Part shown: positions 1 through 43,662 of the stretch, in pieces
Layout: each line of letters opens with the position of its first letter
How positions within the stretch are numbered: the stretch's first letter is position 1
DNA from: Chrysochromulina tobinii
Lineage: Eukaryota
Assembly: GCA_001275005.1 (NCBI GenBank)
Contig: JWZX01002781.1
Coordinates: 1 to 43,662 of the forward strand
Length of the DNA stretch: 43,662 nucleotides
Direction of reading: 5' to 3'
Program-made: the position numbers and the translations under genes
The notes under the pieces: generated by a model
The model's input: the letters and a program-made list of their open reading frames with translations, nothing else
What the model was told of the DNA's origin: nothing
The model's database searches: none

Positions 1-21
1 TCCCCCCTGGCCGGGCTCCTG

Positions 22-1608
22 ATGGCTCCGCTGTCTGTCTCTTCACGCGGTGGTTCACGGCCGCTTAACCGTTGGGGTCAAGCGGCAGAGTTTTGCGGTG
101 AAGAGTCCTGTTTGCGTGACAGGGTGAATTTCATTTATAGAGAGGTTTCGCACGTCGCGAACGCGTGTCTCCAGGCACGCATGTACCCCAGCCCAGGGGC
201 GCTCGTTGCCATGGGCGATGGTGGCGCTGCTCACATTCACGCTGGCGAGCTTATTGTTCAAAATGCATCGCACGCGCGGATCCCTTGGTTGCAACAAGGG
301 TCGCCATTCATGATTTCGACAAGCTCGTCTTCTCCACTTCTTCGACTGCGCACCCCTGGCATTTCACATGTCAACGTAATCCGCGTCCCAGTAAGCACGC
401 CGAATGGCATGCGCAACCCGTTTCATAGTGCTTTTGAAGTTCTCGATCGGCAGCTGGACGCGTTCCCACGTGGAGTGGATCTGCATGCTCTCAAGGCCAA
501 TGCTGCGCCACAAGGCATCGTAGACCTGCACGCCCTCAAGTGCGAAGAGCTTGCGGCGCAAAGCGTGACTTTAGGGGCAGAGTTGGATAGAAATGCGAAC
601 AGCAGTGCCATTCTCTTTCCGCACCGACGGCGCTCCATCCACGCACTCTTCGATCCCTCGCGCGTGGAGAAACCGCCAAGCGTACCACGAACGGGGAACG
701 CCGCTCCCTTCCCGAAGCCACTCCGTGTGCCATACAAGTCCAAGCCGAGGCAGCGGGCAGATATTGCCGATGCCCCGGCGGCAGATATTGCCGATGCCAC
801 GGCGGCGACCTTGGAGCTGACGGGCGCGCAGGCGCGTGTCGGATTTGTGGCGTTGCCAGGGGCAAGCCCACCTCGCTATGGCCGCCCAGCATTCAGGAGC
901 GTGGCGCGCCCTCCCTCGGTGCCTGAGCCTGCGAACGTCCTCGAGGAGGCCCGCGTGGAGGACGAGCCGTCGAGCTTGAGTTCTTCTTTCAAGCGCCATT
1001 CGCTGCCTACGAGGTCATCACCGGGTGCATCACCACAGAGCGCCACTGCCGCCGTCGCCGCCGCCACTGCCGCTACCGCCGCCGCCACCGCCACCATCGC
1101 TGCCACCCTTACGGCAGGACGGCCGACGGACCTCGATTTTCACACCATGGTTCACGGCGCGCCCGCGACCAAAGACGGAAGAGGCGTTGCACGACTCAAC
1201 GTCAAGGAATTCTTCCTCGGCGAGACCATCGTCAACATTCGAGGGTCTCTCTCTTCTTTGGCCAAGTTCCCCACTCGCCACGAGATCATGACGTATCATG
1301 GCCCCGAGGTCACGGGCCCGAGACCATCGCTTGCGCCGCGAGCGCCGCGAGCGCCAACGGCTGCCAACGCGGTGCCCTATGGTGGCCAAGGGCGAGAACA
1401 GCGAAAGGAGGTACGAAGAAGGCAGCTCATGGCCTCGCACAAGGGCAAAGCGGATGCAGGAGCCATCGCAATGGCACGCCAGCGCGCTCAGGATGCCTTA
1501 GCCGCCGCCACTGGGAAAGGCAAGTACACTGATGAGCAACTCTTCGCCGCTGCAGAGAAGCACCTCAAAAAGCTCATGCTGAGGTCTGGCGAGGACTGGG
1601 TCGAGTAA
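22..1608 (+). CDS. Hypothetical protein, Pro/Ala-rich with a charged helical C-terminus; true start uncertain, possibly a downstream Met
   Basis: 528-codon ORF followed by an AT-richer 3' region; short internal repeats VDLHALK x2 and ADIADA x2; no family recognised. Confidence 0.55.
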   Translation: MAPLSVSSRGGSRPLNRWGQAAEFCGEESCLRDRVNFIYREVSHVANACLQARMYPSPGALVAMGDGGAAHIHAGELIVQNASHARIPWLQQGSPFMISTSSSSPLLRLRTPGISHVNVIRVPVSTPNGMRNPFHSAFEVLDRQLDAFPRGVDLHALKANAAPQGIVDLHALKCEELAAQSVTLGAELDRNANSSAILFPHRRRSIHALFDPSRVEKPPSVPRTGNAAPFPKPLRVPYKSKPRQRADIADAPAADIADATAATLELTGAQARVGFVALPGASPPRYGRPAFRSVARPPSVPEPANVLEEARVEDEPSSLSSSFKRHSLPTRSSPGASPQSATAAVAAATAATAAATATIAATLTAGRPTDLDFHTMVHGAPATKDGRGVARLNVKEFFLGETIVNIRGSLSSLAKFPTRHEIMTYHGPEVTGPRPSLAPRAPRAPTAANAVPYGGQGREQRKEVRRRQLMASHKGKADAGAIAMARQRAQDALAAATGKGKYTDEQLFAAAEKHLKKLMLRSGEDWVE

Positions 1609-2122
1609 GGCGGATAGTCTTAGTCAACGACGAGCAAACCACGCGACCTGGGGTGTCAGAACTCGAACTGCACTTCTCTTTGATTAGAGTAGCCTCCGTG
1701 ACCGGGGTCCGTGTCTGCAGTGACTCGCTCTATAGTATACCATAGGTCCTCAATTTTTACATAGAATCGAATGAATACCGCGCTCTAACGTCTAAGCCGC
1801 CCCGCGCCCGGCGGGGCGCGCGCGCGAACCGACCACGTGCAACCGAGTGGCAGTCGAAACACGAAAGCCAAGAACAAGAGGCGACATCGGCGTTCAGTGC
1901 CGACATGTACGACTAATCAGCTGAACGTAGCTCGCATGCGCGCGCGTGCCGACCCGTGCCGTACTGTACGTGCGCTCATCCATCTCCCACGCTGACCATA
2001 CACCTCTCTGTTTTTGTCGCCCGTGGTATCCTAAGTTGTGGAGCTCGACAGCCCCTGCTCGCCGCCCCACCGTCACCCGGCTGCGCTCGCCGCCCCACCG
2101 TCGACAGCCTGCGCTCAACGCG

Positions 2123-3085
2123 TCAGTTCAGCAAGATGAGGCCAGCGACCGCCTGTGCCGTGCCCTGCTGCGCCGTGCCCGGCTGCGCCGTGTTGGGCGG
2201 CGTGTTGAGCGTCATAGAGCACGTGAGCCGATGAGACGGCCAATCCATCGCCTGGCAAAAGCGGGAGCAGTAGCGCGCGCGGCAGTGGCCAGGCATCATG
2301 CCCTGACAGCGCGGCAGTGCGGGCGGCCCCATGATGCCATTCGCCCGTGCGCGCGCGCGCACGCCCCACCGTCCGCAGCTCGGCGATTTGCAAATGCTCG
2401 CGGTTGCCGTATTAGGCGCGTGCAAGTCGCGTGCGCGCCGCAAGCAGTCCTGCATGATCGCGTACTCGCTGGAGACCCGAAAGTCCGTGGGCTCGCGGTC
2501 GCGCGTGCGCGGCCGGTGCTTGCCGAAGCGGGCCGGGTTGTGTCCGAGGGACGCGGCCAAATCCAGAAGCGACTCGCCGCTGAACAGGTCGCCTCGAGTG
2601 AAGAGGCCGCCACCGCCGAGAATCGCCGAGAGACGGCCGTCGTCGGAGGAGGGCGAGGCCGGCTCGGGCAAGCGGCGCGTGAGCAGCCAGCACTCGAAGG
2701 CGGCGTCCGCGCGCAGCGACGCGGGCGCGCTTTGCTGGCTCGCAAGGGTGCGTAGGAGCATGCGCCCCTGTTCATTGTCGGTGACATCGGCTGTCGGGTG
2801 GTAGGAGAGGGCGACGCCGAGGCGGTAGTTTGCAGCGGGATTGCCGGCCTCCACAAGGCGCTCGAGGAGGTGGCGGCGCTCGAGAGGAAAGGCTGCGTCC
2901 TCGGATGAGCCCAGAGGCAACCACGTCCACAGCACGGGCAAGCGGCAGAGCTCGGCAAATGCACGGCACGTCGTGGCGACCTCGAAGAACTCACCAGCGT
3001 CGAGATGGACGAGGACGGACTCGAGGAGGTCGGGGCCGAGGTCGGTCAAGCTGAGGCCGCTCTGGGAGCCCCGAATGGTGGTCAT
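2123..3085 (-). CDS. F-box protein with Sel1-like helical repeats and a C-terminal MYND-type zinc finger; alternative start at 3109
   Basis: F-box-like LTDLGPDLLESVLVHLDAGEFFEVATTCRAFAELC; Sel1-like AGNPAANYRLG; MYND-like CKSPSC...RCQG...CRARYCSRFCQAMDWPSHRLTC, the architecture of plant F-box/MYND proteins. Confidence 0.8.
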   Translation of the reverse strand: MTTIRGSQSGLSLTDLGPDLLESVLVHLDAGEFFEVATTCRAFAELCRLPVLWTWLPLGSSEDAAFPLERRHLLERLVEAGNPAANYRLGVALSYHPTADVTDNEQGRMLLRTLASQQSAPASLRADAAFECWLLTRRLPEPASPSSDDGRLSAILGGGGLFTRGDLFSGESLLDLAASLGHNPARFGKHRPRTRDREPTDFRVSSEYAIMQDCLRRARDLHAPNTATASICKSPSCGRWGVRARARANGIMGPPALPRCQGMMPGHCRARYCSRFCQAMDWPSHRLTCSMTLNTPPNTAQPGTAQQGTAQAVAGLILLN

Positions 3086-3231
3086 GCGACGACGCCCACG
3101 AGTCTGCATTAGATTAGATACGATCGCTGAACTTGCATCGGGCGGACGCTCATGAAACGCAGAAGAGACGTGAACTGTTTTTAAAACGCCCAAAATAAAA
3201 CGCTCGAAAATCGGAAAACCACAAGCGCGCC

Positions 3232-3586
3232 TCAACACTCCCCCAGCATCATCGCCGCCACAATCTGCTTGGCGGCCGGATCCGTGAGCGTGGCCACCAG
3301 CTGCCCGAACTGCGCCTCGCCCAGCGCCGTCCCGAGCGTGCGCACCCAATGCGCCACGCGTACGGGTACGTTGATCGACCTCAGGTCCTCATCGTCCTCG
3401 TCGTCCTCGTCGTCCTCCTCGTCCTCCTCGTCCTCGCCGTCGTCCTCGTCCTCCTCGCCGCCTCCGCCGAGCGCGCCGGTGTCGGCGTAGGCTCGCGCCG
3501 CGGTGGTGGCGGCAAACTCCTCTTGGCTCATGAAGGGCGAAGGACGTCGCGCGCCTTGCTGAGCGCTCGCCTCGACGCGATCTTCA

Positions 3587-3621
<35 letters not shown>

Positions 3622-4706
3622 ATCCTCGTCCTCGTCCTCGTCACCTGCGTCGCCTTGTCCCCGGACGAGCTGCCCGTCCGCTCGGTACGAGTCCGAGCCC
3701 GCATGCGCCAGCACAGCCCGGGCCGCCGAAGCGGCGAGGGCGAAGACACGAACGAGCAACGGCACTACCGGCCTCGCGCCGTGTTGAGCAGAGGATGGTG
3801 CCTGGCGCTCGCGCCGTGTTGAGCTGCGCAGCTGGCGGGGTGCGTGCGGATCTGCGGGCGGTGCGGCGCTGGGCACTGGCAGCTGGCACACCGCCGGGAA
3901 CGCAGGCGAGGCGAGCTCGAGCAGCGCAGCAAGGAGAGCCTTCGCCTCATATGGATGGAGCACCTGATGAGGGAGGCTATCGGAGGCACTCAGTGGCACT
4001 CGGAGGCACTCGGTGGCACGTAGAGGCACTCCGCGGCACTCAGAGGCACTCCGAGGAAATCGGTTCGCGTACATCCGGCGCCGTCTCAATCCAAGCACTG
4101 AGCACGAGCGACAACGCGCCGTCATGGGCACCCTCATGGGCGCCCTCGTGGGCGCCGAGCCGTTGGAGCGCATCGACGAGCATTCCACAGCCGAGAGGGG
4201 GCGGCGCGAGCGCTATCCTGGCGAGGACGACTAGAATGGCATGGCGCAGGCCCATGCGCGATGCCGACCGCAGCCATCGCACGAGCGCCCACAACAGCGC
4301 GTCGGCACGCTCGGCGAAGGCGCTCGGGGCGTGACGAACGAGGACGCCGAGTAACGGCACGCCACCGCTCGCCACCGCCGCCTCGGTGAGCTCGCCTCGG
4401 AGATTGCGGAGCGCCGTGTCGAGCCAGTGCATGCGGAGCGTCGTGCCGTCAGCCAGCGCGCCGTGTCGTGCAAAGTAGCCGAGGCACAAGCAGCCCTCGC
4501 GCAATACGGATGGCTGCGTCGCGTGGCTCACGACGGTTAACAGTGCGGGCAGCACTTCGGTGCATGCCGCCCGAGGCAACGCGTGAGTTCGGGGCCAGCG
4601 GCGGAGCAGCACGGTGTGTAGCAGCTCGAGAGCGGGCATGAGGGCTTCGTGGGAACTTGCATTCACATCGTCCCCCACCGTCCCCATATCATGCGACCCA
4701 TCCTCA

Positions 4707-4774
<68 letters not shown>

Positions 4775-7552
4775 TCCGGCCGCAGCGTGCATCCCTCCGG
4801 CAGCACTCACCGCCCCGCCGGCTGCCGCGTCCGCTGCGGCCGCCGCCTGGTCGAGTTGCATCTGGAGCTGCGGCACGTGAAGGAGCCATCAGTCGCACTC
4901 AGTCGCAATCAGTCGCACTCAGTCGCACTCAGTCGCACTCACCTGGAGCACGTGGAGGAGCACGGGAAGCAGGCGCTCCACCAGCCCAGGCATGGCCTCG
5001 AGCTGCGAGGCCATCGGCTTGATCGCATCCACCACCGCGTCACCCACAAGGGGGGATGTGCCCGAGACGGCGCCGCGCCCGAGCGAGTTGGACCAGAGCT
5101 GTAACAGCTGCGGCGTGAGCCACGGCTCCGCGGCGGCCGCCGCGTGAGCGTCGCGGCGCAGCAGACTCCCCACAGTGCGCAGGGCGCATAGCGTCGCCTC
5201 TTCGCCCTCTCGCAGCGCGAGGAGCGCCGTCGTGGGCACCAAACAGTCCAGCACGAGCGCCGTAGTGGTCGCCGCGCCCCCTGGCAGACGTTCACACCCC
5301 TCTGGAAGCTGTTCACACACCGTCTGGAGCGCGCCTGCATGGACCGCAATCAGGCGCACTCAGACGCACTCGGAGGCACCCGTCGAACGCAATCAGAGGT
5401 CATCAGAGGCCATCAGAGGTCCTCAGAGGCGATCAGTCGCAATCAGAGCCCATCAGCGCACCGCACGCGACCAGGCGCAGCTGAGTGCCCCACTGTGGCT
5501 CTAGTGCCGCGCGGATTGCTCCCACCAACTTAGCCAACGCCTCTCGCGGCAGCGAAGCCGCATAGCGCGCCGCCGCGCACAGGGTTCGTGCCCGGAGCAG
5601 CGGAGGCGTGTCGGGGTTCGTCAGATCGTGTCCCCACAGCTCCTCGAACGCATGTGCGGCGCTGAAGACGGCGGCGCGCCCGTTGGAGAGAGCCTTTTTG
5701 TTCGCCTGCGCCAAGTGGGACGCACCAAGCTCGAGTGCGAGGCAGGCAGCCTCTCGCAGCCGCCACCAGTGCGGCGCACCCGCTGTTCGGTTCGCATGCG
5801 CTTGGCTCAAGCGTGCGCCGATGGCGTGCAGGAGCGCCGTCGCGGCGCTCGCCGGGGCGGCGTCGAGCAGCTGCTCGAGCGCTTGGCGCACCTGCCATTA
5901 GGCGCAATCAGGCGTAATCAGGCGCAATCAGGCGTAATCAGGCGCAATCAGGCGCATGCAGACTCATACAGCAGCATTCATCTAGGGCGCTCGATGTCAT
6001 CAAAGGTCATCAGAGGGTCATCGTAGAATTCATCAGAGGTCTTCACGGCGCAATCCACACCAATCAGGGGAGCTGCTCACGGCCACGCGAGTGGAGACGG
6101 CGAATGACTCCGAGTCCTCATGTTGAAGGTACGCGTCCACATCTTCGCTCCACTCCTCCTCTTGTGCAGGCGTGATCGGGAGCAGCCCAATGCACCTGCA
6201 TGCAAACGCATGCCAACGCATCCTCAGACGCAATCCAGACGCAATCAGATGGGCTCAAGACGCCCTCAGACGCCCTCAGACGCCTTCAGAAGCACTCAGA
6301 CGCCCTCACAAGCACTCAGAAGCACGCAGAAGCACTCAGAAGCACTCAGATGCACATGTGGAAGAGGTCGGGCAATGCCGGCGTGAGTAGCCTGTGGAAC
6401 GTCGATGAATCCGCAAGCGCACTGAACACGTCGAGTAGCTCCGCCGCCAGAGCATCCGCGCCCTCCGTCTCTCCGTCCGAATCGTACCGCGACGGCGCGT
6501 TCCAAAGGCCCATCGCGCCGCCAGGCTCCGTCGCCTCGAGCGTGCGCTCATGCAGCCGGACGGCTCGCAGCAGCTGTGCGCCGAGCGGAGGCAATATGGC
6601 TTCCTTATTAGGCAGGAGCGCACGTGGGAGCATCTGGATGAAGAGTCGCAACAGGCGAACGAGCGCCACCTGCAGCGCGCAGCTCTCACCGTCCGCACCC
6701 TCTGCGCCCGCCACAGCGCCCGCCACGCCCGCCACGCCCGCGACGCCCGCCACGCCCGCCGGCGCGTCTGCACAGCCCGCGAGCGCCTCGAGGATGAGTG
6801 ACGCCCACACAGCCAACGGCCCCTTTTGGAGCTTGCGCAGGACCGGGTCGTCGTCGGCGCAGAGCATGGTGAGCCGTTCGAGCAGCTTATGCACCACCTG
6901 ATGAGGGGGGGGGCAGTCCGGTAGGCGCTCACGGGGGCGTTCCAAACACGCCATCAGCGCCCCTCAGTTGCGAGCACACCCGCACGGTACGCGCTCGGTC
7001 CTTGGGCCTTGCCGTTGGCGAGGCGACTACTGGGGCGAGCAGCGGCGAAAGCACATCGAGCGTCTCGATCAGCTGAGCCTGATCAAGCTCGCCGGCGCAG
7101 AGCTCGAGGCAGCGCAGGACGCCTGCGGCTGCCTCCGACGAGCCCTCGCCGCCCGCGCTCGCCGCGCTCTGGAGCCGTTGGATGAGCTCTTGCACCATCC
7201 CAGGCCACTCGTCGGGAAAGTCGTGCTGCGCAATGGCGGCCACGACCATGGAGACGGCGGTGCGGATCTTGCCGGATCGGTCGGCGAGGCACGTGGGCAG
7301 CGCGCCTCGGATCGCCGCCTTCTCTGCGTCAGGTACGATGCCTCGCATCCACTGGGAGCGCACAAGCCGCTTCAGGATCAGGCCGGATAGCTGGCGCACC
7401 GGCAAGGGCTGAGCCGAATCGACAAGGATACTCGCGAGGCAGAGCGCAAATCCGGGTGTGCCCTGCAGCGCGTCGAGCCCAGCCTCGGCCGCACGCGGAT
7501 CGAGCTGCATCTGGCCGAGGTGGTGCAACACCACCGCGTGAAGGTCAGACAT
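3232..7552 (-). CDS. IPO9: Importin-9-like karyopherin, 7 exons: 7552-6980, 6897-6356, 6195-6081, 5891-5462, 5334-4943, 4867-4073, 3963-3232 (about 1192 aa)
   Basis: IBN_N-like VRQLSGLILKRLVRSQW; AIAQHDFPDEWPGMV; EEEWSEDVDAYLQHED; WWRLREAACLAL; acidic C-terminal loop; all six GT-AG junctions keep frame (3579 nt). Confidence 0.85.
3964..4072 (-). other. Importin-9 intron 6 (109 nt, phase 0) with GAGTGCC-core decamers
   Basis: GAT|GTACGC ... CCCTCATCAG|GTG joins ETAPD to VLHPYEAK. Confidence 0.8.
4868..4942 (-). other. Importin-9 intron 5 (75 nt, phase 0), GAGTGCGACT x5; alternative in-frame acceptor at 4862
   Basis: CAG|GTGAGT ... GCCGCAG|CTC; its removal eliminates an in-frame stop. Confidence 0.8.
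5335..5461 (-). other. Importin-9 intron 4 (127 nt, phase 1) with degenerate decamer repeats
   Basis: G|GTGCGC ... CATGCAG|GC gives VACGALQTVC. Confidence 0.75.
5892..6080 (-). other. Importin-9 intron 3 (189 nt, phase 0) containing a (TGATT(G/A)CGCC)n decamer array
   Basis: GCC|GTGAGC ... CTAATGGCAG|GTG; CTAAT branch-like motif. Confidence 0.8.
6196..6355 (-). other. Importin-9 intron 2 (160 nt, phase 2), built of about 10-nt TCTGAGTGCT / TCTGAGGGCG units
   Basis: AT|GTGCAT ... GCATGCAG|GTGCATT restores LFHMCIGLL. Confidence 0.8.
6898..6979 (-). other. Importin-9 intron 1 (82 nt, phase 0)
   Basis: CGG|GTGTGC ... CCCCCTCATCAG|GTG joins ARTVR to VVHKLL. Confidence 0.75.
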
Positions 7553-7817
7553 CGGCGGCCGCACAACGAGATGAGCTCCTCGTCTGTGAAAATGTTGCAC
7601 TTCCTATTCGGTCGTGTTCGTATGTTCGGTGTCGAGTTTATAATTCCTGAACCATTCACATTGGCTGTGAATCGGAGTAAACTGGCGGCTAACCTGGGCC
7701 AACGCAAAAGTTCGGGTACCAACGATCTTGACTTGACTTGATGCGAAATCGTGGGAAGATTCAGGAACTTGTCACGCAGGCTTCCGCTCTCCCCGTCGCC
7801 GAGACTCCATCTCCGCA

Positions 7818-7971
7818 ATGATGGCATGCTTGTCCGTGTACGCGCTCGCCCTGGCGATGTCGCGCTCCCTCCCACTGCGTGGCGGGACGTGCGTCGCCAC
7901 ACGGGGCAGTGTGCTTCATATGAATGCCGTCGCGGAGGCCACTCGTACCGATCTGCGCAACATTGCGATTG

Positions 7972-8002
<31 letters not shown>

Positions 8003-10168
8003 TGTGGATGCGATGCTCAAATCGGCGAACATCAAGGGAGACGATACGTTTTTGGACAGCAACGCTCAGGAGCGTGAACGTGGCATTACCATTCTTGCAA
8101 AGAATGCGGCGCTCACATGGAATGGCGTCAAGGTCAACATCGTCGACACTCCTGGCCACGCCGACTTTGGCGGCGAGGTGGAGCGTGTGCTCGGCATGGT
8201 GGACGCCGTGCTGCTGCTTGTGGATGCGGCGGAGGGCCCGAAACCGCAGACGCGCTTCGTGCTCAAAAAGGCGCTTGCCATGGGCCACAAGGTGCTTGTC
8301 GTCGTTAACAAGATCGACAAGCCTGCTGCGCGTCCTGACTACGTGCTCGACAAGACCTTCGACCTCTTCTGCGAGCTGGGCGCTACGGACGAGCAGACCG
8401 ACTTCCCTGTGGTGTACACGTCGGCGATCAACAAGGTCGCTGGCCACGAACCGAATGCGATCGGCACGGACATGTCGGCCCTCTTCGACAAGATCATGAC
8501 GCTCCCGAAACCCAAGGTGGCGAACGACAAGCCTCTCCAGCTCCAGATCTCGAACATCGGCTCGGACCCGTTCATCGGGCGGCTGGGCATCGGACGCATC
8601 ACCGCGGGCAAGCTGGTCAAGAACACGCCCATCGGCCTCTCTGCGGGCCCTGGCGCGAAGGTTCGCCAGGTCAAGGTCTCCGAGCTCTTCAACTTCCAGT
8701 CGGCTGGCCGCGTGCCGATTGAGAGCGCCTCCGCGGGCGAGATTGTCGTCTTCTCGGGCGTGCCCGACTTCAACATCGGTGACACGATCGTCGACCTGGC
8801 CAACCCGATGCCACTCGAGCCCATCGAGGTCGAGCAGCCCACGATGTCGATCACTATGGGTGTGAACAAGTCTCCATTCGCGGGTCGTTCGGGTGCCAAA
8901 TACCTGACGGGGCGCAACATCCGCGATCGGCTGATGAAGGAGCTCGAGACGAACGTGGCGATGCGCGTCGAGGACACCGACGACGGCGATACGGTGCTCG
9001 TCTCTGGGCGTGGGTTGCTCCATTTGACCGTGCTGATCGAGAACATGCGGCGGGAGAGCTTCGAGCTCATGGTTGGCCCTCCGATGGTGATTGAGAAGAC
9101 CGAGAATGGCGAGCGCCTCGAGCCGTTTGAGCTGGTGGGCAGATTGAAGGCAGATTGAAGGCAGATTGAAGGCAGATTGAAGCCAGATTGAAGCCAGATT
9201 GAAGCCAGATTGAAGCCGTTTGAGCCGTTTGGTGGGCAGATTGAAGGCAGATTGAAGGCAGATTGAATGCTGCCTCGAATCTCCTCTGAGGGCCGCGGAG
9301 GGCTGCTGATGGCCACTGATGGCCGCTGAGAGTGCTGCTGTGATTGCTTCGGCAGGTGGACATCGAGCTGCCCGCGGAATACGCCTCGGCCGCGATCTCC
9401 CTGCTCAACGAGCGCAAGGGCAACATGATCGACATGACCGCGGTGACCAAGGAGGGAGGGCAGGTGAAATACTGAACGAGTTGCCCTGAGTGCCCCCTAA
9501 TTGGCCTTAATTAAATGCAATTGCCATACCTGCCTCGACTGCAGGTGATCCAATTCGAGGTGCCTGCCCGTGGCATGTCGGGCGTCAAGTCCAAGCTGCT
9601 CTCTGCGACACGCGGTCTCGCCGTGATGAGCTCCACCTTCGCGGGCTACAAGCCGTACGCGGGTGACTTCGGGCAGCGCCAGAAGGGCAATCTGCTCTCG
9701 GCCGAGGCGGGCACCGCCACCGCGTATGCGATGCACAAGCTCGAGGACCGCGGCGCCTTCTTCTCCAGCCCCGGCGATGAGGTGTACGAGAACCAGATTG
9801 TCGGCGTCAACGCCAAGTCGGGCGATCTCAAGGCAAACATCTGCAGGTGATGAGCACTGATTGCATTCGGATTGCATTCAGATTGCATTCAGATTGCATT
9901 CTGAGTGCCTCTGATTGACTCTTGAGTGGCTCTGAGTGCCTCTGAGTGCCTCTGAGTGCCTCTGAGCGTCTCGCTCATCAGGGCGAAGGCGCTGACGAAC
10001 ATGCGCTCGGCCGGCGCGGATGAAAAGTCGACCACCTCGACCCCGCTGCAACTCACTCTTGAGGATGCAGTCGAGTACGTCATCGACGGCGAGTACGTCG
10101 AGGTGACGCCCGACGCGATCCGCATGGGCATGGCGCCCAAGATGAACAAGTTTGGCCAGAAGGTGTGA
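7818..10168 (+). CDS. typA: TypA/BipA translational GTPase, probably plastid-targeted; exons 7818-9134, 9356-9463, 9545-9846, 9982-10168 (about 637 aa)
   Basis: [81 protein letters not shown]; hydrophobic leader followed by a transit-like segment; junctions keep frame (1914 nt). Confidence 0.95.
9135..9355 (+). other. TypA intron 1 (221 nt, phase 0) with an 11-nt (G/C)CAGATTGAAG array
   Basis: CTG|GTGGGC ... TTCGGCAG|GTG joins LEPFEL to VDIELP. Confidence 0.85.
9464..9544 (+). other. TypA intron 2 (81 nt, phase 0)
   Basis: CAG|GTGAAA ... CTAAT ... CTGCAG|GTG. Confidence 0.85.
9847..9981 (+). other. TypA intron 3 (135 nt, phase 2) with GATTGCATTC(A/G) and CTGAGTGCCT arrays
   Basis: AG|GTGATG ... 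GCTCATCAG|G gives [12 protein letters not shown]. Confidence 0.85.
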
Positions 10169-10795
10169 ACAGTTGTTTTGGTACAGTGCGAGCGAGGCGG
10201 GCGATCCCCGCCAGAGCAAGCTCGACAGCAGCATCCACGGCGTTCTGCACCTCCGTCACCTGCGTAATAGCTGCTGGGACTCGCCTGCAGTGGATCCGTG
10301 GGAGAACCGTGCGTGTTCTCACTGGACACTGCGGCGCGCGCTGAGCGCTGAGCGTTGAGCTGCGAGAGAGTTTGCGGTGTGCGGTGAACTGAACGCGCAC
10401 AAATGTGACGGGGCGTTGTGCATGTGTTGTGCGTTATGGGATCGTGCGCTGTATCGAGTACCGTCGGGTAGTTACTTGTCTGAACTGTGTCCAGTGCGAG
10501 CGCCAAAGAGCCCCGAAGACGAGCGGAACGCGGCGCCTCTCCTGAGAGATGCCTCCTGAGAAACGAGTTGCATGGCCGCGGAGCGGCCGCGGCGCGCCTG
10601 AAAGCTCGGAAAATATTCGATTTGCGCAATTTGGACGCGGCCGCGCCGGGGGCTGTCGGGTCACGTGTGAACGGGACGGGTGCGTCTGTGGTCTGACGTA
10701 TGTTAGAGAAAAGCACATCTATCAATACCTCGCGCAGGCACGAGAATCAGATTCCACCGTGGTCCAGACAGAATCTCTCACTTACCACGGCATGC

Positions 10796-11551
10796 TCAAG
10801 GGACAGGCATTCGTAGAGCTCGTCGAGCACGCTCGGCCTTGAGGCTTTCGAGACGACTCGTCGAGCTCCTCGATAGCACAATGGCGCCACGCATCTGGAA
10901 TGCCCGTGGCGTGCCTGTGTCGCGAGCCGCGGCGCGCTGGGTGCTCCACACCCACGAAGAGCTCGTCGTGAGTTCGGGTGCACGCGTGCCAGGCGAGGCG
11001 CTCAGGGGCTCTAGCAGCTTCACCGAGGAAGACGCGCCACCACCCGCGCCCCTTGGCAGCAGCCTCCGCGACTCGCCTTGTGGCGCCGCCCGGGCCGCGT
11101 CGGCCTGGGAAGGCGTGAGCACCGGAGCATCGAGCGCGGGTAGTGAGCGAGCGGCTCGGCTGGCCTTGAGTGCTTCGACTTGGCGGTACGCCTCGATCCA
11201 CGCCAGGTCATCTAACTCTCCCTCTCTCCTCTCACCCTCAATCTTGTTCTGACTCATACGCCGTCCCGGCGGATTGCGCGCGGCGTACTCCTTCCGGATG
11301 CTGGCAATTCTGGTCACTTGACGATAGACGGCTTCCTCCTCGAGCCTGTGCCGAATAGGCAAACGCTGCTGCTCTTCGAGCAGGTCCCACCGCGGCGGCG
11401 GTACCACCGTGTGCAGCCCCTTGGCGCGGGCCCGCTTGACGCGCTCGCGTGCAGCCGCTTGGCGCAGCCGGTGATCCAAGTCTTTTCCGGGGGAAGTTTC
11501 GGCACTGGCGGGCGCTTCCTCCTCTGTCTCCTCTGCTGTCGCGACCGCCAT
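10796..11551 (-). CDS. Hypothetical charged/helical protein (about 251 aa from MAVATAEE)
   Basis: Protein-like charged helical composition after ATG 11551; divergent from the cyclin gene; 3' end uncertain. Confidence 0.5.
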   Translation of the reverse strand: MAVATAEETEEEAPASAETSPGKDLDHRLRQAAARERVKRARAKGLHTVVPPPRWDLLEEQQRLPIRHRLEEEAVYRQVTRIASIRKEYAARNPPGRRMSQNKIEGERREGELDDLAWIEAYRQVEALKASRAARSLPALDAPVLTPSQADAARAAPQGESRRLLPRGAGGGASSSVKLLEPLSASPGTRAPELTTSSSWVWSTQRAAARDTGTPRAFQMRGAIVLSRSSTSRLESLKAERARRALRMPVP

Positions 11552-11786
11552 GAGCGTTTCTAGAAAGGCACAACATGTGGAAAAGGCTTTCGCATGTTTG
11601 CTGCACTTGCATGCGTAACTTCGGCCTTGCCCATACAGGTACACGGCTCGCATGTAGTTTGCTTGTGGGTAACTTTCCGTGCAGCATGCATCGCTTTTGC
11701 AGCGCGAATCTTGGTATTCACGAAGTTCTTGCAGTGGCTGCGCGCGCGCGCGCGCGCTGCCATACATCAGCCGCGCCGCCGAGTAC

Positions 11787-13046
11787 ATGCCTCAAGCTAT
11801 GCGCGCTATCGACGAGGACATCGCCCGCGCGCACTATCTGCGCGACCAGGCCACACTCAGGGCCCTGGAGGGCATTTACGGCACAGATGATGTTGCCACA
11901 TTCGAGCGTCGTGAGTATCTGCTTCGCATCATGCGACAGGATTGCGAGGATGCCATATGGAAGAGGCTCACGCGCGTTGTTCGTACCGAGGATCAAGCCA
12001 AGAGCGTCGAGAAGGGCGTGCAGGACGTGAAGAGACTGGCTGATGAAAGCGCCCGCTCCGGCCTCGTTCTGTTCGACAAATTCCTTGCCCGTCGTAAATG
12101 CTCGATGTGCCCTGAGCACGAGGAGGAATATGCCGAGCTTTGCGCGAATGTGATCATCAAGTTTGAGACCCGGGATCTAGAGCATCGGTTTCTCACTCTT
12201 CGTCAACGAGTCCGCGAATACGAGATCATCCAAACCTGCGGCTGGGACATTGTGATCCGCACGCCAGACAGTGAGATCGAGCGGCTGCTTGCTGAGTCCC
12301 ACCTGATCCTGACCGAGCCCCTGCACGCTCGCATCTGGTCGAGCAGCCTCGCGTTTGCTAGAGAAGCGGTGCTCAACTTCTACATCTACCTCTCGCACAC
12401 GCGCACGACGATCGCAGTCGCTTCGATCTTGGCGGCGCTCCACTCACTCGCCGCCCGGCACCCCAATCTAGTCGACATCTGTCAGTCGCTGCAGTACGCG
12501 CGAGCCGAGGTCTCGAGGCGCCCCAACGGGCGTGCACCTGGCTCTGTGCACGCTCTGCCTTCTGTGCTGACCGGCCGCGTGCCTCTCCCTGCCCTGCACA
12601 GAATGGAGGAGACGGAAGGCGGCGCTGGGTCGTACGATCCCAGCGTGCTGCATGAACTCTTCCCTAAGTTAGGCGACGTGCCTCCGGGCGAGATGCTGTG
12701 CCACGCGTCGATCACCAACGCGGCCACCATCCTCTCGTCCAACTCGTTCGAGGGCTGGGTACGCAGCGACACTTCGCCGCCAGCCTCACACACGGCCCCA
12801 AGGATGACGTCGCCGCCGCCCAAGAGGCTCAAAACCGAGGCGAAGGCGGCGGCCGAGGCCAGTCCGGCGTTGCTGCAGTTCTACGTCGAGGACGAGGACG
12901 AGGACGAGACGGGGTGGCTAGACGAGAGCGACGACGAGGTCGTGCCGTCAAGCCTGCCGTCATGGCTGCCGTCTCCGTGCACGCCCGAAAACGCCGACGA
13001 GGCCATGTACCACGAGGCCATGCGCTACGCCAACGGAAACGAGTGA
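11787..13046 (+). CDS. Divergent cyclin-fold protein
   Basis: Cyclin-box pattern GLVLFDKFL...LCANVIIKFE...REYEIIQTCGWDIVIRTP, then second-box-like TIAVASILAAL; PEST/acidic tail and basic PPKRLK. Confidence 0.7.
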   Translation: MPQAMRAIDEDIARAHYLRDQATLRALEGIYGTDDVATFERREYLLRIMRQDCEDAIWKRLTRVVRTEDQAKSVEKGVQDVKRLADESARSGLVLFDKFLARRKCSMCPEHEEEYAELCANVIIKFETRDLEHRFLTLRQRVREYEIIQTCGWDIVIRTPDSEIERLLAESHLILTEPLHARIWSSSLAFAREAVLNFYIYLSHTRTTIAVASILAALHSLAARHPNLVDICQSLQYARAEVSRRPNGRAPGSVHALPSVLTGRVPLPALHRMEETEGGAGSYDPSVLHELFPKLGDVPPGEMLCHASITNAATILSSNSFEGWVRSDTSPPASHTAPRMTSPPPKRLKTEAKAAAEASPALLQFYVEDEDEDETGWLDESDDEVVPSSLPSWLPSPCTPENADEAMYHEAMRYANGNE

Positions 13047-13624
13047 GGTTGCTGCGTGACGAAGCATAGCGTAGTTCAGCGCAAGGCAGCATAGACCCAG
13101 CTTCTCTGTCTCACGCCGCTCGTGTCCGAAAGAAGTGGCTCCGATCTCTCGGTTCGGGGGCGAGACGACAGACGAAAGCGCTTGTGCTCGTGAGAGAGCT
13201 TCAGCTCATCCTCTCGGCTCGCACGGCATCCGGCTCGGCTTCCGGGAGTAGTCGATGTGTGTCGCATGCGGTGTGCGTGGAGGTTTTCGCTGGAGCGCGT
13301 TGAACTCGACGTCTAGAACCGCTGCTGCAGGCCGGCCGGGCTCTACCTCCGCACCGCGCACCAGACAAAATGTCTCGTCCCCGGCCTGCGGCGATTCGAA
13401 TAAGAAAATTCGATTGAAAACGAACGTACCGTACGCTACGGATCGACCGCGGGTACGGATCCGATCATGTCGACGACGAGGCGTGCGAACAACTGCCCTG
13501 CGCATTACAAACTCTCGCCCGTCCCGTTGCGTTGCCACCGGAGATCAACAGATCATTCAACAGCCCGCATGCCAGCAGCAGCAGCTCACAGGGCGCCATT
13601 TCGACACAGCTCGGCGGTCACTCG

Positions 13625-15015
13625 TCACTGACGACTGACCTCATCTACCGTACTTCTACATAAGAATCGCACCCGTCGGACGTCGAGCACCACGCCATGT
13701 GCTCGAGCAGCCTCGGCGAGCGTCGCGGGCGGCAGCGCGGCTGGATGCATGTGCGCCAGCCGACACAGCGCGCGCCGCCGCGCCGCCGCCGCCGCCACCG
13801 TGTCTTGGCTGCCGTCGACACTCTGCGCACGCGTCCATAGCTCGTCTGATGAAGGCACGCCACCGGCAGCCTCCGTGGCGGCCATTGTAGCTGCGTCCTC
13901 TGCGCCAAGCGCCGTTCCGAGCGCCTCGCGTGCACTCACGTCGCCCTCGAGGAGGCGACGGAGATGCGCAATCTCCCGCTCGAGCCCCCCAAAGGTGGCG
14001 CCGTGGTGGTCACCAGTGTCCGGGAGAGACCCTGACTTGGGAGCGCGCCTCGCCGCTGCACCCGCCGGCCCACGCCCGCCAAAGCCCCGAGGTTTGTGTG
14101 GCGCGGCAGCCGCTGCCTCCGCCATCGCCCGGCTGAGGGTAGCATCTGCCTTGTCGACGAGCGCCCTCAGCTCGTCGTCCGCGTCGCCACGGCGCGCGAG
14201 CACTCGGGCCAAGGCCAGCTGCACCTCCACGAGCTGCACCTCCACGAGCTGCACGAGGGCGGTCAGCTGGCCTCCGGCACCGACCGCAAGGCCGCCCGGG
14301 ACGACGTCCAACGGCCCGCCCGTCGGCCCGTCGTTCACAACGCCGTCGTCATTCACAGCGCGCGTCGGCCCGGTCGTCGGCCCCATGTGAGCGTCGGCGA
14401 GGGCCGTGGCTTCGTGTGCCGCGCTCAGCACATCGCTCATCACAGCGGCCTGCCTCAGCGCCGTGGCCGCGCGCAGCCGGAGCTCGGCTTGTGGGAGCTG
14501 CCCCCAGATGGTGTGAATGGTGCCGAGGCATGCGAAGCCATCCGCACGCCACGGCGCACGGTTGACCAGCCTCGCCGCGGCACAGAAGGCCACGTGACGC
14601 TTCCCCACAGCGAGGGCAGCTCTCGCGAGATCGCCCAGACCGTCGACGGTGACGCGCAGCTCCACAGAGCGGGAGACCATGGCAAAGACGGCCTCGGGCG
14701 AGGCGGCGGCGCGAGTGGCCAAGGGCGTGGCAGCCGAGAAGGTCGACCAACGAGGTGACGAAACCTCCGAAGCACTGGGTGACGAAGCACTGGGTGACGA
14801 AACACTGGGTGCGACGCTCACGCCCGAGCTCGGCCCTGTGACGAAACTCGGCCCAGGCCCTGTGACGAAACACTGCCCTGCGCCGCCGCCGAGGCGCATG
14901 CGCGTCTGCTGCTGCCTGGCGACGGATGCGCGAGCGAGGCCAAGCCAGGCAACATGGGCGCCGAGATGGGCGGCAAGTCCACACGCGCTCGCGACGCGCC
15001 CGACGCCGGCCCCAC

Positions 15016-15052
<37 letters not shown>

Positions 15053-17339
15053 CGCACCGAGCTGCAGTGCCTGACTGTAGGCGGCCTCCGCCACCGTCGC
15101 CTCCCCACGCGCCATCGCGAGCTCCGCGTAGATGAGCATCGCGCTGGGCGCCGTCCCGGGCTCCGCGGCGGCCGCCGCCGCGAGCGCGTGTTGAGCGAGG
15201 GCCGCGGCGCCGCGCCGCGCCGCATCGGCGCCCAGCAAGAGCCAGCTGCTCGCACGTTGAGCGCTGCGCTGGGCGCGGCTCACGCCGACGGCGCCGTCGC
15301 GAGCACCGGTCGGCGCCTGTGAGTTCCGAATGAGCATCTTGAGGATCGACCTCCCGCACGAGGCGACCGGTGCTTGCGACGGCGGCGCGGCCGGAGCCGG
15401 CAGGGGCGCGCGGGCGCCCAGTACGGCGCTGGGCAGGCTGGCGCCCATCACGGCGCTAGCCAGGCGCCCATCTTGGCGCGCCTCCGAGGCGAGCAGCGGC
15501 GGCAGTGTGGTACATTCGCGTCCGAGGACGCACCATGCCTCCCAGTCGCACGGGTGGGCATGGACGAGCGCGCAGGCTGCTCGGCGCCGCGCGTGTGCAG
15601 TCGCCCGCACAGCGGCGAGCGCAGCGGCGGCCTCTACTACGACGGCGTCCGCCGGACCTGTGGCGGGCGATGTGCAGTGCTGCATTCCTGTGGCGGTGGC
15701 GGCGGCATTCCTAATAAGGGAGTCATCTGGGTCGGCGTTCCTAATCAGGGAGTCATCTGGGTCGGCGTTCCTAATCAGGGTGATGACGATGAGCCGCTGA
15801 GCCATGGGCGGCAGCTCTGCACTCGCCTCGAGCACCCCGAGCTGCAGCCAGTGCAGCTCCCTAGACGGGTGCACGCTGGCCGCGCGCGCGCGCCGCAGCA
15901 GCCGGGCCGCCGCCGCGAGCTCGAGCGCCGATCGCCCCACATCTCCCGACGCGAGGTTGAATCTCGCCTCGACCACGTGCGTGCGGGCGCGGCCCTCGAG
16001 AGCGGTTACGCAGCCGGGACACGCACGCACGGCCGTGGCGTACAGCGCCGCCGCCTCCGTGCACATGCCTTGCGCCTCCTCATCACCACCGTCGCGCCCG
16101 TCGTCGCGTGTGCCCGCCTCGCGCGCCGTGCTGAGCACCATCAAGAGGCTCCCAAGCCGGCAATGGAGGAGCGACCAGGCTGCGTCTGCTATCGGTGGCG
16201 GCGCGGCAGAGGCCGCGAGCAGCGCCTGCGTCTGGCGCGGGTCCGCAGGCCACGCGGTAGTGACGAATCCCAAGCGGAGAGGCGGCGCTGGTGGCGGCGC
16301 CGGCGCTGGCGGTGACGGCTGCTGCGACGGGGCGTTGTGTTGAGCGTCATCTGCTGCTGGCTGGGCGGCGGGTGACGTGGCAGCGGGTGACGTGGCAGCG
16401 GGTGACGTGGCAGCGGGTGACGTGGCGGCGGGTGACGTGTCAGCGGTCTTGATGGTCATATGTGCCTCGCGTCGTTGGCCGCACAGCCGCAGTAGCTCCC
16501 GTAGGCACCCGACCGCCGCCGCCGGCCGCCCTTGCAGCTCATACGCCACCGAGAGACCTTCCCAAGCCACCAGCGTTGCGTCCGATGCGTCACCGGGCAG
16601 AGCGCTGTCCCGGGCGTTGCGGAAGCGGGCGGCAGCAGAGCGGATGGTCGCCTGGCGCTCACCATGGCGCTCACGGTCGCGCGGGCCCGCCGTCGGTCGC
16701 TCCTCCTCGGACCCGTCGGTGGCGCGAGCGCACCCTGCCACGGGCATGTTCACACCTGCCAACTCGTGCGCTCCAAGCAGCGCGTCTGCCCATGGCGCCT
16801 CACCCGCTGCCACGCGAGAGAGCAACTCGACGCAGGCCGCTCGGGTCGACGCGGCTGACGTGGCGTCGTCGAGCCAGTCGCGAAGCGCGCGCGCCAATCT
16901 GCTCTGCGGGTATGCCGCGGCAAGGCGCTGCACGAGCGAGGCTGCCGACACGCCTTCGTACTCAGTGCGAAGGAGCTCGACCACCGTCAGCAGCTCAAGG
17001 GCTTCGCACGACGTCATGCATGCGGCCAACGCTGCGTCGGCATCGATTGAGCTCAGCGTACGAACGGCTGCGCGCAACGGTCCGGGGGGGCCTTGTACAG
17101 CGGCAAGCTCGATGAGGCCCTGCAGCGCCGGCGGCTCCAGCGGTCGAAGCCGCACTGGCCGAGCGGTAAGCACTTGCCGCCTCCGCGCGGCGGCCGAGCT
17201 GCTTGCAGATGTGAGCTTCGAGGAGACTGAGGTGGTACGCCGACGGATGGCGCACGGTGAGCCTACGAATCAGCGTGAGGCTCGACTGCAAGTTGCCGTC
17301 GGCCACGGCGCTGCGGCAAGCCTCGAGCACGTCAGCCAT
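13625..17339 (-). CDS. Large TPR protein, Ski3/TTC37-like; needs a 1-nt frame correction at about 17156
   Basis: N-terminal TPR frame (17339-17157) plus the 1182-aa frame join as AYRSAVRLRPLEPPALQGL, resembling the Ski3/TTC37 N-terminal TPR; further TPR-like units such as AEAAYSQALQL and AARLVNRAPWRADGFACLG. Confidence 0.6.
15703..15780 (-). repeat. In-frame 30-bp tandem repeat (LIRNADPDDS x about 2.5)
   Basis: Direct repeats visible in DNA and translation. Confidence 0.85.
16365..16439 (-). repeat. In-frame 15-bp tandem repeat (TSPAA x5)
   Basis: GCGGGTGACGTGGC(A/G) units on the plus strand. Confidence 0.85.
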
Positions 17340-17450
17340 GGGAAAAGGTAAAGCGCCGTACCGGCATCGAAGAAAATGTAGAAAATTGGCGTTCAGGCGG
17401 GGAGTCCAGGGAGGGCCCAGTGCACGCGAAACGTGTGGTGTGAATTCATA

Positions 17451-18401
17451 ATGAACGCTGGCATGATAGGCGAAGACCCGACTGCCTCGCTGCCGCGCTC
17501 GGTATCGTCATCGCGCGTGGGTGAGGTCGCCGAGGTGCTTGAATCGGAGACGCATGTCGACATGGAGAAGCTGCTGTCGCTGGCTCACCAGGGCGTGCCG
17601 GACGAGCTGCGTGCAGAGGCGTGGAAGTACATGCTTGGCGTGTCGCGGTCCGAGCGCGCAGAGGAGATGTCGCTGCGCAAGAGCATGGAGACCGATTACA
17701 AGGAGAATGAGAACGCATGGCGCTCGCGGCCGCACGGCGAGCTTGCGCGCGCCGTCAAGGCCGCGGTGTTGCCGCATCGGCAGGCGCTGAGCCATAAGGA
17801 CGACGCGGCGATGAGCGTGCAACTGTACGCGCGCCTCGAGACGCTGCTCTGCTGCTACCTGCACGCGCAGGGCGAGCATGGCGAGGAGCTGCGCGCTGGC
17901 ACGGTCCAACTGCTTTTGCCCTTTGTGCACATCTACTCGTCCGACGTCGACGCGTACTACTGCTTCGCCGAGTTGATGAAGCGCTTGGAGTGGGCTCTCA
18001 CGTTTGACGGCTGTAAGCAGATGACGGTGGCGTTCATGACGCTGCTGCGGCACATGCTCCCCGAGCTCTACTCATTCCTCGAGGAGGAGCAGAGCTGCGG
18101 CGGCGCGTGGCTCGCCTCATGGCTGCAATTCTTCCTCGCGCGTGACCTGCCCCTCCCGTGCCTGCTCCGCCTGTGGGACACGTACTTTGCGTATGACGCG
18201 TCGTACGGGCGCGAGGCGACGCTGCAGCTGCACATCTACGTGTGCCTCGCCATCCTCGAGGCGTGCGACGACGAGATCATGGAGCTCGACGACTCCGACA
18301 TGCTCTGGTACCTGACGCACCTGCCCTCGCTCGACATGGGCAAGATCGTGCTGCACGCGCTGAACATCAAGGACGACGTGATTGCGAGCAGCATCTTGTG
18401 A
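17451..18401 (+). CDS. TBC (Rab-GAP fold) domain protein with degenerate catalytic motifs
   Basis: GVPDELRAEAWKYMLG, DAYYCFAELM, LPELYSFL, WLQFFLARDLPLPCLLRLWDTYF, HIYVCLAIL. Confidence 0.88.
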   Translation: MNAGMIGEDPTASLPRSVSSSRVGEVAEVLESETHVDMEKLLSLAHQGVPDELRAEAWKYMLGVSRSERAEEMSLRKSMETDYKENENAWRSRPHGELARAVKAAVLPHRQALSHKDDAAMSVQLYARLETLLCCYLHAQGEHGEELRAGTVQLLLPFVHIYSSDVDAYYCFAELMKRLEWALTFDGCKQMTVAFMTLLRHMLPELYSFLEEEQSCGGAWLASWLQFFLARDLPLPCLLRLWDTYFAYDASYGREATLQLHIYVCLAILEACDDEIMELDDSDMLWYLTHLPSLDMGKIVLHALNIKDDVIASSIL

Positions 18402-18548
18402 GTAAGTAGGAATGCAGCGCGAAAATTGTTTGCGCCCTCCCCACACTCTCGACTTCGTCCTCCAAACTTGATGAAAACATCTGAAAACGCGGACCTTCTT
18501 TTTGGCATCAAAGGGTAAGCCGACAGGCTGCCGTCAAGTCGTGCTGGC

Positions 18549-21500
18549 ATGTTCAAGTGGGTAAGTCCGCGCTTTTCTGGCGTACGGCACACCACGCCGG
18601 CCAAAAAGTCGGCAGCAAAGGGGCCGCACTTTGGCAATGACGGCGAGCCTTACCTGGAGGGCAAGAAGCTACTCTTTGGCTACTCCCTTAGCGACGAGGT
18701 GGAGGCGGGCATGGTGCCGCTGGCGCTGATGCCGCCGCCGGGGACATTTTCGCCGGTGATGGCGCCCGAGGAGGTGGAGCCTGATGAAGGCGAGCTGCGG
18801 CGCCGCTCGGTCCAGGCTCGCATGGACGCTGCCGGCTACAGCGTGTTGCCTCGCGTGCCCTCGGACGGGGCGGCGGGGCTGATGGCCATAACCGCCGGCC
18901 TGGGCATCGCGCCCATCGCCGCCGCCGCCGCCGCCGCCGCGCAGCTCAGCTTCGCTGCCATCGGCATCTCCGCCGTGCTCGCCGGCGGCGGCACGGCGGC
19001 GGCCGTGTGCAGCCAGGCGCCTGAGCCGTACACGGCCTACAAGAACCGGTTGTCCACGACACCGGCAGCGGAGCTGCTCCCGTACGTGTGCTGCCTGGGC
19101 GGCGAGAGCATCCGCCGGAGGGCGCTGCGCCTGCGCGTGCTGACGCGCACCGCCCACACCCTCGAGCTGCTGATGGGCGTCGCCGCGCTCGGCCTTGCAA
19201 TCGATCTCTACATGGCAGTTCCGTTCGGCTTCTCGCGCTATTACCCATTCATCACGGTGGGTGACCCGTCGTACGGCGCGCAGGCGTCGCCCCTCGCCGC
19301 CAGCTATGAGCTGCTCATCGCGCTCGTGTGCCTCGGCTCCTTCCGCCGATGGCTCTCGACGGCGCCTTATGATCGGCTTCGTCAGATGTGGACGGGAGAG
19401 GCCTACGGCCGATTGGCGGACGCGCCGATGACGTACGAAGAGTTTCTCGCGAAGAACCAGCCCAAGCTGGGTCTCGAGGAGAAGCCCTGCCTCGCGCGCG
19501 TGGGCGAGGCCTTCGAGGAGGCCTTCGAAGAGCTCTCCGACATTTTGCTGCGCCGCGTCTTCGGCTCGAAAACCGTCGAGGAGCTCTCCGTCTATCTGGG
19601 GCGCCTCCACATGTGCTTCGGCCGCTGCCTCGGCGCCACCGGCCGATGGCAACCGATCCCCCCGGAGCTCGCGAACTCGCGCGACCCGCTCTGGAACACG
19701 CCGAGCTTCGTGAGTGACCTGTGGTTCGAATTCGGCGTCAACGTGCGCGCGCAGCCGCTCAAGTGCCTCGTCGCTCTGGCATGCTTCACGCTCGCGGCCG
19801 ACGCAGTGCTCGTGTACCGGCACGTGGTGCCCCCTCATTCGATTGAGATCTCTCACGAGCTCTTCGGTTCGGTGATCATCTCGGGCGGCTCGCCGCTCCA
19901 GGGCGTCGACATGAACCGCCTGTGGCTCTCTACGTACGGCCTCTTTTTCACCTCGTTCCTTGTGCTGCTCTCTACCCACAGAGCCTTTCGGAAGATCGTG
20001 CGCCCCCTCGAGTTCGAGGATTGCGAACGTGCCGAGTCCGAGAGGATAGAGGAGCGCACGGCGAAGCGCACCGCGCGCCAGCACCGCACGCACATGAGCT
20101 GGCTGCTGGCTGCGTCGTATGAGTCGCCCGATGAGTGCCGCCATCTAGTCGGGGAGATCGACGAGGCGATTAAGCAGGCCACGGCCTTCCGGTCGACGCT
20201 GCCATTCCCGAATGAGCCTCCGAAGCTCACGTACTACGACGAGGATCCCGAGTTTGGGTGGAAGCTGCTGCCGCCGCCCGCCGAGGACCTGGCTGCGTAC
20301 CTGCCGATCGAGTTCACGCGCCCGCTCTCGCCCCCCGGGCGCCAGCCTGACTTTGGCTCGCCGCCGCCCTCGCCGCCGCCCTCGCCTCCGTCGGTGATGA
20401 AGACCCATACGAAGACAAAGTTCTCGCGGCCCACAAGTCTGGTGCTGCGCCCCTCGTGGTGCCTCGCTTTCGACAAGGCGATCCAGGCCGCTGTCGAAGG
20501 CCTCAAGGCGATCCGCGTGCAGCTCGTCGCGCTCGAGCGCGTCGAGGCGATTGCCAATATGGAGGAGCCCAATGTGGATGAGTTGCAGATCGCCCTCCGT
20601 GTCGCGGCGTCCATCCTCGTGCCAGCGCACGCCCTCGAGCTCGCGACTAGGCCGCGTGGGGCGCCCGACAGCAATCTCGTGACGTTTGTCGCGGAACCGC
20701 CCGACATGGCACCGAGCGTCCTCGAAACCGTTAGCAGCTCGATGGGGAGTGCAATCGCCGGCGCGGGCAGCTGGGTGAGCGGTCTCGGCAGCGCGATTGG
20801 CGAGTCCATGGGGAAGGGCATAGGCGAGTACGTGGAGAGCCGGAGGCGGGAAGAGGCCGCTCGCGAGCGCATCCTCACGGAAACAGCCAAGGACCTCCTC
20901 GAGGTTAGTGTGGCGGGGCTGCGTCAGGCGCTCGCGGACGCCGAGGGTGTGCTCTCGGCGTCTGAGCTCCTCGGGCACCGTGAGAAGTGCGATCAGGCCG
21001 AGAAGGCGCAAGCAACGCTCAAGGCCGCCATGGAGCTTGTCGAGGGGCACGTACTGCTCATTGACCCGGCGGCGATCAGGGCAGCGGTGGCGGCCTGCAA
21101 GGACGCCGGCATCGACGAGAGGGCGCTCGCTTTTCTGGTCGCCTTCGCGGCGGACGCCGCGGAGGCGCAGACCAACGATCCAGTGATGAGGGCCCTCAAG
21201 GCATGCACCGCGCCGCCGGACTTGATGCAGATCGACGTGTCCAAGCTGCGCCGTGCCCTGGGCGAGGCCAAGGCCGCGGGCATCCCCGACGCTCTCATCG
21301 CGCGCTATGAGGCCACGCTGCTCGAGGCTGAACAGCTCCAGGTCGCATCTAGCGGCCCGGATACGAACGCGGCCGCGACGAAGGTGCAAGCCGCCATGCG
21401 GGGCAAGTCGGTACGGTCCGCGCGCGAGAAGAAGGCACCTGCGGCGCTACCTGCGGCACCAGCTGCGGCGGCGGCGCCGAGGAGCAAGCCTGCCGTTACT

Positions 21501-21689
21501 GGCCAGCGCTTTGCCATCGGCTGCGATGTGTACGTGAAACGGAGCAACGGAGAGGAGAGCATCGCCTTTGTGATGGAGTACGATGCGGCGAATAAGGCGT
21601 ACATGGTGGAGCTTGAGGCGGCTGGCTCTGGCCAGATCAAGCAGTGCCGAGAAGATATAATGCGAGAGGGGCCATCTGCCGCTGCCTAA
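18549..21689 (+). CDS. Multi-pass membrane protein with helical repeats, an IQ motif and a C-terminal small beta-barrel domain
   Basis: Several hydrophobic segments in the N-terminal half; IQ-like AATKVQAAMRGKSVR; terminal IGCDVYVKRSNG...YMVEL segment. Confidence 0.75.
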   Translation: MFKWVSPRFSGVRHTTPAKKSAAKGPHFGNDGEPYLEGKKLLFGYSLSDEVEAGMVPLALMPPPGTFSPVMAPEEVEPDEGELRRRSVQARMDAAGYSVLPRVPSDGAAGLMAITAGLGIAPIAAAAAAAAQLSFAAIGISAVLAGGGTAAAVCSQAPEPYTAYKNRLSTTPAAELLPYVCCLGGESIRRRALRLRVLTRTAHTLELLMGVAALGLAIDLYMAVPFGFSRYYPFITVGDPSYGAQASPLAASYELLIALVCLGSFRRWLSTAPYDRLRQMWTGEAYGRLADAPMTYEEFLAKNQPKLGLEEKPCLARVGEAFEEAFEELSDILLRRVFGSKTVEELSVYLGRLHMCFGRCLGATGRWQPIPPELANSRDPLWNTPSFVSDLWFEFGVNVRAQPLKCLVALACFTLAADAVLVYRHVVPPHSIEISHELFGSVIISGGSPLQGVDMNRLWLSTYGLFFTSFLVLLSTHRAFRKIVRPLEFEDCERAESERIEERTAKRTARQHRTHMSWLLAASYESPDECRHLVGEIDEAIKQATAFRSTLPFPNEPPKLTYYDEDPEFGWKLLPPPAEDLAAYLPIEFTRPLSPPGRQPDFGSPPPSPPPSPPSVMKTHTKTKFSRPTSLVLRPSWCLAFDKAIQAAVEGLKAIRVQLVALERVEAIANMEEPNVDELQIALRVAASILVPAHALELATRPRGAPDSNLVTFVAEPPDMAPSVLETVSSSMGSAIAGAGSWVSGLGSAIGESMGKGIGEYVESRRREEAARERILTETAKDLLEVSVAGLRQALADAEGVLSASELLGHREKCDQAEKAQATLKAAMELVEGHVLLIDPAAIRAAVAACKDAGIDERALAFLVAFAADAAEAQTNDPVMRALKACTAPPDLMQIDVSKLRRALGEAKAAGIPDALIARYEATLLEAEQLQVASSGPDTNAAATKVQAAMRGKSVRSAREKKAPAALPAAPAAAAAPRSKPAVTGQRFAIGCDVYVKRSNGEESIAFVMEYDAANKAYMVELEAAGSGQIKQCREDIMREGPSAAA

Positions 21690-21756
21690 TGCTAATGCCA
21701 GAGGGGCCATCTGCCGCTGCCTAATTCTAATGCGAGAGGGGCCATCTGCCGCTGCC
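21658..21756 (+). repeat. 35-bp tandem triplication overlapping the stop codon
   Basis: TAATGC(G/C)AGAGGGGCCATCTGCCGCTGCC at 21658, 21693 and 21728. Confidence 0.9.
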
Positions 21757-22887
21757 GCCGCCGCTGCCGCCGTCTTTGAGGAGGATGCGCTCAAATTGGA
21801 CGTTCAAGAGGACGCGCTTAGTTTGGGCGGGAAGAGGACGCTCAGGAGGACGCGCTCGGGAGGACGCGCTCAATTGAGGACACGCTCTCGTGCCGAGGTG
21901 GTGAGCGCCGTGTGTGCGAGGCGCACGGCGCCGCCGACTGGATGGCAAGAGGACGAGCCGCGACGCGTGGTGAGTGTGCTGTGACAGCATAGCGAGCAGG
22001 GAGGGCCGTGCTGCATTCAGGCAGGCTGTGCTCGATGCATGCATAGGACTGCGTGCACCTCAGGCATGGCAGGGCGCACGTTCTGGGGCGTGATGTGGAG
22101 ATTGATGATTCTGCGACTGCATGGCGGCGGGACGTGGGAGAGTTCGTCAGCGCGCGCTGAATCATTCTGGACACGTGCTCTATGCTCGCCGCTGCCCCCG
22201 GGGCCCGGGGTTTGCTCTCGCGCCTATCTGTGTTTGAATCGTAGCTTGAACGGTGTGCATGCTGTGTGCATTGTTGATGTTGTGCCCCCTCCGCTTCGAC
22301 TCCCGTGGGGAGTGCCTTGTAACGTTGTAAGAGTTCGTGAAACGTGTGAACAGTGTCATTGTCAATACGAGGGTTTCAGAAAGGGCCTAAAAGGGCCCAC
22401 CCCATGCGCGCCAGACCCGGGCCCAGATGATAAGAACAAGGCTCAAGGGGAACGGAAGGGCGAAGGGGAGCGCGCGGCGCGCGCCCGGGCGCGGCGGCCG
22501 GCCCGCGGCCGGGCGAGTGAACGCGGAGCGCGGCGGCCGGCGCCGCGCTGTCGATGGACGACGCGGGCTTTGGCGCGTGTAATGTGGAGAGCTTCGTATT
22601 TTCTCATCGGTCAGCGGCGGCGCCCCCACCAAGCCCGCAAGCCGATCGGTCGACACCCAGGGCGGAGGGCGCACAGTGCACAGTCACGCACTACAACGGC
22701 TTGCAGACGCGCCGTCCGCGTCCCCGCCGGCAGACCAGTGTTTCTCTTGGCGATTCCTCGCCGCGCGGGCACTCTGGCACAAGGTCCCTCGCTGCACCCG
22801 CCGCGCGGCCGTCTGGCAGCCCTCTCCAGATTGCATGCTGCTCCTCCGTGTTGTAGTATAGAAGGCGTAGCAGTTATGTGGGGACTC

Positions 22888-24045
22888 TTACGCCGCGCCC
22901 GCGGTAGGCACGGCGATCGGCTCGGCGGTGATCATGTCTTTCTTCTCCTCCACGATGATTTCCTGAGCACCTTCACGACCAACTCGGCCACCGCCGCCAC
23001 CGCCGCCTCTGCCGCCTCTGCCGCCTCTGCCGCCACTTCTGCCGCTGCCTTCTCAGCCGCCACCTTCTCGGGCGCCGCCTTCGCCTCGGCCGCCGCAGCC
23101 TCAGCTGCCTTCCCCTCGGATTCCCTTGGCCGCCGCCGCCTCGGCCGCTGCCTTCTCAGCCGCCGCCATCTCGGCTGCTGCCGCCTTGGCCGCCGCTGCC
23201 TCGGCCGCCGCCGCCTCGGCCGCCGCCTTCACCGCCGCCGCCGCCTCGATCGCCGCCGCCTTCTGCGTCTTGTACACTCGTTCAGCGTCGAGGTTAGCAG
23301 CGAGGTTAGCAGCAAGCTGGCGGTCGGCCGCCGCCTTGGCCGCCGCCACAGCTGCCGCAGTTTCCTCCGCAGACGGATCGCGGTCGAAGAACCGGCCGAA
23401 AAACTCCCTGATGCCAGCGAGCAGCCCGTTCTCCTCTATGATCGCCGCCAGCTTCGGCGCTGTCGCGCCGCCCTCCTTCGCCTTCTGCATGCATGTGCAG
23501 AACTCATCAAAGCCGATCTTGCCGGAGCCGTCGGCATCAACCTCCTTTACCATCGCGTCGAGCTCCTCCGCGCTCATGATTCGGCCGAACGCACTCATGA
23601 TCTCACCCAGTTTGCTCACGGAGACAGCGCCACTGCCGTCCTTGTCGAAGACGTTTTTGTACGAAGCGAGCACCTCCTCGGAAATCGCGAGCGCGGGTGG
23701 CTCTGGCGCCACCACCTTGGCCGCGGGCTCCACCACCTCGGCCGCCACCACTTCGGGTGCCACCACCTCGGCCGCCACCACTTCGGGTGCCACCACTTCA
23801 GGTGCCACCACCTCGGCCGCGGGCTCCACCACCGCAGCAACAGGCTCCGCCACCATTACCGCGGTCGACGGCTTTGCCACCGGCTTTTCCTCTTCGGTCG
23901 CCACTACCTCAGCCGGGGGCACTACTTCCTCGGTGGACAGTGGCGCCGATTTCAGCACTGGGACCTCCTCAGCGGCAATCGGCTTGAGCTCCTCCGGCTT
24001 CGCGGGGTCTGCGATGACGATGGGGGTAGAAGAGGCGCAGCCCAT
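22888..24045 (-). CDS. N-acylated EF-hand protein with EVVA(P/A) repeats and an Ala/Glu/Lys tail; apparent frameshifts at about 23124 and 22968 (uncorrected frame stops at 23101)
   Basis: MGCASS N-terminus; EF-hand loops DKDGSGAVSVSK (lacks Glu12) and DADGSGKIGFDE; AEK repeats continue past the stop in a shifted frame. Confidence 0.75.
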
Positions 24046-24531
24046 GACTCTCTGTTTCGGGGTTCGCGGGTGTTCTGCGAGCGAGGAATCACACGGGTTG
24101 CGGCACCGGCACCGCGTACTATGACCAGCTCTTAAAAGGCGGCCACATACATGTACTAGTAGATTCACGTCGGAAGGATGCGCAGAATCTATACAAAACG
24201 AGCACATGCATGCAAATCACGGCCGCGACGTCGTAGTGACCATCGCCAGCCGCGACGTAGTTGTGACCAAATTCTCCCAAATTTCAAGTCCGTGTTCAAG
24301 TTCTCCCGTTGTCTGTGGAGCGGCGGCGTTCGTGATGCATGCTGTCAGACACCTCACCTCTCATTCACAAGTGGCAAGCGAAGCGGCATTGCCCGAGCGT
24401 CAAACAGCGTGCTGTGGGGAAAGATTGGTATTACTCGTCAGTGATGCATGCAAGGTTTCGACGACCGTCTTCAAACGCCAAATGGGAAGCCAATACCTTC
24501 TCCCTCGCCACGCGTGTCATAGGTGACCCTG

Positions 24532-26156
24532 ATGCCGTCCCTTGCCACGCGTGTCCTAGGTGAAATGTTGTCGCCTATGCGGAGCCTGAGCTTCCGCCGG
24601 CGAGGCGACAACATCCCGCAGCGCTCAGCGTGCTCGCCAGCGTGTGGCAGCACGCAGAACTGCACCGCTACTGCAGCGTCGCGTTCACCCGCGACACCAG
24701 CCGCCGCCAGCAGCAGCGTTGAGCGCTGGTCGAGCCCAGAGTCGGTCTCGACGCGGCCGCGACGCTTCGATGCTGCAAACAAAGCCCCCGTGCAGGAGCG
24801 CAGCACGCGCGTGTACCAAGAGCGACGGCTGGTGCGCACGGATGACTTAAAGGCCGCCGACTTGAGTCTTTGGCTCCAGCACTGCCGACGTGAGAATGGT
24901 CTGCATAAAGAGCACCTCGAGGCCATCTCGAGACGTATGTATCGAGATGGGCTAGCTCGCAAAGGCGACACCCTGAACGCTGCCGACATGGGTAGTTGGT
25001 TCGAGCACATCCAACGAGAGAACCGTCTGCATAAGGAGCATCTCGAAGCGATCTCGAGACGCATGCATCGAGATGGCCTCATGACCCGCTCCGAGCTGGA
25101 GCGTTGGCTCGAGGGCCCCGAAGAGAATCTGGCGGTGCTCAGCCCCGCGGCTCGCAGTCTGCTCAAGCAACGGCAAGCAGCTACCTCGCCGCACGAGCGG
25201 AGATCACGGGCAGATTCCCCGCCCGAGATGAGAAGAGAGGAGACCACTGAGGAGACCACAGGCGCTGTATTGGGCACTTCCTCGTCCGAGATGAGAAGAG
25301 AGGAGACCGCAGGCGCAGCATCGCCAGGATCATCCTCATCCGCACCACAGCGGCTGCTGCCAGCTGAGTCGCGGCCGTGGCACAATCGTGCCCGCGAGGG
25401 GCTGCGAGATTGTAGAGATCGGACGCACTTGCTGTCGCCACCGATACCAATGCCGCAGCTGCAACTCGGCCAATCGCCCTTGGCATTACCTCCGCCGGCG
25501 CGGCTGCCGCGTCCCCGTGCCGACATCCACTCTCCCGTCACTCCCGCTCCCTTCCACAGCCCCGCTCCTTTCGACCACGACACGGACCAGCACACCAGAG
25601 AGGAGGCCGAGCAAGAGAGATCCTTCTTGCGCGCGCGGCCGCTCGAGGGCGGCGCACTCGTTGCGGCGCGCGTGCGCCTCGGCATCGTCCTCAGACGTCC
25701 ACCGCCCTCGGGCCTCGGCCATGCATTCAAACAGGCGCTCGAACGCGCCGTGGCCGAGGAGCTGAGCGCTCGCGTGCTGCATGCACAGGCTTGTGCAGAC
25801 CAGGACGATGGCACAGATGCGGAGCAGGAGGCTGATAGCCGCGGCACGACAGCCCGCAGCAGCTCAAGCAGCAGCTCCAGCAGCAGCGCCGTACGTGGCG
25901 CGCGCAACCCTCCAAACGTGATCGTGCGCATGAGTGCAAGCGAAGCGCCTGTGCGAGTGCCGACCTTGCACGTGCCCAAGTTGGCCCCCTCGCCCCCCGT
26001 GGCCCCATCGTCGCCGTCCTCTCCGCCGTCCTCTCCGCCGTCCTCTCCGCCGTCCTCTCCGCCGCCAACAGACGAGGAGGCGGAAAGCGCTCACGAGGCC
26101 TCGAGCGGTGTGGCAGCCCAGCAGTACAACAGCGCATGCGGCAGCGGCAGCGGCAG

Positions 26157-26202
<46 letters not shown>

Positions 26203-29200
26203 AGCGGCGCCGACGCACCCGCCACGGCCATCGCCACGTGGCTCGACGTGTGCATCGAAATCGTCGTGGACGCGTCATGCTGGGCGTGGGGATCGGTGCG
26301 ACATCTGGAGGACGAGATGATCGAGCTCGCATCTCCCGCGAGGACGGGAGATTGGTGGCACGCGGCGCTTCACCGGTGCGCCAGTCAAGAGTGCGAGCTG
26401 CACGTTCTGAAGCTCGAGGCACTCCGAAGATTTCGATCCGCGGAAGACGTCGCTGCGGCGCTGCAGGGGATGCAGTCGCGCAGCACGCTGCCGCCGCTCA
26501 CGCTGCCCCTGGCGCTGCCGTCCCCCTCGCCTTCCTCGGTTCCATGGCTGTCGGAGCTACGGACCGCCGTCGATCGTGCAGAGCAGGCCGTGAATGGGGC
26601 CGTGAACGCTCTGGACGGTTGGTTGAGCATCAAGAATGAGGAGGAGGATGCCACGATGAGACTGCTAGAGGAAGGCGACGGCAGTGGTAACCTCTCGCCG
26701 CCCAGAACGCTCATTCGTGTTACTGCCATCGCCCCTGCTGCTGCCGCCCCTGCTGCTGCCGCCCCTGCTGCTTCCGCCCCTGCTGCCGCCCCTGCTGCAG
26801 CCGCCGCCTCGTCGTCCAGCTCCGCAGCCATACACACCAGGGCCACTCTTACGCGCAACTCGGCCGGCCGTTTCGGCGTCTCCTTTCACTCTCCCGGCGA
26901 CGGCACCATTCGGCTCGAACACATCTCAGACGCGCACGACGTGGACGATGAGCGAAAGCTGCTGTGCGTGGGCGACATCGTGCTCTCGATTAACGGGATC
27001 CCGCTCGAGACACCTCGCGAGTCCAAGACAGAGAGCGAGGAGGCGTTTCTCCTCCTGATCGCCCATTCAGGCCAGCACGTGGTGCTACACGTGTGTCGCC
27101 CGAGTGCGACGGTCCCGCGGGAGCTCTCACGGGCCTCCACCGCCATTCCCCTCAAGCTTTGGCGTGGTGCGGCGGATGGTACAGATGATGACGTTGTGGC
27201 TGAAGCCGCCTCAGCTTCCTCTTCCTCAGCCCCTTCGACCGCCGCTGCAACGCTCGAGCCACGAGCGTCGTCGTGGGCGCGCGACTCGCTCACCGTGCGC
27301 GTGCTCGTGGGGGAGCTCTCTACGCGTGTTGAGAGGACTCAGACGTATCACACGCGTCTTCTGGAGCAGCTGGCTCAGTTGTCGTTGATGCTGCAGCTCG
27401 AGCGGCGGGAACGCGAGCTGCTCGAGCTGCTCGAGCGGCGTGAATCCATGGCGGAGCATCGGCACGAGCAGGCGCAGCCGCACACGGCGAGGGACACCCT
27501 GGCGGCGTGGTGCAACGCATGTAGCGACAGCTGGCGCGATCGGCAGCACCTGTGGTTCGCGCGGGCATATGGGAGGGTTCTGCTCGAGACGACGCTCTGG
27601 CGGACGATGTTGGAGGTGAGGTGGGCCATGTTGAAGCTGCAACTGACGCACGCGAGCCTCGAGTGCAATGCAGCCGCCTCAGCTGCCTATGCAGCCACCT
27701 TTGGCCGTGCCGTCGAGGCCATGGGAACCGGCGTCACCTCGAGTGCGAGCTCGATCGGGCGCTGTATCGAGCATATCGCCCACTCGGCCGCCAACGGCTG
27801 CCACATGTATCTCGCCAATGAGCTCGAGCGGCTGGAGCAGCTCGAGACGACGCGGCCGGAGCAGCTCACAGCGGACTCGAGCGCTGGAGCCAGCACAGTT
27901 TGGCGTCAACGTGCGCGCTTCGACCTCCGGGCGGCTGCGACTCGGCGCAAGCTCGATCGGATGCGGTGGTGGGTGCGCTGGCTGCTGCTGCTGCTGCTAC
28001 GAAGTGTGCAGCTGCTGCTCCTTTGCGTTCGTTGCTTGCTCGCCCTACTCTCGCCCCGCGCCTTGATGATTGAGATGCTCATCATCATGGGCTTCGTCGC
28101 CTCGTCGCCTACTACACTGGGGGTCCTGGGCGCAGGGCAGCAGGGCGTCCGAGCAGACGGGCAGGGTTTCCAGAGTGTCGGCCAAAACGTCGGCCACGGC
28201 ATTCAGCAAAGCGTCCAAACTGTCGGCCAGGGCCTGCACACGGTCAGCGGCGCAGTGGGACAGGGGTTTGGGGCGCTCGGTGCACTTGTGAGCAATGCGG
28301 CGGCCGTCTACGTCTTGCAAATTAGCCCGCCTCCGACGCCTTCCCCATTACCATCTTCTTCACCCCTCTCGCCCCGGCTGACCCTGCCGCCGCCGCAGGC
28401 GCCACCTCCGCCACCTTACCCGTCACCGACACATCTGTCTCATTTGAAGCCCTCACCACCCATGCACCCAGCACTTCTGGCAGTTGCCTGGCATACGGTG
28501 GACAGTCTGGGCCTACATAAGGGTCTTACGACCTCATCACCGCCGCCCCTTCCGTTGCCGCCCTCGAAGCCTCCCCTTCAATCTTCGCCACCACCTGCTC
28601 GGTCTTCGCGGCCACCATCCCTAATGCCGCTGCCGCTGCCGCTGCCGCCACGACCGCCGCATTCGCCCTCGCCGCCGCCGCCGTCCCCTTCTGCTGAATC
28701 ATCTCCCCCTCCTTCCTCACCGCCACCGCACCCGCCATCACCCTCGCCGCCGCCACCCTCGCCGCCGCCGCCACCCTCGCCGCCTCCCAGGCCGCCGCCG
28801 CCCTCGCCCTCACCCTCGCCGCCCTATCGGCGTCATACTCCAGTCTTCGAGATTGAAGGGCCCATCAAGCTCGATGGCCACAGTTGCCTTTATCAGGAGA
28901 AGGGCACGCATGCGGCGTTACCTCTCGGACGCACGCCGTATACCATCGAGGCCTGGATACGACCCGCCGCCTCGGGCAATCCGTACGGAGGCATTGTGGG
29001 CTGGGGCGAGTACGGCATCCTGCATGGCGCCAACGCTCTCCGGATGGACGGATACCATTCGGTGGCTTCTTATTACTGGGGCGACGACCTGCACGTGTAC
29101 CCCCACAGTGACGCATTGATCAACCTCATCGACGGCGAATGGCACCACGTCGCCACCACCTTCGACGGTGCGTGGCGGCAGCTCTTTATAGACTTCAAGC

Positions 29201-32200
29201 TTGTTGGCACCAAGGCGTCCGCCGGCCCTACGGAACTTATCTCCAAGGAGAATTTCTGCATCGGGCGCACCTCCACTTCCGAATTCTTCCACGGGGCCAT
29301 CCGCGGCGTGCGCATCTACGACGAGCTCATCGTGCTCATGGCGAACGAATTCTCGCCCTCGCCGCCGCCGCCGCCTCTTCCTCCGTCGTGGCACCGGTTC
29401 TTTGGCACCCATCCGCGAGCGCCACCTCCGCCACCCCACCCATCGCCGCCTCCGCCACCTTCGCCACCTCTACCATCCCCCCCTCCACCGTCACCTCCGC
29501 CGCCGACCCTTCCGCCGCCGTCACCACCACCACCATCGCCTCCACCTCCATCGCCCCCGTTGCCCCTGCCTCCGCATGCGCCACCTCCGCCACCTTACCC
29601 GTCGCCACCACATCCTTCCCCTTTGCCGCCCTCGCCGCCCATGCACCCAGCACTCCTGGCAGTTGCCTGGCATACGGTGGACGCTGGTCTGGGCCTTGCT
29701 TCACTTGCGGCCCTCATCAAGCTGGTGACGGCAGTTGCGTCGGGTCTGATCGCCGCGTGCACGCTCTTGCTCGCGTTCTATGTCTTACTCGGGGCCTTGT
29801 ATGAAAGTGCCTTGTGGCTGTGCGAGCAAATACAATCGTGGCTGCCACAGCCCTCGGACAACGAGTCGCACGAGCTGCTGGTCGAGGACAAGGAGATGGA
29901 CGGCAACAGACTGGCCGACGTGTCCCTGCTGGCCATGGAGCTCAACGCTCATGACGACAGCGTCGAGGTAGAGTCGCCAAAGCGGGGCTTCCTGCCACGG
30001 GCTGAGCTCGAGAGTCCGTCACGGAGATGGGGACTGACAGAGGAACCACCGCTCCGCTCGCCGCTCCCGGCGACCCTCTCTGCTGACGTGCCCTTCGGGC
30101 TGCTGAAGCCAGTTGCGCACCGCCCTTCATACGTGTCGTATGCAGCCACAGGGGAGATCGTGGCGCCGACACTGGCACAGCTGTCTCGATTACCGCCACC
30201 ACCGCCAGCAACGCCGGAGCCGGTCGTGATCGATCCATGGCTAACCGCGACAGACGAGGCCACTGGCGACACATACTACTACAGGGAGTACAGTGGGGAG
30301 TCGCAGTGGGAACCGCCGTGGCGCTTGCCACTAGGGCTCGTCGTGCTCGCATTTGGCGCAACTGAGGAAGGCGAGCTGAGCGTGGCTGTGGGCATGCAGG
30401 TGACGGTACTTGCCGCGGAGGACGATTGGCTCTATGTGGAAGATCAAGGGCGGCGCGAGGGCATGGTCCCGGCTGCATGCGTGCGCCTGCTGCCAGATGG
30501 TGCTGCCGAGCCATCGCCGACGATTGAGCGCACTCGTCTGGCACTGCCCAATTTTGCTGGGTACACCGCTGACGAAACGAGGCGTGAGGCGCCGCCCTTC
30601 GCACAGCTCCGCCTCCTGCGCGAGTCCTTGGACGCTGCCTTAAGCCCCTCGGGGTTGGACGACACAACAGCAGGGCTCGCTCCGGAGCCTTCGGACGGAG
30701 CTGACTTCGAAACGGGCGGACGGGGGCGCAGCGCACAGAAGCCGCCCACGGTGTACATCACGGAGCCGGAGATGGAGCCGGTGCTGATGCAGACGCCTCA
30801 GCCGGAGCCCACCCCGGAGCAGCACGAGCCGACGCCGGAGCTAAAGCCGGAACCGTCTGCAACGGCTGCTTCCCCGGCCACCCATCCGTCTCAGGATATG
30901 TCTCAGGAGGAGGCTCCGATTCCGTCAGCACCTTCATCAGCCCCGGCTTCCCAGTATATGTCTCAGGAGGCTTCGATTCCGTCAGCACCTTCATCAGCCC
31001 CGGCACCTGCATCAGCCCCGGCTGTCGCCGTCGAGCCGATAACGATCGTGCGCACGAGGCCCTTGGTGCCTCCTCTCGTGATCCCTGCCGTACAGGCAGC
31101 TAAGGCAAAGGCTGCGCAGGAGGATGCAGCCGCAGCGGCGAGCGCGCTGGGGGAGGCGGAGCTGGCCGCTTCGGACGCTGCCGAGGTGGCGGCGGCTGAA
31201 GCGCAGGCGGTGGCGTTGGCGGACGGCGAGGGTAGCATGGCTCATTGGGCGGCCGTTACGATGGCCAACACGGCCGGTGCCGTGCATGCGAGCCTTTTGG
31301 GATGGTTCCATTCCATCCAATCGATGGCGACGCCGCCACCGCTACCGCCAGCTGGATGGGAACGTCTGCCAGACGAGGAGGGGGGCGTCGTGTTGGGCGT
31401 CGAGCATGCTCGGGCTGCTGGGTCTGTCGGGTCTGCTGGGTCTGCTGGGTCTGCTGGGTCTGCTGGGTCTGCTGGGGCAGATCGGCCGTCTGACAATCCC
31501 TACGCCGTGCTCTATTGGTGTGAGGGCAGGCCGTTACCGCGTCCCAGCACCCACCTTCTTGCCCGCTGCCGCGGCGTCGCTCACACTCGCGCCCAGGGGG
31601 CTGAGGCAGCCAATGTACACGCGCCCACGTCGGGCGGAGTTGCGAGGAGCCCACCGAAGATGGTTCCGAAGGTGAAGACGATCGCCATCTCGCCTCGCAG
31701 CGCCGGCAGCGGCGGTGGCGAGTGCTTCAACGCAGCGCGTGCTAGGCTGCAAGCTCCGCGCCGAGGCAGCTCCGCGACCCTGATCAACGCGACGCCGAGA
31801 GCAGCCACGGCACGTGAGCACATGTTCGAATTCAAGCCGCCGCCTCCGGTGCCGATGGTGCAGTCGGCACGCCCATCGTTGAACCCGGCCACCGAGCGCA
31901 CGCTGCAACGCCGGGACTCACTCCGACGCCTGTCCGCCTTGCAGCCGGTGAGCCGTCTCGGCGGCCATTGGAAGGCTCGTCCCCGCGACGTGCCCTCATC
32001 CGCCCTCTCTACCCCACGCGTTGCCCCTCCCCCCGGCTCGACCCCTCGGGACGACGCTCGGTACGACGCTCGGTCCGGCTCTACCTCGCACCGAGCCAGC
32101 CTCTCGCCTGCTCCCAGCCAAAGCCTCTCGCCACCCACGGCACCCTCCGAGGAGATGGACGTGGGAGCAGCGAGCCCTGCTCAGGTTGGGTTGGACGCCA

Positions 32201-32991
32201 GAGGTCAGACGAGTAGCCATCGCGCGGGATGCGTGGGTGCTAGAGATGAGACGTCGAGCCTCGGCAAGGGGATCGAGTTGGGCAGAGCCGAACCTGGCAG
32301 GCGAGAGGAGCCAAGCGGCCTGGACTCCCCGCGCGCTGATTGGTCGATACGCACCCCACCGACCGAACGCTCTCTCCTCTCCCCTCCCGACCGAACTGGT
32401 CCTCCCCTCACGCAAACGGGCATGGAGCCATCGCCCAGACTCGAGCTCCTCAGCGAGGAGCCATCCCAAGAGTGTGGAACTGACAAACCTTCGCCGATGG
32501 AGCCATCGCCCAGATTCGAGCTCCTCATCGAGGAGCCATCCCAAGAGTGTGGAACTGACAAACCTTCGCCGATGGAGCCATCGCCCAGATTCGAGCTCCT
32601 CATCGAGGAGCCATCCCAAGAGTGTGGAACTGACGAACCTTCGCCGACCCTATCATCGACCCATTCGCCGAACCTATCGCCAAATCTATCGCCGACCCTG
32701 TCACGGGCGAAACCATTCGCTTCATTGCGGCCCAAGTCTCCCTTCACACCTCCACGGCGTGAACGGCGTGAGGTAGTGCCACCATTCCAAGCACCATTCA
32801 TGGAGGTCCATCCGCTGGCATTGCCGAATCACGCTCGGGACGACGCGCCCGATGACGTGGAGAATGCACGAGGCGCGTGGCGGCAGAGGAGAATGCACGA
32901 GGCGAGAGCGCAATTTGCTGCGAAGCAGAAGGCGCGAGCAACAGCAGCAGGCCAAGGCTCTAGGCGCGACGAGGCGTTTCTGAACGCATGA
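24532..32991 (+). CDS. Giant intronless multidomain membrane protein: PDZ, TM, Pro-rich, LamG/concanavalin-like, Pro-rich, TM, WW, SH3
   Basis: About 2820 uninterrupted codons; PDZ about 26839-27102 (GRFGVSF...VGDIVLSINGIPL); LamG about 28843-29340 (YTIEAWIRP...DGEWHHVATTFDG...FFHGAIRGVRIYD); WW about 30229-30318; SH3 about 30334-30492. Confidence 0.85.
32422..32646 (+). repeat. In-frame 75-bp tandem repeat x3 (MEPSPRxELLxEEPSQECGTDxPSP)
   Basis: Near-identical DNA units. Confidence 0.9.
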
Positions 32992-33368
32992 GCCGCCCAG
33001 CCGCGGCCCGCGCTGGGTGGGTCGTTCAGTGAGGGAGGGGCTTAGATAGCCTCCTAAAAGCACGCTCATGCACGAAAAGTAGACGAAACGGAATGGTTTC
33101 CGTTGCCGGGACGCTGTAACGGGCGCGAGCGTCGCGGAGCTTGTGGGGGTCCGAGCGACGTGCGCGCGCGCGCGCGTCGTGTGAACAACTCAGCATGCGG
33201 AAAGTTGATGTGTGTCGAACTGTCGATTCAACTGACAGAGCTTTTCGCATACCCGTGTGTCGATTCAAATGACCAATTCGCATAGGACTTCCCAGTGTTT
33301 TTGTCGGTTCAAAAACACCGGGTGTGAATTGAGTGAATCGCGTGTGTGGGAGAGAGGGGTTCCTCGCG

Positions 33369-34067
33369 ATGTTGCGTTGCCGATCGATCCTCAGCCGCTT
33401 GGCTGCGCCGACTGCTACTCGCCCAGTTGCCGGCCTCGTCGCGCGGTTCGCATCACCCCTTGATCCCAGCTGGCGCCTTGCGGCCGGCGCATTCGCCATC
33501 GCCGCTGCCACTGCGGCCTCCACCGAGAGCAGCCCCACCACGGCCACTACGGCACCCGTGAGCAAGCCCATCAGGGTGATATGCTTGCACGGCATCAACC
33601 TCAACATGTTCGGGAAGCGCGACCCGGCGATGTACGGCACAGCGACGCTTGACGACATCAACGGCCAACTGCTTTCACTCGCATCGGAGCTTGGCTTGGA
33701 GGTCGAGTGTTTCCAAACCAACCACGAGGGCGAGATTGTGGACAAGATCCACAGCATCCACACGTCTGGTGAGTACGGTGCGGTCCTCATCAATGCCGGC
33801 GCATGGACGCACTACAGCTATGGTCTCCGAGACGCCATCGCCATCCTGAAAATCCCGATCATCGAGGTACATATGAGCAACATTCACGCACGGGAGGACA
33901 TGAAGGGATCGAAAGGCGAGTTGATTCGGCACCACTCCGTGATCTCGCCGCTCGCAAAGGGCATCATCGCCGGCTTTGGCGTTGATAGTTACCTGCTCGG
34001 GCTGCGGGCCGCCGCGCAGGTGCTAACGGGCTCTGGCTCAGGCCCCATGATGAACAAAAAGGAGTGA
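33369..34067 (+). CDS. aroQ: Type II 3-dehydroquinate dehydratase with an N-terminal presequence
   Basis: HGINLNMFGKRDPAMYG, FQTNHEGEIVD, INAGAWTHYSYGLRDA, EVHMSNIHARE, RHHSVIS, GFGVDSYLLGL; catalytic Arg, Tyr and His present. Confidence 0.95.
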   Translation: MLRCRSILSRLAAPTATRPVAGLVARFASPLDPSWRLAAGAFAIAAATAASTESSPTTATTAPVSKPIRVICLHGINLNMFGKRDPAMYGTATLDDINGQLLSLASELGLEVECFQTNHEGEIVDKIHSIHTSGEYGAVLINAGAWTHYSYGLRDAIAILKIPIIEVHMSNIHAREDMKGSKGELIRHHSVISPLAKGIIAGFGVDSYLLGLRAAAQVLTGSGSGPMMNKKE

Positions 34068-34566
34068 GAACTGCGCTCCCGTTGAGCGTCTTGGCCCTTG
34101 GTTGAGCGTCCGCAACGGGCAGCTTTGGCCCCGCCCCACCCCTATGAGTGTATCAGCATGGAGACCATGGTGCCACGAGAGGTTTGCGGTCTGATTGCGT
34201 GTGAGGGTCGTCGCTCAGCTGCTCCATGATGTTTTCTTCATCAACTCTGCTCCTTGCCTACATGCGATATCTCCGTACGACATACGATACGACATACGAT
34301 AGTCTCCGTATGATATAGGTACGATAAATAACGCCGGCTCTTCCGCGGTCTCCGGTGCTGGCTTCCGCCGAAAAGGCACCGCGAAGATTAGAAGTGAGTC
34401 GGTCGGGCAAAATGTTCCTACATCATTGACCACAGGTCCCCACAAGATTGGTGAACTAGGCATGCGACATTACAAGTCAGGGTCCGATTGCTGTTGACGA
34501 ATTCTGCCATGACAACGCTGCGTTCATCGCGGTCGCTCTCTGACTCTGCGAATCGAATCCGCGGTG

Positions 34567-34954
34567 ATGGCTCCGAGTGCGACGACGATAATTCTTGTTG
34601 GAGCGGCTGGCGCGGCTGCGATCTATCTGTTCATCTTGCGCCAGCGGCGACTCGCTATGCTGCCTACGGACGAGGAGCAAGCATGGCTCGACGAGCAGCT
34701 CCGCACTCCGCGCCCGCCCTGCATGTCTCCCGGGAGCCAGGTGTCGGATGAGGAGCAAAAGTGGCTTGACAAGCAAATCCAGAACGTGGAGACGGAGGAC
34801 GTAAGGCTCTGCCCCGCCACTGTAGGTCGGATGCATTCTCAAAACTCCGGTTCGCTTCCCTCGCGCGCAGATGCTGGACGACGCGAGGCAAGCGGCCTAC
34901 GCTCCTGGGGAGGGCAGCAGCCCGAAGAAGCCGCCGTCGAAGAAGGGCCAATGA
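34567..34954 (+). CDS. Small single-pass membrane protein (about 105 aa), exons 34567-34800 and 34871-34954
   Basis: N-terminal hydrophobic anchor followed by RQRR; GAC|GTAAGG ... CGCGCAG|ATG intron (70 nt); duplicated DEEQxWLDxQ motif. Confidence 0.6.
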
Positions 34955-35524
34955 GGATCGTTCTGAATCCATGTCCACGATTGCGATCCATGCTGCTACT
35001 CGATGTCGTGGCGTCGCGAGTTGATCATCAGTAATTGCCATGTCCTTGGCATGTGCGCATCTGAATCATTGTGCATTGTGGGGCACGGCGGCTCTGAGAT
35101 AGCTCTCGCACGGTGCGCGGGGCCGGGCTCGCTGCATGTGCGCGACCGGCGATTGTGTACTTTAAGCTCAAAGTACACACGAATACTAACCAAAAAGGAG
35201 ACCGGACGGCCTTGCCGACGCCGCGGCGTCGCCAGAGACGGCCACAGTACGAACGCAGATGTATCAGATATCAGTAATGCGTCTACGACTTTTACCTAAC
35301 GAGCGACGTGAACCGGAACAGGCGGCTCGGCTCTACGAGACGAGCCGGAACAGGCGGCTCGGCTCTTCGGTGATCAGCCAGGGTCACGTGTCATCATTGA
35401 CGCGGCACTTATGCCAGGACCGCCGTGCAGCGACGCATCCGAGGGCCGACGCGACGCCGGCGTGACCAGATGCTACGCAGAGGGGTGGGCCAGCTCGGTT
35501 TTGTGAGCGAGCTTGGCCACGCGG

Positions 35525-36247
35525 TCATCTCTGCTTCTTGCCAACTTTCATCCCAGCGGCCGCCTCGGCCGCCTTCTCTTTCGCCACCTGATAGCCGAAG
35601 TAGAGGATGCCGAAGAAGACGTACCATCCGTAGCGCTGCAGCAGGCTCCGCGGTTTGGAGTCGTCGGCGGGCTTTCGCCGCGACGCACCTTGCCGCGACG
35701 CCGTCCATGCGGAGGGCTGCAACGGGCCGGTGCACGACCTGCCCTCAGACTCACTAAGAACGCATGCGGGAGCGTGCAGGAAGACGAAGGAGTCCTCGTC
35801 GCTGCACAGGAACTGCACCGCCCCGCCCTTCTTGCCCTTCCACTGCGAATCGGATAGGTGGAAGCGGCCGCCGTTTTGTGCATGGAAGTCAAACTCGAAG
35901 GCAGTCTTCAGCGACTCGAGTGGCTGCGGCTCGGGAGGCTCGTCGCTGTCGGCCGGCTCGGGCGTCGCCGGCACAGGCTTCCTCGAGAGCTGGAATTGGC
36001 CGGACTTGGCGTCGTCGAAGAGCACGCGCACGACCATCTCAGACGTCTTGCCATTGTCATCAACCTCATAGTAGGCGCCCTCGAGCGTGCCTCCGACTAG
36101 CTGAAAGGAGTAGTGGGCGTGCTCCGGCTTCTGGCCCGGCGTATGACGCTCGAGTTCCCACTCTCCCGCGAGGAAGTCGCGGAATGACCACGAATCGTCC
36201 GCAGCCACCGCGATGGCGAGAGCGAGCATCATACCTCGACGACACAT
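35525..36247 (-). CDS. Type I membrane protein: signal peptide, beta-rich lumenal domain, C-terminal TM and KKxx tail; alternative start at 36232
   Basis: MMLALAIAVAA signal; FLAGEWELER; TM YGWYVFFGILYFGY; ends in KKQR. Confidence 0.75.
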   Translation of the reverse strand: MCRRGMMLALAIAVAADDSWSFRDFLAGEWELERHTPGQKPEHAHYSFQLVGGTLEGAYYEVDDNGKTSEMVVRVLFDDAKSGQFQLSRKPVPATPEPADSDEPPEPQPLESLKTAFEFDFHAQNGGRFHLSDSQWKGKKGGAVQFLCSDEDSFVFLHAPACVLSESEGRSCTGPLQPSAWTASRQGASRRKPADDSKPRSLLQRYGWYVFFGILYFGYQVAKEKAAEAAAGMKVGKKQR

Positions 36248-36447
36248 GCTGTCAAGACGAGAGCAGTCCACGCAAGGTCCTGTGCCACCGCGCGAGTCCA
36301 CGCGTCTTCGGAAGAAATCGGCGCTAATACTTATTTCAATCCGGAAAATTCGTCGCGCATCGTTCAACAGTGCTGCTCCAAGTTAAGAAACTTTTTGTCT
36401 TATTTCGAGAATAATTATATTTTGAGTTCGCAAGCACGCGCGGACTC

Positions 36448-37278
36448 ATGCCAAAGCTCCATGGCCAGCCACGCGTGTTCACGCGGCGCGGCATAGCGCG
36501 GCCGCCATACAATCCAGCGTTGGAAAAGTATTTTCACCAACGGAGGAACCTCTTCAGCAAGTACGATTGCGGATGTGCGCTGGACGCGGAAGGATGGTAC
36601 TCCGCGACCCCTGAGGCAGCTGCGGCGATCACAGCACAAATCATGGAGACAGATGGGGCGTCGCGCGGCAGCATCTTCGTCGATGCGTTCGTTGGTACTG
36701 GCAGCAACGCAATCCAGCAGGCGCTTCACGACCCCGCCGGCGTTGTAATCGCCATCGACATAGATCCCGCCAAGATTGCGATGGCGCGCCACAATGCGGC
36801 CATCTATGGAGTGGCTGCTCGGATTCACTTTGTCATCGGTGACTTCGCGTCTTTAGCCCCACGCTTGCGCGCGCATGCCGTCTTCTTATCGCCTCCTTGG
36901 GGAGGGCCCGAGTACGGCGCTTCGGACACTGGCGGCTTCCGCATCGCTTCGATTCGCTGCGGCAGTGCGGACGACGCGGACGGTTACCGGCTGTTTGAGC
37001 TCGCTGCGACGATTGCGCCGACCGTGGCATATTATCTTCCCGTCAGCACGGCAGAGGAGGATATCCTCGCGCTGACAGCGCGCCATGCGTCCCAGCGCTG
37101 CGAGTGCGTCCACTTAGCCTGGGGCGGGGAAAAGAAGCGGCGGCCGCGTGCTGTCCTGGCGTGCTTCCACGGACCACGACTACCGAGTCACCTCGCGCTC
37201 TCGCCGCCCGGTCTGCTACACTCGACAGCGAATTGCGATGCCCGATCGGAACCATCACAGCGTACTTGGGCTCGTTAG
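36448..37278 (+). CDS. TGS1: Trimethylguanosine synthase (RNA cap hypermethylase)
   Basis: KYFHQRRNLFSKYD...LDAEGWYSATPE, VDAFVGTGSNAIQ, IAIDIDPAKI.MARHNAAIYGV, VFLSPPWGGPEY. Confidence 0.93.
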   Translation: MPKLHGQPRVFTRRGIARPPYNPALEKYFHQRRNLFSKYDCGCALDAEGWYSATPEAAAAITAQIMETDGASRGSIFVDAFVGTGSNAIQQALHDPAGVVIAIDIDPAKIAMARHNAAIYGVAARIHFVIGDFASLAPRLRAHAVFLSPPWGGPEYGASDTGGFRIASIRCGSADDADGYRLFELAATIAPTVAYYLPVSTAEEDILALTARHASQRCECVHLAWGGEKKRRPRAVLACFHGPRLPSHLALSPPGLLHSTANCDARSEPSQRTWAR

Positions 37279-37834
37279 CGGGACCTTGTACTGTAGCTTA
37301 CGTCCGGTCGTCGGCGTCCCGTGTGCCGGTTTGCGTTGACCGTTGTCACACTCGCCGGGTTGCGTGGGGTCACTGCAAAGCCGAGCTTGCATGGTCATCT
37401 CTGCATGGTTGGAAAGCTGCCTAAGGACGAGACTGATTACACTAATCATTCCTTCTCATGGACGCGTGACGAAGACGAGACTGAGTGACGGTGCATAGGC
37501 TATAGCTCGGCTGCATACGAAGGAGACGAAACCGCGCGACACGAATCCGGCGTTCACGACAAACCGAAACCCGCGCCGTGGAGCGCGGATCGAGACCGGA
37601 CTGCGGACGGGACATAATGCCACTCCGGACGTGGCACACTCTTGACCCGCGCAGGCTCCCACACAGACCCAGGTCACCCGCCGACATATATCACACAGAC
37701 TTACGTCCACACACCGCCTCAGACCACGAGTCCAGCAGTCCACAACAGAGAGTGCTATCATCCGCCTGAACGCGACCTCTGCCATGCCACCCGGCCGTCG
37801 CGTGCACTGGTGCACATACGGATGCGTCAACTGC

Positions 37835-39223
37835 TCAATTCAGTATGAGTCTGACGTCCGCGAGCTCCTTGAGAATCGTAGGAGCCAAGAGGGTCCCGCT
37901 CACCAGGATGCACACTACCAGCATGTACCAGACCGCGGCCCAGCCGCCCCAGATCTGCAGCGGGCCGATCGCCATCAGCCCAAACGCGGAGATGAGCGAG
38001 CCCGTACCATTGATGATGCCGACGACCGTGCCGAGCGAGCGCGTGCTACCACCGATCGACGGGTGCTCAGAGAGGTCCGCGGCAACGGCGGAGGTGATCA
38101 TGTTGTTGGGCCCGCCTACGAGAACGCCGAGCAGAGTCAGGAGGGCGACGAGTAGCCACGTGGCCATCGCATCCGAGTACACGGCGAAGGAGCCCAGCAG
38201 CGGCAAGAGCAGCACAAAGGCGGCGCCTATGACGGAGGCGCGGCGTCCGCCGAAGAGATCCGAGAGCCAGCCAACAAAGACTCCTCCAAACATCAATCCA
38301 ACGGAGTACAGCGACGAAATGACGTTGGCCGTCTGGGTGTCGAAACGAGATGTCAATAAGAAGGGCAGCCAAAAGAACATGGCGTAATTGACGTACTTGA
38401 GAAACCCGTAGACGAGTGCGTAGCGTGCGACACCGGGGATGGCCAGCGCCTGCATGAAGCCCACGGTGCTGCCCTCGCCGCCGTCAGCACCGCCGTCAGC
38501 GCCCTTCTCAGCGCCCTTCTCGGCGCCGCTGCTCGCTGTTTCGTCATCATCCAGCTTGAGGCCAATCTGGGCGGGCGAGCCCGCGACCATCAGGTAGTTG
38601 AGCACAGCCCACAGTGCGCTCAAAAGCATGGGGATGAGTAGCGCCACTTGCCACGAGAAGCCAGCGCTGACGATCGCGGCAGTCGAGAGGGCCGCCACAA
38701 TGTCGCCTATATTCCCATTCATGGTCCAGAAGCCGAACAGCAAGCCTCGGCCTTTCTTCGAGAACCACACGCCCATGAGCGCCATGTTGACGGGCAGCCC
38801 ACACGACTGGAAGAGGCCGTGAATCAGTTGGATGGAGACAAAGAGGAATGATCCGAGGCTATAGGACGAGTGGATGATGTCGATGTTCACCAAGTACAGC
38901 AGCGTTCCCAAGCAAAGTGTGGAGCCGACCAAGCTGATGCCGAGGACGACGTTCTGCGGGAAGATATCTGCAATGCGGCCCGAGATGAAGGTGCCGATAG
39001 CGTATGCGAACATGAAGGCGGTATCCATCTGCGAGAGCACGACCTTGTCTACACCAGCTAGGACGAGTTCAGTCTTGACATTGGTGTAGACCTTACGTGC
39101 AAAGTGCATGATCAAATAGTTGGCGAACGTGATGAAGAAGATGAAGGCCTGCCACTTAACCAGCCTAGAGACGGCACCTGGCCCTGGCAGATCAGGCAGC
39201 TGGCCCATGTATTGCAGAAGCAT
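37835..39223 (-). CDS. MFS sugar-phosphate / glycerol-3-phosphate transporter, SLC37/GlpT-like
   Basis: About 12 TM segments; HFARKVYTNVK, WFSKKGRGLLFGFW, FFWLP, ITSAVAADL, GIINGTGS. Confidence 0.88.
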   Translation of the reverse strand: MLLQYMGQLPDLPGPGAVSRLVKWQAFIFFITFANYLIMHFARKVYTNVKTELVLAGVDKVVLSQMDTAFMFAYAIGTFISGRIADIFPQNVVLGISLVGSTLCLGTLLYLVNIDIIHSSYSLGSFLFVSIQLIHGLFQSCGLPVNMALMGVWFSKKGRGLLFGFWTMNGNIGDIVAALSTAAIVSAGFSWQVALLIPMLLSALWAVLNYLMVAGSPAQIGLKLDDDETASSGAEKGAEKGADGGADGGEGSTVGFMQALAIPGVARYALVYGFLKYVNYAMFFWLPFLLTSRFDTQTANVISSLYSVGLMFGGVFVGWLSDLFGGRRASVIGAAFVLLLPLLGSFAVYSDAMATWLLVALLTLLGVLVGGPNNMITSAVAADLSEHPSIGGSTRSLGTVVGIINGTGSLISAFGLMAIGPLQIWGGWAAVWYMLVVCILVSGTLLAPTILKELADVRLILN

Positions 39224-39716
39224 GGTGAACGTAAGCTTGCGCTCGGCTTCGCGAGCTCGTGGGCCGCGTGCCGCGCCGCAGCTTGCGAGTTTTTTCGGAT
39301 CGCCACGGAAGCTTTTCGCCCAAGAGAACGCCCACAAAAATGGAGTCGATCCTCTCCCCAAATCTGGTTCGATCCCGCTCCGACCAAATTGTCTCCGCAG
39401 CTCCCGCCTTCTGGGCCAGCGTTTATCTTGTCAGTGGCGTAACGAAGAGCGGCGTTTCAAGAGCGGCGCACAAACTACATTTCCTGAGACCGGACGATGA
39501 ATCATGATTGTGCTGGAGGCACGGACGGAACACGGAAGCATGGATGGAAGTGCACAAGCTAGAGCTTGCTTGACGGAAGAGAGAAGACGCACGCGTGCCA
39601 GCGAGAAAGGCGGCGGAGCAGTACAACGTAATAAACAAGTGTGCGGCGCAGTCACGAGTCGAGAATGCCGATGACATGCTCTCGGTGCTTGCTGGTGCGC
39701 AGGATCGGTTTCAGGC

Positions 39717-41183
39717 TCAGTCAACGGATACCCATCGGCCCGAGGGGCTCAGCGATCCCCTCGTTTCTGCATCCGCTCGAGGACCGTTGTCGAGGAGCCG
39801 CTCGCCGTTCACGGCTTCGACCTGGAGGAGAGGCGGCCGAACGCGCCGCCGACAGCTCACGCAGCTGCTGGTCAAGATCTGTAGCACGATCGTCAAGATG
39901 ACCAGGTACCCGCAGATGACGCACGCTCGCTGGAAGCCGATCAACTCTACCAGGCCGCCGCCCGCAAGCGGCCCCGTGGCTTCACCTGCAGTGAACGCCA
40001 ACATCGAGAGCGCCGCGATAGAGTCGGAGCTCTGATCCACAGAGAGGCCGCCCAGCTCCGCCGTGTGCACCATGATCGCGTTCACTGGGGTGAAGGCGAG
40101 CGCGCCGCCAATGCCCATCATGCAGAGAGAGCCGAGGGCGAGGCCGATGGCGCCTGCGCGAGTACCTTGCGCCAAGAAGGGCACCGGCGAGAGCGGGTAG
40201 ATTTTTCCATGAGTATTGTTCCCTCCGATCTCGGACCATGGCTCCGGCGCCATCGTGATGAAACAGGCGGAGAGGATCGAAAGCCCGATGCTCAGAGCAG
40301 TCAGCGTGCCGAGACGCCTTGCCACCGGCCCAGCGCATGCAGAGCAGAGCGCGTAGGTGAAGAGCGAGGATGAGTACATGAGGCCTACCTGCAACTCGTC
40401 GAGCGCGTAGGGCGGGTTCGCGAGGAATGGCTCGATGGTCGGATCCAGGAAACCGACTGTGAACATGAGGATGTAGCAGACGAAGAGGCTCGAGAGGATG
40501 ACCGGCATTCGCAGCAGCCGTCCCATGGCGCCGCCGCTGCCCTCTTCCACAACCTCCACGCTGAGTGGGATGATTGTCATGTAGAGTGCAAGCAGCCCGA
40601 GCGTGCTCCCCGAGCAGAAAAAGGGCGCCTCGTAACCGATAGCCTCGTCGAGGCCGCCGCCGATTAACGGGCCAATCATGATGCCCACACCGCGCGCGGC
40701 CTCGGACCACCCGATGGCGTCGCCGACAAGTTCGGAAGGCACGCTGCGCATCAACAGTCCGACGGCAGCCACCTCCGAGAGCCCCGCAGCCAGACCCTGC
40801 ACAGCGCGAAGCGAAGCGCACGCGACCACAAAGGCGGTCGTCGTGGTCGCCAGGTCGGTGAAGGCGAATGAAAATGCTGTGGCCGCTTGCAGAAAGCACG
40901 CGGCCCTCAGCACGCCAGCTCCGCCAAAGCGCTGGCACAAGAAAGGTGCGACCGGCGTCACCAACAGCGCCACAGCCTGATGGAGGCCAAAGAGCATGCC
41001 GGTGACTGTCGGAGTGCAGCCGTGACGCTCGGCCGCCTCCGGGAAGAATGGAACGAGCATCGAAAAGTTGAGGTCGCTGATCGCGCACACGGCGCAGGAG
41101 ATCACGATCGGCACCACTTTCACTTTCTGCTCCGCCGAATGTGCGTCCCGTATGAGGGGGGTGGACACACCGACAGCCGGCAT
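39717..41183 (-). CDS. MFS transporter, SLC18B1-like
   Basis: About 12 TM segments; FSMLVPFFPEAA, LRAVQGLAAG, GIMIGPLIGGGL...GYEAPFF, GFLDPTIEPFL, GPLAGGGLV. Confidence 0.85.
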   Translation of the reverse strand: MPAVGVSTPLIRDAHSAEQKVKVVPIVISCAVCAISDLNFSMLVPFFPEAAERHGCTPTVTGMLFGLHQAVALLVTPVAPFLCQRFGGAGVLRAACFLQAATAFSFAFTDLATTTTAFVVACASLRAVQGLAAGLSEVAAVGLLMRSVPSELVGDAIGWSEAARGVGIMIGPLIGGGLDEAIGYEAPFFCSGSTLGLLALYMTIIPLSVEVVEEGSGGAMGRLLRMPVILSSLFVCYILMFTVGFLDPTIEPFLANPPYALDELQVGLMYSSSLFTYALCSACAGPVARRLGTLTALSIGLSILSACFITMAPEPWSEIGGNNTHGKIYPLSPVPFLAQGTRAGAIGLALGSLCMMGIGGALAFTPVNAIMVHTAELGGLSVDQSSDSIAALSMLAFTAGEATGPLAGGGLVELIGFQRACVICGYLVILTIVLQILTSSCVSCRRRVRPPLLQVEAVNGERLLDNGPRADAETRGSLSPSGRWVSVD

Positions 41184-41486
41184 CGGCAACGCCGGCTCGT
41201 GCTAGCCCGTGCGCCTCGTTTGCCAGAGGCGCGCCTGCGCGATCTCGAAGCCGCTACGACGTGATTTTTGCTCCAAAACGCAATTTCCAGGGCGGGCAGC
41301 CGAGTGGCGCGTGTTAACGTTCACACTGGCGGCTCAAAAGATGCTCTGCATGCATTCAGTATTCTGCTCTGAGGATCCTTTGTGATCAAGCGGGGCATAA
41401 GTACGTCCTGTTCTCCTCTTTACACTCTCCAGGTAGCCTGCACAGGTAGCCCACTCCCCAAACCGAAACCGCTCGCGCCCCGGGGC

Positions 41487-43662
41487 TCACTCAAACTGGA
41501 CGCGCGCGTGCAGATGCCGCGCCGCGGCGGCGTCGCCCGGGCGCGCGCCAACGTACCGATGCGCGTACACCATGCGCGGGTGCTGCCGGCGCACGGCGAC
41601 AGCCTGCCCCCCGCCCGCGCCCGTGAGCCGGCGCGGCAGCCAGCGAAGCTCGGGCATCGTATGGTTGGCGGCCGTCGGCTCCCAGAGCGGCGACGCGTCC
41701 CGGTAGGCTCCAAAGCGCGGGTGGACTGTCTGGCCGTAAAAGTCGGAGCCGCGCCGCTTGAGCCACTCGCCCACCGCGTCGCTCAGCCTCGCGCCCACGC
41801 CGAAGCCCTGGAACTCGGGCAGCACGACTGTGCGGTGCGCGCGCTGTGGCCGATCGGTCGCCTCGCTCGTCGGCTTGCCTGAGTGAGGGATGGTCGCCAA
41901 TCAAAGAGGCAATCAATGGTCATCAGCGACGCTCGCAACGGCTTGCCTGAGTGAGGGATGGTCGCCACGAACCCCGCGGGCACGTACACGCTCGCCTCGT
42001 CCTCCGCGTCGTGGCGAGCGTCCTCCGCGTCGCGAGCCACCGCCTCGGCGTCGTGGTGAGCGTCCTCCGCGTCCGCCGCCGCGGTTCCCGCCCGTGTCAC
42101 CGCCGCCTCCGCCCTCCCGCCGAGCGCCACGCGCGCCTCGAGCAGGCAGGTCGATGCGACCGTTGAGAGCTGCGCCGTCTTGTAGTGGTAGCTGTGGAAG
42201 CGCTGCCACTCGGCGGGTGCGCATGGGCGTAGCCGCAGGGCGAGCTGTGGAAAGGGGAGGCGCACGCTGCCGCCGTCGACGAGGCCGGTGGCGCCGGTGC
42301 TGGCGCCGGCGGCGGAGGGTTTGGCGGCGAGAGGGTCGCTGATGACCTTTGATTGCCTCTCGATTGCCTCTTGATTGCCTTTGTTGTCGTCGGAGGGATT
42401 GGCGGCGAGTGACGCTCGCGCGGCCGCCAGCGCTAGCCAACCACGCAAGCCCATCGCCTCGTGAGCCATCGCCTCGTGAGCCGTCGCCTCGTGAGCCGTC
42501 GCCTCGTCCATCGCCTCGTCCATCGCCTCGTGAGCCGTCGCGCCCGCTGCCGCGCCCGCTGCCGCCTTCTCCACGTCCCTCGTCGCCTCCGCCTCGGTTT
42601 CGGCGCCCTCCGCCTCAGCGCCCTCCGCCCGTGTAGCTGCCGTCGGCTGGAGCCAGAAGCACGTGGCCGAGCCCGCCTCAAAGATCCAATCGGGCTCGAG
42701 GGCACCGCGCGCCACGTGCTCAATGTGGCAGCCCGCGAGCACCACCCCGGCGCATCGCAGCAGCGACGGCCGCGCAGCCGCCCCACCAGCGCCCACGACG
42801 GCGCCGCCGGAGCCGCCGGGCTGAGCTTGAGCGGTCGAGGCCCGCAGCGCGCCGCTGAGCGCGCGGCTGATGCGCAGCGTCGTGTCGCCATCCCACGCGG
42901 AGCCAAACTCGTCAAAGAGGGCGAGCCGCGCGCCTGATCGCTCGTCGTCCCCCGCCTCGTCCCCGTCCCCTTTGGCCGGCTCGGCCGCGCCGATCTCCAA
43001 GGCCAGCAGCGCCTGGGCACGCTCGCCGCTCGAGCACGCGCCGTACCGCCACGCGAGCGCCGACGGCAGCGGCGCGGCCACCGCACGCAGGCAGCGCGCC
43101 GCTTGCTCGGAGCTGCCAAAGGCGTCGCTCAGTCGGCGAGCGCGCCGCCAGGCGGCGCTCAAGACGGCGCTCCCGTCGAGGGCGGCTCGACCGAATTGGG
43201 CAGCGAGCAGTGCGGACTTGGCCGCGCCCGACGGGCCGGTCAGCACACCAAGGCGGAAGGGGCCGAGCGCGTCGCGGCTCGGGAAGGGCGGCAGCCGGCG
43301 CGCGCAGGTGCCGTCGCTCGGCAGGTCGAAGAAGGTCTCGACGATGCGCGTCGCCTCGGTCGCCTCGACGTGCGCCGCGAGCACGCGCCCGCCCCGCGGC
43401 GGCGGCGCGCACGCGTCGTGCTGAGCGGGAGGCGTGACGTCGTGGCAGAGGGCATCAGAGACCATCAAAGGCACTCAGGGGTACTACTCAGAAGTCATCA
43501 GTGCTCATCACCTGGAAGGGAGGCGCGTCGTCGTAGCAGCGCTGGGAGAGCACCCGTAGGCCACACCGGCGGAGGCTCGCGAGGAAGAGCTCGCCGCCGC
43601 GGGGGAGGTGCGATGGGGGGAGGTGCGATGGGGGGAGGTGCGATGGCGGGAGGTGCGATGGG
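41487..43662 (-). CDS. ABC-type ATPase fused to a GNAT acetyltransferase, 5' end outside the window; exons >43662-43512, 43420-41947, 41878-41487
   Basis: Walker A-like LTGPSGAAKS, signature-like SSGE, Walker B LFDEFGS, H-loop LAGCH...LEPDWIF; WQRFHSYHY; acetyl-CoA motif RTVVLPEFQGFGVG...TVHP. Confidence 0.8.
41879..41946 (-). other. GC-AG intron (68 nt, phase 1) bounded by a perfect 29-bp direct repeat
   Basis: CAG|GCAAGC ... CCCTCACTCAG|GCAAGC; removal joins the 41783-43474 and 41487-41900 ORFs. Confidence 0.8.
43421..43511 (-). other. GT-AG intron (91 nt, phase 0) in the ABC-GNAT gene
   Basis: CAG|GTGATGAGCACTGAT ... CCCGCTCAG|CAC; upstream frame stays open to the window edge. Confidence 0.7.
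43602..43662 (-). repeat. 15-bp tandem repeat (PSHLP x4), probably coding
   Basis: GGGAGGTGCGATGG(G/C) units on the plus strand. Confidence 0.8.

Follow-up and report, generated by a model that had tools for sequence, protein, structure and literature searches.

The window analysed here, the whole 43,662-nt stretch of a Chrysochromulina tobinii contig, carries on its minus strand an importin-9-like gene (3232..7552). A seven-exon model of this gene (7552-3232) gives a single open frame of 1192 aa, in which an IBN_N domain was detected, and in this model the intron considered below is intron 5, as a preceding sequence-only reading had numbered it. Introns 2-4 and 6 of the gene are crossed by RNA contigs, as are three introns of a neighbouring gene, which we take from its motifs to be TypA-like. 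Intron 5 is predicted at 4868..4942 (minus strand, 75 nt, phase 0, GT..AG), with the ends GTGAGT and GCAG. Because it would place stops in frame if retained, and its removal restores a motif of homologues, intron 5 is presumably spliced. Among the 15 RNA joints listed (of 51) and the listed RNA records, none spans 4942-4868; the spliced X16 record ends at 5168, short of the intron. This missing RNA cover, like that at the flanks of the 41871 insert described below, proves nothing.

The last 19 nt of exon 5 (4943..4961, minus strand), ending in CAG, are the exonic copy of a duplication, and the intronic copy (4868..4886, minus strand) forms the end of the intron and supplies its AG acceptor. 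The two copies differ at positions -4, -5 and -13. Between them lie 56 nt (4887..4942, minus strand), here called the filler, containing the GT donor, five decamers and a branch-like CTGAT. The decamers had been described as five copies of one unit; there are indeed five between the two copies, but four are exact GAGTGCGACT and the fifth (4910-4901) is a variant, GATTGCGACT, after which GATG follows. CTGAT, at 4892-4888 and about 21 nt upstream of the acceptor, is presumably the branch site, judging by the CURAY consensus. The GT..AG ends, the branch-like motif and the restored frame suggest that intron 5 is a U2-type spliceosomal intron.

A second in-frame acceptor is possible after the first 6 nt of exon 6 (4862..4867, minus strand), which encode Leu-Gln; homologues favour the retention of these residues. 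Splicing to 4868 gives a protein with VLQ^LQ at the junction, which aligns without a shift to P0001, P0002, P0008, P0010/P0017 and P0011/P0019; because all five of these homologues continue across the site in the same register, we placed the acceptor there. With a gap in the alignment, an acceptor at 4862 would give 18/19 identical positions and a 6-nt insertion; we rejected this reading because Leu-Gln is retained in homologues, and that acceptor is also disfavoured by its C at -4, found in 0 of the 12 acceptors of the window (P ~0.04). Separately, a tandem duplication of 13 residues, without filler, lies within exon 5 (at about 5090-5050) in P0006 and P0013, which are conspecific alleles.

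Similarity between exon ends and intron ends

On the minus strand, 4961-4943 and 4886-4868 are identical at 16 of 19 positions when anchored on the CAG, exactly as had been noticed from the letters, and the likeness is confined to those 19 nt, since extended alignments give 16/25 and 16/30. The exon 5 end and the intron 5 end are mutual best matches among the 1690 CAG-ending 19-mers of the window. Compared with the intron end, the exon end alone among these exceeds 13/19 (modelled tail probability ~2e-5). It could be argued that the intron is old and that its likeness to the exon end is accidental, the acceptor being an ordinary pyrimidine-rich one, since the finding was picked by eye and several acceptors here are C/T-rich. 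But the other 11 acceptors of the window match the exon 5 end at just 5-9 of 19 positions, so the usual acceptor of the organism does not explain 16/19. On a length-free score, three null pairs out of 61,003, each joining one of the 12 intron ends to an AG site outside introns, had 13 or more, as against 3 of the 12 true exon-intron pairs, which scored 13 (intron 5), 16 (43511-43421) and 21 (41946-41879). The two further long cases in the same window, and the reading through of the site by all five distant homologues that span it, also speak against coincidence, which we regard as very improbable and largely refuted. On these data the copy in intron 5 is real and non-random and is most likely a scar of the intron's birth.

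The excess of such similarity over shuffled pairs that the sequence-only reading had anticipated was found within the window for its 12 introns, including one (34801-34870) that rests on an ORF only: the top score among 132 mismatched exon-intron pairs was 6 (permutation, 151/200,000). When intron 5 and the 41871 case were left out, the acceptor-side permutation over the remaining introns was not significant (19,726/200,000), because one intron alone then carries the signal; that intron, 43511-43421, is strong singly (0/5300 null sites). A long acceptor-side copy is absent in 9 of the 12 introns. Donor-side matches, between the start of an intron and that of the downstream exon, are short but also in general excess, though more weakly so (1,019/200,000 without the 41871 case). 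As to the introns themselves, the genes at 13000-41300 look almost intron-free, and the one candidate intron found there, 34801-34870, lacks decamer filler. The start of importin intron 2 (6355-6336) matches the start of the next exon (6195-6176) at 14 of 20 positions, a level reached at 32 of 4343 null sites; this likeness is possibly a decayed donor-side duplication.

Further duplications with filler and the age of intron 5

Four other loci show a duplication of gene sequence with filler between the copies. At 41871..41967 (minus strand) there is a perfect 29-nt duplication with a 39-nt filler, forming a candidate GC..AG intron of 68 nt (41946-41879); if retained, the insert would shift the frame by 68 nt. 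The intron upstream of it in the same gene, which is ATPase/GNAT-like, is 91 nt long (43421..43511, minus strand; region of the case 43421-43539), and the 28 nt at its end, which follow a 63-nt filler, agree with the end of the upstream exon at 22 of 28 positions. At 42308..42409 a 24-nt duplication (21/24) with a 54-nt filler lies on the plus strand, antisense to the minus-strand gene. It adds 78 nt in frame, is found in 7 of 7 sister ORFs and is read through by a polyA contig, and so is kept in mRNA and protein. The fourth case was found in L003, one of the metagenome loci introduced below. There a 43-nt stretch over the acceptor of importin intron 6, single in the window (3944..3986, minus strand), is duplicated at 43/43 positions with a 16-nt filler (~4010-4115 of L003), giving a possible back-to-back AG|GT site. 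L003 is one assembled contig, and the duplication is seen in one of the three loci that extend to the site, which L001 does not reach. Elsewhere L003 (7954-9009) departs from the window beyond window position 84 (compared with window 1-83) and continues with different sequence, possibly an insertion or rearrangement polymorphism. The common layout suggests that these cases and intron 5 form an age series: L003 (43/43, 16 nt), 41871 (29/29, 39 nt), 42308 (21/24, 54 nt) and 43511-43421 (22/28, 63 nt).

The exon-end copy of the 43511-43421 intron is better preserved in 6 of 7 sister ORFs than in the window, retaining more exon residues there. Mismatches in the two decayed cases are concentrated at -4 to -6 (P 0.07 and 0.009, post hoc), and the changes remove a C at -4, a base that, again post hoc, 0 of 12 acceptors carry at this position. 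Because the differences cluster there and remove this C, part of the apparent decay may, instead of neutral ageing, be tuning of the acceptor or an imperfect copy at birth. The same clustering could mean that the copy never included the last bases, as would be expected if intron 5 were older and its 3' end had acquired the exon-end copy afterwards, by a templated patch or gene conversion, in which case the repeat would be no birth scar. Secondary duplications at splice junctions do exist, namely at the intron-6 acceptor of L003 and as a 16-nt copy in TypA intron 1; but both copy adjacent sequence, and neither transfers an exon end across an intron to its far side, whereas the copy in intron 5 adjoins exon 6 exactly, on the diagonal predicted by a single duplication. 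We therefore consider later capture improbable and keep to duplication at birth. TypA-like intron 1 itself (9135-9355) is built of 11-nt repeats and contains internal copies of its exon end and donor (16 nt exact).

A metagenome scan for exon 5 gave at least 597 stretches, in which at least three loci were confirmed (L001, L002 and L003). L002 is identical to the window; over 2049 exon bases, L001 has 11 differences from it and L003 has 18. Intron 5 is present in all three of these conspecific loci with identical last 19 nt, so the three mismatches of the copy predate the conspecific alleles. The number of decamer units in the three loci is 5, 6 and about 9; the array is still changing among alleles. 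Three close ORFs, P0006, P0007 and P0013, also carry the intron, and no intron-free allele of the same species was found among the three loci and these ORFs.

At 41871 the comparison covered 16 sequences, taken from a cluster of 43 and P0021. All seven sister-lineage ORFs that read through the site (91-92% identity) lack the insert; these ORFs begin within the unspliced upstream intron, and nine shorter cluster members begin just past the site. Since the insert is absent from the seven sister ORFs and intron 5 is in all conspecific loci, the 41871 insert is likely the younger of the two. The proposal that intron 5 is older than that insert thus gained support from the three loci and three close ORFs that carry the one and the seven sister ORFs that lack the other. 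No RNA joint at the 41871 insert was seen in four runs. Three of the four (X15, X16 and X18) contain a 98-nt record that makes one full turn of the 68-nt unit, unspliced and without flanks; it may come from a tandem array in some alleles, from a library artefact such as slippage, or from a full-length intron circle.

A wider comparison drew on nine protein hits, among which P0006 and P0007 are conspecific, P0012 ends before the intron 5 site, and P0009 was excluded from the alignment as repetitive and, in our judgement, spurious. All five distant homologues that span the site (31-46% identical) read through it. The ORF calls ignore introns, as seen in P0006, P0007 and P0013, which end in translated filler. 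Genomic signs are present in three of the five homologues: P0002 comes from a 127,596-nt contig, P0010/P0017 have a 26-aa intron-like insert elsewhere and P0011/P0019 have an intron-like tail. Because ORF calls read into introns, reading through in these three points to absence of the intron from the genome. Within the available sequences, then, the position is not shared with the distant homologues, in keeping with the earlier proposal. Comparison of ORF calls is most simply explained by a lineage-specific gain of intron 5; loss in the distant homologues is possible instead, given their low identity.

The filler family and comparison with known intron gains

A single decamer family accounts for all five fillers; the duplications are 19, 24, 28, 29 and 43 nt long and the fillers 16-63 nt. 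Decamers of this type lie on the sense strand in 11 of the 12 introns of the window and on the antisense strand in none, and the four unit types tested place stops in each of the three sense frames but not in the antisense frames. The intron 5 filler shares 14 nt with intron 4 and at most 9 nt with any of the remaining 10. The filler at 41871 is, at 28/30 positions, an inverted copy of the older filler 396 nt away in the 42308-42409 insert, and at 41917 run X16 has the base of the presumed template; a nearby template for this filler is thus suggested. For the 16-nt filler of L003 the best nearby match is just 9 nt, and a local template is therefore not general. Decamer arrays were sought in viral and prokaryotic collections, where 0, 2 and 2 loci were found, all unrelated. 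By eye, the first and last 9 nt of intron 9847-9981 are near-complementary, a hint of an older element.

That the fillers form one family could also mean that each is a short mobile unit, either an introner or a retro-copied intron RNA, with the 19-nt repeat as a long target-site duplication; this would still be a gain of an intron, though one made by an element and not through repair. In its favour, inserts are found in either orientation, the first 14 nt are identical in two introns separated by 33 kb (9847-9981 and 43511-43421), and in nine other introns the start tends to have a few bases in common with that of the downstream exon, which is the donor-side excess given above. Introners in a Chrysochromulina MAG are moreover described, in the available text, as having 4-bp duplications, carrying the 5' site and co-opting the 3' site (10.1101/2022.06.06.494994). 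In introners generally, as far as the accessible parts of these sources describe them, one splice site is likewise brought in and the other co-opted from the duplicated target (10.1101/2022.06.06.494994; 10.1101/2020.10.14.339549; PMC12130899). But introners as portrayed there have short duplications fixed for each class, 3-8 nt in the published cases (10.1101/2022.06.06.494994; 10.1101/2020.10.14.339549), and copies similar from end to end, and neither was found here. Duplication and filler lengths both vary, the longest stretch that intron 5 shares with any of the 11 other window introns is the 14 nt mentioned, and of the 12 inverted repeats found in 4700-5500 not one brings the two ends of intron 5 together, terminal inverted repeats being a feature of most introner families. 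We thus hold a mobile unit to be unlikely, though less so than later capture; a genome-wide family of introner type, extending beyond the window, is possible.

Better parallels to duplication with filler are offered by Daphnia pulex, where the available text reports 33 cases of intron gain at staggered double-strand breaks with exon-intron repeats of 4-12 bp (PMC4202315). The inserts there are described as AT-rich and mostly of unknown source, the repeats as decaying with age, and presence/absence alleles as occurring (PMC4202315; review PMC3443670). Like these gains, so far as that account goes, intron 5 consists of inserted DNA, and the last bases of the adjacent exon recur, in direct orientation, at the other end of the intron; its exon-end repeat is above chance and, according to ORF calls, it is absent from relatives. 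An intron-free allele is present for the 41871 and L003 inserts and not for intron 5. Unlike the Daphnia cases in the same account, the repeats here are 19-43 nt long, and the filler is a stereotyped decamer array whose fate is set by its orientation.

In the tandem genomic duplication model, as outlined in the accessible text of PMC3443670, an AGGT-containing exon segment is duplicated and supplies the splice sites. Intron 5 resembles this outline in that a duplicated exon segment supplies a splice site and the protein is precisely restored, and the 41871 case, with AG|GC within its repeat, fits it closely. In contrast to the outline, the segment duplicated in intron 5 has no GT, and foreign filler gives the donor and the length; the start of intron 5 does not match the start of the downstream exon, and its two copies are separated by the 56-nt filler.

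Strand-biased 10-11-bp tandem repeats in introns of Emiliania huxleyi were reportedly described by Read et al. 2013 as a compositional feature. The decamer arrays of the window are similar to these in being confined to the sense strand of introns, and different in that the filler would here have a role in seeding introns, beyond composition. Long exon duplications combined with decamer filler in haptophyte introns were not found in the literature searched, which covered few subscription journals; supplements of the introner papers may list such families.

A proposed route of intron birth and its meaning

We favour, with moderate confidence, an origin of intron 5 in one step, by duplication of 19 bases and insertion of filler, probably during repair of a staggered break. 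The layout of the sequence is what points to break repair as the cause of the event. A staggered break filled in on both sides would have duplicated a 19-nt coding segment with CAG at its end, and between the two copies would have been placed a short filler of the genome's 10-base intron-repeat family, copied from an existing array. The filler would supply the GT donor, the branch-like site and the stop codons, the second copy the AG acceptor, and splicing of the new insert would restore the original protein exactly. Later, the filler would have been lengthened by slippage and the intronic copy would have gained three changes, two of which, at -4 and -5, may improve the acceptor. The common layout and filler family suggest that intron 5 and the 41871 insert share this mechanism, as the sequence-only reading had proposed. 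In the opposite orientation, the same event would give a stop-free insert able to remain in the protein, so that among inserts into exons those in sense would survive only if spliced and those in antisense only if in frame.

The source of the sequence of new introns is called an open question in the available text of PMC3443670, where most documented repeat footprints are considered too short against background. The footprints described here are long and mark 3 of the 12 introns of this 44-kb stretch, in stages from allele-specific to fixed and decayed, and the antisense insert at 42308-42409 provides a natural unspliced control. Taken singly, intron 5 is another case of a known kind of intron gain; the value lies in the age series and in a filler whose effect depends on orientation. 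It is likely that this alga makes new introns by duplicating short pieces of genes with repeat DNA between the copies. More tentatively, and with considerable doubt, it may have a standing repair route that seeds introns, in which duplications of 20-40 bases receive splice-competent decamer filler from existing introns, as DNA or as excised intron RNA, the sense orientation giving introns and the antisense orientation peptide; most of its introns would then have been born in this way and would still be arising. A cultured organism with wild relatives would allow the rate of intron birth, the source of the filler and the tuning of acceptors to be measured directly.

What the first reader, a model, noticed from the sequence alone, without database searches (positions are those of the whole stretch)
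9844..9982. TypA intron 3 has terminal inverted repeats and shares an 18-nt donor region with an unrelated gene
Seen: the intron reads G-TGATGAGC ... GCTCATCA-G, an 8-bp perfect inverted repeat just inside the terminal G bases. CAGGTGATGAGCACTGAT (9844-9861) recurs exactly at 43514-43497 in the ABC-GNAT gene. Importin introns 1 and 6 also end in CTCATCAG. Known: introner elements in Micromonas and Aureococcus are short intron families derived from non-autonomous DNA transposons. Inference: this may be an introner-like family whose interiors are rewritten by repeat expansion.
Basis: partly seen in the sequence, partly recalled or inferred. Interest (0 to 1): 0.75.

Follow-up and report, generated by a model that had tools for sequence, protein, structure and literature searches.

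The report
Modular algal intron, not inverted-repeat transposon
This is a real spliced intron in a haptophyte alga whose matching ends are most likely a chance pairing of two stock end-pieces reused by many of its introns, and those introns often contain copies of their own neighbouring exon, in one family a copy matching another gene's exon, which likely points to introns built by DNA copying rather than by a transposon.

Summary
The intron is real (9847-9981, 135 nt, skipped in three RNA runs), and the 8-bp inverted repeat and shared 18-mer are exact. The inverted repeat is not a family trait. In 65 curated introns from this alga and close strains, 16 end in the same acceptor octamer. Only 1 of 4 with the same donor octamer does, and 4 of 15 with the 7-nt donor (against 12 of 50 others; P=1). 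Inverted ends of 6 nt or more number 4, with 4.3 expected from random pairing. Neither importin intron has a matching start, and one TypA allele breaks the repeat. Confirmed parts: donor and acceptor pieces are shared between unrelated genes, interior repeat counts vary between strains, and the position looks absent in relatives. Also found: 41 of 65 introns carry a copy of their own flanking exon, and an 85-nt unit ending in a bromodomain gene's exon end recurs in introns of three other genes. Best reading: modular introns likely made or remodelled by microhomology-guided copying. This intron alone folds into a rod hairpin (best of 56), unexplained. The scan noted the flank-copy footprint before on another piece of this genome.

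The parts
7818..10170 (+). TypA/BipA gene of a haptophyte (likely plastid-targeted), 4 exons: 7818-9134, 9356-9463, 9545-9846, 9982-10170
   Evidence: open 638-codon frame; homologues from Haptolina 81% and Prymnesium 72%; RNA contigs
9847..9981 (+). TypA intron 3, 135 nt, GT..AG; folds as one rod hairpin in prediction
   Evidence: RNA skip in 3 of 3 RNA runs laid; fold -63.3 kcal/mol, z -5.6
9847..9864 (+). shared donor arm: first 18 nt identical to introns in L008 and L010, first 15 nt to the second-site intron
9848..9855 (+). 5' arm of the 8-bp inverted repeat; also a common interior repeat word
9859..9908 (+). 11-mer array, near-palindromic unit; copy number differs between strains
9900..9966 (+). 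10-mer array; predicted to pair with the 11-mer array through G-U pairs; copy number differs between strains
9964..9981 (+). diverged copy (14 of 18 nt) of the commonest acceptor arm; holds the 3' arm of the inverted repeat (9973-9980)
9844..9847 (+). 4-nt junction direct repeat (second copy 9979-9982), equal to the cross-locus background of 4.0
9135..9355 (+). TypA intron 1, 221 nt, holds an internal copy of its upstream exon end
   Evidence: RNA contig length arithmetic
9464..9544 (+). TypA intron 2, 81 nt, 8-nt junction repeat
43421..43511 (-). second-site intron (predicted, 91 nt): same donor arm, 3' end is a copy of about 25 nt of its own upstream exon end, no inverted repeat (3 nt)
   Evidence: not RNA-tested
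41879..41946 (-). second predicted intron of that gene (GC donor, 68 nt) with a 29-nt exact junction repeat
   Evidence: not RNA-tested
6898..6979 (-). importin intron 1 (predicted): acceptor arm, no matching start
   Evidence: IBN_N domain upstream
3964..4072 (-). importin intron 6 (predicted): acceptor arm, no matching start; 14-21 contigs of run X9 share only 3960-3981

Best explanation
TypA intron 3 is a spliced GT-AG intron made of a donor piece and an acceptor piece that other introns of this alga also carry, and its 8-bp inverted repeat is likely a chance meeting of those two pieces rather than a transposon end. Shown: the pieces are shared across unrelated genes and pair independently; the interior arrays gain and lose whole units; most introns here hold copies of their own flanking exon; one 85-nt unit is shared by four genes. 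Inferred: a stalled or broken DNA end anneals by a few matching bases to an existing intron elsewhere, copies its donor or acceptor piece, then switches back, often re-copying 10-40 nt of its own exon. That re-copied stretch supplies the other splice site. Slippage then changes the repeat number. Inferred: intron 3 received both pieces this way at a site empty in relatives. No transposase would be needed; the enzyme is not identified.
For: Acceptor octamer in 16 of 65 introns; in 1 of 4 with the donor octamer, and in 4 of 15 with the 7-nt donor versus 12 of 50 without (Fisher P=1). Inverted ends of 6 nt or more: 4 observed, 4.3 expected; 7 nt or more: 1 versus 1.09. The 5' word occurs 16 times inside 6 introns. 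Allele L065 has a change inside the 3' arm. Own-exon copies exceed the 99th percentile of 812 cross-locus pairs in 41 of 65 introns and 9 of 12 RNA-supported ones; exact junction repeats of 10 nt or more occur in 12 of 65 versus 0.25 expected. RNA joints in L008 show repeats of 2-29 nt. The 85-nt unit is 80-93% identical among L036, L071, L057 and L042, and its last 30 nt match the L036 exon end at 29, 25 and 25 positions (scores 17.5-27.5; maximum 13.5 in 3,578 control windows). L036, L071 and L057 are bromodomain, PARP and phosphatase genes. Eight ENA TypA proteins on 5-19 kb contigs run through all three intron sites; 39 of 44 PARP homologues align across the L071 site.
Against: A repeat of 8 nt is expected only 0.06 times in 65 (P=0.06), and the base giving the eighth pair is found in 0 of the 15 other octamer introns. 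Intron 3 is the strongest folder of 56, and end-to-end pairing persists in allele L065 (z -6.9). Intron 3 itself has no exon copy. No whole-intron presence/absence was seen in 12 strain pairs, so recent gain is not shown. One strain lacks a 90-nt junction-spanning segment of a compound intron (L044 versus L042), so exon copies can come and go in an existing intron. The exon-to-intron direction of the 30-nt piece was not established. 53 of 65 boundaries are predicted, and some were set using the duplication itself. The sample is 128.5 kb.
Confidence: 0.6

Rival explanations
1. Intron 3 is a decayed non-autonomous DNA transposon (TG...CA ends, 2-nt GG target duplication) of an introner family whose interiors were later overwritten by repeats.
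For: Perfect 8-bp inverted repeat, and formal removal restores the mRNA exactly. Position appears lineage-specific. Introners are reported from a Chrysochromulina MAG (10.1101/2022.06.06.494994, Fig. 2C legend). The donor word and the reversed acceptor word share a hexamer, which could be a relic of an old founder.
Against: No coupling of ends. 3 of 4 introns with this donor and 15 of 16 with this acceptor lack the partner end. No end-to-end relative. Junction repeats run from 1 to 35 nt rather than a fixed length. The published Chrysochromulina family has no TIRs. No transposase domain among 15 frames scanned.
Confidence: 0.12
2. The introns are older than they look, and exon copies and shared pieces are later remodelling: tandem duplication across existing splice junctions plus ectopic gene conversion between repeat-rich introns, with no new introns made.
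For: Compound introns with tandem junction copies are common (L007, L008, L012, L071). L044 lacks a 90-nt junction-spanning segment present in L042. No presence/absence polymorphism in 12 strain pairs.
Against: TypA and PARP sites are uninterrupted in relatives called on long contigs. Simple introns made only of a donor arm plus their own exon-end copy (L092, L037, second site) would need an exact second deletion. The L071 and L057 introns consist wholly of the shared unit.
Confidence: 0.2
3. Intron 3 arose or is maintained as a fold-back: an inverted templated copy or selection for a stem that brings the splice sites together.
For: Rod hairpin, z -5.6, 0 of 200 shuffles as stable; best of 56 introns; 45-nt end duplex reached by 0.13% of cross pairs; all four departures from the consensus acceptor arm sit in predicted pairs.
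Against: Not general: z below -3 in 5 of 56 sense and 6 of 56 antisense strands. Own ends versus cross ends P=0.52, 0.09, 0.05. A chimera with another intron's 3' half folds equally well. The register changes in L065, and the mutation test gave P=0.02-0.23 depending on the assumed ancestor.
Confidence: 0.08

Closest known systems
Introners of Micromonas pusilla and Aureococcus (MITE-like, TSD + TIR; as summarised in PMC11282704, passages seen; the original report PMC5684705 was not held)
   Same: short introns sharing end sequence in unrelated genes; positions that look lineage-specific
   Different: no coupled TIRs, no fixed-length TSD, no end-to-end family for TypA intron 3; interiors are slippage arrays
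Chrysochromulina sp. MAG introner family 5 (10.1101/2022.06.06.494994, Fig. 2C legend and methods)
   Same: same lineage by inference; carries the 5' splice site, takes the 3' site from duplicated target, no TIR, like the donor-arm introns here
   Different: duplications here are variable and up to 30-40 nt rather than 4 nt; a mirror class carries the acceptor; the shared unit holds a copy matching another gene's exon; the supplementary family sequences were not seen
Break-repair neointrons of Daphnia pulex (PMC4202315, passages seen)
   Same: direct repeat of the adjacent exon end at the far intron end; internal repeats
   Different: Daphnia repeats are 4-12 bp, inserts AT-rich and polymorphic in populations; here repeats are longer, fillers are shared splice-signal arms, and no polymorphism was found
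Intron gain by tandem genomic duplication and by intron transposition or template switching (PMC3443670, passages seen)
   Same: a duplicated exon segment provides a splice site; introns homologous to other introns
   Different: here both occur in one intron: a local duplication plus a piece copied from a distant intron

Membership tests
TIR/MITE-type introner | terminal inverted repeats shared by family members | tested here: not met
   1 of 4 (donor octamer) and 4 of 15 versus 12 of 50; permutation 4 observed versus 4.3 expected
TIR/MITE-type introner | target-site duplication of fixed length | tested here: not met
   exact junction repeats 1-35 nt across 65 introns; intron 3 has 4, the background mean
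TIR/MITE-type introner | four or more introns similar at both ends in non-paralogous genes (criterion) | tested here: inconclusive
   intron 3 shares its 5' end with 3 introns and its 3' end with 15 others, none at both full ends; best global identity 0.69; only 128.5 kb sampled
TIR/MITE-type introner | position absent in relatives | tested here: met
   8 ENA proteins on 5-19 kb contigs run through the site; ENA calls read into introns elsewhere, so they look prokaryote-style; indirect, DNA not seen
TIR/MITE-type introner | autonomous element or transposase with the same ends | not testable with these tools
   no genome held; none among 15 frames scanned
TIR/MITE-type introner | presence/absence polymorphism or nucleosome-linker bias | tested here: inconclusive
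   no whole-intron polymorphism in 12 strain pairs; linker bias not tested
Introner without TIR (the 85-nt unit) | end-to-end similarity in four or more non-paralogous genes | tested here: inconclusive
   80-93% identity in 4 genes; it is the whole intron in L057, L044 and (in tandem) L071, but only the first segment in L036; low-complexity filter might exclude it; L042 gene family judged by eye
Break-repair / tandem-duplication intron | copy of adjacent exon end at or in the intron above background | tested here: met
   41 of 65 and 9 of 12 RNA-supported introns; not met for TypA intron 3 itself
Break-repair / tandem-duplication intron | excess in newly gained over old introns | not tested
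   intron ages unknown; PMC3443670 warns this control is needed

The most novel reading that the evidence does not exclude
This alga makes new introns without a transposon. Stock donor and acceptor arms are copied to new sites by microhomology, and a finished intron can then be copied whole: one born in a bromodomain gene carried 30 nt of that gene's exon into PARP, phosphatase and repeat-protein genes, leaving a readable source-to-target record of intron spread.
Probability: 0.35. Interest if true: 0.8.

Novelty: new variant of a known kind. Interest (0 to 1): 0.45.

Why it matters
Where new spliceosomal introns come from is a long-open question, and the source is usually unrecognisable. The inverted-repeat signal flagged here is not evidence of a transposon and warns against calling TIRs in repeat-rich introns. 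The surrounding pattern is more useful: introns that keep copies of their own exon ends, and one unit that appears to carry a tag of its source gene, would let source, target and order of copying be read directly once a full genome and several strains are compared. Such families may be missed by introner screens that drop low-complexity sequence.

Tried and rejected
No whole genome or record handle was available, so there is no genome-wide census. Three scans of viral contigs gave 2, 3 and 0 loci: the first two read as unrelated chance matches and the other three were not examined. The genome-contig scan gave 1 bacterial MAG locus, not used. Of 81 automatic intron calls, false, partial and split ones were removed, merged or re-bounded by hand to give 65; 9 introns over 260 nt were left out of the folding test. 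RNA cover of the importin gene was too thin to confirm its introns, and the second-site intron was not RNA-tested. The codon-likeness test for the 30-nt piece was inconclusive (0.05; true exons median 3.05, intron ends median -1.9), and the homologue search found only 6 close strains. Rfam gave one sub-threshold chance hit. A general end-to-end fold of these introns was rejected. Two searches for a paper on short repeats in Emiliania introns found nothing; that trait is recalled, not checked.

Full report
Observation. The 18-mer is exact at both places and has no match in 100 shuffles of the window. The intron is 9847-9981; removing it with introns 9135-9355 and 9464-9544 gives an open 638-codon TypA. 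RNA contigs of all three RNA runs laid skip it; for introns 1 and 2, two contigs leave exactly the 105 letters expected for the middle exon. The 8-bp inverted repeat is there. Homologues include Haptolina (81%) and Prymnesium (72%), so the DNA is haptophyte; 'Chrysochromulina-like' rests on that and on recall.

Data set. No genome is held. I kept 49 as haptophyte-like; they collapse to 14 intron-bearing genes and one stray copy. With the window this gave 128.5 kb of non-redundant DNA. A self-trained caller gave 81 calls, curated by hand to 65 introns. Twelve have RNA support: three in TypA and nine in L008, one of these with an acceptor ambiguous among tandem copies. Donors are enriched by the way loci were found; acceptors are not (13 of 51 non-ascertained introns end in the octamer).

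The inverted repeat is not a family feature. The acceptor octamer ends 16 of 65 introns, and 14-21 contigs of one DNA run share only the importin copy of it. It ends 1 of 4 introns with the donor octamer and 4 of 15 with the 7-nt donor, against 12 of 50 others (P=1). Random pairing of ends predicts 4.3 inverted repeats of 6 nt or more (4 seen) and 1.09 of 7 or more (1 seen). Eight or more is expected 0.06 times, because it needs a base private to this intron. The 5' octamer occurs 16 times inside 6 introns and its hexamer 115 times inside 33. The importin introns and the second-site intron each have one end only. Allele L065 has a substitution inside the 3' arm. Intron 3 has no end-to-end relative: best identity 0.69, cross-locus median 0.44.

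Donor arms are shared between unrelated genes (18 nt with L008 and L010). Interiors change by whole units: L065 has 11 and 20 extra bases in the two arrays, and similar indels occur in other strain pairs. The position looks lineage-specific: eight ENA TypA proteins on 5-19 kb contigs run through all three sites, while other ENA calls read into introns, which suggests intron-blind gene calling. This is indirect, since the DNA was not seen.

What else is there. Forty-one of 65 introns hold a copy of their own flanking exon above the 99th percentile of 812 cross-locus pairs, as do 9 of 12 RNA-supported ones; exact junction repeats of 10 nt or more occur 12 times against 0.25 expected. L008 was chosen for RNA after I had seen such copies in it, and some predicted boundaries were set with them, so the share may be inflated. 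Two mirror types recur: donor arm plus a copy of the upstream exon end as acceptor (second site, L092, L037), and a copy of the downstream exon start as donor plus the acceptor arm (L008, L012, L037). Intron 3 has both arms and no exon copy.

An 85-nt unit is 80-93% identical in L036, L071 (four tandem copies), L057 and L042/L044. Its last 30 nt match the exon end of L036 at 29, 25 and 25 positions, beyond all 3,578 control windows. L036, L071 and L057 encode bromodomain, PARP and phosphatase domains. Thirty-nine of 44 PARP homologues align across the L071 site, seven of them ENA proteins on contigs of 4.7 kb or more. That the 30 nt began as exon is inferred from the commonness of own-exon copying; two direct tests were inconclusive.

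Mechanism. Shown: shared arms, independent pairing, variable exon copies, a unit shared by four genes, unit-wise length change. Inferred: microhomology-guided template switching during repair or replication copies an arm from a distant intron and re-copies local exon, creating or remodelling an intron. The interior words resemble the branch-point motif (recalled consensus; present near 46 of 65 acceptors) and lie almost only on the sense strand, which would favour survival of such inserts. No whole intron was polymorphic in 12 strain pairs, and L044 lacks a 90-nt junction-spanning segment of L042, so later remodelling of existing introns is a live rival.

The hairpin. Intron 3 folds as one rod (z -5.6) and is the best folder of 56; L065 also folds strongly but in another register. 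The trait is not general, a chimera with another intron's 3' half folds as well, and the mutation test gave P=0.02-0.23. I read it as a likely by-product of a near-palindromic 11-mer meeting a common 10-mer, and leave it as unexplained residue.

Literature. Seen: 10.1101/2022.06.06.494994 (passages and parts 2-3 of 5), PMC11282704, PMC3443670, PMC4202315, PMC4580454, PMC8379373 and PMC12130899 (passages only). The first reports a TIR-less Chrysochromulina introner with a 4-bp TSD. Searches listed no paper whose title or abstract start describes exon-copy introns or shared arms in haptophytes; the library lacks most subscription papers, and supplements were not seen.

Verdict. Observation confirmed; TIR-introner membership tested and not met; the system around it is a variant of known intron-gain routes with one bold, untested extension. 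Interest 0.45.

Noticed in passing
L036:588-702; L071 intron (334-672, -); L057:5004-5088; L042/L044: 85-nt intron unit ending in a copy of the bromodomain gene's exon end, present in four genes; tandem four times in the PARP gene
   Followed up: yes
window 41879-41946 (-): predicted GC-AG intron with a 29-nt exact junction repeat in the same gene as the second site
   Followed up: partly
L007:5004, L092:304, L076:2016 (exon ends): three different genes share the same ten exon bases just before the same donor arm, suggesting microhomology or target choice; in L092 they encode a conserved-looking cysteine desulfurase motif (by eye)
   Followed up: no
L012:1981-2374: intron holding inverted copies of the acceptor arm with what looks like another gene's junction, so arms can be copied in reverse orientation
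   Followed up: no
L012:2809-2975 and 3492-3575: the start of one intron matches the exon start after another intron about 700 bases away: local templated copying
   Followed up: no
L077 group versus L030 group: L077 shares an exon fragment and the first bases of the donor arm with L030 but has unrelated flanks: a stray junction copy or an assembly artefact
   Followed up: no
P0125, P0126: these bromodomain calls read from the exon end straight into the second intron segment, as if the 85-nt unit were deleted between its 30-nt repeats or collapsed in assembly
   Followed up: no
window 9135-9355; P0001: a 99%-identical TypA call reads into intron 1 and its translation suggests the 11-mer array is absent in that strain
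   Followed up: partly
65-intron set: at least two further stock acceptor ends occur (8 and 4 of 65 introns), and interior repeat words are almost wholly sense-strand
   Followed up: partly
L012:8361-9243 and L010:2118-2989: 890-base segment 90% identical between two loci; a multi-copy gene with no Pfam hit
   Followed up: partly
window 24523-32991 (+): 2,822-codon open frame with laminin-G-like lectin and SH3 domains and no predicted intron
   Followed up: no
P0080, P0081, P0084, P0088, P0089: another haptophyte's TypA calls break about one codon upstream of this gene's intron 1, suggesting a separate nearby intron
   Followed up: no

What the first reader, a model, noticed from the sequence alone, without database searches (positions are those of the whole stretch)
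24532..32991. Giant receptor-like scaffold combining PDZ, WW and SH3 with a LamG domain between two proline stalks
Seen: one intronless ORF with the order PDZ, hydrophobic segments (about 27967-28320), SPPP-rich stalk, LamG/lectin-like domain, second stalk, TM (about 29683-29820), WW, SH3 and a disordered tail. Inference: both termini are cytoplasmic and an extracellular loop holds a lectin-like domain out on extensin-like rods. That would be a non-enzymatic adhesion or prey-sensing receptor with built-in adaptor domains. I do not recognise this architecture from any described family.
Basis: partly seen in the sequence, partly recalled or inferred. Interest (0 to 1): 0.75.

Follow-up and report, generated by a model that had tools for sequence, protein, structure and literature searches.

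The report
Patchwork surface receptor of freshwater alga
A freshwater alga carries one unbroken 2,819-codon reading frame, parts of which are near-copies of pieces of unrelated genes, and its product likely holds a lectin-like domain outside the cell on two proline rods while likely gathering signalling partners inside.

Summary
The ORF is real: 2,819 codons, open, with PDZ, membrane block, proline stalk, LamG, stalk, TM, WW, SH3 in the stated order. The host is a Chrysochromulina-like haptophyte. Wild alleles and a sister lineage keep residues 1489-2819 in frame; RNA contigs lie colinear on 69% of the ORF, but none of those listed bridges stalk 1. A single crossing after stalk 2 is conserved, so LamG likely faces away from WW/SH3; the first membrane block could still be a hairpin.

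- A homolog (P0008) shares LamG-stalk-TM, an atypical SH3 and a 46-residue tail motif without a Pfam match (32/46 identical), but swaps its other modules.
- The PDZ cassette is a mosaic of near-copies found in a cyclic-nucleotide-type ion channel and a calcium scaffold; other segments also have second copies.
- An 11-mer amphipathic helix precedes stalk 1.

Best reading: a lineage-specific, non-catalytic adhesion or sensing receptor built by recent module swapping. Ligand and role are untested. The domain order was not found in my searches, but every part is of a known kind.

The parts
24532..32991 (+). Single ORF, 2819 aa (P0001); no hydrophobic signal peptide at the N-terminus
   Evidence: L001 has no difference inside the ORF, possibly not an independent source
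24844..25110 (+). Two 44-aa N-terminal repeats (aa 105-148, 150-193); no Pfam family above cut-off
   Evidence: second DNA copies at about 25119-25237 in run X4
26809..27198 (+). PDZ cassette (PDZ aa 769-857 plus flanks), mosaic of near-copies in an ion-channel tail and a PDZ-EF-PDZ-PH scaffold
27256..27471 (+). Long predicted helix, likely coiled coil (aa 909-980)
   Evidence: pLDDT 73-91 over about aa 927-976; coiled coil is inference
27910..28050 (+). Basic stretch followed by strong TM helix aa 1151-1173 (likely signal anchor, N-side in)
28057..28119 (+). Marginal hydrophobic helix aa 1176-1196; second TM or re-entrant
   Evidence: dG +0.63, recalled parameters
28162..28293 (+). Four 11-mer repeats forming an amphipathic helix (aa 1211-1254)
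   Evidence: moment peak at 99 degrees, 0 of 5000 shuffles reach it; two further DNA copies of 28151-28240 in X4
28324..28827 (+). Stalk 1, Ser-Pro(3-5) rich, 168 aa, about 52 nm if polyproline II
28389..28503 (+). Copy 1 of a 115-nt direct repeat (88%), holding a PPPY motif and a truncated TM-entry segment
28843..29331 (+). LamG-like jellyroll (PF13385), two Cys (1452, 1576)
29350..29643 (+). Stalk 2, 98 aa, about 30 nm if polyproline II; ends in copy 2 of the 115-nt repeat (29568-29682)
29722..29790 (+). Strong TM helix aa 1731-1753 inside hydrophobic block 1709-1763
29962..30126 (+). Segment aa 1811-1865 shared (64-76%) with an otherwise unaligned protein cluster (P0103)
   Evidence: second DNA copy at 30056-30084 in X4 and X17
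30187..30318 (+). Polyproline run (1886-1892) followed by WW domain (1901-1929)
   Evidence: second DNA copy at 30249-30286
30334..30489 (+). Atypical SH3 domain (aa 1935-1986), 49% identical to the C-terminal SH3 of P0008
31654..31974 (+). Conserved tail block aa 2375-2481; core 2435-2480 is 32/46 identical to P0008; no Pfam match
32422..32646 (+). Three 25-aa tandem repeats; copy number varies between alleles and lineages

Best explanation
One 2,819-codon ORF encodes what is likely a two-pass, non-catalytic surface receptor of a Chrysochromulina-like alga, whose LamG-like domain is likely held outside on two proline rods while PDZ on one side and WW, SH3 and a conserved tail motif on the other likely recruit cytosolic partners. 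Steps: (1) shown: domain order, open frame, conservation of aa 1489-2819 in wild alleles and a sister lineage; (2) inferred: the basic-flanked helix 1151-1173 acts as signal anchor, helix 1731-1753 brings the chain back, and the 11-mer helix lies on the outer leaflet; (3) inferred: the Ser-Pro stalks are hydroxylated, glycosylated polyproline II rods that lift the jellyroll some 30 nm; (4) inferred: the jellyroll binds a surface glycan or protein (prey, partner cell or own coat), and binding acts by clustering or pulling, since no catalytic domain was found; (5) shown: the PDZ cassette and other segments have near-copies in unrelated genes; inferred: the gene grew from a LamG-stalk-TM-motif-SH3 core by recent copying and gene conversion of modules.
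For: Frame and selection: (wild alleles 98% identical over aligned columns, sister lineage 85.5%, all as unbroken proteins from aa 1489 or later). RNA colinearity. Topology: single helix dG -2.18 against +0.78/+0.70 for a split; sister lineage -1.92 against +1.9 to +2.2; P0008 -0.71 against +2.0/+2.25; P0008 tail has EF-hand and SH3 matches. Fold: ConA-like jellyroll, Z 13.3 to a sialidase lectin domain, 13.1 to CBM40, 11.2 to the ADGRG4 pentraxin domain. Family core: P0008 has LamG 57%, tail block 43%, SH3 49%. Mosaic PDZ: aa 804-822 is 18-19/19 to the scaffold but 12/19 to the channel; aa 823-857 is 31-32/35 to the channel but 16-17/35 to the scaffold; 154 nt are 95% identical to the scaffold gene. 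Second copies at full depth in DNA run X4. Ser-Pro(3-4) proteins are reported in coccolithophore proteomes (PMC10290126, passages) and ExAD-like GT47 genes in haptophytes (PMC5371791, passages).
Against: Block 1 splits into two helices at dG -0.28/-0.05, and helix 1245-1264 scores +2.66, so an even count there is feasible. No Lys/Arg and three acidic residues follow the last TM, against the positive-inside rule. No N-glycosylation sequon lies in the proposed outside loop. No listed RNA piece spans 28473-28853, 27998-28176 or 29555-30065. No database protein covers the N-terminal half beyond the PDZ (7993 candidates scored). Overall synonymous excess among the 40 SNPs shown is weak (17 of 40, P 0.07), and the tail SNPs look neutral (2 of 12 at aa 2024-2577). 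WW has Arg at a usually Asn position and SH3 lacks two groove aromatics (consensus recalled), so canonical binding is uncertain. The LamG model is middling (pLDDT 60). The dG parameters were recalled from memory.
Confidence: 0.6

Rival explanations
1. All domains are cytosolic: both hydrophobic blocks are hairpins, and with the 11-mer amphipathic helix they anchor a scaffold on ER or lipid bodies, where the stalks' PPPY and PxxP motifs would bind the protein's own WW and SH3.
For: Block 1 splits at about zero dG and block 2 at +0.7/+0.8. The 11-mer helix is strongly amphipathic. PPPY occurs at 1293 and 1686. No sequon in the loop. C. tobin stores lipid in two large lipid bodies (PMC4580454, passage). 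Hairpins and 11-mer repeats are lipid-droplet targeting devices (recalled; seen as listing only).
Against: The hairpin option for block 2 worsens to about +2 in the sister lineage and in P0008, while the single helix is kept. The closest non-algal LamG relative, P0010, has a signal-peptide-like start (read by eye) and TIG/adhesin domains. Ser-Pro(3-5) runs are typical of secreted glycoproteins (PMC10290126 and PMC11015965, passages).
Confidence: 0.17
2. Two genes (or a gene and an untranslated leader) lie in one frame, or an assembly joined two proline-stalk genes; the true receptor would start near stalk 1.
For: Six of the wild proteins that reach the LamG (P0007, P0011, P0012, P0196-P0198), and the fragment P0203, begin at aa 1489, and P0008 begins at the equivalent of 1459. 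No listed RNA or X4 DNA piece spans stalk 1. No N-half protein was found.
Against: Codon 1489 is simply the first ATG/GTG/TTG after codon 1365, as a bacterial gene caller would pick on contigs broken in the stalk. No stop lies in frame, and no GT-donor-like pattern lies in 27998-28176 or 28473-28853 (GC donors not scanned). The longest exact repeat touching stalk 1 within the window is 27 nt. The N-half carries an 88% copy of a C-half element. N-half SNPs at aa 577-1099 are 9 of 12 synonymous in this frame (window chosen after the fact).
Confidence: 0.13
3. A functional LamG-TM core has accreted copied fragments (PDZ, WW, repeats) that are largely passengers.
For: Accessory modules differ wholly between P0001 and P0008; several are recent copies; N-terminal and tail SNPs are mostly non-synonymous; WW and SH3 are atypical.
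Against: WW-SH3 is 39/40 and 36/40 identical in the sister lineage against 85.5% overall; the PDZ carboxylate loop is intact.
Confidence: 0.1

Closest known systems
Adhesion GPCR ADGRG4/GPR112 (PMC10687090, abstract and outline read)
   Same: A pentraxin/LamG-like jellyroll held out on a long low-complexity stalk; its domain is a fold match here (Z 11.2, rmsd 3.4, 149 aligned).
   Different: It has a Ser/Thr stalk, the domain at the N-terminal tip and a 7TM body; here the domain sits mid-loop between two proline rods, with two strong TMs and built-in adaptors.
Green-algal and plant hydroxyproline-rich glycoproteins: extensins, PERKs, Chlamydomonas MST3 (PMC11015965, passages; PERK from listing and recall)
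   Same: Ser-Pro(3-5) polyproline II rods tied to a membrane anchor; MST3 also carries putative lectin domains.
   Different: No kinase or PKD channel domain was detected here; glycosylation is untested; the host is a haptophyte.
Animal LamG receptors (neurexin, Caspr, Crumbs) working with PDZ/WW/SH3 scaffolds (MAGI, MAGUK) (recalled)
   Same: Extracellular LamG plus cytosolic PDZ, WW and SH3 functions.
   Different: There receptor and scaffold are separate proteins; here they are one chain. The LamG is of the PF13385 type, whose nearest non-algal hits are 39-41% identical bacterial-type proteins. No guanylate-kinase domain was detected.
P0008/P0015, unnamed homologs from metagenome assemblies
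   Same: LamG 57%, proline stalk, 11-mer-like amphipathic stretch, one TM, tail motif 32/46, atypical SH3 49%.
   Different: EF-hand pair instead of WW, SH3 at the C-terminus; N-terminus probably cut off, so PDZ and block 1 cannot be compared; paralog or ortholog unknown.
SETD2 WW domain with preceding polyproline (PDB 2mdj; PMC12311445, passages)
   Same: A polyproline run at similar spacing before the WW (E 3e-5).
   Different: Autoinhibition is reported for SETD2 only; here it is an analogy and the match may owe much to prolines.

Membership tests
ConA-like lectin/glucanase (LamG-like jellyroll, PF13385) | Profile match above cut-off and beta-sandwich fold | tested here: met
   59.8 bits against cut-off 27.6; all-beta model and Z up to 13.3
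ConA-like lectin/glucanase (LamG-like jellyroll, PF13385) | Carbohydrate binding | not testable with these tools
   Top fold rows mix CBM40, sialidase lectin domains, pentraxins, agrin and PAPP-A at 10-19% identity
Extensin/HRGP | Ser-Pro(3-5) repeats | tested here: met
   Eight SP3-5 runs in stalk 1 and six in stalk 2
Extensin/HRGP | Proline hydroxylation and O-glycosylation | not testable with these tools
   Only indirect: ExAD-like GT47 in haptophytes (PMC5371791, passages)
Extensin/HRGP | Cleavable signal peptide, secreted | tested here: not met
   No hydrophobic window before aa 565 reaches KD 1.4
PERK / receptor-like kinases | Cytosolic kinase domain | tested here: not met
   No kinase profile in Pfam scans of the whole protein or its pieces
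Adhesion GPCRs | GAIN domain and seven TM helices | tested here: not met
   Two strong and two marginal helices; no such Pfam hit
MAGI/MAGUK scaffolds | PDZ with WW or SH3 plus guanylate-kinase-like domain, soluble (recalled) | tested here: not met
   No GuK profile; membrane helices present
PDZ domain | R/K-x3-G-hydrophobic-G-hydrophobic loop (recalled) and profile match | tested here: met
   Loop present at aa 775-783; 24.2 bits against 23.2 on the cut-out piece
WW domain | Two Trp, central aromatics, conserved Asn and Pro (recalled) | tested here: inconclusive
   Trp, Tyr run and Pro present, up to 70% identity to other WWs, but Arg replaces Asn; 23.8 bits is below cut-off 26.9
SH3 domain, canonical PxxP binder | ALYDY and P-x-N-Y groove aromatics (recalled) | tested here: inconclusive
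   Profile passes (27.2 against 22.9) but the first and last groove tyrosines are Leu and Cys; P0008 also has Cys at the last position
Lipid-droplet hairpin / perilipin-type proteins | 11-mer amphipathic repeats and hairpin anchors without lumenal loop (recalled) | tested here: inconclusive
   11-mer helix met; hairpin feasible for block 1, disfavoured for block 2 in relatives

The most novel reading that the evidence does not exclude
Chrysochromulina keeps one PDZ cassette nearly identical, by copying and gene conversion, in a stalked lectin receptor, a cyclic-nucleotide-type ion channel and a calcium-binding scaffold. The three dock on the same partner and form a contact-to-calcium signalling unit for prey capture, assembled recently by module swapping between genes.
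Probability: 0.15. Interest if true: 0.78.

Novelty: new variant of a known kind. Interest (0 to 1): 0.48.

Why it matters
Haptophytes are abundant mixotrophs, and C. tobin is wall-less and takes prey with a haptonema (PMC4580454, passages). My six topic searches showed no receptor for that contact. This gene gives a concrete candidate family with a testable ligand domain and a conserved tail motif that has no Pfam match. It is also a clear case of domain shuffling in progress: a PDZ with recombination breakpoints inside the domain, shared among three otherwise unaligned genes. That limits how much a single exotic architecture in these genomes should be trusted as an ancient design.

Tried and rejected
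- No whole genome is held for this window, so copies were sought through fetched loci and run X4 only.
- Full-length relatives of 1550-4934 aa: 1 hit among 7959 scored candidates, a bacterial-type LamG repeat protein.
- The 50% representative search with aa 1704-2023 gave 238 hits, best 150 listed; they are mostly WW/SH3 matches, and none has its best stretch in the TM block.
- ESM Atlas: best scores 0.75 and 0.78, leads only.
- The model of aa 907-1265 (single sequence, pTM 0.24) had no Foldseek match at E 0.001; no evidence of a new fold.
- PDB sequence search of the LamG gave only neuronal pentraxin-2 at E 0.1. The viral scan gave one 27% LamG.
- A codon-usage test trained on six genes did not separate frames.
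- The first synonymous count for the 115-nt repeat used the wrong frame; one search is the right one (7 synonymous, 5 non-synonymous codons).
- The +1/-1 indel pair at 26959/26966 in RNA run X14 is not taken as a frameshift of this gene: it also shows as a second DNA copy in X4 and falls where the channel paralog differs.
- Joints listed inside the stalks come from short sides in repeats and were not counted. Gaps in RNA cover are not evidence of absence.
- The sigma-70 scan is irrelevant to a eukaryote.
- No complex prediction was run; no earlier scan finding matched. No supplements were read.
Full report
1. The observation. Window 24532-32991 (+) is one open frame of 2819 codons; the other five frames hold 39-64 stops each. 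It fills the space between a divergent 368-codon ORF and a dehydroquinase II gene. Pfam gives LamG (E 4.6e-16), SH3, WW and PDZ in the stated order; on cut-out pieces PDZ and SH3 pass their cut-offs and WW does not. Locus L001 differs from the window at 4 places in 21.5 kb, none in the ORF; it may come from the same culture.

2. Host. No genome is held. A scaffold gene that shares the PDZ (L002) is 99.4-100% identical, over the aligned stretches, to Chrysochromulina tobinii KOO33170.1 and to a C. parva model. Holders of the DNA are mixed-culture and freshwater runs. That the window belongs to the same organism is inferred from this, from 58-74% GC (63.4% reported for C. tobin, PMC4580454, passage) and from second copies in run X4.

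3. Is it one coding gene? All 23 tandem-repeat rows within the ORF have periods divisible by 3; 18 of 61 rows outside do not, and several of the 10-11-nt arrays sit beside donor-like sites. From five RNA runs, 40 contig pieces were listed; I dropped 4 (one outside the ORF, three partial paralog-like) and the other 36 are colinear over 5853 of 8460 nt (1244 and 7489 further pieces were not shown). No GT..AG joint is among the joints shown. DNA in these RNA libraries cannot be excluded, as flanking bins also had cover. Of 110 SNP rows, 40 were shown: 17 synonymous, 23 non-synonymous, 0 nonsense, against about 26-30% synonymous expected (P 0.07). At aa 577-1099, 9 of 12 are synonymous (P 0.002, window chosen afterwards); at aa 2024-2577 only 2 of 12. 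Wild alleles P0007 and P0012 are 98% identical over aligned columns from aa 1489 on; a sister lineage (P0044 and its cluster) is 85.5%. These proteins start at aa 1489 or later; 1489 is the first possible bacterial-type start codon after 1365. No listed RNA piece spans stalk 1, and no database protein of the N-half beyond the PDZ was found. The join is supported by the open frame, by the lack of a long exact repeat in stalk 1 within the window (27 nt) and by an 88% copy of a C-half element in the N-half.

4. Topology. With a Hessa-type score (parameters recalled; controls: 10 helices at dG up to 2.5 in an MFS transporter; best values +1.2 to +2.4 in five proteins taken as soluble), two helices are strong: 1151-1173 (-2.78) and 1731-1753 (-2.18). 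Two are marginal: 1176-1196 (+0.63) and 1709-1731 (+1.59). The first has 8 Lys/Arg in the 20 residues before aa 1147, which fits a signal anchor; no N-terminal signal peptide is seen. For block 2 the single helix is kept in the sister lineage (-1.92) while a two-helix split worsens to about +2; the same holds in P0008. That puts LamG opposite WW/SH3. Against: block 1 splits at -0.28/-0.05, no basic residue follows the last TM, and the loop has no sequon. Between block 1 and stalk 1 lie four 11-mer repeats with a hydrophobic moment peak at 99 degrees that 0 of 5000 shuffles reach; the single-sequence model shows a continuous helix there (low confidence).

5. The outside loop. The stalks would measure about 52 and 30 nm as polyproline II. 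The LamG model (five sequences, pLDDT 60) matches ConA-like jellyrolls: sialidase lectin domain Z 13.3, CBM40 13.1, ADGRG4 pentraxin-like domain 11.2 (Foldseek agrees). The ligand class cannot be read from this. Nearest non-algal sequences are 39-41% identical bacterial-type LamG domains.

6. A small family with swapped accessories. P0008/P0015 share LamG (57%), a proline stalk, an amphipathic stretch, one TM, a tail block (43% over 140; core 32/46) and an SH3 (49%) with the same unusual Cys in the groove, but carry EF-hands, show no WW match and place the SH3 last. The tail motif has no Pfam match, and aa 2419-2458 are 40/40 identical in the sister lineage.

7. Modules shared with unrelated genes. 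The PDZ is 95% identical over 154 nt to the second PDZ of a PDZ-EF-PDZ-PH scaffold, and 78% identical over 130 aa, flanks included, to the tail of an ion channel with a weak cyclic-nucleotide-binding match and a WW. The likeness switches within the domain: aa 773-803 match both (28-30/31); 804-822 match the scaffold (18-19/19 against 12/19); 823-889 match the channel (31-32/35 and 20-21/32 against 16-17/35 and 5/32). Part of the channel's difference in 804-822 is likely a short compensated frameshift. Run X4 shows second copies, at depth like the main contigs, around 25119-25237, 26940-27127, 28151-28240, 30056-30084 and 30249-30286, while long pieces elsewhere have no second form. Residues 1811-1865 match another protein cluster at 64-76%. 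Copying and gene conversion are inferred; direction and mechanism are not determined.

8. Mechanism (inferred). The protein is likely a two-pass receptor without catalytic domain. Ligand binding at the stalk-borne jellyroll would cluster or pull the chain, and PDZ, WW, SH3 and the tail motif would tie it to cytoskeleton, trafficking or channels. A polyproline run just before the WW resembles SETD2 constructs, where such a run modulates the WW (PMC12311445, passage); here it is an analogy. Prey sensing is one candidate role, as C. tobin is wall-less and phagocytotic (PMC4580454, passage). Confidence 0.6; cytosolic hairpin scaffold 0.17; two genes or mis-join 0.13; passengers on a functional core 0.10.

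9. Against what is known. It likely works like ADGRG4-type stalked pentraxin receptors (PMC10687090, abstract and outline) and algal hydroxyproline-rich membrane proteins (PMC11015965 and PMC10290126, passages), with the scaffold fused in. It is not a member of these families: no 7TM/GAIN, kinase, PKD or GuK domain was detected. Searches showed no paper on this architecture; the library lacks most subscription journals and no supplements were read. PDZ and SH3 are known promiscuous domains (PMC3499355, passages), so a unique order alone is not surprising.

10. Verdict. Real, likely transcribed, partly under selection, and lineage-restricted as far as these searches reach. New variant of a known kind; interest 0.48.

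Noticed in passing
L002:7445-12088 (also L003-L005, P0005, P0226): A 1547-codon open frame encoding PDZ, IQ-like motifs (by eye), EF-hand pair, PDZ and PH; the NCBI model Ctob_009485 covers only 377 aa of it and is labelled calmodulin in UniRef.
   Followed up: partly
P0003, P0004 (metagenome proteins): Ion channel with a weak cyclic-nucleotide-binding match whose long tail carries the shared PDZ cassette and a WW domain; two clusters, 91% identical.
   Followed up: partly
window 3972-9966 (several arrays): Tandem arrays of 10-11-nt units, several next to splice-donor-like sites; they look like a hallmark of this organism's introns.
   Followed up: partly
window 18549-21689 (+): 1046-aa ORF without Pfam hit: several hydrophobic segments, a short Ser-Pro run, a Gly/Ser 11-mer-like amphipathic stretch and an IQ-like motif (read by eye).
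   Followed up: no
window 23101-24207 (-): 368-aa ORF divergent from the giant gene, with an EF-hand-like pair, Glu/Val/Ala repeats and an internal MGC start that could be acylated (read by eye).
   Followed up: no
window 37835-41183 (-): Two tandem MFS transporter ORFs; nearby are dehydroquinase II (33369), a cap guanine-N2 methyltransferase (36448), a Rab-GAP TBC (17451), an EF-G-like GTPase (7818) and an F-box/MYND protein (2123).
   Followed up: no
P0198 against P0196/P0197, aa 1899-2000 of P0001: P0198 has the sister-lineage LamG and TM but the window-type WW-SH3 residues, which hints at recombination between the two lineages or a mixed assembly.
   Followed up: no

Follow-up and report, generated by a model that had tools for sequence, protein, structure and literature searches.

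A predicted GC-AG intron of satellite filler between 29-bp duplications, amplified in tandem, in Chrysochromulina tobinii

In the account given in PMC4974935, most new introns have no traceable source, and cases born by duplication are few. In the Rogers model an intron is gained by tandem duplication of a proto-splice site, and the vertebrate gene ATP2A1 is the case described by Hellsten et al. 2011 (PMC3265369). Zhu and Niu 2013 describe two fission-yeast introns built of 24-nt units that bear AGGC (PMC3629103). In Daphnia, neointrons are attributed by Li et al. 2014 to the repair of staggered double-strand breaks, with direct repeats of 4-12 bp (PMC4202315). Introners make duplications of 3-9 bp, and a family with 4-bp duplications is reported from Chrysochromulina sp. 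(Gozashti et al. 2022, PMC9860276). Introner class 14 of Polarella glacialis takes both splice sites from a 4-nt duplication (bioRxiv 10.1101/2020.10.14.339549). Insertions of non-LTR and Penelope-like elements are described with target duplications of variable length, short truncated inserts and simple-repeat links (PMC9977147, PMC8557442); the word haptophyte is absent from PMC8557442. About one intron per gene is given in PMC4580454, in passages that are silent on intron repeats. In the literature searched, no account of long-duplication satellite introns in haptophytes was found; subscription papers and supplements, including introner catalogues, may hold some.

The locus considered here lies in a stretch of 43,662 nucleotides from Chrysochromulina tobinii (contig JWZX01002781.1), called the window. 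In the reading that we prefer, and regard as probable rather than firm, satellite filler came to lie between 29-base target duplications, the resulting unit multiplied to about ten copies in one lineage, and splicing likely removes the array in full as a GC-AG intron. The host gene is on the minus strand and has three predicted exons, each of them open. The first exon comprises 454 open codons in the metagenome contig L002 (L002:6348-7710), and its 3' end is at 43512..43662, running on past the window edge. The middle exon (41947..43420) encodes a second P-loop-like region, a low-complexity linker and the start of a GNAT-like domain. The last exon (41487..41878) encodes the C-terminal part of this domain and is open until its stop. 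The P-loop and GNAT matches of the C. tobinii gene are weak and lie under the Pfam cut-offs, as does the GNAT match of the homologue P0003, which covers the insert site; another homologue, P0008, has an AAA_16 match above the cut-off. Three short proteins (P0189, P0192, and P0193) carry an 85-92% identical piece of the GNAT exon amid unrelated sequence, possibly a captured gene fragment.

In the window, two exact 29-mers are found at 41871-41899 and 41939-41967 with 39 nt between them, and none of 100 shuffles of the window gave two matches, even allowing 3 mismatches. On the minus strand, the 5' copy (41939..41967) consists of 21 nt of exon end followed by the predicted GC donor, with the first intron base at 41946. 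It is followed by 39 nt of satellite filler (41900..41938) of the genome's intron-type repeat family, which has CTGAT and two TTGAT words resembling branch points. The 3' copy (41871..41899) provides a pyrimidine-rich run, the predicted AG acceptor with the last intron base at 41879, and then 8 nt of exon. The order is thus exon sequence ending in CCCTCACTCAG, then gcaagccg, the 39 nt and tggcgaccatccctcactcag, then exon sequence starting with GCAAGCCG. Read by eye with no trained model, the sites are those of a U2-type GC-AG intron: CAG/gcaagc, ccctcactcag/, and CTGAT or TTGAT. The initial annotation had noted the perfect repeat, the presence of CAG/GCAAG in both copies on the minus strand, so that the first gives the predicted donor and the second the acceptor, and the restored frame; all three stand. 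Removal of 68 nt (41946-41879) brings the upstream frame (P0002) into line with the conserved GNAT frame downstream (P0001). The insert had also been taken as made by duplication. This holds for the splice sites, which come from duplicated coding bases, but not as a plain exon duplication, since foreign satellite filler makes up 39 of the 68 bases.

In the window, one 68-nt unit of the predicted intron (41879..41946, minus strand) stands for a collapsed array of about 9-11 units, which is common to several haplotypes. Among metagenome contigs, eight loci were found, four of which (L001-L004) match the last exon fully; the others (L005-L008) were left out, with 33-57% identity and no repeat. 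L002 has 11 head-to-tail 68-bp units in 748 nt (L002:9254-10001) and four units are assembled in L004, while L001 (at least five units) and L003 (part of two) break off within the array. In the DNA run X1, 41871-41967 forms a separate contig of 97 nt at a depth of 779.9 against 79.8 and 77.4 in its flanks, a ratio of 9.9. In the DNA run X9 the same 97-nt piece has a depth of 451 against 51.7 and 46, a ratio of 9.2. The units of L002 and L004 and both depth ratios speak against the claim of a single 68-nt insert with only two 29-mers. The contigs adjoining the 97-nt piece end at 41900 and start at 41938 in both runs, implying that the insert-free junction is uncommon there, as far as contigs, which drop rare variants, can tell. 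X1, X9, and L001-L004 may share their source material with the window. Separate support for at least two units comes from the RNA run X13, which has a joint jumping back 68, and from P0167, P0168, and P0234, whose translation continues into the second unit. Units vary at position 51 (A/T, within the filler, at 41917 of the window) and at position 27 (C/T, within the 29-mer), where T changes the internal donor to GCAAGT. With head-to-tail units in the range of 10-100 bp (11 x 68 bp) and two variant positions, the array is a minisatellite. Assembled unit number is 1, 4, or 11 between assemblies, and collapse may explain these differences.

Outside the GNAT gene the haplotypes differ. Below 39904 the window no longer follows any of the four matching loci, and the break is preceded by 9-13 substitutions within an adjacent transporter-like gene. 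L002 (6115) and L004 (6577) also diverge upstream of the GNAT gene; divergence on both sides represents either structural haplotypes or misjoins. L002:12590-15030, in a stretch not shared with the window, has an ankyrin-repeat-like open frame with a RING-like end motif, as judged by eye. Elsewhere in the window, 24532-32991 on the plus strand is an intron-less open frame of 2819 codons that is rich in proline repeats and includes a 75-nt tandem repeat at 32422-32647.

Based on its splice sites and reading frames, the array is likely a new GC-AG intron. With no unit retained, the frame is open to the conserved stop, and with one to six units retained it stops early. One retained unit shifts the frame, two or more units lead to a stop within the second unit, and any retention truncates the GNAT domain. 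Therefore, an intact GNAT domain requires complete removal of the array. Since every unit boundary is AG/GC, splicing would need either a direct joint between the outermost sites, first donor and last acceptor, or excision of the units one step at a time. Against a GC donor, GT is the start of each of the 12 further candidate introns that were delimited by eye. In another haptophyte, Emiliania huxleyi, 56-65% of the checked donors are reported to be GC, and retention is reported in 89% of 535 introns (PMC4028052).

The spliced joint is absent from all six RNA runs, all of which were examined as contigs. Unspliced contigs cross the acceptor in X12 (41536-41951) and in the poly(A) run X15 (41605-41904), and X13 and X14 contain array unit sequence. 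These results would be expected if the insertion were a gene-breaking mutation, the insert and its array being unspliced or poorly spliced and the allele being a null allele of a dispensable gene. The ten competing AG/GC junctions, of which full removal alone is productive, point in the same direction. However, the older 91-nt intron of the same gene, which must be spliced and is common to both lineages, is also retained in X12, X13, and X14. These contigs thus show retention or DNA and do not refute splicing. A null allele is also disfavoured by the last exon, which is intact in every listed haplotype with two of the three variants in insert-bearing RNA contigs silent, and by the protein P0175, which reads through. 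On balance we regard a broken gene as unlikely and productive splicing of the array as quite probable. In RNA runs X16 and X17 the junction is not usefully covered. A joint in X15 between 41802 and 43136 was ignored because its 21-base sides come from another locus.

Judged by comparison within this genome, the focal event is one of a class of satellite-block duplications. Another event of the same build is found in the same gene at 42310..42409 (plus strand). It is older, and has antisense satellite filler between 19-22-nt repeats at a spacing of 78 nt; the filler is in frame and translated. This event is found in alleles with and without the focal insert, and at 29 of 30 bases its filler is the complement of the focal filler in its T variant. 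The older predicted GT-AG intron (43421..43511, minus strand) is 91 nt long, the same as its repeat spacing. Its tail is a decayed 22-nt copy of the upstream exon end with 3 mismatches; for this tail P0003 has CYDVAPPSQ, and the exon end itself encodes CYDDAPPFQ.

A census was made over 66 kb, consisting of the window and the non-overlapping parts of L002 and L004, with motifs and a threshold that were chosen after the sequence had been read. Flanking direct repeats scoring at least 24 are found at 10 of the 22 satellite blocks, compared with 2.0% in a control of crossed pairs and 5.0% in a control of random positions. The positives are clustered, eight of the ten being in two genes: five in a CRAL-TRIO-like gene and three in the focal gene, with one in a GTPase gene and one a satellite against satellite. 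At the nine sites measured, the duplications are 14-38 nt long with 0-3 mismatches. At four sites the repeat spacing equals the predicted intron length (68, 91, 75, and 88). A second full copy of the 39-nt filler was not found in the 66 kb, while its motifs are shared.

Several other junctions in this sequence carry duplications. The CRAL-TRIO-like gene, a weak Pfam match at L002:1380-2930, has five satellite blocks with near-perfect flanking repeats of 24-38 nt. At L002:2113-2274 and 2359-2594, several duplications of exon end and exon start are stacked at one junction. L002:3570-3680 has a 36-nt direct repeat beside a minus-strand satellite block, probably another junction duplication. In the window, a predicted 75-nt intron at 4868-4942 (minus strand) ends in a decayed copy of the upstream exon end at a spacing of 75; its gene we take from its appearance to be importin-like. 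In the first intron of the GTPase gene (9121-9267, plus strand), the exon end and donor region recur about 97 nt downstream, within an 11-nt satellite. Named relatives of this gene include Haptolina and Prymnesium proteins, and one member of the cluster around its 100% identical match bears the name Chrysochromulina tobinii. The predicted introns at 9847 (plus) and 43511 (minus), in different genes, have identical first 15 bases, GTGATGAGCACTGAT, as expected of one insert family.

The origin of the focal insert can be proposed in three steps. First, two nicks 29 bases apart would have been repaired with satellite filler copied between them, most likely by a retrotransposition-like process; the related events point to such a process, as their duplications differ in size (14-38 nt), their fillers are of unequal length and both orientations are found. 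No enzyme or autonomous element, tail, or promoter for the insertion was identified. Second, the target would have contained CCCTCACTCAG/GCAAG by chance, so that the first copy became a GC donor and the last an acceptor like the usual ones of the species, with the filler supplying the branch point. Third, units flanked by repeats can amplify through slippage or unequal exchange, and the unit may have been amplified in either way. Orientation and frame would decide the outcome: sense filler with usable sites would become an intron, while antisense filler would survive if in frame.

A different source of the filler is a template switch during repair, by which it would have been copied in cis; the template would be the antisense satellite block that lies about 400 bases upstream within this gene. 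This block is the best filler match in the 66 kb, with 29 of 30 bases for the T variant and a score of 55 against 41 for the next. However, the search was limited to these 66 kb of the genome, and the first four and last five bases of the filler are outside the match. Moreover, the motif is present in high copy, the depth summed over its bin in X1 being 7238 compared with about 77, and an X16 contig that otherwise lies elsewhere matches 41896-41926 exactly (31 bases). We regard a local template as improbable, more so than a broken gene, and prefer retrotransposition-like insertion from the dispersed satellite family. Pairing between the filler and the antisense exon block was rejected as evidence: at -63 to -68 kcal/mol it is not better than the best of 200 other gene windows (-67.8). 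The 29-mer and the acceptor motif have no match in viral contigs. A search for the acceptor motif in species genomes gave five bacterial matches, by estimate about the number due to chance for 19 bases, and was set aside.

If the same route is general, the genome would house an ongoing intron factory, in which satellite filler is placed with target duplications of 15-40 bases. Its focal product, absent in sister alleles, would have been amplified into about ten AG/GC junctions with zero exon between them, cleared in one jump or unit by unit. This generalization is tentative and we hold it to be rather doubtful.

The distribution of the insert supports a lineage-restricted gain at an intron-free site, as far as protein and contig comparisons indicate. 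The protein homologue search returned 29 proteins among 895 candidates. P0003 and P0004, with 98% identity to the last exon, have no interruption at the insert site. Of the 43 cluster members 15 are listed, and among these P0040-P0044 likewise read through. All seven start in the tail of the upstream intron and are thus derived from unspliced sequence. The 39-nt filler is absent at the insert site in these alleles, which are known at the protein level only, not as DNA. They share linked markers (e.g., SVIKVNQ and GARAEAAPTRLG), and the six proteins whose translation includes the filler have different ones. This pattern favours two lineages over random collapse. All 27 distant homologues (42-82% identity) cross the site in one frame, several of them on contigs longer than 5 kb, and 12 of the 27 have the motif [IT]PHSG; note that this list is biased to intron-free forms because gene calls break at introns. 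A comparison of orthologues, which had been proposed as a check, thus agrees with the gain at the protein level: 7 near-identical and 27 distant proteins are without an intron at the site. P0175 has the markers of the insert lineage on both sides and unrelated sequence at its ends; it may represent spliced RNA, an empty allele, or collapse. P0171 was considered as an allele broken near the site and rejected, as its cluster mate P0235 reads through.

The initial annotation had dated the gain as very recent from zero divergence between the copies. The gain holds, but the dating does not. Zero divergence is true of the first and last copy only, and since the units differ at two positions (27 and 51) it fails as a clock. 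In addition, the insert-bearing haplotypes vary among themselves at 41646, 41740, and 41841, implying that the insert is older than zero divergence would suggest. It arose after the sister haplotype had split off. Two variants (P0233 and P0039) lie in the intronic portion of the last copy; they would agree with relaxed constraint, and their number is too small to count.

It might be argued instead that a short intron was already present at this site and was duplicated across its junction, the read-through alleles being intron losses or spliced transcripts. The duplications stacked at L002:2359-2594 show that junction duplications at existing introns occur, and the read-through alleles are seen as proteins, not DNA. 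However, an older intron is very unlikely: every one of the 27 distant homologues reads through, the read-through alleles keep the upstream intron tail, and the repeat spacing equals the unit length exactly. Most improbable of all is that the window is literal, with one 68-nt intron and the arrays elsewhere being assembly artefacts; P0165 and P0233 do translate as a single unit (real or collapsed) and L002 and L004 differ in assembled unit number, but against it stand the depth ratios, close to 10 in both DNA runs, the contigs broken at either end of the unit, the ordered patterns of unit variants, and the 68-nt back-joint in RNA. Other haplotypes may have single-unit alleles, though the material matching the window does not.

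In one species complex, alleles with and without the insert can be compared with each other, with earlier, decayed events of the same gene, and with an insertion that lies in the opposite orientation and in frame. If the array is spliced, it would represent a route from a long target duplication to an intron that grows by amplification of its unit. It would also be a natural test of how the spliceosome chooses among ten identical AG/GC junctions. Short-read assemblies collapse such introns and give them a falsely newborn look.

Compared with the known systems, the locus agrees with each in part. As in gain of the Rogers type, a duplicated coding AG/GY yields both splice sites and removal leaves the peptide unchanged; unlike it, each 68-base unit includes 39 bases of foreign filler, so that duplicated sequence is not the only component. 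A tandem array is shared with the fission-yeast introns as described in PMC3629103. Unlike in the Rogers-type and fission-yeast cases, close relatives here still have insert-free alleles, and the genome contains further events of this kind. Daphnia neointrons, in the description of PMC4202315, are likewise polymorphic for presence and absence, in that case among populations. They also have a direct repeat common to the intron end and the adjacent exon, and later repeats arise inside young introns. However, the repeat here is 29 bp (14-38 in sibling events) against 4-12 bp in Daphnia, and the filler here has a recognisable source family. Like introners as published, a repeated sequence makes introns, takes splice sites from the target duplication, and is found in either orientation. 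Unlike introners, the duplications are 29 nt and variable (14-38 nt) rather than fixed at 3-9 bp, filler lengths differ, and the unit is amplified in tandem. Terminal inverted repeats, reported in many introner families but not all, were not found here: of 36 inverted pairs, the 25 longest include none at the ends of the insert. Replitrons were considered and rejected, as the short terminal repeats of their own described in PMC10288648 are not seen in the focal insert. Variable duplication length, both orientations, short truncated inserts and ties to simple repeats are shared with the products of non-LTR and Penelope-like elements; with autonomous element, tail, and promoter not identified here, this is a resemblance only. 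The combination of a long target duplication, satellite filler, and growth by units is best read as a variant of duplication-derived intron gain.

What the first reader, a model, noticed from the sequence alone, without database searches (positions are those of the whole stretch)
42313..42409. Intron-type repeat inserted antisense and in frame within an exon
Seen: 42335-42360 is the reverse complement (25/26 nt) of 41905-41930, the filler of the 68-nt intron about 400 bp away. It lies between imperfect direct repeats (CTCGCCGCCAATCCCTCCG and CTCGCCGCCAAACCCTCCG) spaced 78 nt apart, a multiple of 3, and translates as an odd NKGNQEAIERQSKVISDP insert. Inference: the same process inserts in either orientation. 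Sense copies become introns, while antisense copies survive only if in frame. The inverted pair could also base-pair in the pre-mRNA.
Basis: partly seen in the sequence, partly recalled or inferred. Interest (0 to 1): 0.75.

Follow-up and report, generated by a model that had tools for sequence, protein, structure and literature searches.

The report
Exon insert that seeded an intron
In a gene of a haptophyte alga, a 78-base repeat insertion stays in frame inside an exon, and a back-to-front copy of part of it sits 400 bases downstream in a likely intron that one group of close relatives lacks, so the exon insert probably served as the template for a newly gained intron, a rare case where the source of a new intron can be pointed to.

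Summary
In detail: 25/26 inverted match, 78-nt spacing, open frame. RNA contigs of two studies bridge the 78 nt without a gap. All 34 close alleles spanning the site keep the peptide, in 25- or 26-residue form; 0 of 15 distant homologues have it. Seven alleles of one divergent haplotype carry the exonic insert but read straight through the '68-nt intron', while 26 others have both. The shared 26-mer occurs only at this locus in the metagenome collection (5 of 5 stretches) and beats the window's other 8 repeat arrays (15-21/26) and 3000 simulated ones (max 22/26). Best reading: the older in-frame exonic insert was copied, inverted, into a 29-36-nt exon duplication containing AG|GC, creating a new GC-AG intron, which then expanded into a 1-11-unit array. 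Splicing of that intron is inferred from homologues; no spliced joint was seen, and precise loss in the intron-less lineage is not excluded. The scan earlier noted duplication-flanked introns elsewhere in this genome (e1-2577349).

The parts
42332..42390 (-). 59-nt decamer-repeat filler in purine orientation on the mRNA; exonic, in frame, no stop in any frame; likely template of intron 2
   Evidence: bridged by RNA contigs X2 and X7; peptide in 34 of 34 close alleles
42391..42409 (-). first copy of the 19-22-nt exon duplication flanking the filler
   Evidence: D14; LAANP twice in 23 of 28 proteins
42313..42331 (-). second copy of the duplication (one mismatch in this allele, at 42320)
   Evidence: X15 contig reads A at 42320
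42335..42360 (-). exonic arm of the inverted repeat (locus-private 26-mer)
41905..41930 (-). intronic arm, 25/26 here, 26/26 in other units and strains
   Evidence: (T41917A in X2, X15, X16)
41879..41946 (-). intron 2, GC..AG, one 68-nt unit of an array of 1 to 11 units; absent from the K-form haplotype; splicing inferred
41939..41967 (-). 29-nt exon segment containing AG|GC, upstream copy (supplies the GC donor)
   Evidence: D9
41871..41899 (-). 29-nt perfect duplicate, downstream copy (supplies the AG acceptor)
   Evidence: D9
43421..43511 (-). intron 1, GT..AG, 91 nt: decamer filler plus a diverged copy of the preceding exon end (19/22 core) ending in AG
   Evidence: D16; homologues P0096 and P0173 read across the site
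41947..43420 (-). exon 2 of an ATPase-GNAT fusion gene; the insert lies in the variable low-complexity linker
   Evidence: (AAA_16 E 0.023, below cut-off)
41487..41878 (-). exon 3, GNAT-like part
   Evidence: Acetyltransf_7 E 0.003, below cut-off
43512..43662 (-). end of exon 1 (gene runs off the window)
   Evidence: continues in L003-L005

Best explanation
The 78-nt segment is an in-frame exonic insertion (a 19-22-nt exon duplication around a decamer-repeat filler) that is kept in RNA contigs, and it likely served later as the inverted template for the filler of neighbouring intron 2, which was probably gained in one lineage only. Step 1 (anatomy shown, cause inferred): a repair or slippage event duplicated about 20 nt of exon and left a filler in the purine orientation. 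That strand has no stop and no branch-like YTRAY motif, the length is a multiple of 3 and the site is a variable linker, so it stayed as 25-26 extra residues. Step 2 (inferred): at a break or stalled fork about 400 nt downstream, a strand end annealed at a short GAG microhomology to the insert's junction on the opposite strand, copied about 30-37 nt, and rejoined 29-36 nt back in the exon. The duplicated exon piece holds AG|GC and so gives both splice sites; the inverted copy brings three YTRAY motifs and the pyrimidine strand, giving a GC-AG intron that leaves the protein unchanged. Step 3 (array shown, cause inferred): the perfect 29-nt repeats seeded tandem expansion to as many as 11 units. 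Step 4 (predicted, untested): in a one-unit allele the exonic arm pairs over two of the three YTRAY motifs; extra units free the last unit.
For: Locus-private match: 5 of 5 metagenome stretches are this locus; 25-26/26 against 15-21 for 8 other arrays and at most 22 in 3000 simulations. Order: of 33 proteins covering both sites, 7 (K-form; 5 distinct stretches) have the insert without intron 2 and 26 (E/D-form; 18 distinct) have both; none of 34 lacks the insert. The intron-less proteins begin with residues translated from unspliced intron 1 and lie on 2.4-6.0-kb contigs, so they look genomic. Intron-bearing alleles form one side of a branch (SH-aLRT 100, quick tree), with about ten fixed substitutions nearby, so intron-less alleles are not nested among them. 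15 of 15 distant homologues read through the intron-2 site and 0 of 15 have the peptide. The exonic filler (59 nt) is longer than and contains the copied block. The match runs into the insert's junction with a GAG microhomology shared with the start of exon 3. The K residue of the intron-less haplotype, if coded AAG, would raise the match from 34/37 to 35/37 (read by eye; codon inferred). Retention: with a control GT..AG splice at 34800-34871 in X2 and X3 and no X2 cover of intergenic bins 36948-37559. Pairing: z -4.6, 0 of 100 shuffles; P paired with the arm 1.0 and 0.98 in one unit, 0.0-0.01 for the last unit in 4- and 11-unit alleles.
Against: No spliced joint for intron 1 or 2 was seen in 5 RNA runs (X1, X2, X3, X7, X8); unspliced contigs were (X8 41536-41951, X2 43415-43616, X8 43436-43632). 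So the contigs that bridge the 78 nt could be pre-mRNA, and splicing of intron 2 is inferred from homology only. No DNA of the intron-less haplotype could be fetched; its status rests on gene calls. P0065 carries markers of the intron-bearing haplotype yet reads through the site: a spliced transcript, a chimera, or a precise loss. Perfect 29-nt repeats make precise loss easy, so gain before the split and loss in the K-form lineage is possible. The tree root is unreliable (outgroup branches 3-6 changes per column). A template 400 nt away and a 30-37-nt tract are untypical of polymerase-theta insertions (mostly within 30 bp; under 0.1% distal; PMC7165422 passages). No close relative without the exonic insert was found, and distant linkers cannot be aligned (8-60 residues), so the exact 26-residue gap is not shown.
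Confidence: 0.6

Rival explanations
1. Intron first: intron 2 is the older element, the exonic insert is an inverted copy of its filler that later gained two decamers, and the K-form lineage lost intron 2 precisely by recombination between the 29-nt repeats.
For: Perfect repeats allow exact deletion (microhomology-mediated intron loss is proposed in PMC3020277, passages); unit number varies 1-11 between assemblies; P0065 may be such a loss; a multi-unit array offers more template copies.
Against: Needs one more event; the exonic filler is longer and has diverged between haplotypes; intron-less alleles form a separate haplotype, not a subset of intron-bearing ones; 15 of 15 outgroups read through the site.
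Confidence: 0.15
2. Independent insertions from a common pool: one process inserts decamer filler in either orientation with a target duplication; the close match arises from a shared donor or from later gene conversion between the inverted arms.
Against: The exact 26-mer is found at no other locus; other arrays reach 15-21/26; duplications are 14-36 nt and variable, not 3-9 nt; the match includes the insert's junction. Conversion between arms cannot be excluded.
Confidence: 0.15
3. The intron-less alleles are artefacts (spliced transcripts or assembler collapse of the array to zero units), so the order of events is unknown.
For: Only gene calls were seen; arrays collapse variably in assemblies (1, 4, 11 units in near-identical flanks); P0065 shows a read-through on the other haplotype.
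Against: Complete association with a distinct haplotype (7 of 7 K-form absent, 26 of 26 E/D-form present); intron 1 is unspliced in the same records; contigs reach 6 kb.
Confidence: 0.07
4. The 78 nt, or most of it, is spliced out (for example the in-frame GT..AG option 42413-42339, 75 nt), so it is an odd intron and not an exonic insert.
For: In-frame GT/GC..AG options exist; the gene's other introns also appear unspliced in the RNA contigs.
Against: No exact 78-nt GT/GC..AG excision exists; no YTRAY on the sense strand; two studies' contigs bridge it with no joint; the frame is open in 34 of 34 alleles through a 3-nt change.
Confidence: 0.03

Closest known systems
[quoted passage not shown]
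   Same: A duplicated exon piece containing AG|GY gives both splice sites and leaves the protein unchanged.
   Different: The two copies are separated by a 39-nt filler copied, inverted, from another part of the same exon; the donor is GC; the unit then expanded to an array.
New introns from double-strand-break repair in Daphnia pulex (PMC4202315 passages; PMC3020277 passages)
   Same: Presence/absence polymorphism, AT-richer insert, direct repeat of the exon end at the other end of the intron, later internal repeats.
   Different: Repeats there are 4-12 bp, here 29-36 nt; sources there are mostly unknown (possible hits for 4 of 90), here a local source is identified.
Locally templated insertions of polymerase theta, inverse-repeat class (PMC7165422 passages)
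   Same: Reverse-complement copy of flanking DNA, short microhomology, AT-rich template in GC-rich surroundings.
   Different: Template typically within 30 bp and tracts rarely over 10 bp per round; here about 400 nt away and 30-37 nt, closer to a replication template switch (recalled, not from a call).
Introners, including those of Chrysochromulina sp. (PMC9860276 passages and section 7)
   Same: Recent introns that co-opt splice sites from a duplicated target; GC donors occur.
   Different: Introners are dispersed families with 3-9-bp duplications (4 bp in Chrysochromulina sp.); here the block is private to one locus and duplications are long and variable.
10-11-bp intronic tandem repeats with strand bias in Emiliania huxleyi (Read et al. 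2013; recalled, paper not held)
   Same: Decamer arrays in haptophyte introns with one strand preferred (9 of 9 here).
   Different: Here one copy sits on the other strand inside an exon and appears to have templated an intron.

Membership tests
Introner | several dispersed, highly similar copies in unrelated genes | tested here: not met
   exact 26-mer only at this locus in metagenome contigs (5 of 5); other window arrays 15-21/26; no whole genome held
Introner | 3-9-bp target-site duplication where present | tested here: not met
   19-22 nt (exonic insert), 29-36 nt (intron 2), about 28 nt (intron 1)
Introner | terminal inverted repeats (optional) | tested here: not met
   none listed within the insert or intron 2 among the 25 longest of 59 inverted pairs shown
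Introner | removed by splicing | tested here: not met
   for the 78-nt insert: bridged by RNA contigs of two studies
Tandem-duplication intron gain (intron 2) | duplicated exon segment contains AG|GY and supplies both splice sites | tested here: met
   29-nt perfect repeat, intron 41946-41879 GC..AG
Tandem-duplication intron gain (intron 2) | protein unchanged after splicing; relatives lack the intron | tested here: met
   7 K-form proteins and 15 of 15 distant homologues read through
Tandem-duplication intron gain (intron 2) | splicing shown in RNA | tested here: inconclusive
   no joint in 5 RNA runs; with a 29-nt repeat only one 31-mer is unique to the spliced form, so contigs can hardly show it (inference); P0065 may be a spliced product
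Tandem-duplication intron gain (intron 2) | intron consists only of duplicated gene sequence in direct orientation | tested here: not met
   39-nt filler is an inverted copy from 400 nt away
Polymerase-theta templated insertion | insert identical to flanking DNA, direct or inverted, with junction microhomology | tested here: met
   33-34/37 inverted match, GAG microhomology
Polymerase-theta templated insertion | template typically within about 30 bp, tract short | tested here: not met
   396 nt between arms, 30-37-nt tract against PMC7165422
Polymerase-theta templated insertion | dependence on POLQ | not testable with these tools
   needs genetics

The most novel reading that the evidence does not exclude
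Chrysochromulina makes introns by a transposon-free, self-feeding process: decamer arrays are copied from neighbouring DNA into 15-36-nt exon duplications, and the strand decides the fate. Pyrimidine-strand copies bring branch motifs and become introns; purine-strand copies are stop-free, persist as peptide inserts when in frame, and act as seeds for the next intron. The resulting exon-intron duplex hides branch motifs and favours expansion of the intron into an array.
Probability: 0.25. Interest if true: 0.8.

Novelty: new variant of a known kind. Interest (0 to 1): 0.6.

Why it matters
The source of most newly gained introns is unknown (stated in PMC4202315 and PMC4974935). Here a presence/absence intron has a candidate source 400 nt away in the same exon, with junction microhomology, a duplication that explains both splice sites, and living alleles of the before and after states. 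It gives a testable, transposon-free route for the repeat-filled, strand-biased introns of haptophytes: neighbouring arrays should be more alike than distant ones, and exonic copies should be purine-strand and in frame. Nine full-text searches listed no paper on an intron templated by an inverted exonic repeat insert in haptophytes; the library lacks most subscription papers and I did not read supplements (such as the Introner family tables of PMC9860276), which may bear on this.

Tried and rejected
No whole genome or record handles were held, so the genome-wide count of exonic antisense copies could not be done. Searches for DNA of the intron-less haplotype in viral contigs (none) and genome contigs (one distant Bradyrhizobium hit) failed. 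A plus-strand gene for which the insert would be a normal intron was rejected: stops in all three plus frames and no exact 78-nt GT..AG cut, and all homology is on the minus strand. An assembly artefact for the insert was rejected: the 97-nt segment is identical in L001, L003, L004, L005, L001 being a diverged allele. Intron 1 as the source of the exonic filler: only 8 nt exact and 77% of 22 nt, not demonstrable. Polarity by outgroup residues was uninformative because the linker does not align; the careful tree did not finish, so the quick tree was used, and the one-clade test for intron-less alleles did not finish (6 duplicate rows dropped, the insert's own columns left in). Lack of RNA cover in parts of the gene was not used. 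The sequence look-up in earlier findings gave only an unrelated hit. The C. tobin genome paper (PMC4580454 passages) says nothing on these repeats.

Full report
Setting. The window is GC-rich eukaryotic DNA. A protein in the same 90% cluster as this gene's product is named Chrysochromulina tobinii by NCBI (P0024) and a distant homologue is from Chrysotila, so the organism is a haptophyte. The finding lies in exon 2 of a minus-strand gene that joins an ATPase-like part to a GNAT-like part (weak Pfam hits below cut-off; 692 relatives at E 0.001). Intron 1 is 43511-43421 (GT..AG) and intron 2 is 41946-41879 (GC..AG). Homologues read across both sites: P0096 and P0173 at intron 1, and 15 of 15 parsed distant proteins (some near-duplicates) at intron 2.

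Observation. The inverted match is 25/26, 28/30 and 33/37 with one gap. The flanking repeats are spaced 78 nt. The match is not generic. The other 8 decamer arrays of the window reach 15-21 of 26, and 3000 arrays simulated from 44 of their units reach at most 22 (a small pool, so a rough null). The exact 26-mer occurs in 5 stretches of metagenome contigs, all the same locus, although the neighbouring part 42349-42380 is high-copy in community runs. The scan finds exact matches only and repeats can break assemblies, so this bounds but does not exclude copies elsewhere.

Corrections. The 68-nt intron is one unit of an array: 1 unit in the window and L004, 4 in L005, 11 in L003, at least 5 in L002; 6 of 11 units in L003 match the exonic arm exactly. 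L003-L005 have flanks near-identical to the window, so part of this spread may be assembly collapse. The flanking duplication of the exonic insert is perfect in most alleles (23 of 28).

Is it exonic? Contig X2 (polyA, 588 nt, 42175-42746) and contig X7 (another study, 42258-42511) bridge it without a gap. X2 and X3 show a control GT..AG splice at 34800-34871, and X2 has no cover in intergenic bins 36948-37559. Against this, none of 5 RNA runs shows a spliced joint for this gene's own introns, and unspliced contigs are present, so pre-mRNA is not excluded. Independent support: 34 of 34 close proteins spanning the linker keep the peptide, 20 in a 26-residue and 14 in a 25-residue form, so the frame survived a length change. 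On the mRNA strand the filler has no stop in any frame and no YTRAY; reversed, it has stops in all three frames and three YTRAY. All 9 intronic arrays of the window, in an importin-beta-like gene, a TypA-like GTPase gene and this gene, carry the pyrimidine strand as sense (intron status read from sequence, not from RNA).

Which came first? Of 33 proteins covering both sites, 26 (E/D form; 18 distinct stretches) run into intron 2 and 7 (K form; 5 distinct) read straight through it; all have the exonic insert (some records are the same sequence filed twice). The read-through proteins start with residues translated from unspliced intron 1 and lie on contigs of 2.4-6.0 kb, which points to genomic DNA. 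Intron-bearing alleles are one side of a branch with SH-aLRT 100 (quick tree) and differ at about ten fixed positions nearby. With outgroups lacking both features, the simplest history is insert first, intron 2 later on the intron-bearing stem. The root is weak, and precise loss through the 29-nt repeats remains possible. One short record, P0065, has markers of the intron-bearing haplotype but no intron 2; it may be a spliced transcript, a chimera or a loss.

Mechanism. Intron 2 begins like exon 3 (8 identical bases, a small change, then a shared six-base stretch), then switches at a GAG microhomology into the reverse complement of the insert's junction and filler, and ends in the duplicated exon piece. 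So a 29-36-nt duplication containing AG|GC supplies both splice sites and an inverted local copy supplies three YTRAY motifs. This is inferred from junction anatomy; the enzyme is unknown. Whether this affects splicing is untested; neutral expansion is enough to explain the array.

Comparison. Intron 2 works like tandem-duplication intron gain (PMC4974935, abstract and introduction) combined with a repair-type filler as in Daphnia (PMC4202315, PMC3020277, passages). It fails the Introner tests of dispersed copies and short duplications (PMC9860276, passages and section 7). It resembles inverse templated insertions of polymerase theta but with a more distant, longer template (PMC7165422, passages). 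Strand-biased decamer repeats in haptophyte introns are recalled from the Emiliania genome paper, which was not held. An earlier scan note (e1-2577349) reports duplication-flanked introns elsewhere in this genome and reads them as a mobile family; I saw the same footprint in intron 1, intron 2 and one importin intron but no dispersed copies of this block.

Verdict. New variant of a known kind, interest 0.6. It is one locus, and the genome-wide rule could not be tested.

Noticed in passing
window 43421-43539: Intron 1 has the same build as intron 2 (decamer filler plus a diverged copy of the exon end supplying the AG); homologues P0096 and P0173 read across it, so it may be an older gain by the same process.
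   Followed up: partly
window 4862-4960: An importin-beta-like gene intron ends in an imperfect copy (13/14 core) of the preceding exon end; four more decamer introns lie in this gene (3964-6352).
   Followed up: partly
window 9848-9981: The last intron of the TypA-like gene begins with the same 15 bases as intron 1 of the ATPase-GNAT gene and has short inverted ends, more like an Introner than intron 2 is.
   Followed up: no
window 9105-9356: A TypA-like intron contains internal copies of its own exon-intron junction between 11-nt repeat runs.
   Followed up: no
window 42450-42600 and 41989-42072: In-frame 12-, 15- and 21-nt exonic repeat tracts vary in copy number among alleles, all keeping the frame.
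   Followed up: partly
P0024 (window 41487-43420 and 40900-41100): The public gene model fuses this ATPase-GNAT gene to the downstream MFS transporter and mis-splices intron 2; the two look like separate genes.
   Followed up: partly
window 41487-43662: The gene is a eukaryotic member of an ABC-type ATPase-GNAT fusion family with prokaryote-like relatives (P0076 carries PF00005 and PF00583); longer homologues have a second ATPase-like part.
   Followed up: no
window 34801-34870: A 70-nt GT..AG intron without decamer repeats is spliced in RNA runs X2 and X3.
   Followed up: yes
window 10400-41800: No decamer arrays were found in 31 kb of mostly intron-poor genes; the arrays cluster in three genes at the two ends of the window, as local copying would predict.
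   Followed up: no
window 15703-15780, 21658-21756, 32422-32647: Exonic tandem repeats of 30, 35 and 75 nt; the 35-nt one is not a multiple of 3 and contains stops near a gene end.
   Followed up: no

Follow-up and report, generated by a model that had tools for sequence, protein, structure and literature searches.

A two-NBD ABC ATPase-GNAT protein of Chrysochromulina tobinii belongs to a phage protein family and is a candidate nucleic acid acyltransferase

The DNA analysed here (the window) is the stretch from position 1 to 43,662 of Chrysochromulina tobinii contig JWZX01002781.1, 43,662 nt in length. It contains only the 3' part of a minus-strand gene, the 5' end of which lies past the window edge. 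The 3' end of exon 1 (43662-43512, minus strand, as are all features given below) encodes a Pro-rich linker and a conserved GGELF segment that lie between two ABC nucleotide-binding domains, NBD1 and NBD2. Intron 1 (43511-43421) is 91 nt long, has GT-AG ends and is in phase 0. Exon 2 (43420-41947) begins with NBD2 (43420-42650), which contains a Walker A motif with a Gly-to-Ala change (GPSGAAKS, 43237-43214), the ABC signature (43036-43022), a Walker B motif with its Glu (DE, 42919-42890) and the H-loop (42739-42725). An Ala/Glu low-complexity linker follows (42649-42251); its length varies among near-identical strains, and it carries a 78-nt in-frame insert between 19-nt direct repeats (42409-42313). 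The remainder of exon 2 encodes the N-terminal half of a GNAT domain (42250-41947), with a W..F..YHY motif (42208-42182) and an Ala/Asp-rich loop. Intron 2 (41946-41879), a unit of 68 nt with GC-AG ends, is flanked by a 29-nt duplication, and exon 3 (41878-41487) encodes the C-terminal half of the GNAT domain, comprising an invariant Arg in HRTVV (41837-41823), a QGxGxG acyl-CoA loop (41813-41793), TVHP (41729-41718) and the stop codon. All of the ABC ATPase and GNAT motifs named in a preliminary description of this DNA were located in the gene at these positions.

The three exons joined give 671 codons with no internal stops. Pfam matches to the window gene were weak (AAA_16, E 0.025; Acetyltransf_7, E 0.003). 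Its neighbours in the window are two MFS transporter genes and a gene resembling RNA cap methyltransferases, and because of the introns and these neighbouring genes we consider the locus to be eukaryotic and nuclear. The GC3 of the gene is 0.86, compared with 0.57-0.78 for neighbouring genes, which is consistent with a GC-rich host. The exon 1 tail had also been considered as the end of a methyltransferase, and this assignment was ruled out by ortholog alignment.

Three contigs (L006, L007 and L009) match the window gene at 99-100%. The remainder of exon 1 was found in L007 (8602-9963) as a 454-codon open frame with an ATG that encodes a pair of C2H2 fingers and NBD1. The full-length model built using these near-identical contigs is 1075 aa long and consists of tandem C2H2 fingers, NBD1, a linker, NBD2, a second linker and the GNAT domain. 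Thus, the N-terminal sequence that had been expected beyond the window is present upstream as zinc fingers and NBD1, and the reported fusion of an ABC ATPase to a GNAT domain holds with the correction that, of the two NBDs, the window contains only the second. Four full-length orthologs (P0010, P0011, P0013 and P0014; 866-934 aa) have the same domain order and are unbroken at the positions of both introns, so that both exon junctions are consistent with ortholog proteins.

An AlphaFold2 model of ortholog P0010 (100 sequences) had a pLDDT of 84.8 and a pTM of 0.85 and formed one compact assembly of fingers, NBDs and GNAT domain only, with pLDDT below 50 in the equivalent of the Ala/Glu linker. 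Neither this model nor the Pfam annotation of the orthologs contained a membrane domain, and NCBIfam scores of the orthologs for transporter families fell far under the cut-offs. The top Foldseek matches of the model were tandem-NBD proteins (DppD, ABCF1, EttA, ABCE1 and UvrA) at 11-18% identity. At the sequence level no match to the ABCE or ABCF families was found, as the NCBIfam ABC-F model reached E 0.07 on one ortholog only, and a sequence search of the PDB gave no match better than E 0.15. The best matches of the protein were neither transporters nor ordinary NATs.

Comparison with related loci bears on the history of the two introns. The 3' end of intron 1 looks like a decayed copy of the end of exon 1. 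The intron 2 unit is present once in the window, four times in L007 and 11 times in L006, and it is missing precisely at that site in the seven listed relatives belonging to a sister lineage (P0008, P0009 and P0033-37). As six of these seven retain intron 1, they look genomic. Presence of intron 2 in one lineage and not in its sister supports a recent gain, in agreement with the earlier proposal that introns were gained after acquisition of the gene. The 78-nt insert has the same repeat core as intron 2 in the opposite orientation, and for this reason it is probably retained as 26 codons. Introners with 4-bp duplications are described for Chrysochromulina sp. in the accessible part of bioRxiv 10.1101/2022.06.06.494994; intron 2 differs from these in having a 29-nt duplication.

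The phage protein family phrog_11143 (357 positions, no assigned function) matched three stretches in each of the four full-length orthologs (E 5e-56 to 9e-65), and also relative P0009, which lacks intron 2 (E 5e-29). Comparison of a profile of the eukaryotic clade with the phage-type profile gave a probability of 100% (E 1e-89, 358 columns). From these matches we conclude that the window protein is a member of the phrog_11143 family, which bears out the suggested homology to a phage and prophage ABC-GNAT fusion. A tblastn search matched 41 phage records, one of which is Tenacibaculum phage pT24, the phage that PMC7824862 (accessible part) names in connection with the ABC-ATPase-coupled GNAT system. 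The same text cites Iyer et al. 2013 for the prediction that the ABC-ATPase-coupled GNAT of phage ParB-terminase loci acylates DNA bases, so that base modification, as raised in the preliminary description, is a published prediction for the family.

Prokaryotic and viral members contain a single NBD, in which both Walker A (GK) and Walker B (DE) are intact. This form accounted for 6461 of 7999 scored candidates (E 1e-20), and for 590 and 596 of the 600 matches listed from genomes and from viral contigs, respectively. A ParB-like gene adjoins the ABC-GNAT gene in 111 of 165 prokaryotic and viral loci, and a terminase gene is present in 75 of the 165. By contrast with these loci, the window, seven eukaryotic loci and 77 tandem-type proteins yielded no ParB-like gene or domain. 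Formyltransferase genes neighbour ABC-GNAT in phage phiE255 and in a Gordonia phage, and in none of the 165 scanned loci. The phiE255 ABC-GNAT gene sits downstream of tail-fibre genes, much as mom does in Mu.

A search of the full library returned 1626 proteins at E 0.001. The 154 proteins examined (147 listed matches, six earlier proteins and the model) included 67 with the ABC-ABC-GNAT architecture. Truly tandem proteins numbered none among 166 prokaryotic and viral proteins, a count biased by the use of single-NBD queries to pick the loci; three odd rows that appeared to be tandem were short split ORFs. A search of viral contigs with the eukaryotic clade alignment for a viral vector of the twin form recovered four loci, all of the single-NBD type of about 1 kb. 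Nine of the 20 family clusters that were looked up carried a taxon or source label, and all nine were eukaryotic. They comprised the dinoflagellate Durusdinium trenchii (four accessions, 1-Mb contigs), the choanoflagellate Acanthoeca spectabilis (P0361 is a complete Acanthoeca transcript ORF), the foraminifera Nonionella stella and Elphidium margaritaceum, in the transcriptomes of which prey sequences are possible, and MMETSP/EukProt transcripts. P0342, a 178-aa protein with a fungal label in the P0088 cluster, was left out. In one Atlas cluster (74 members, 731 aa), 88% were eukaryotic, with Chlorophyta the commonest group. Since there are transcripts among the labelled clusters, members of the family are transcribed in several groups of protists.

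In GNAT trees the window sequence fell in an eight-row zinc-finger-type group (support 95-96) within a clade of 21-25 rows supported at 99, and tandem forms grouped with unlabelled single-NBD metagenomic proteins (support 97). A single origin of all tandem forms was neither rejected nor demonstrated (AU p 0.51, in a tree from which two long-branch rows had been dropped); the free GNAT trees need five and eight changes (125 columns). Because all labelled two-NBD clusters are eukaryotic and come from several protist groups, we conclude that the two-NBD form is an established protist family and not a one-off transfer. The earlier suggestion of horizontal transfer into the alga is accordingly not supported; from its distribution, we infer a phage or prophage source for the eukaryotic form.

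The two NBDs of the tandem proteins differ in their motifs. Single NBDs (88 of 88) and NBD2 domains (62 of 64) carry the Walker B Glu, compared with only 23 of 58 NBD1 domains. In Walker A, another residue (A, S, L or C) takes the place of the Gly preceding the Lys in 20 of 64 NBD2 domains, in none of 58 NBD1 domains and in one of 88 single NBDs. Among 58 complete pairs this NBD2 replacement occurred 19 times, each time together with loss of the NBD1 Glu, a co-occurrence that may reflect relatedness and not independent events. In the window protein model, Walker A and the signature of NBD1 are intact and its Walker B reads D-A, while NBD2 has A-K-S at Walker A, D-E at Walker B and the H-loop His. 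Judged from the alignment, the odd NBD2 Walker A noted earlier is a trait of the whole clade. The term degenerate ATPase does not fit NBD2, which retains the catalytic Glu; the loss of Glu sits in NBD1, outside the window.

ABC sites are composite, with Walker A, Walker B and the H-loop supplied by one NBD and the signature by the other, and in asymmetric transporters and ABCE1 one site binds ATP while the other hydrolyses it. As the motifs of the tandem proteins are likewise asymmetric, one ATP-binding and one ATP-hydrolysing site are predicted. The P-loop change in NBD2 need not be inactivating, since MCM helicases have Ala or Ser at the corresponding position and are active ATPases.

The GNAT domain is highly conserved. 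His, Tyr, Arg, Pro, Gln and Trp residues do not vary across the alignment (157 of 157 rows), and the QGxGxG loop is preserved. Because of this conservation, the domain favours acyl-CoA over Gly-tRNA as the putative donor. In the structure modelled for a single-NBD member (pLDDT 93.6), the GNAT domain adopts a canonical acyl-CoA fold. Fold searches gave many near ties (Z 12-14.9, 6-15% identity) with no close solved relative; the best rows had Z 14.7-14.9, rmsd 3.6-3.7 and 139-141 aligned residues at 10-11% identity. Mom and TmcA/NAT10 were not among the matches listed, which carries no evidential weight.

Several relatives carry additional domains. Clade members P0071, P0079 and P0082 have SAP matches that do not reach the cutoff (E 3e-4 to 3e-3); relative P0128 has a chromo domain (E 6e-12), relative P0143 a Tudor domain, and three of 77 tandem-type proteins have AT-hook-like motifs. 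In addition, an OB fold and a TrmH-type SPOUT domain (TrmH match, E 2e-15) are fused in P0092, P0118 and P0361/P0201, three proteins less than 50% identical to one another. By domain assignment, the accessory domains of the relatives are nucleic acid or chromatin related and split between DNA (SAP, chromo, Tudor and AT-hook) and RNA (OB plus TrmH). ParB activates a phage DNA-modifying dioxygenase (PMC13229309), and haptophytes acquired other DNA-modifying genes from ParB-terminase loci (PMC4738411), according to the accessible parts of these papers.

The explanation that we tentatively prefer, at clearly less than even confidence, is that the soluble finger/twin-ABC/GNAT protein catalyses ATP-gated acylation of nuclear DNA bases. 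DNA is the proposed substrate because of the gene context of the phage family, with its ParB and terminase genes. In the mechanism that we envisage, a phage protein with one NBD would have to form a homodimer, for which duplication of the NBD would substitute. Site I, made up of Walker A and the Glu-less Walker B of NBD1 plus the signature of NBD2, would have ATP bound most of the time and hold the two NBDs together, while site II (NBD2 Walker A with its Lys and Ser, Walker B Glu and H-loop, and the intact NBD1 signature) would hydrolyse ATP. The ATP cycle could clamp or distort the duplex so that a base amine is presented to the GNAT domain, where the invariant His-Tyr and Arg would position the amine for transfer of an acyl group, probably acetyl, from acyl-CoA. 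The zinc fingers, and the SAP, chromo, Tudor and AT-hook domains of relatives, may replace phage ParB as targeting modules. The product could serve as an epigenetic mark, or as a self/non-self mark against viruses. Several observations run against this explanation. Proteins and small molecules are the substrates of the nearest solved GNATs, and the OB-TrmH fusions and a weak likeness of the finger pair to NUFIP1 point to RNA. N6-acyl adenine is described as unstable in the accessible part of PMC13219725. Lastly, no ParB-like sequence accompanies the eukaryotic form, and the NBD2 P-loop change could impair site II.

The same chemistry might be directed at RNA (tRNA, rRNA or snoRNP-bound RNA), making the protein an ATP-dependent RNA acyltransferase convergent with TmcA/NAT10. 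We regard this as somewhat unlikely, although it competes closely with a DNA substrate. The three diverged OB-TrmH fusions lie in the 99%-supported clade of the window protein, but at three of 25 members they are no more frequent there than the SAP fusions. Similarly, the top two structural rows for the finger pair are NUFIP1 clusters, but their TM-scores (0.42-0.45) are below the naming bar and their feature scores below 0.9. TmcA, an ATPase plus GNAT that acetylates cytidine N4 (PMC13219725, accessible part), provides a precedent; however, the family profile aligned to E. coli TmcA over motif A only, with a probability of 0.1%, and DNA packaging is the context of the phage members.

A protein substrate is less probable still. 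According to this explanation, the protein would be an ATP-regulated lysine or N-terminal acetyltransferase acting, for example, on components of chromatin or ribonucleoproteins and switched by the ABC pair. Among solved structures, RimI, Naa10/Naa50 and Ard1 (Z about 13-14) are the nearest in fold, together with small-molecule GNATs; chromo and Tudor fusions would bind proteins, and phage GNATs that acetylate host proteins are known (PMC7824862, accessible part). However, identity to the solved GNATs is just 6-15% with many tied rows, and the invariant HY...R set and the ParB/terminase linkage better suit a nucleic acid.

We consider it improbable that the window copy is inactive, either because the 68-nt insertion is left unspliced and throws the catalytic Arg and acyl-CoA loop that follow it out of frame, or because both ATPase sites are dead. 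The unit and array lengths (68, 272 and 748 nt) are not divisible by three, but the unit has GC-AG ends and an intron-like shape, and stand-alone exon 3 products are 98-100% identical with an open frame in nine of nine listed entries. Splice joints were absent from the eight RNA runs examined out of 14 (assembled contigs, low depth), in which pieces run unspliced into both introns. However, runs X8 and X9 also cover intergenic stretches; as the same RNA runs cover intergenic DNA, DNA carry-over is likely, and expression of the window gene is neither shown nor excluded by the RNA contigs. NBD1 lacks its Glu and NBD2 its P-loop Gly, but this ATPase pattern is conserved across the clade. Values of dN/dS were below 1 in 11 of 11 comparisons, ranging from 0.12 to 0.35 for near-identical loci, which have one to four differences each, and from 0.25 to 0.70 for distant loci.

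The least credible reading is that of a Mom-family enzyme making 6-NcmdA from glycyl-tRNA: a GNAT fold with an essential His-Tyr and Arg is found in both (PMC13219725, accessible part) and the phiE255 gene order resembles that of Mu mom, but the Mom-like grouping of the preliminary description is not supported, because no family member scanned matched Pfam Mom (PF25680; control Mu Mom, E 2e-75), the family profile matched Mu Mom with a probability of 0.25%, the QGxGxG acyl-CoA loop is retained and the accessible part of PMC7824862 treats the two systems as separate.

Returning to acylation of nuclear DNA, a broader scenario may be proposed, although we hold it to be somewhat unlikely: protists of several supergroups would have domesticated a phage packaging-linked enzyme, turning it into a self-contained twin-ATPase acyltransferase that writes a new acylated base in nuclear DNA and is targeted by chromatin readers, while in one branch it would have been turned to tRNA instead. 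The DNA marks known from eukaryotes are methylated or oxidised/glycosylated bases, several of them from phage modification loci. If this scenario is correct, an ATP-driven acyl mark would add a new class to eukaryotic DNA chemistry; with RNA as the substrate, the protein would represent an ATP-dependent RNA acyltransferase that is not related to NAT10. The 2013 prediction may be most easily tested on the eukaryotic form, which is a single chain without ParB, and the conserved split between binding and hydrolysing sites offers direct mutant controls.

The eukaryotic two-NBD form is a conserved variant of a prokaryotic and phage family that has already been described. The literature searched, outside which lay Iyer 2013, Krishnan 2020, Iyer 2009 and the supplement of PMC7824862, contained neither experimental work on any ABC-GNAT family member nor mention of eukaryotic tandem members, and the odds that the latter have been described before are roughly even. 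An acyl-transferring DNA modifier of phage derivation was likewise not found in eukaryotes in that search.

The closest known system is phage ABC-GNAT, in which an NBD precedes the same GNAT domain and the HY, R, P, QGxGxG, HP and W residues are invariant as in the window protein; for both forms the function is a predicted one. The window protein differs in having two NBDs per chain, with NBD1 lacking the catalytic Glu and the NBD2 P-loop changed, and in having N-terminal zinc fingers, and its gene has introns and no ParB or terminase gene nearby. TmcA/NAT10 also joins an ATPase to an acetyl-CoA GNAT that acts on a nucleobase amine. That ATPase is helicase-like, whereas the ATPase of the window family is of the ABC type. 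ABCE1, ABCF/EttA and UvrA resemble the window family in having two NBDs in one soluble chain (Foldseek E 6e-8 to 1e-5), but the TM-score by target is at most 0.46 at 11-18% identity, and the window family has a much shorter helical subdomain, the GNAT fusion and a separate origin by duplication of a phage-type NBD. Mu Mom shares the GNAT superfamily, phage origin, an important His-Tyr and Arg and proposed base acylation. Family-level similarity is undetectable, and Mom lacks an ATPase, takes its acyl group from Gly-tRNA and contains an HTH-like insertion (PMC13219725, accessible part). Finally, the clade 6 N6A methyltransferases of haptophytes and the TET/JBP proteins differ in chemistry but are alike in history, having come from ParB-terminase or phage modification loci with eukaryotic accessory domains added, as set out in the accessible parts of PMC4738411 and PMC13229309.

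Intron 2 of the zinc-finger/ABC-ABC-GNAT gene has GC-AG ends and is built of tandemly arrayed units. Their number varies among near-identical assemblies, from one unit in the window (41879-41946, minus strand) to four at the L007 locus (11529-11800) and 11 at the L006 locus (about 11530-12280). A 29-nt exon sequence is duplicated at this intron, and a sister lineage does not contain it. As the unit number is variable and the intron is missing from the sister lineage, we conclude that intron 2 is a recent gain accompanied by the 29-nt exon duplication. The window's lone unit may be a collapsed array.

The same gene contains a 78-nt element between 19-nt direct repeats (window 42313-42409), which is in frame. 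This element has a repeat core in common with intron 2 but in the opposite orientation, and a similar element of 75 nt is present in relatives. The 78-nt segment may be an intron-generating element that was inserted antisense and is translated.

Two tandem MFS transporter genes, each consisting of one long open frame, lie at 37835-41201 on the minus strand of the window (Pfam MFS_1, E about 4e-30), and an open frame resembling RNA cap guanine-N2 methyltransferases occupies 36415-37278 (Methyltransf_15, E 2e-23). Upstream of the zinc-finger/ABC-ABC-GNAT gene at L007, frames resembling a PhyH dioxygenase (2628-3347) and a MAP kinase kinase (3436-4839) were identified by eye. In the ortholog cluster P0012/P0048, the sequence of which stops within GNAT, a PhyH-like dioxygenase segment is N-terminal to the zinc fingers (E 1e-4), reflecting either a fusion or read-through over the gene border.

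Fusions of ABC-ABC-GNAT with an OB fold and a methyltransferase of the TrmH type occur in the homologs P0092, P0118 and P0201/P0361. These proteins also contain a short helical stretch that had no match in Pfam and was judged by eye to be HMG-box-like. The ABC-ABC-GNAT, OB and TrmH architecture is complete in one Acanthoeca transcript, and the TrmH-fused proteins are possibly tRNA-modifying enzymes that carry out multiple steps.

Among phages, the ABC-GNAT gene is in two pieces in several Streptococcus and Lactococcus phages. The pT24 gene (L001, 4905-6077) gave one uninterrupted tblastn match with a full-length relative as query despite being annotated as two genes, the split probably being an in-frame stop or read-through. 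A formyltransferase gene is located downstream of ABC-GNAT in Burkholderia phage phiE255 (L002, 5005-5619) and in Gordonia phage BiggityBass (L003, 1823-2473; annotated there as a tRNA methyltransferase, Formyl_trans_N in Pfam). Some phages may therefore have a pathway of two steps, acyl and formyl.
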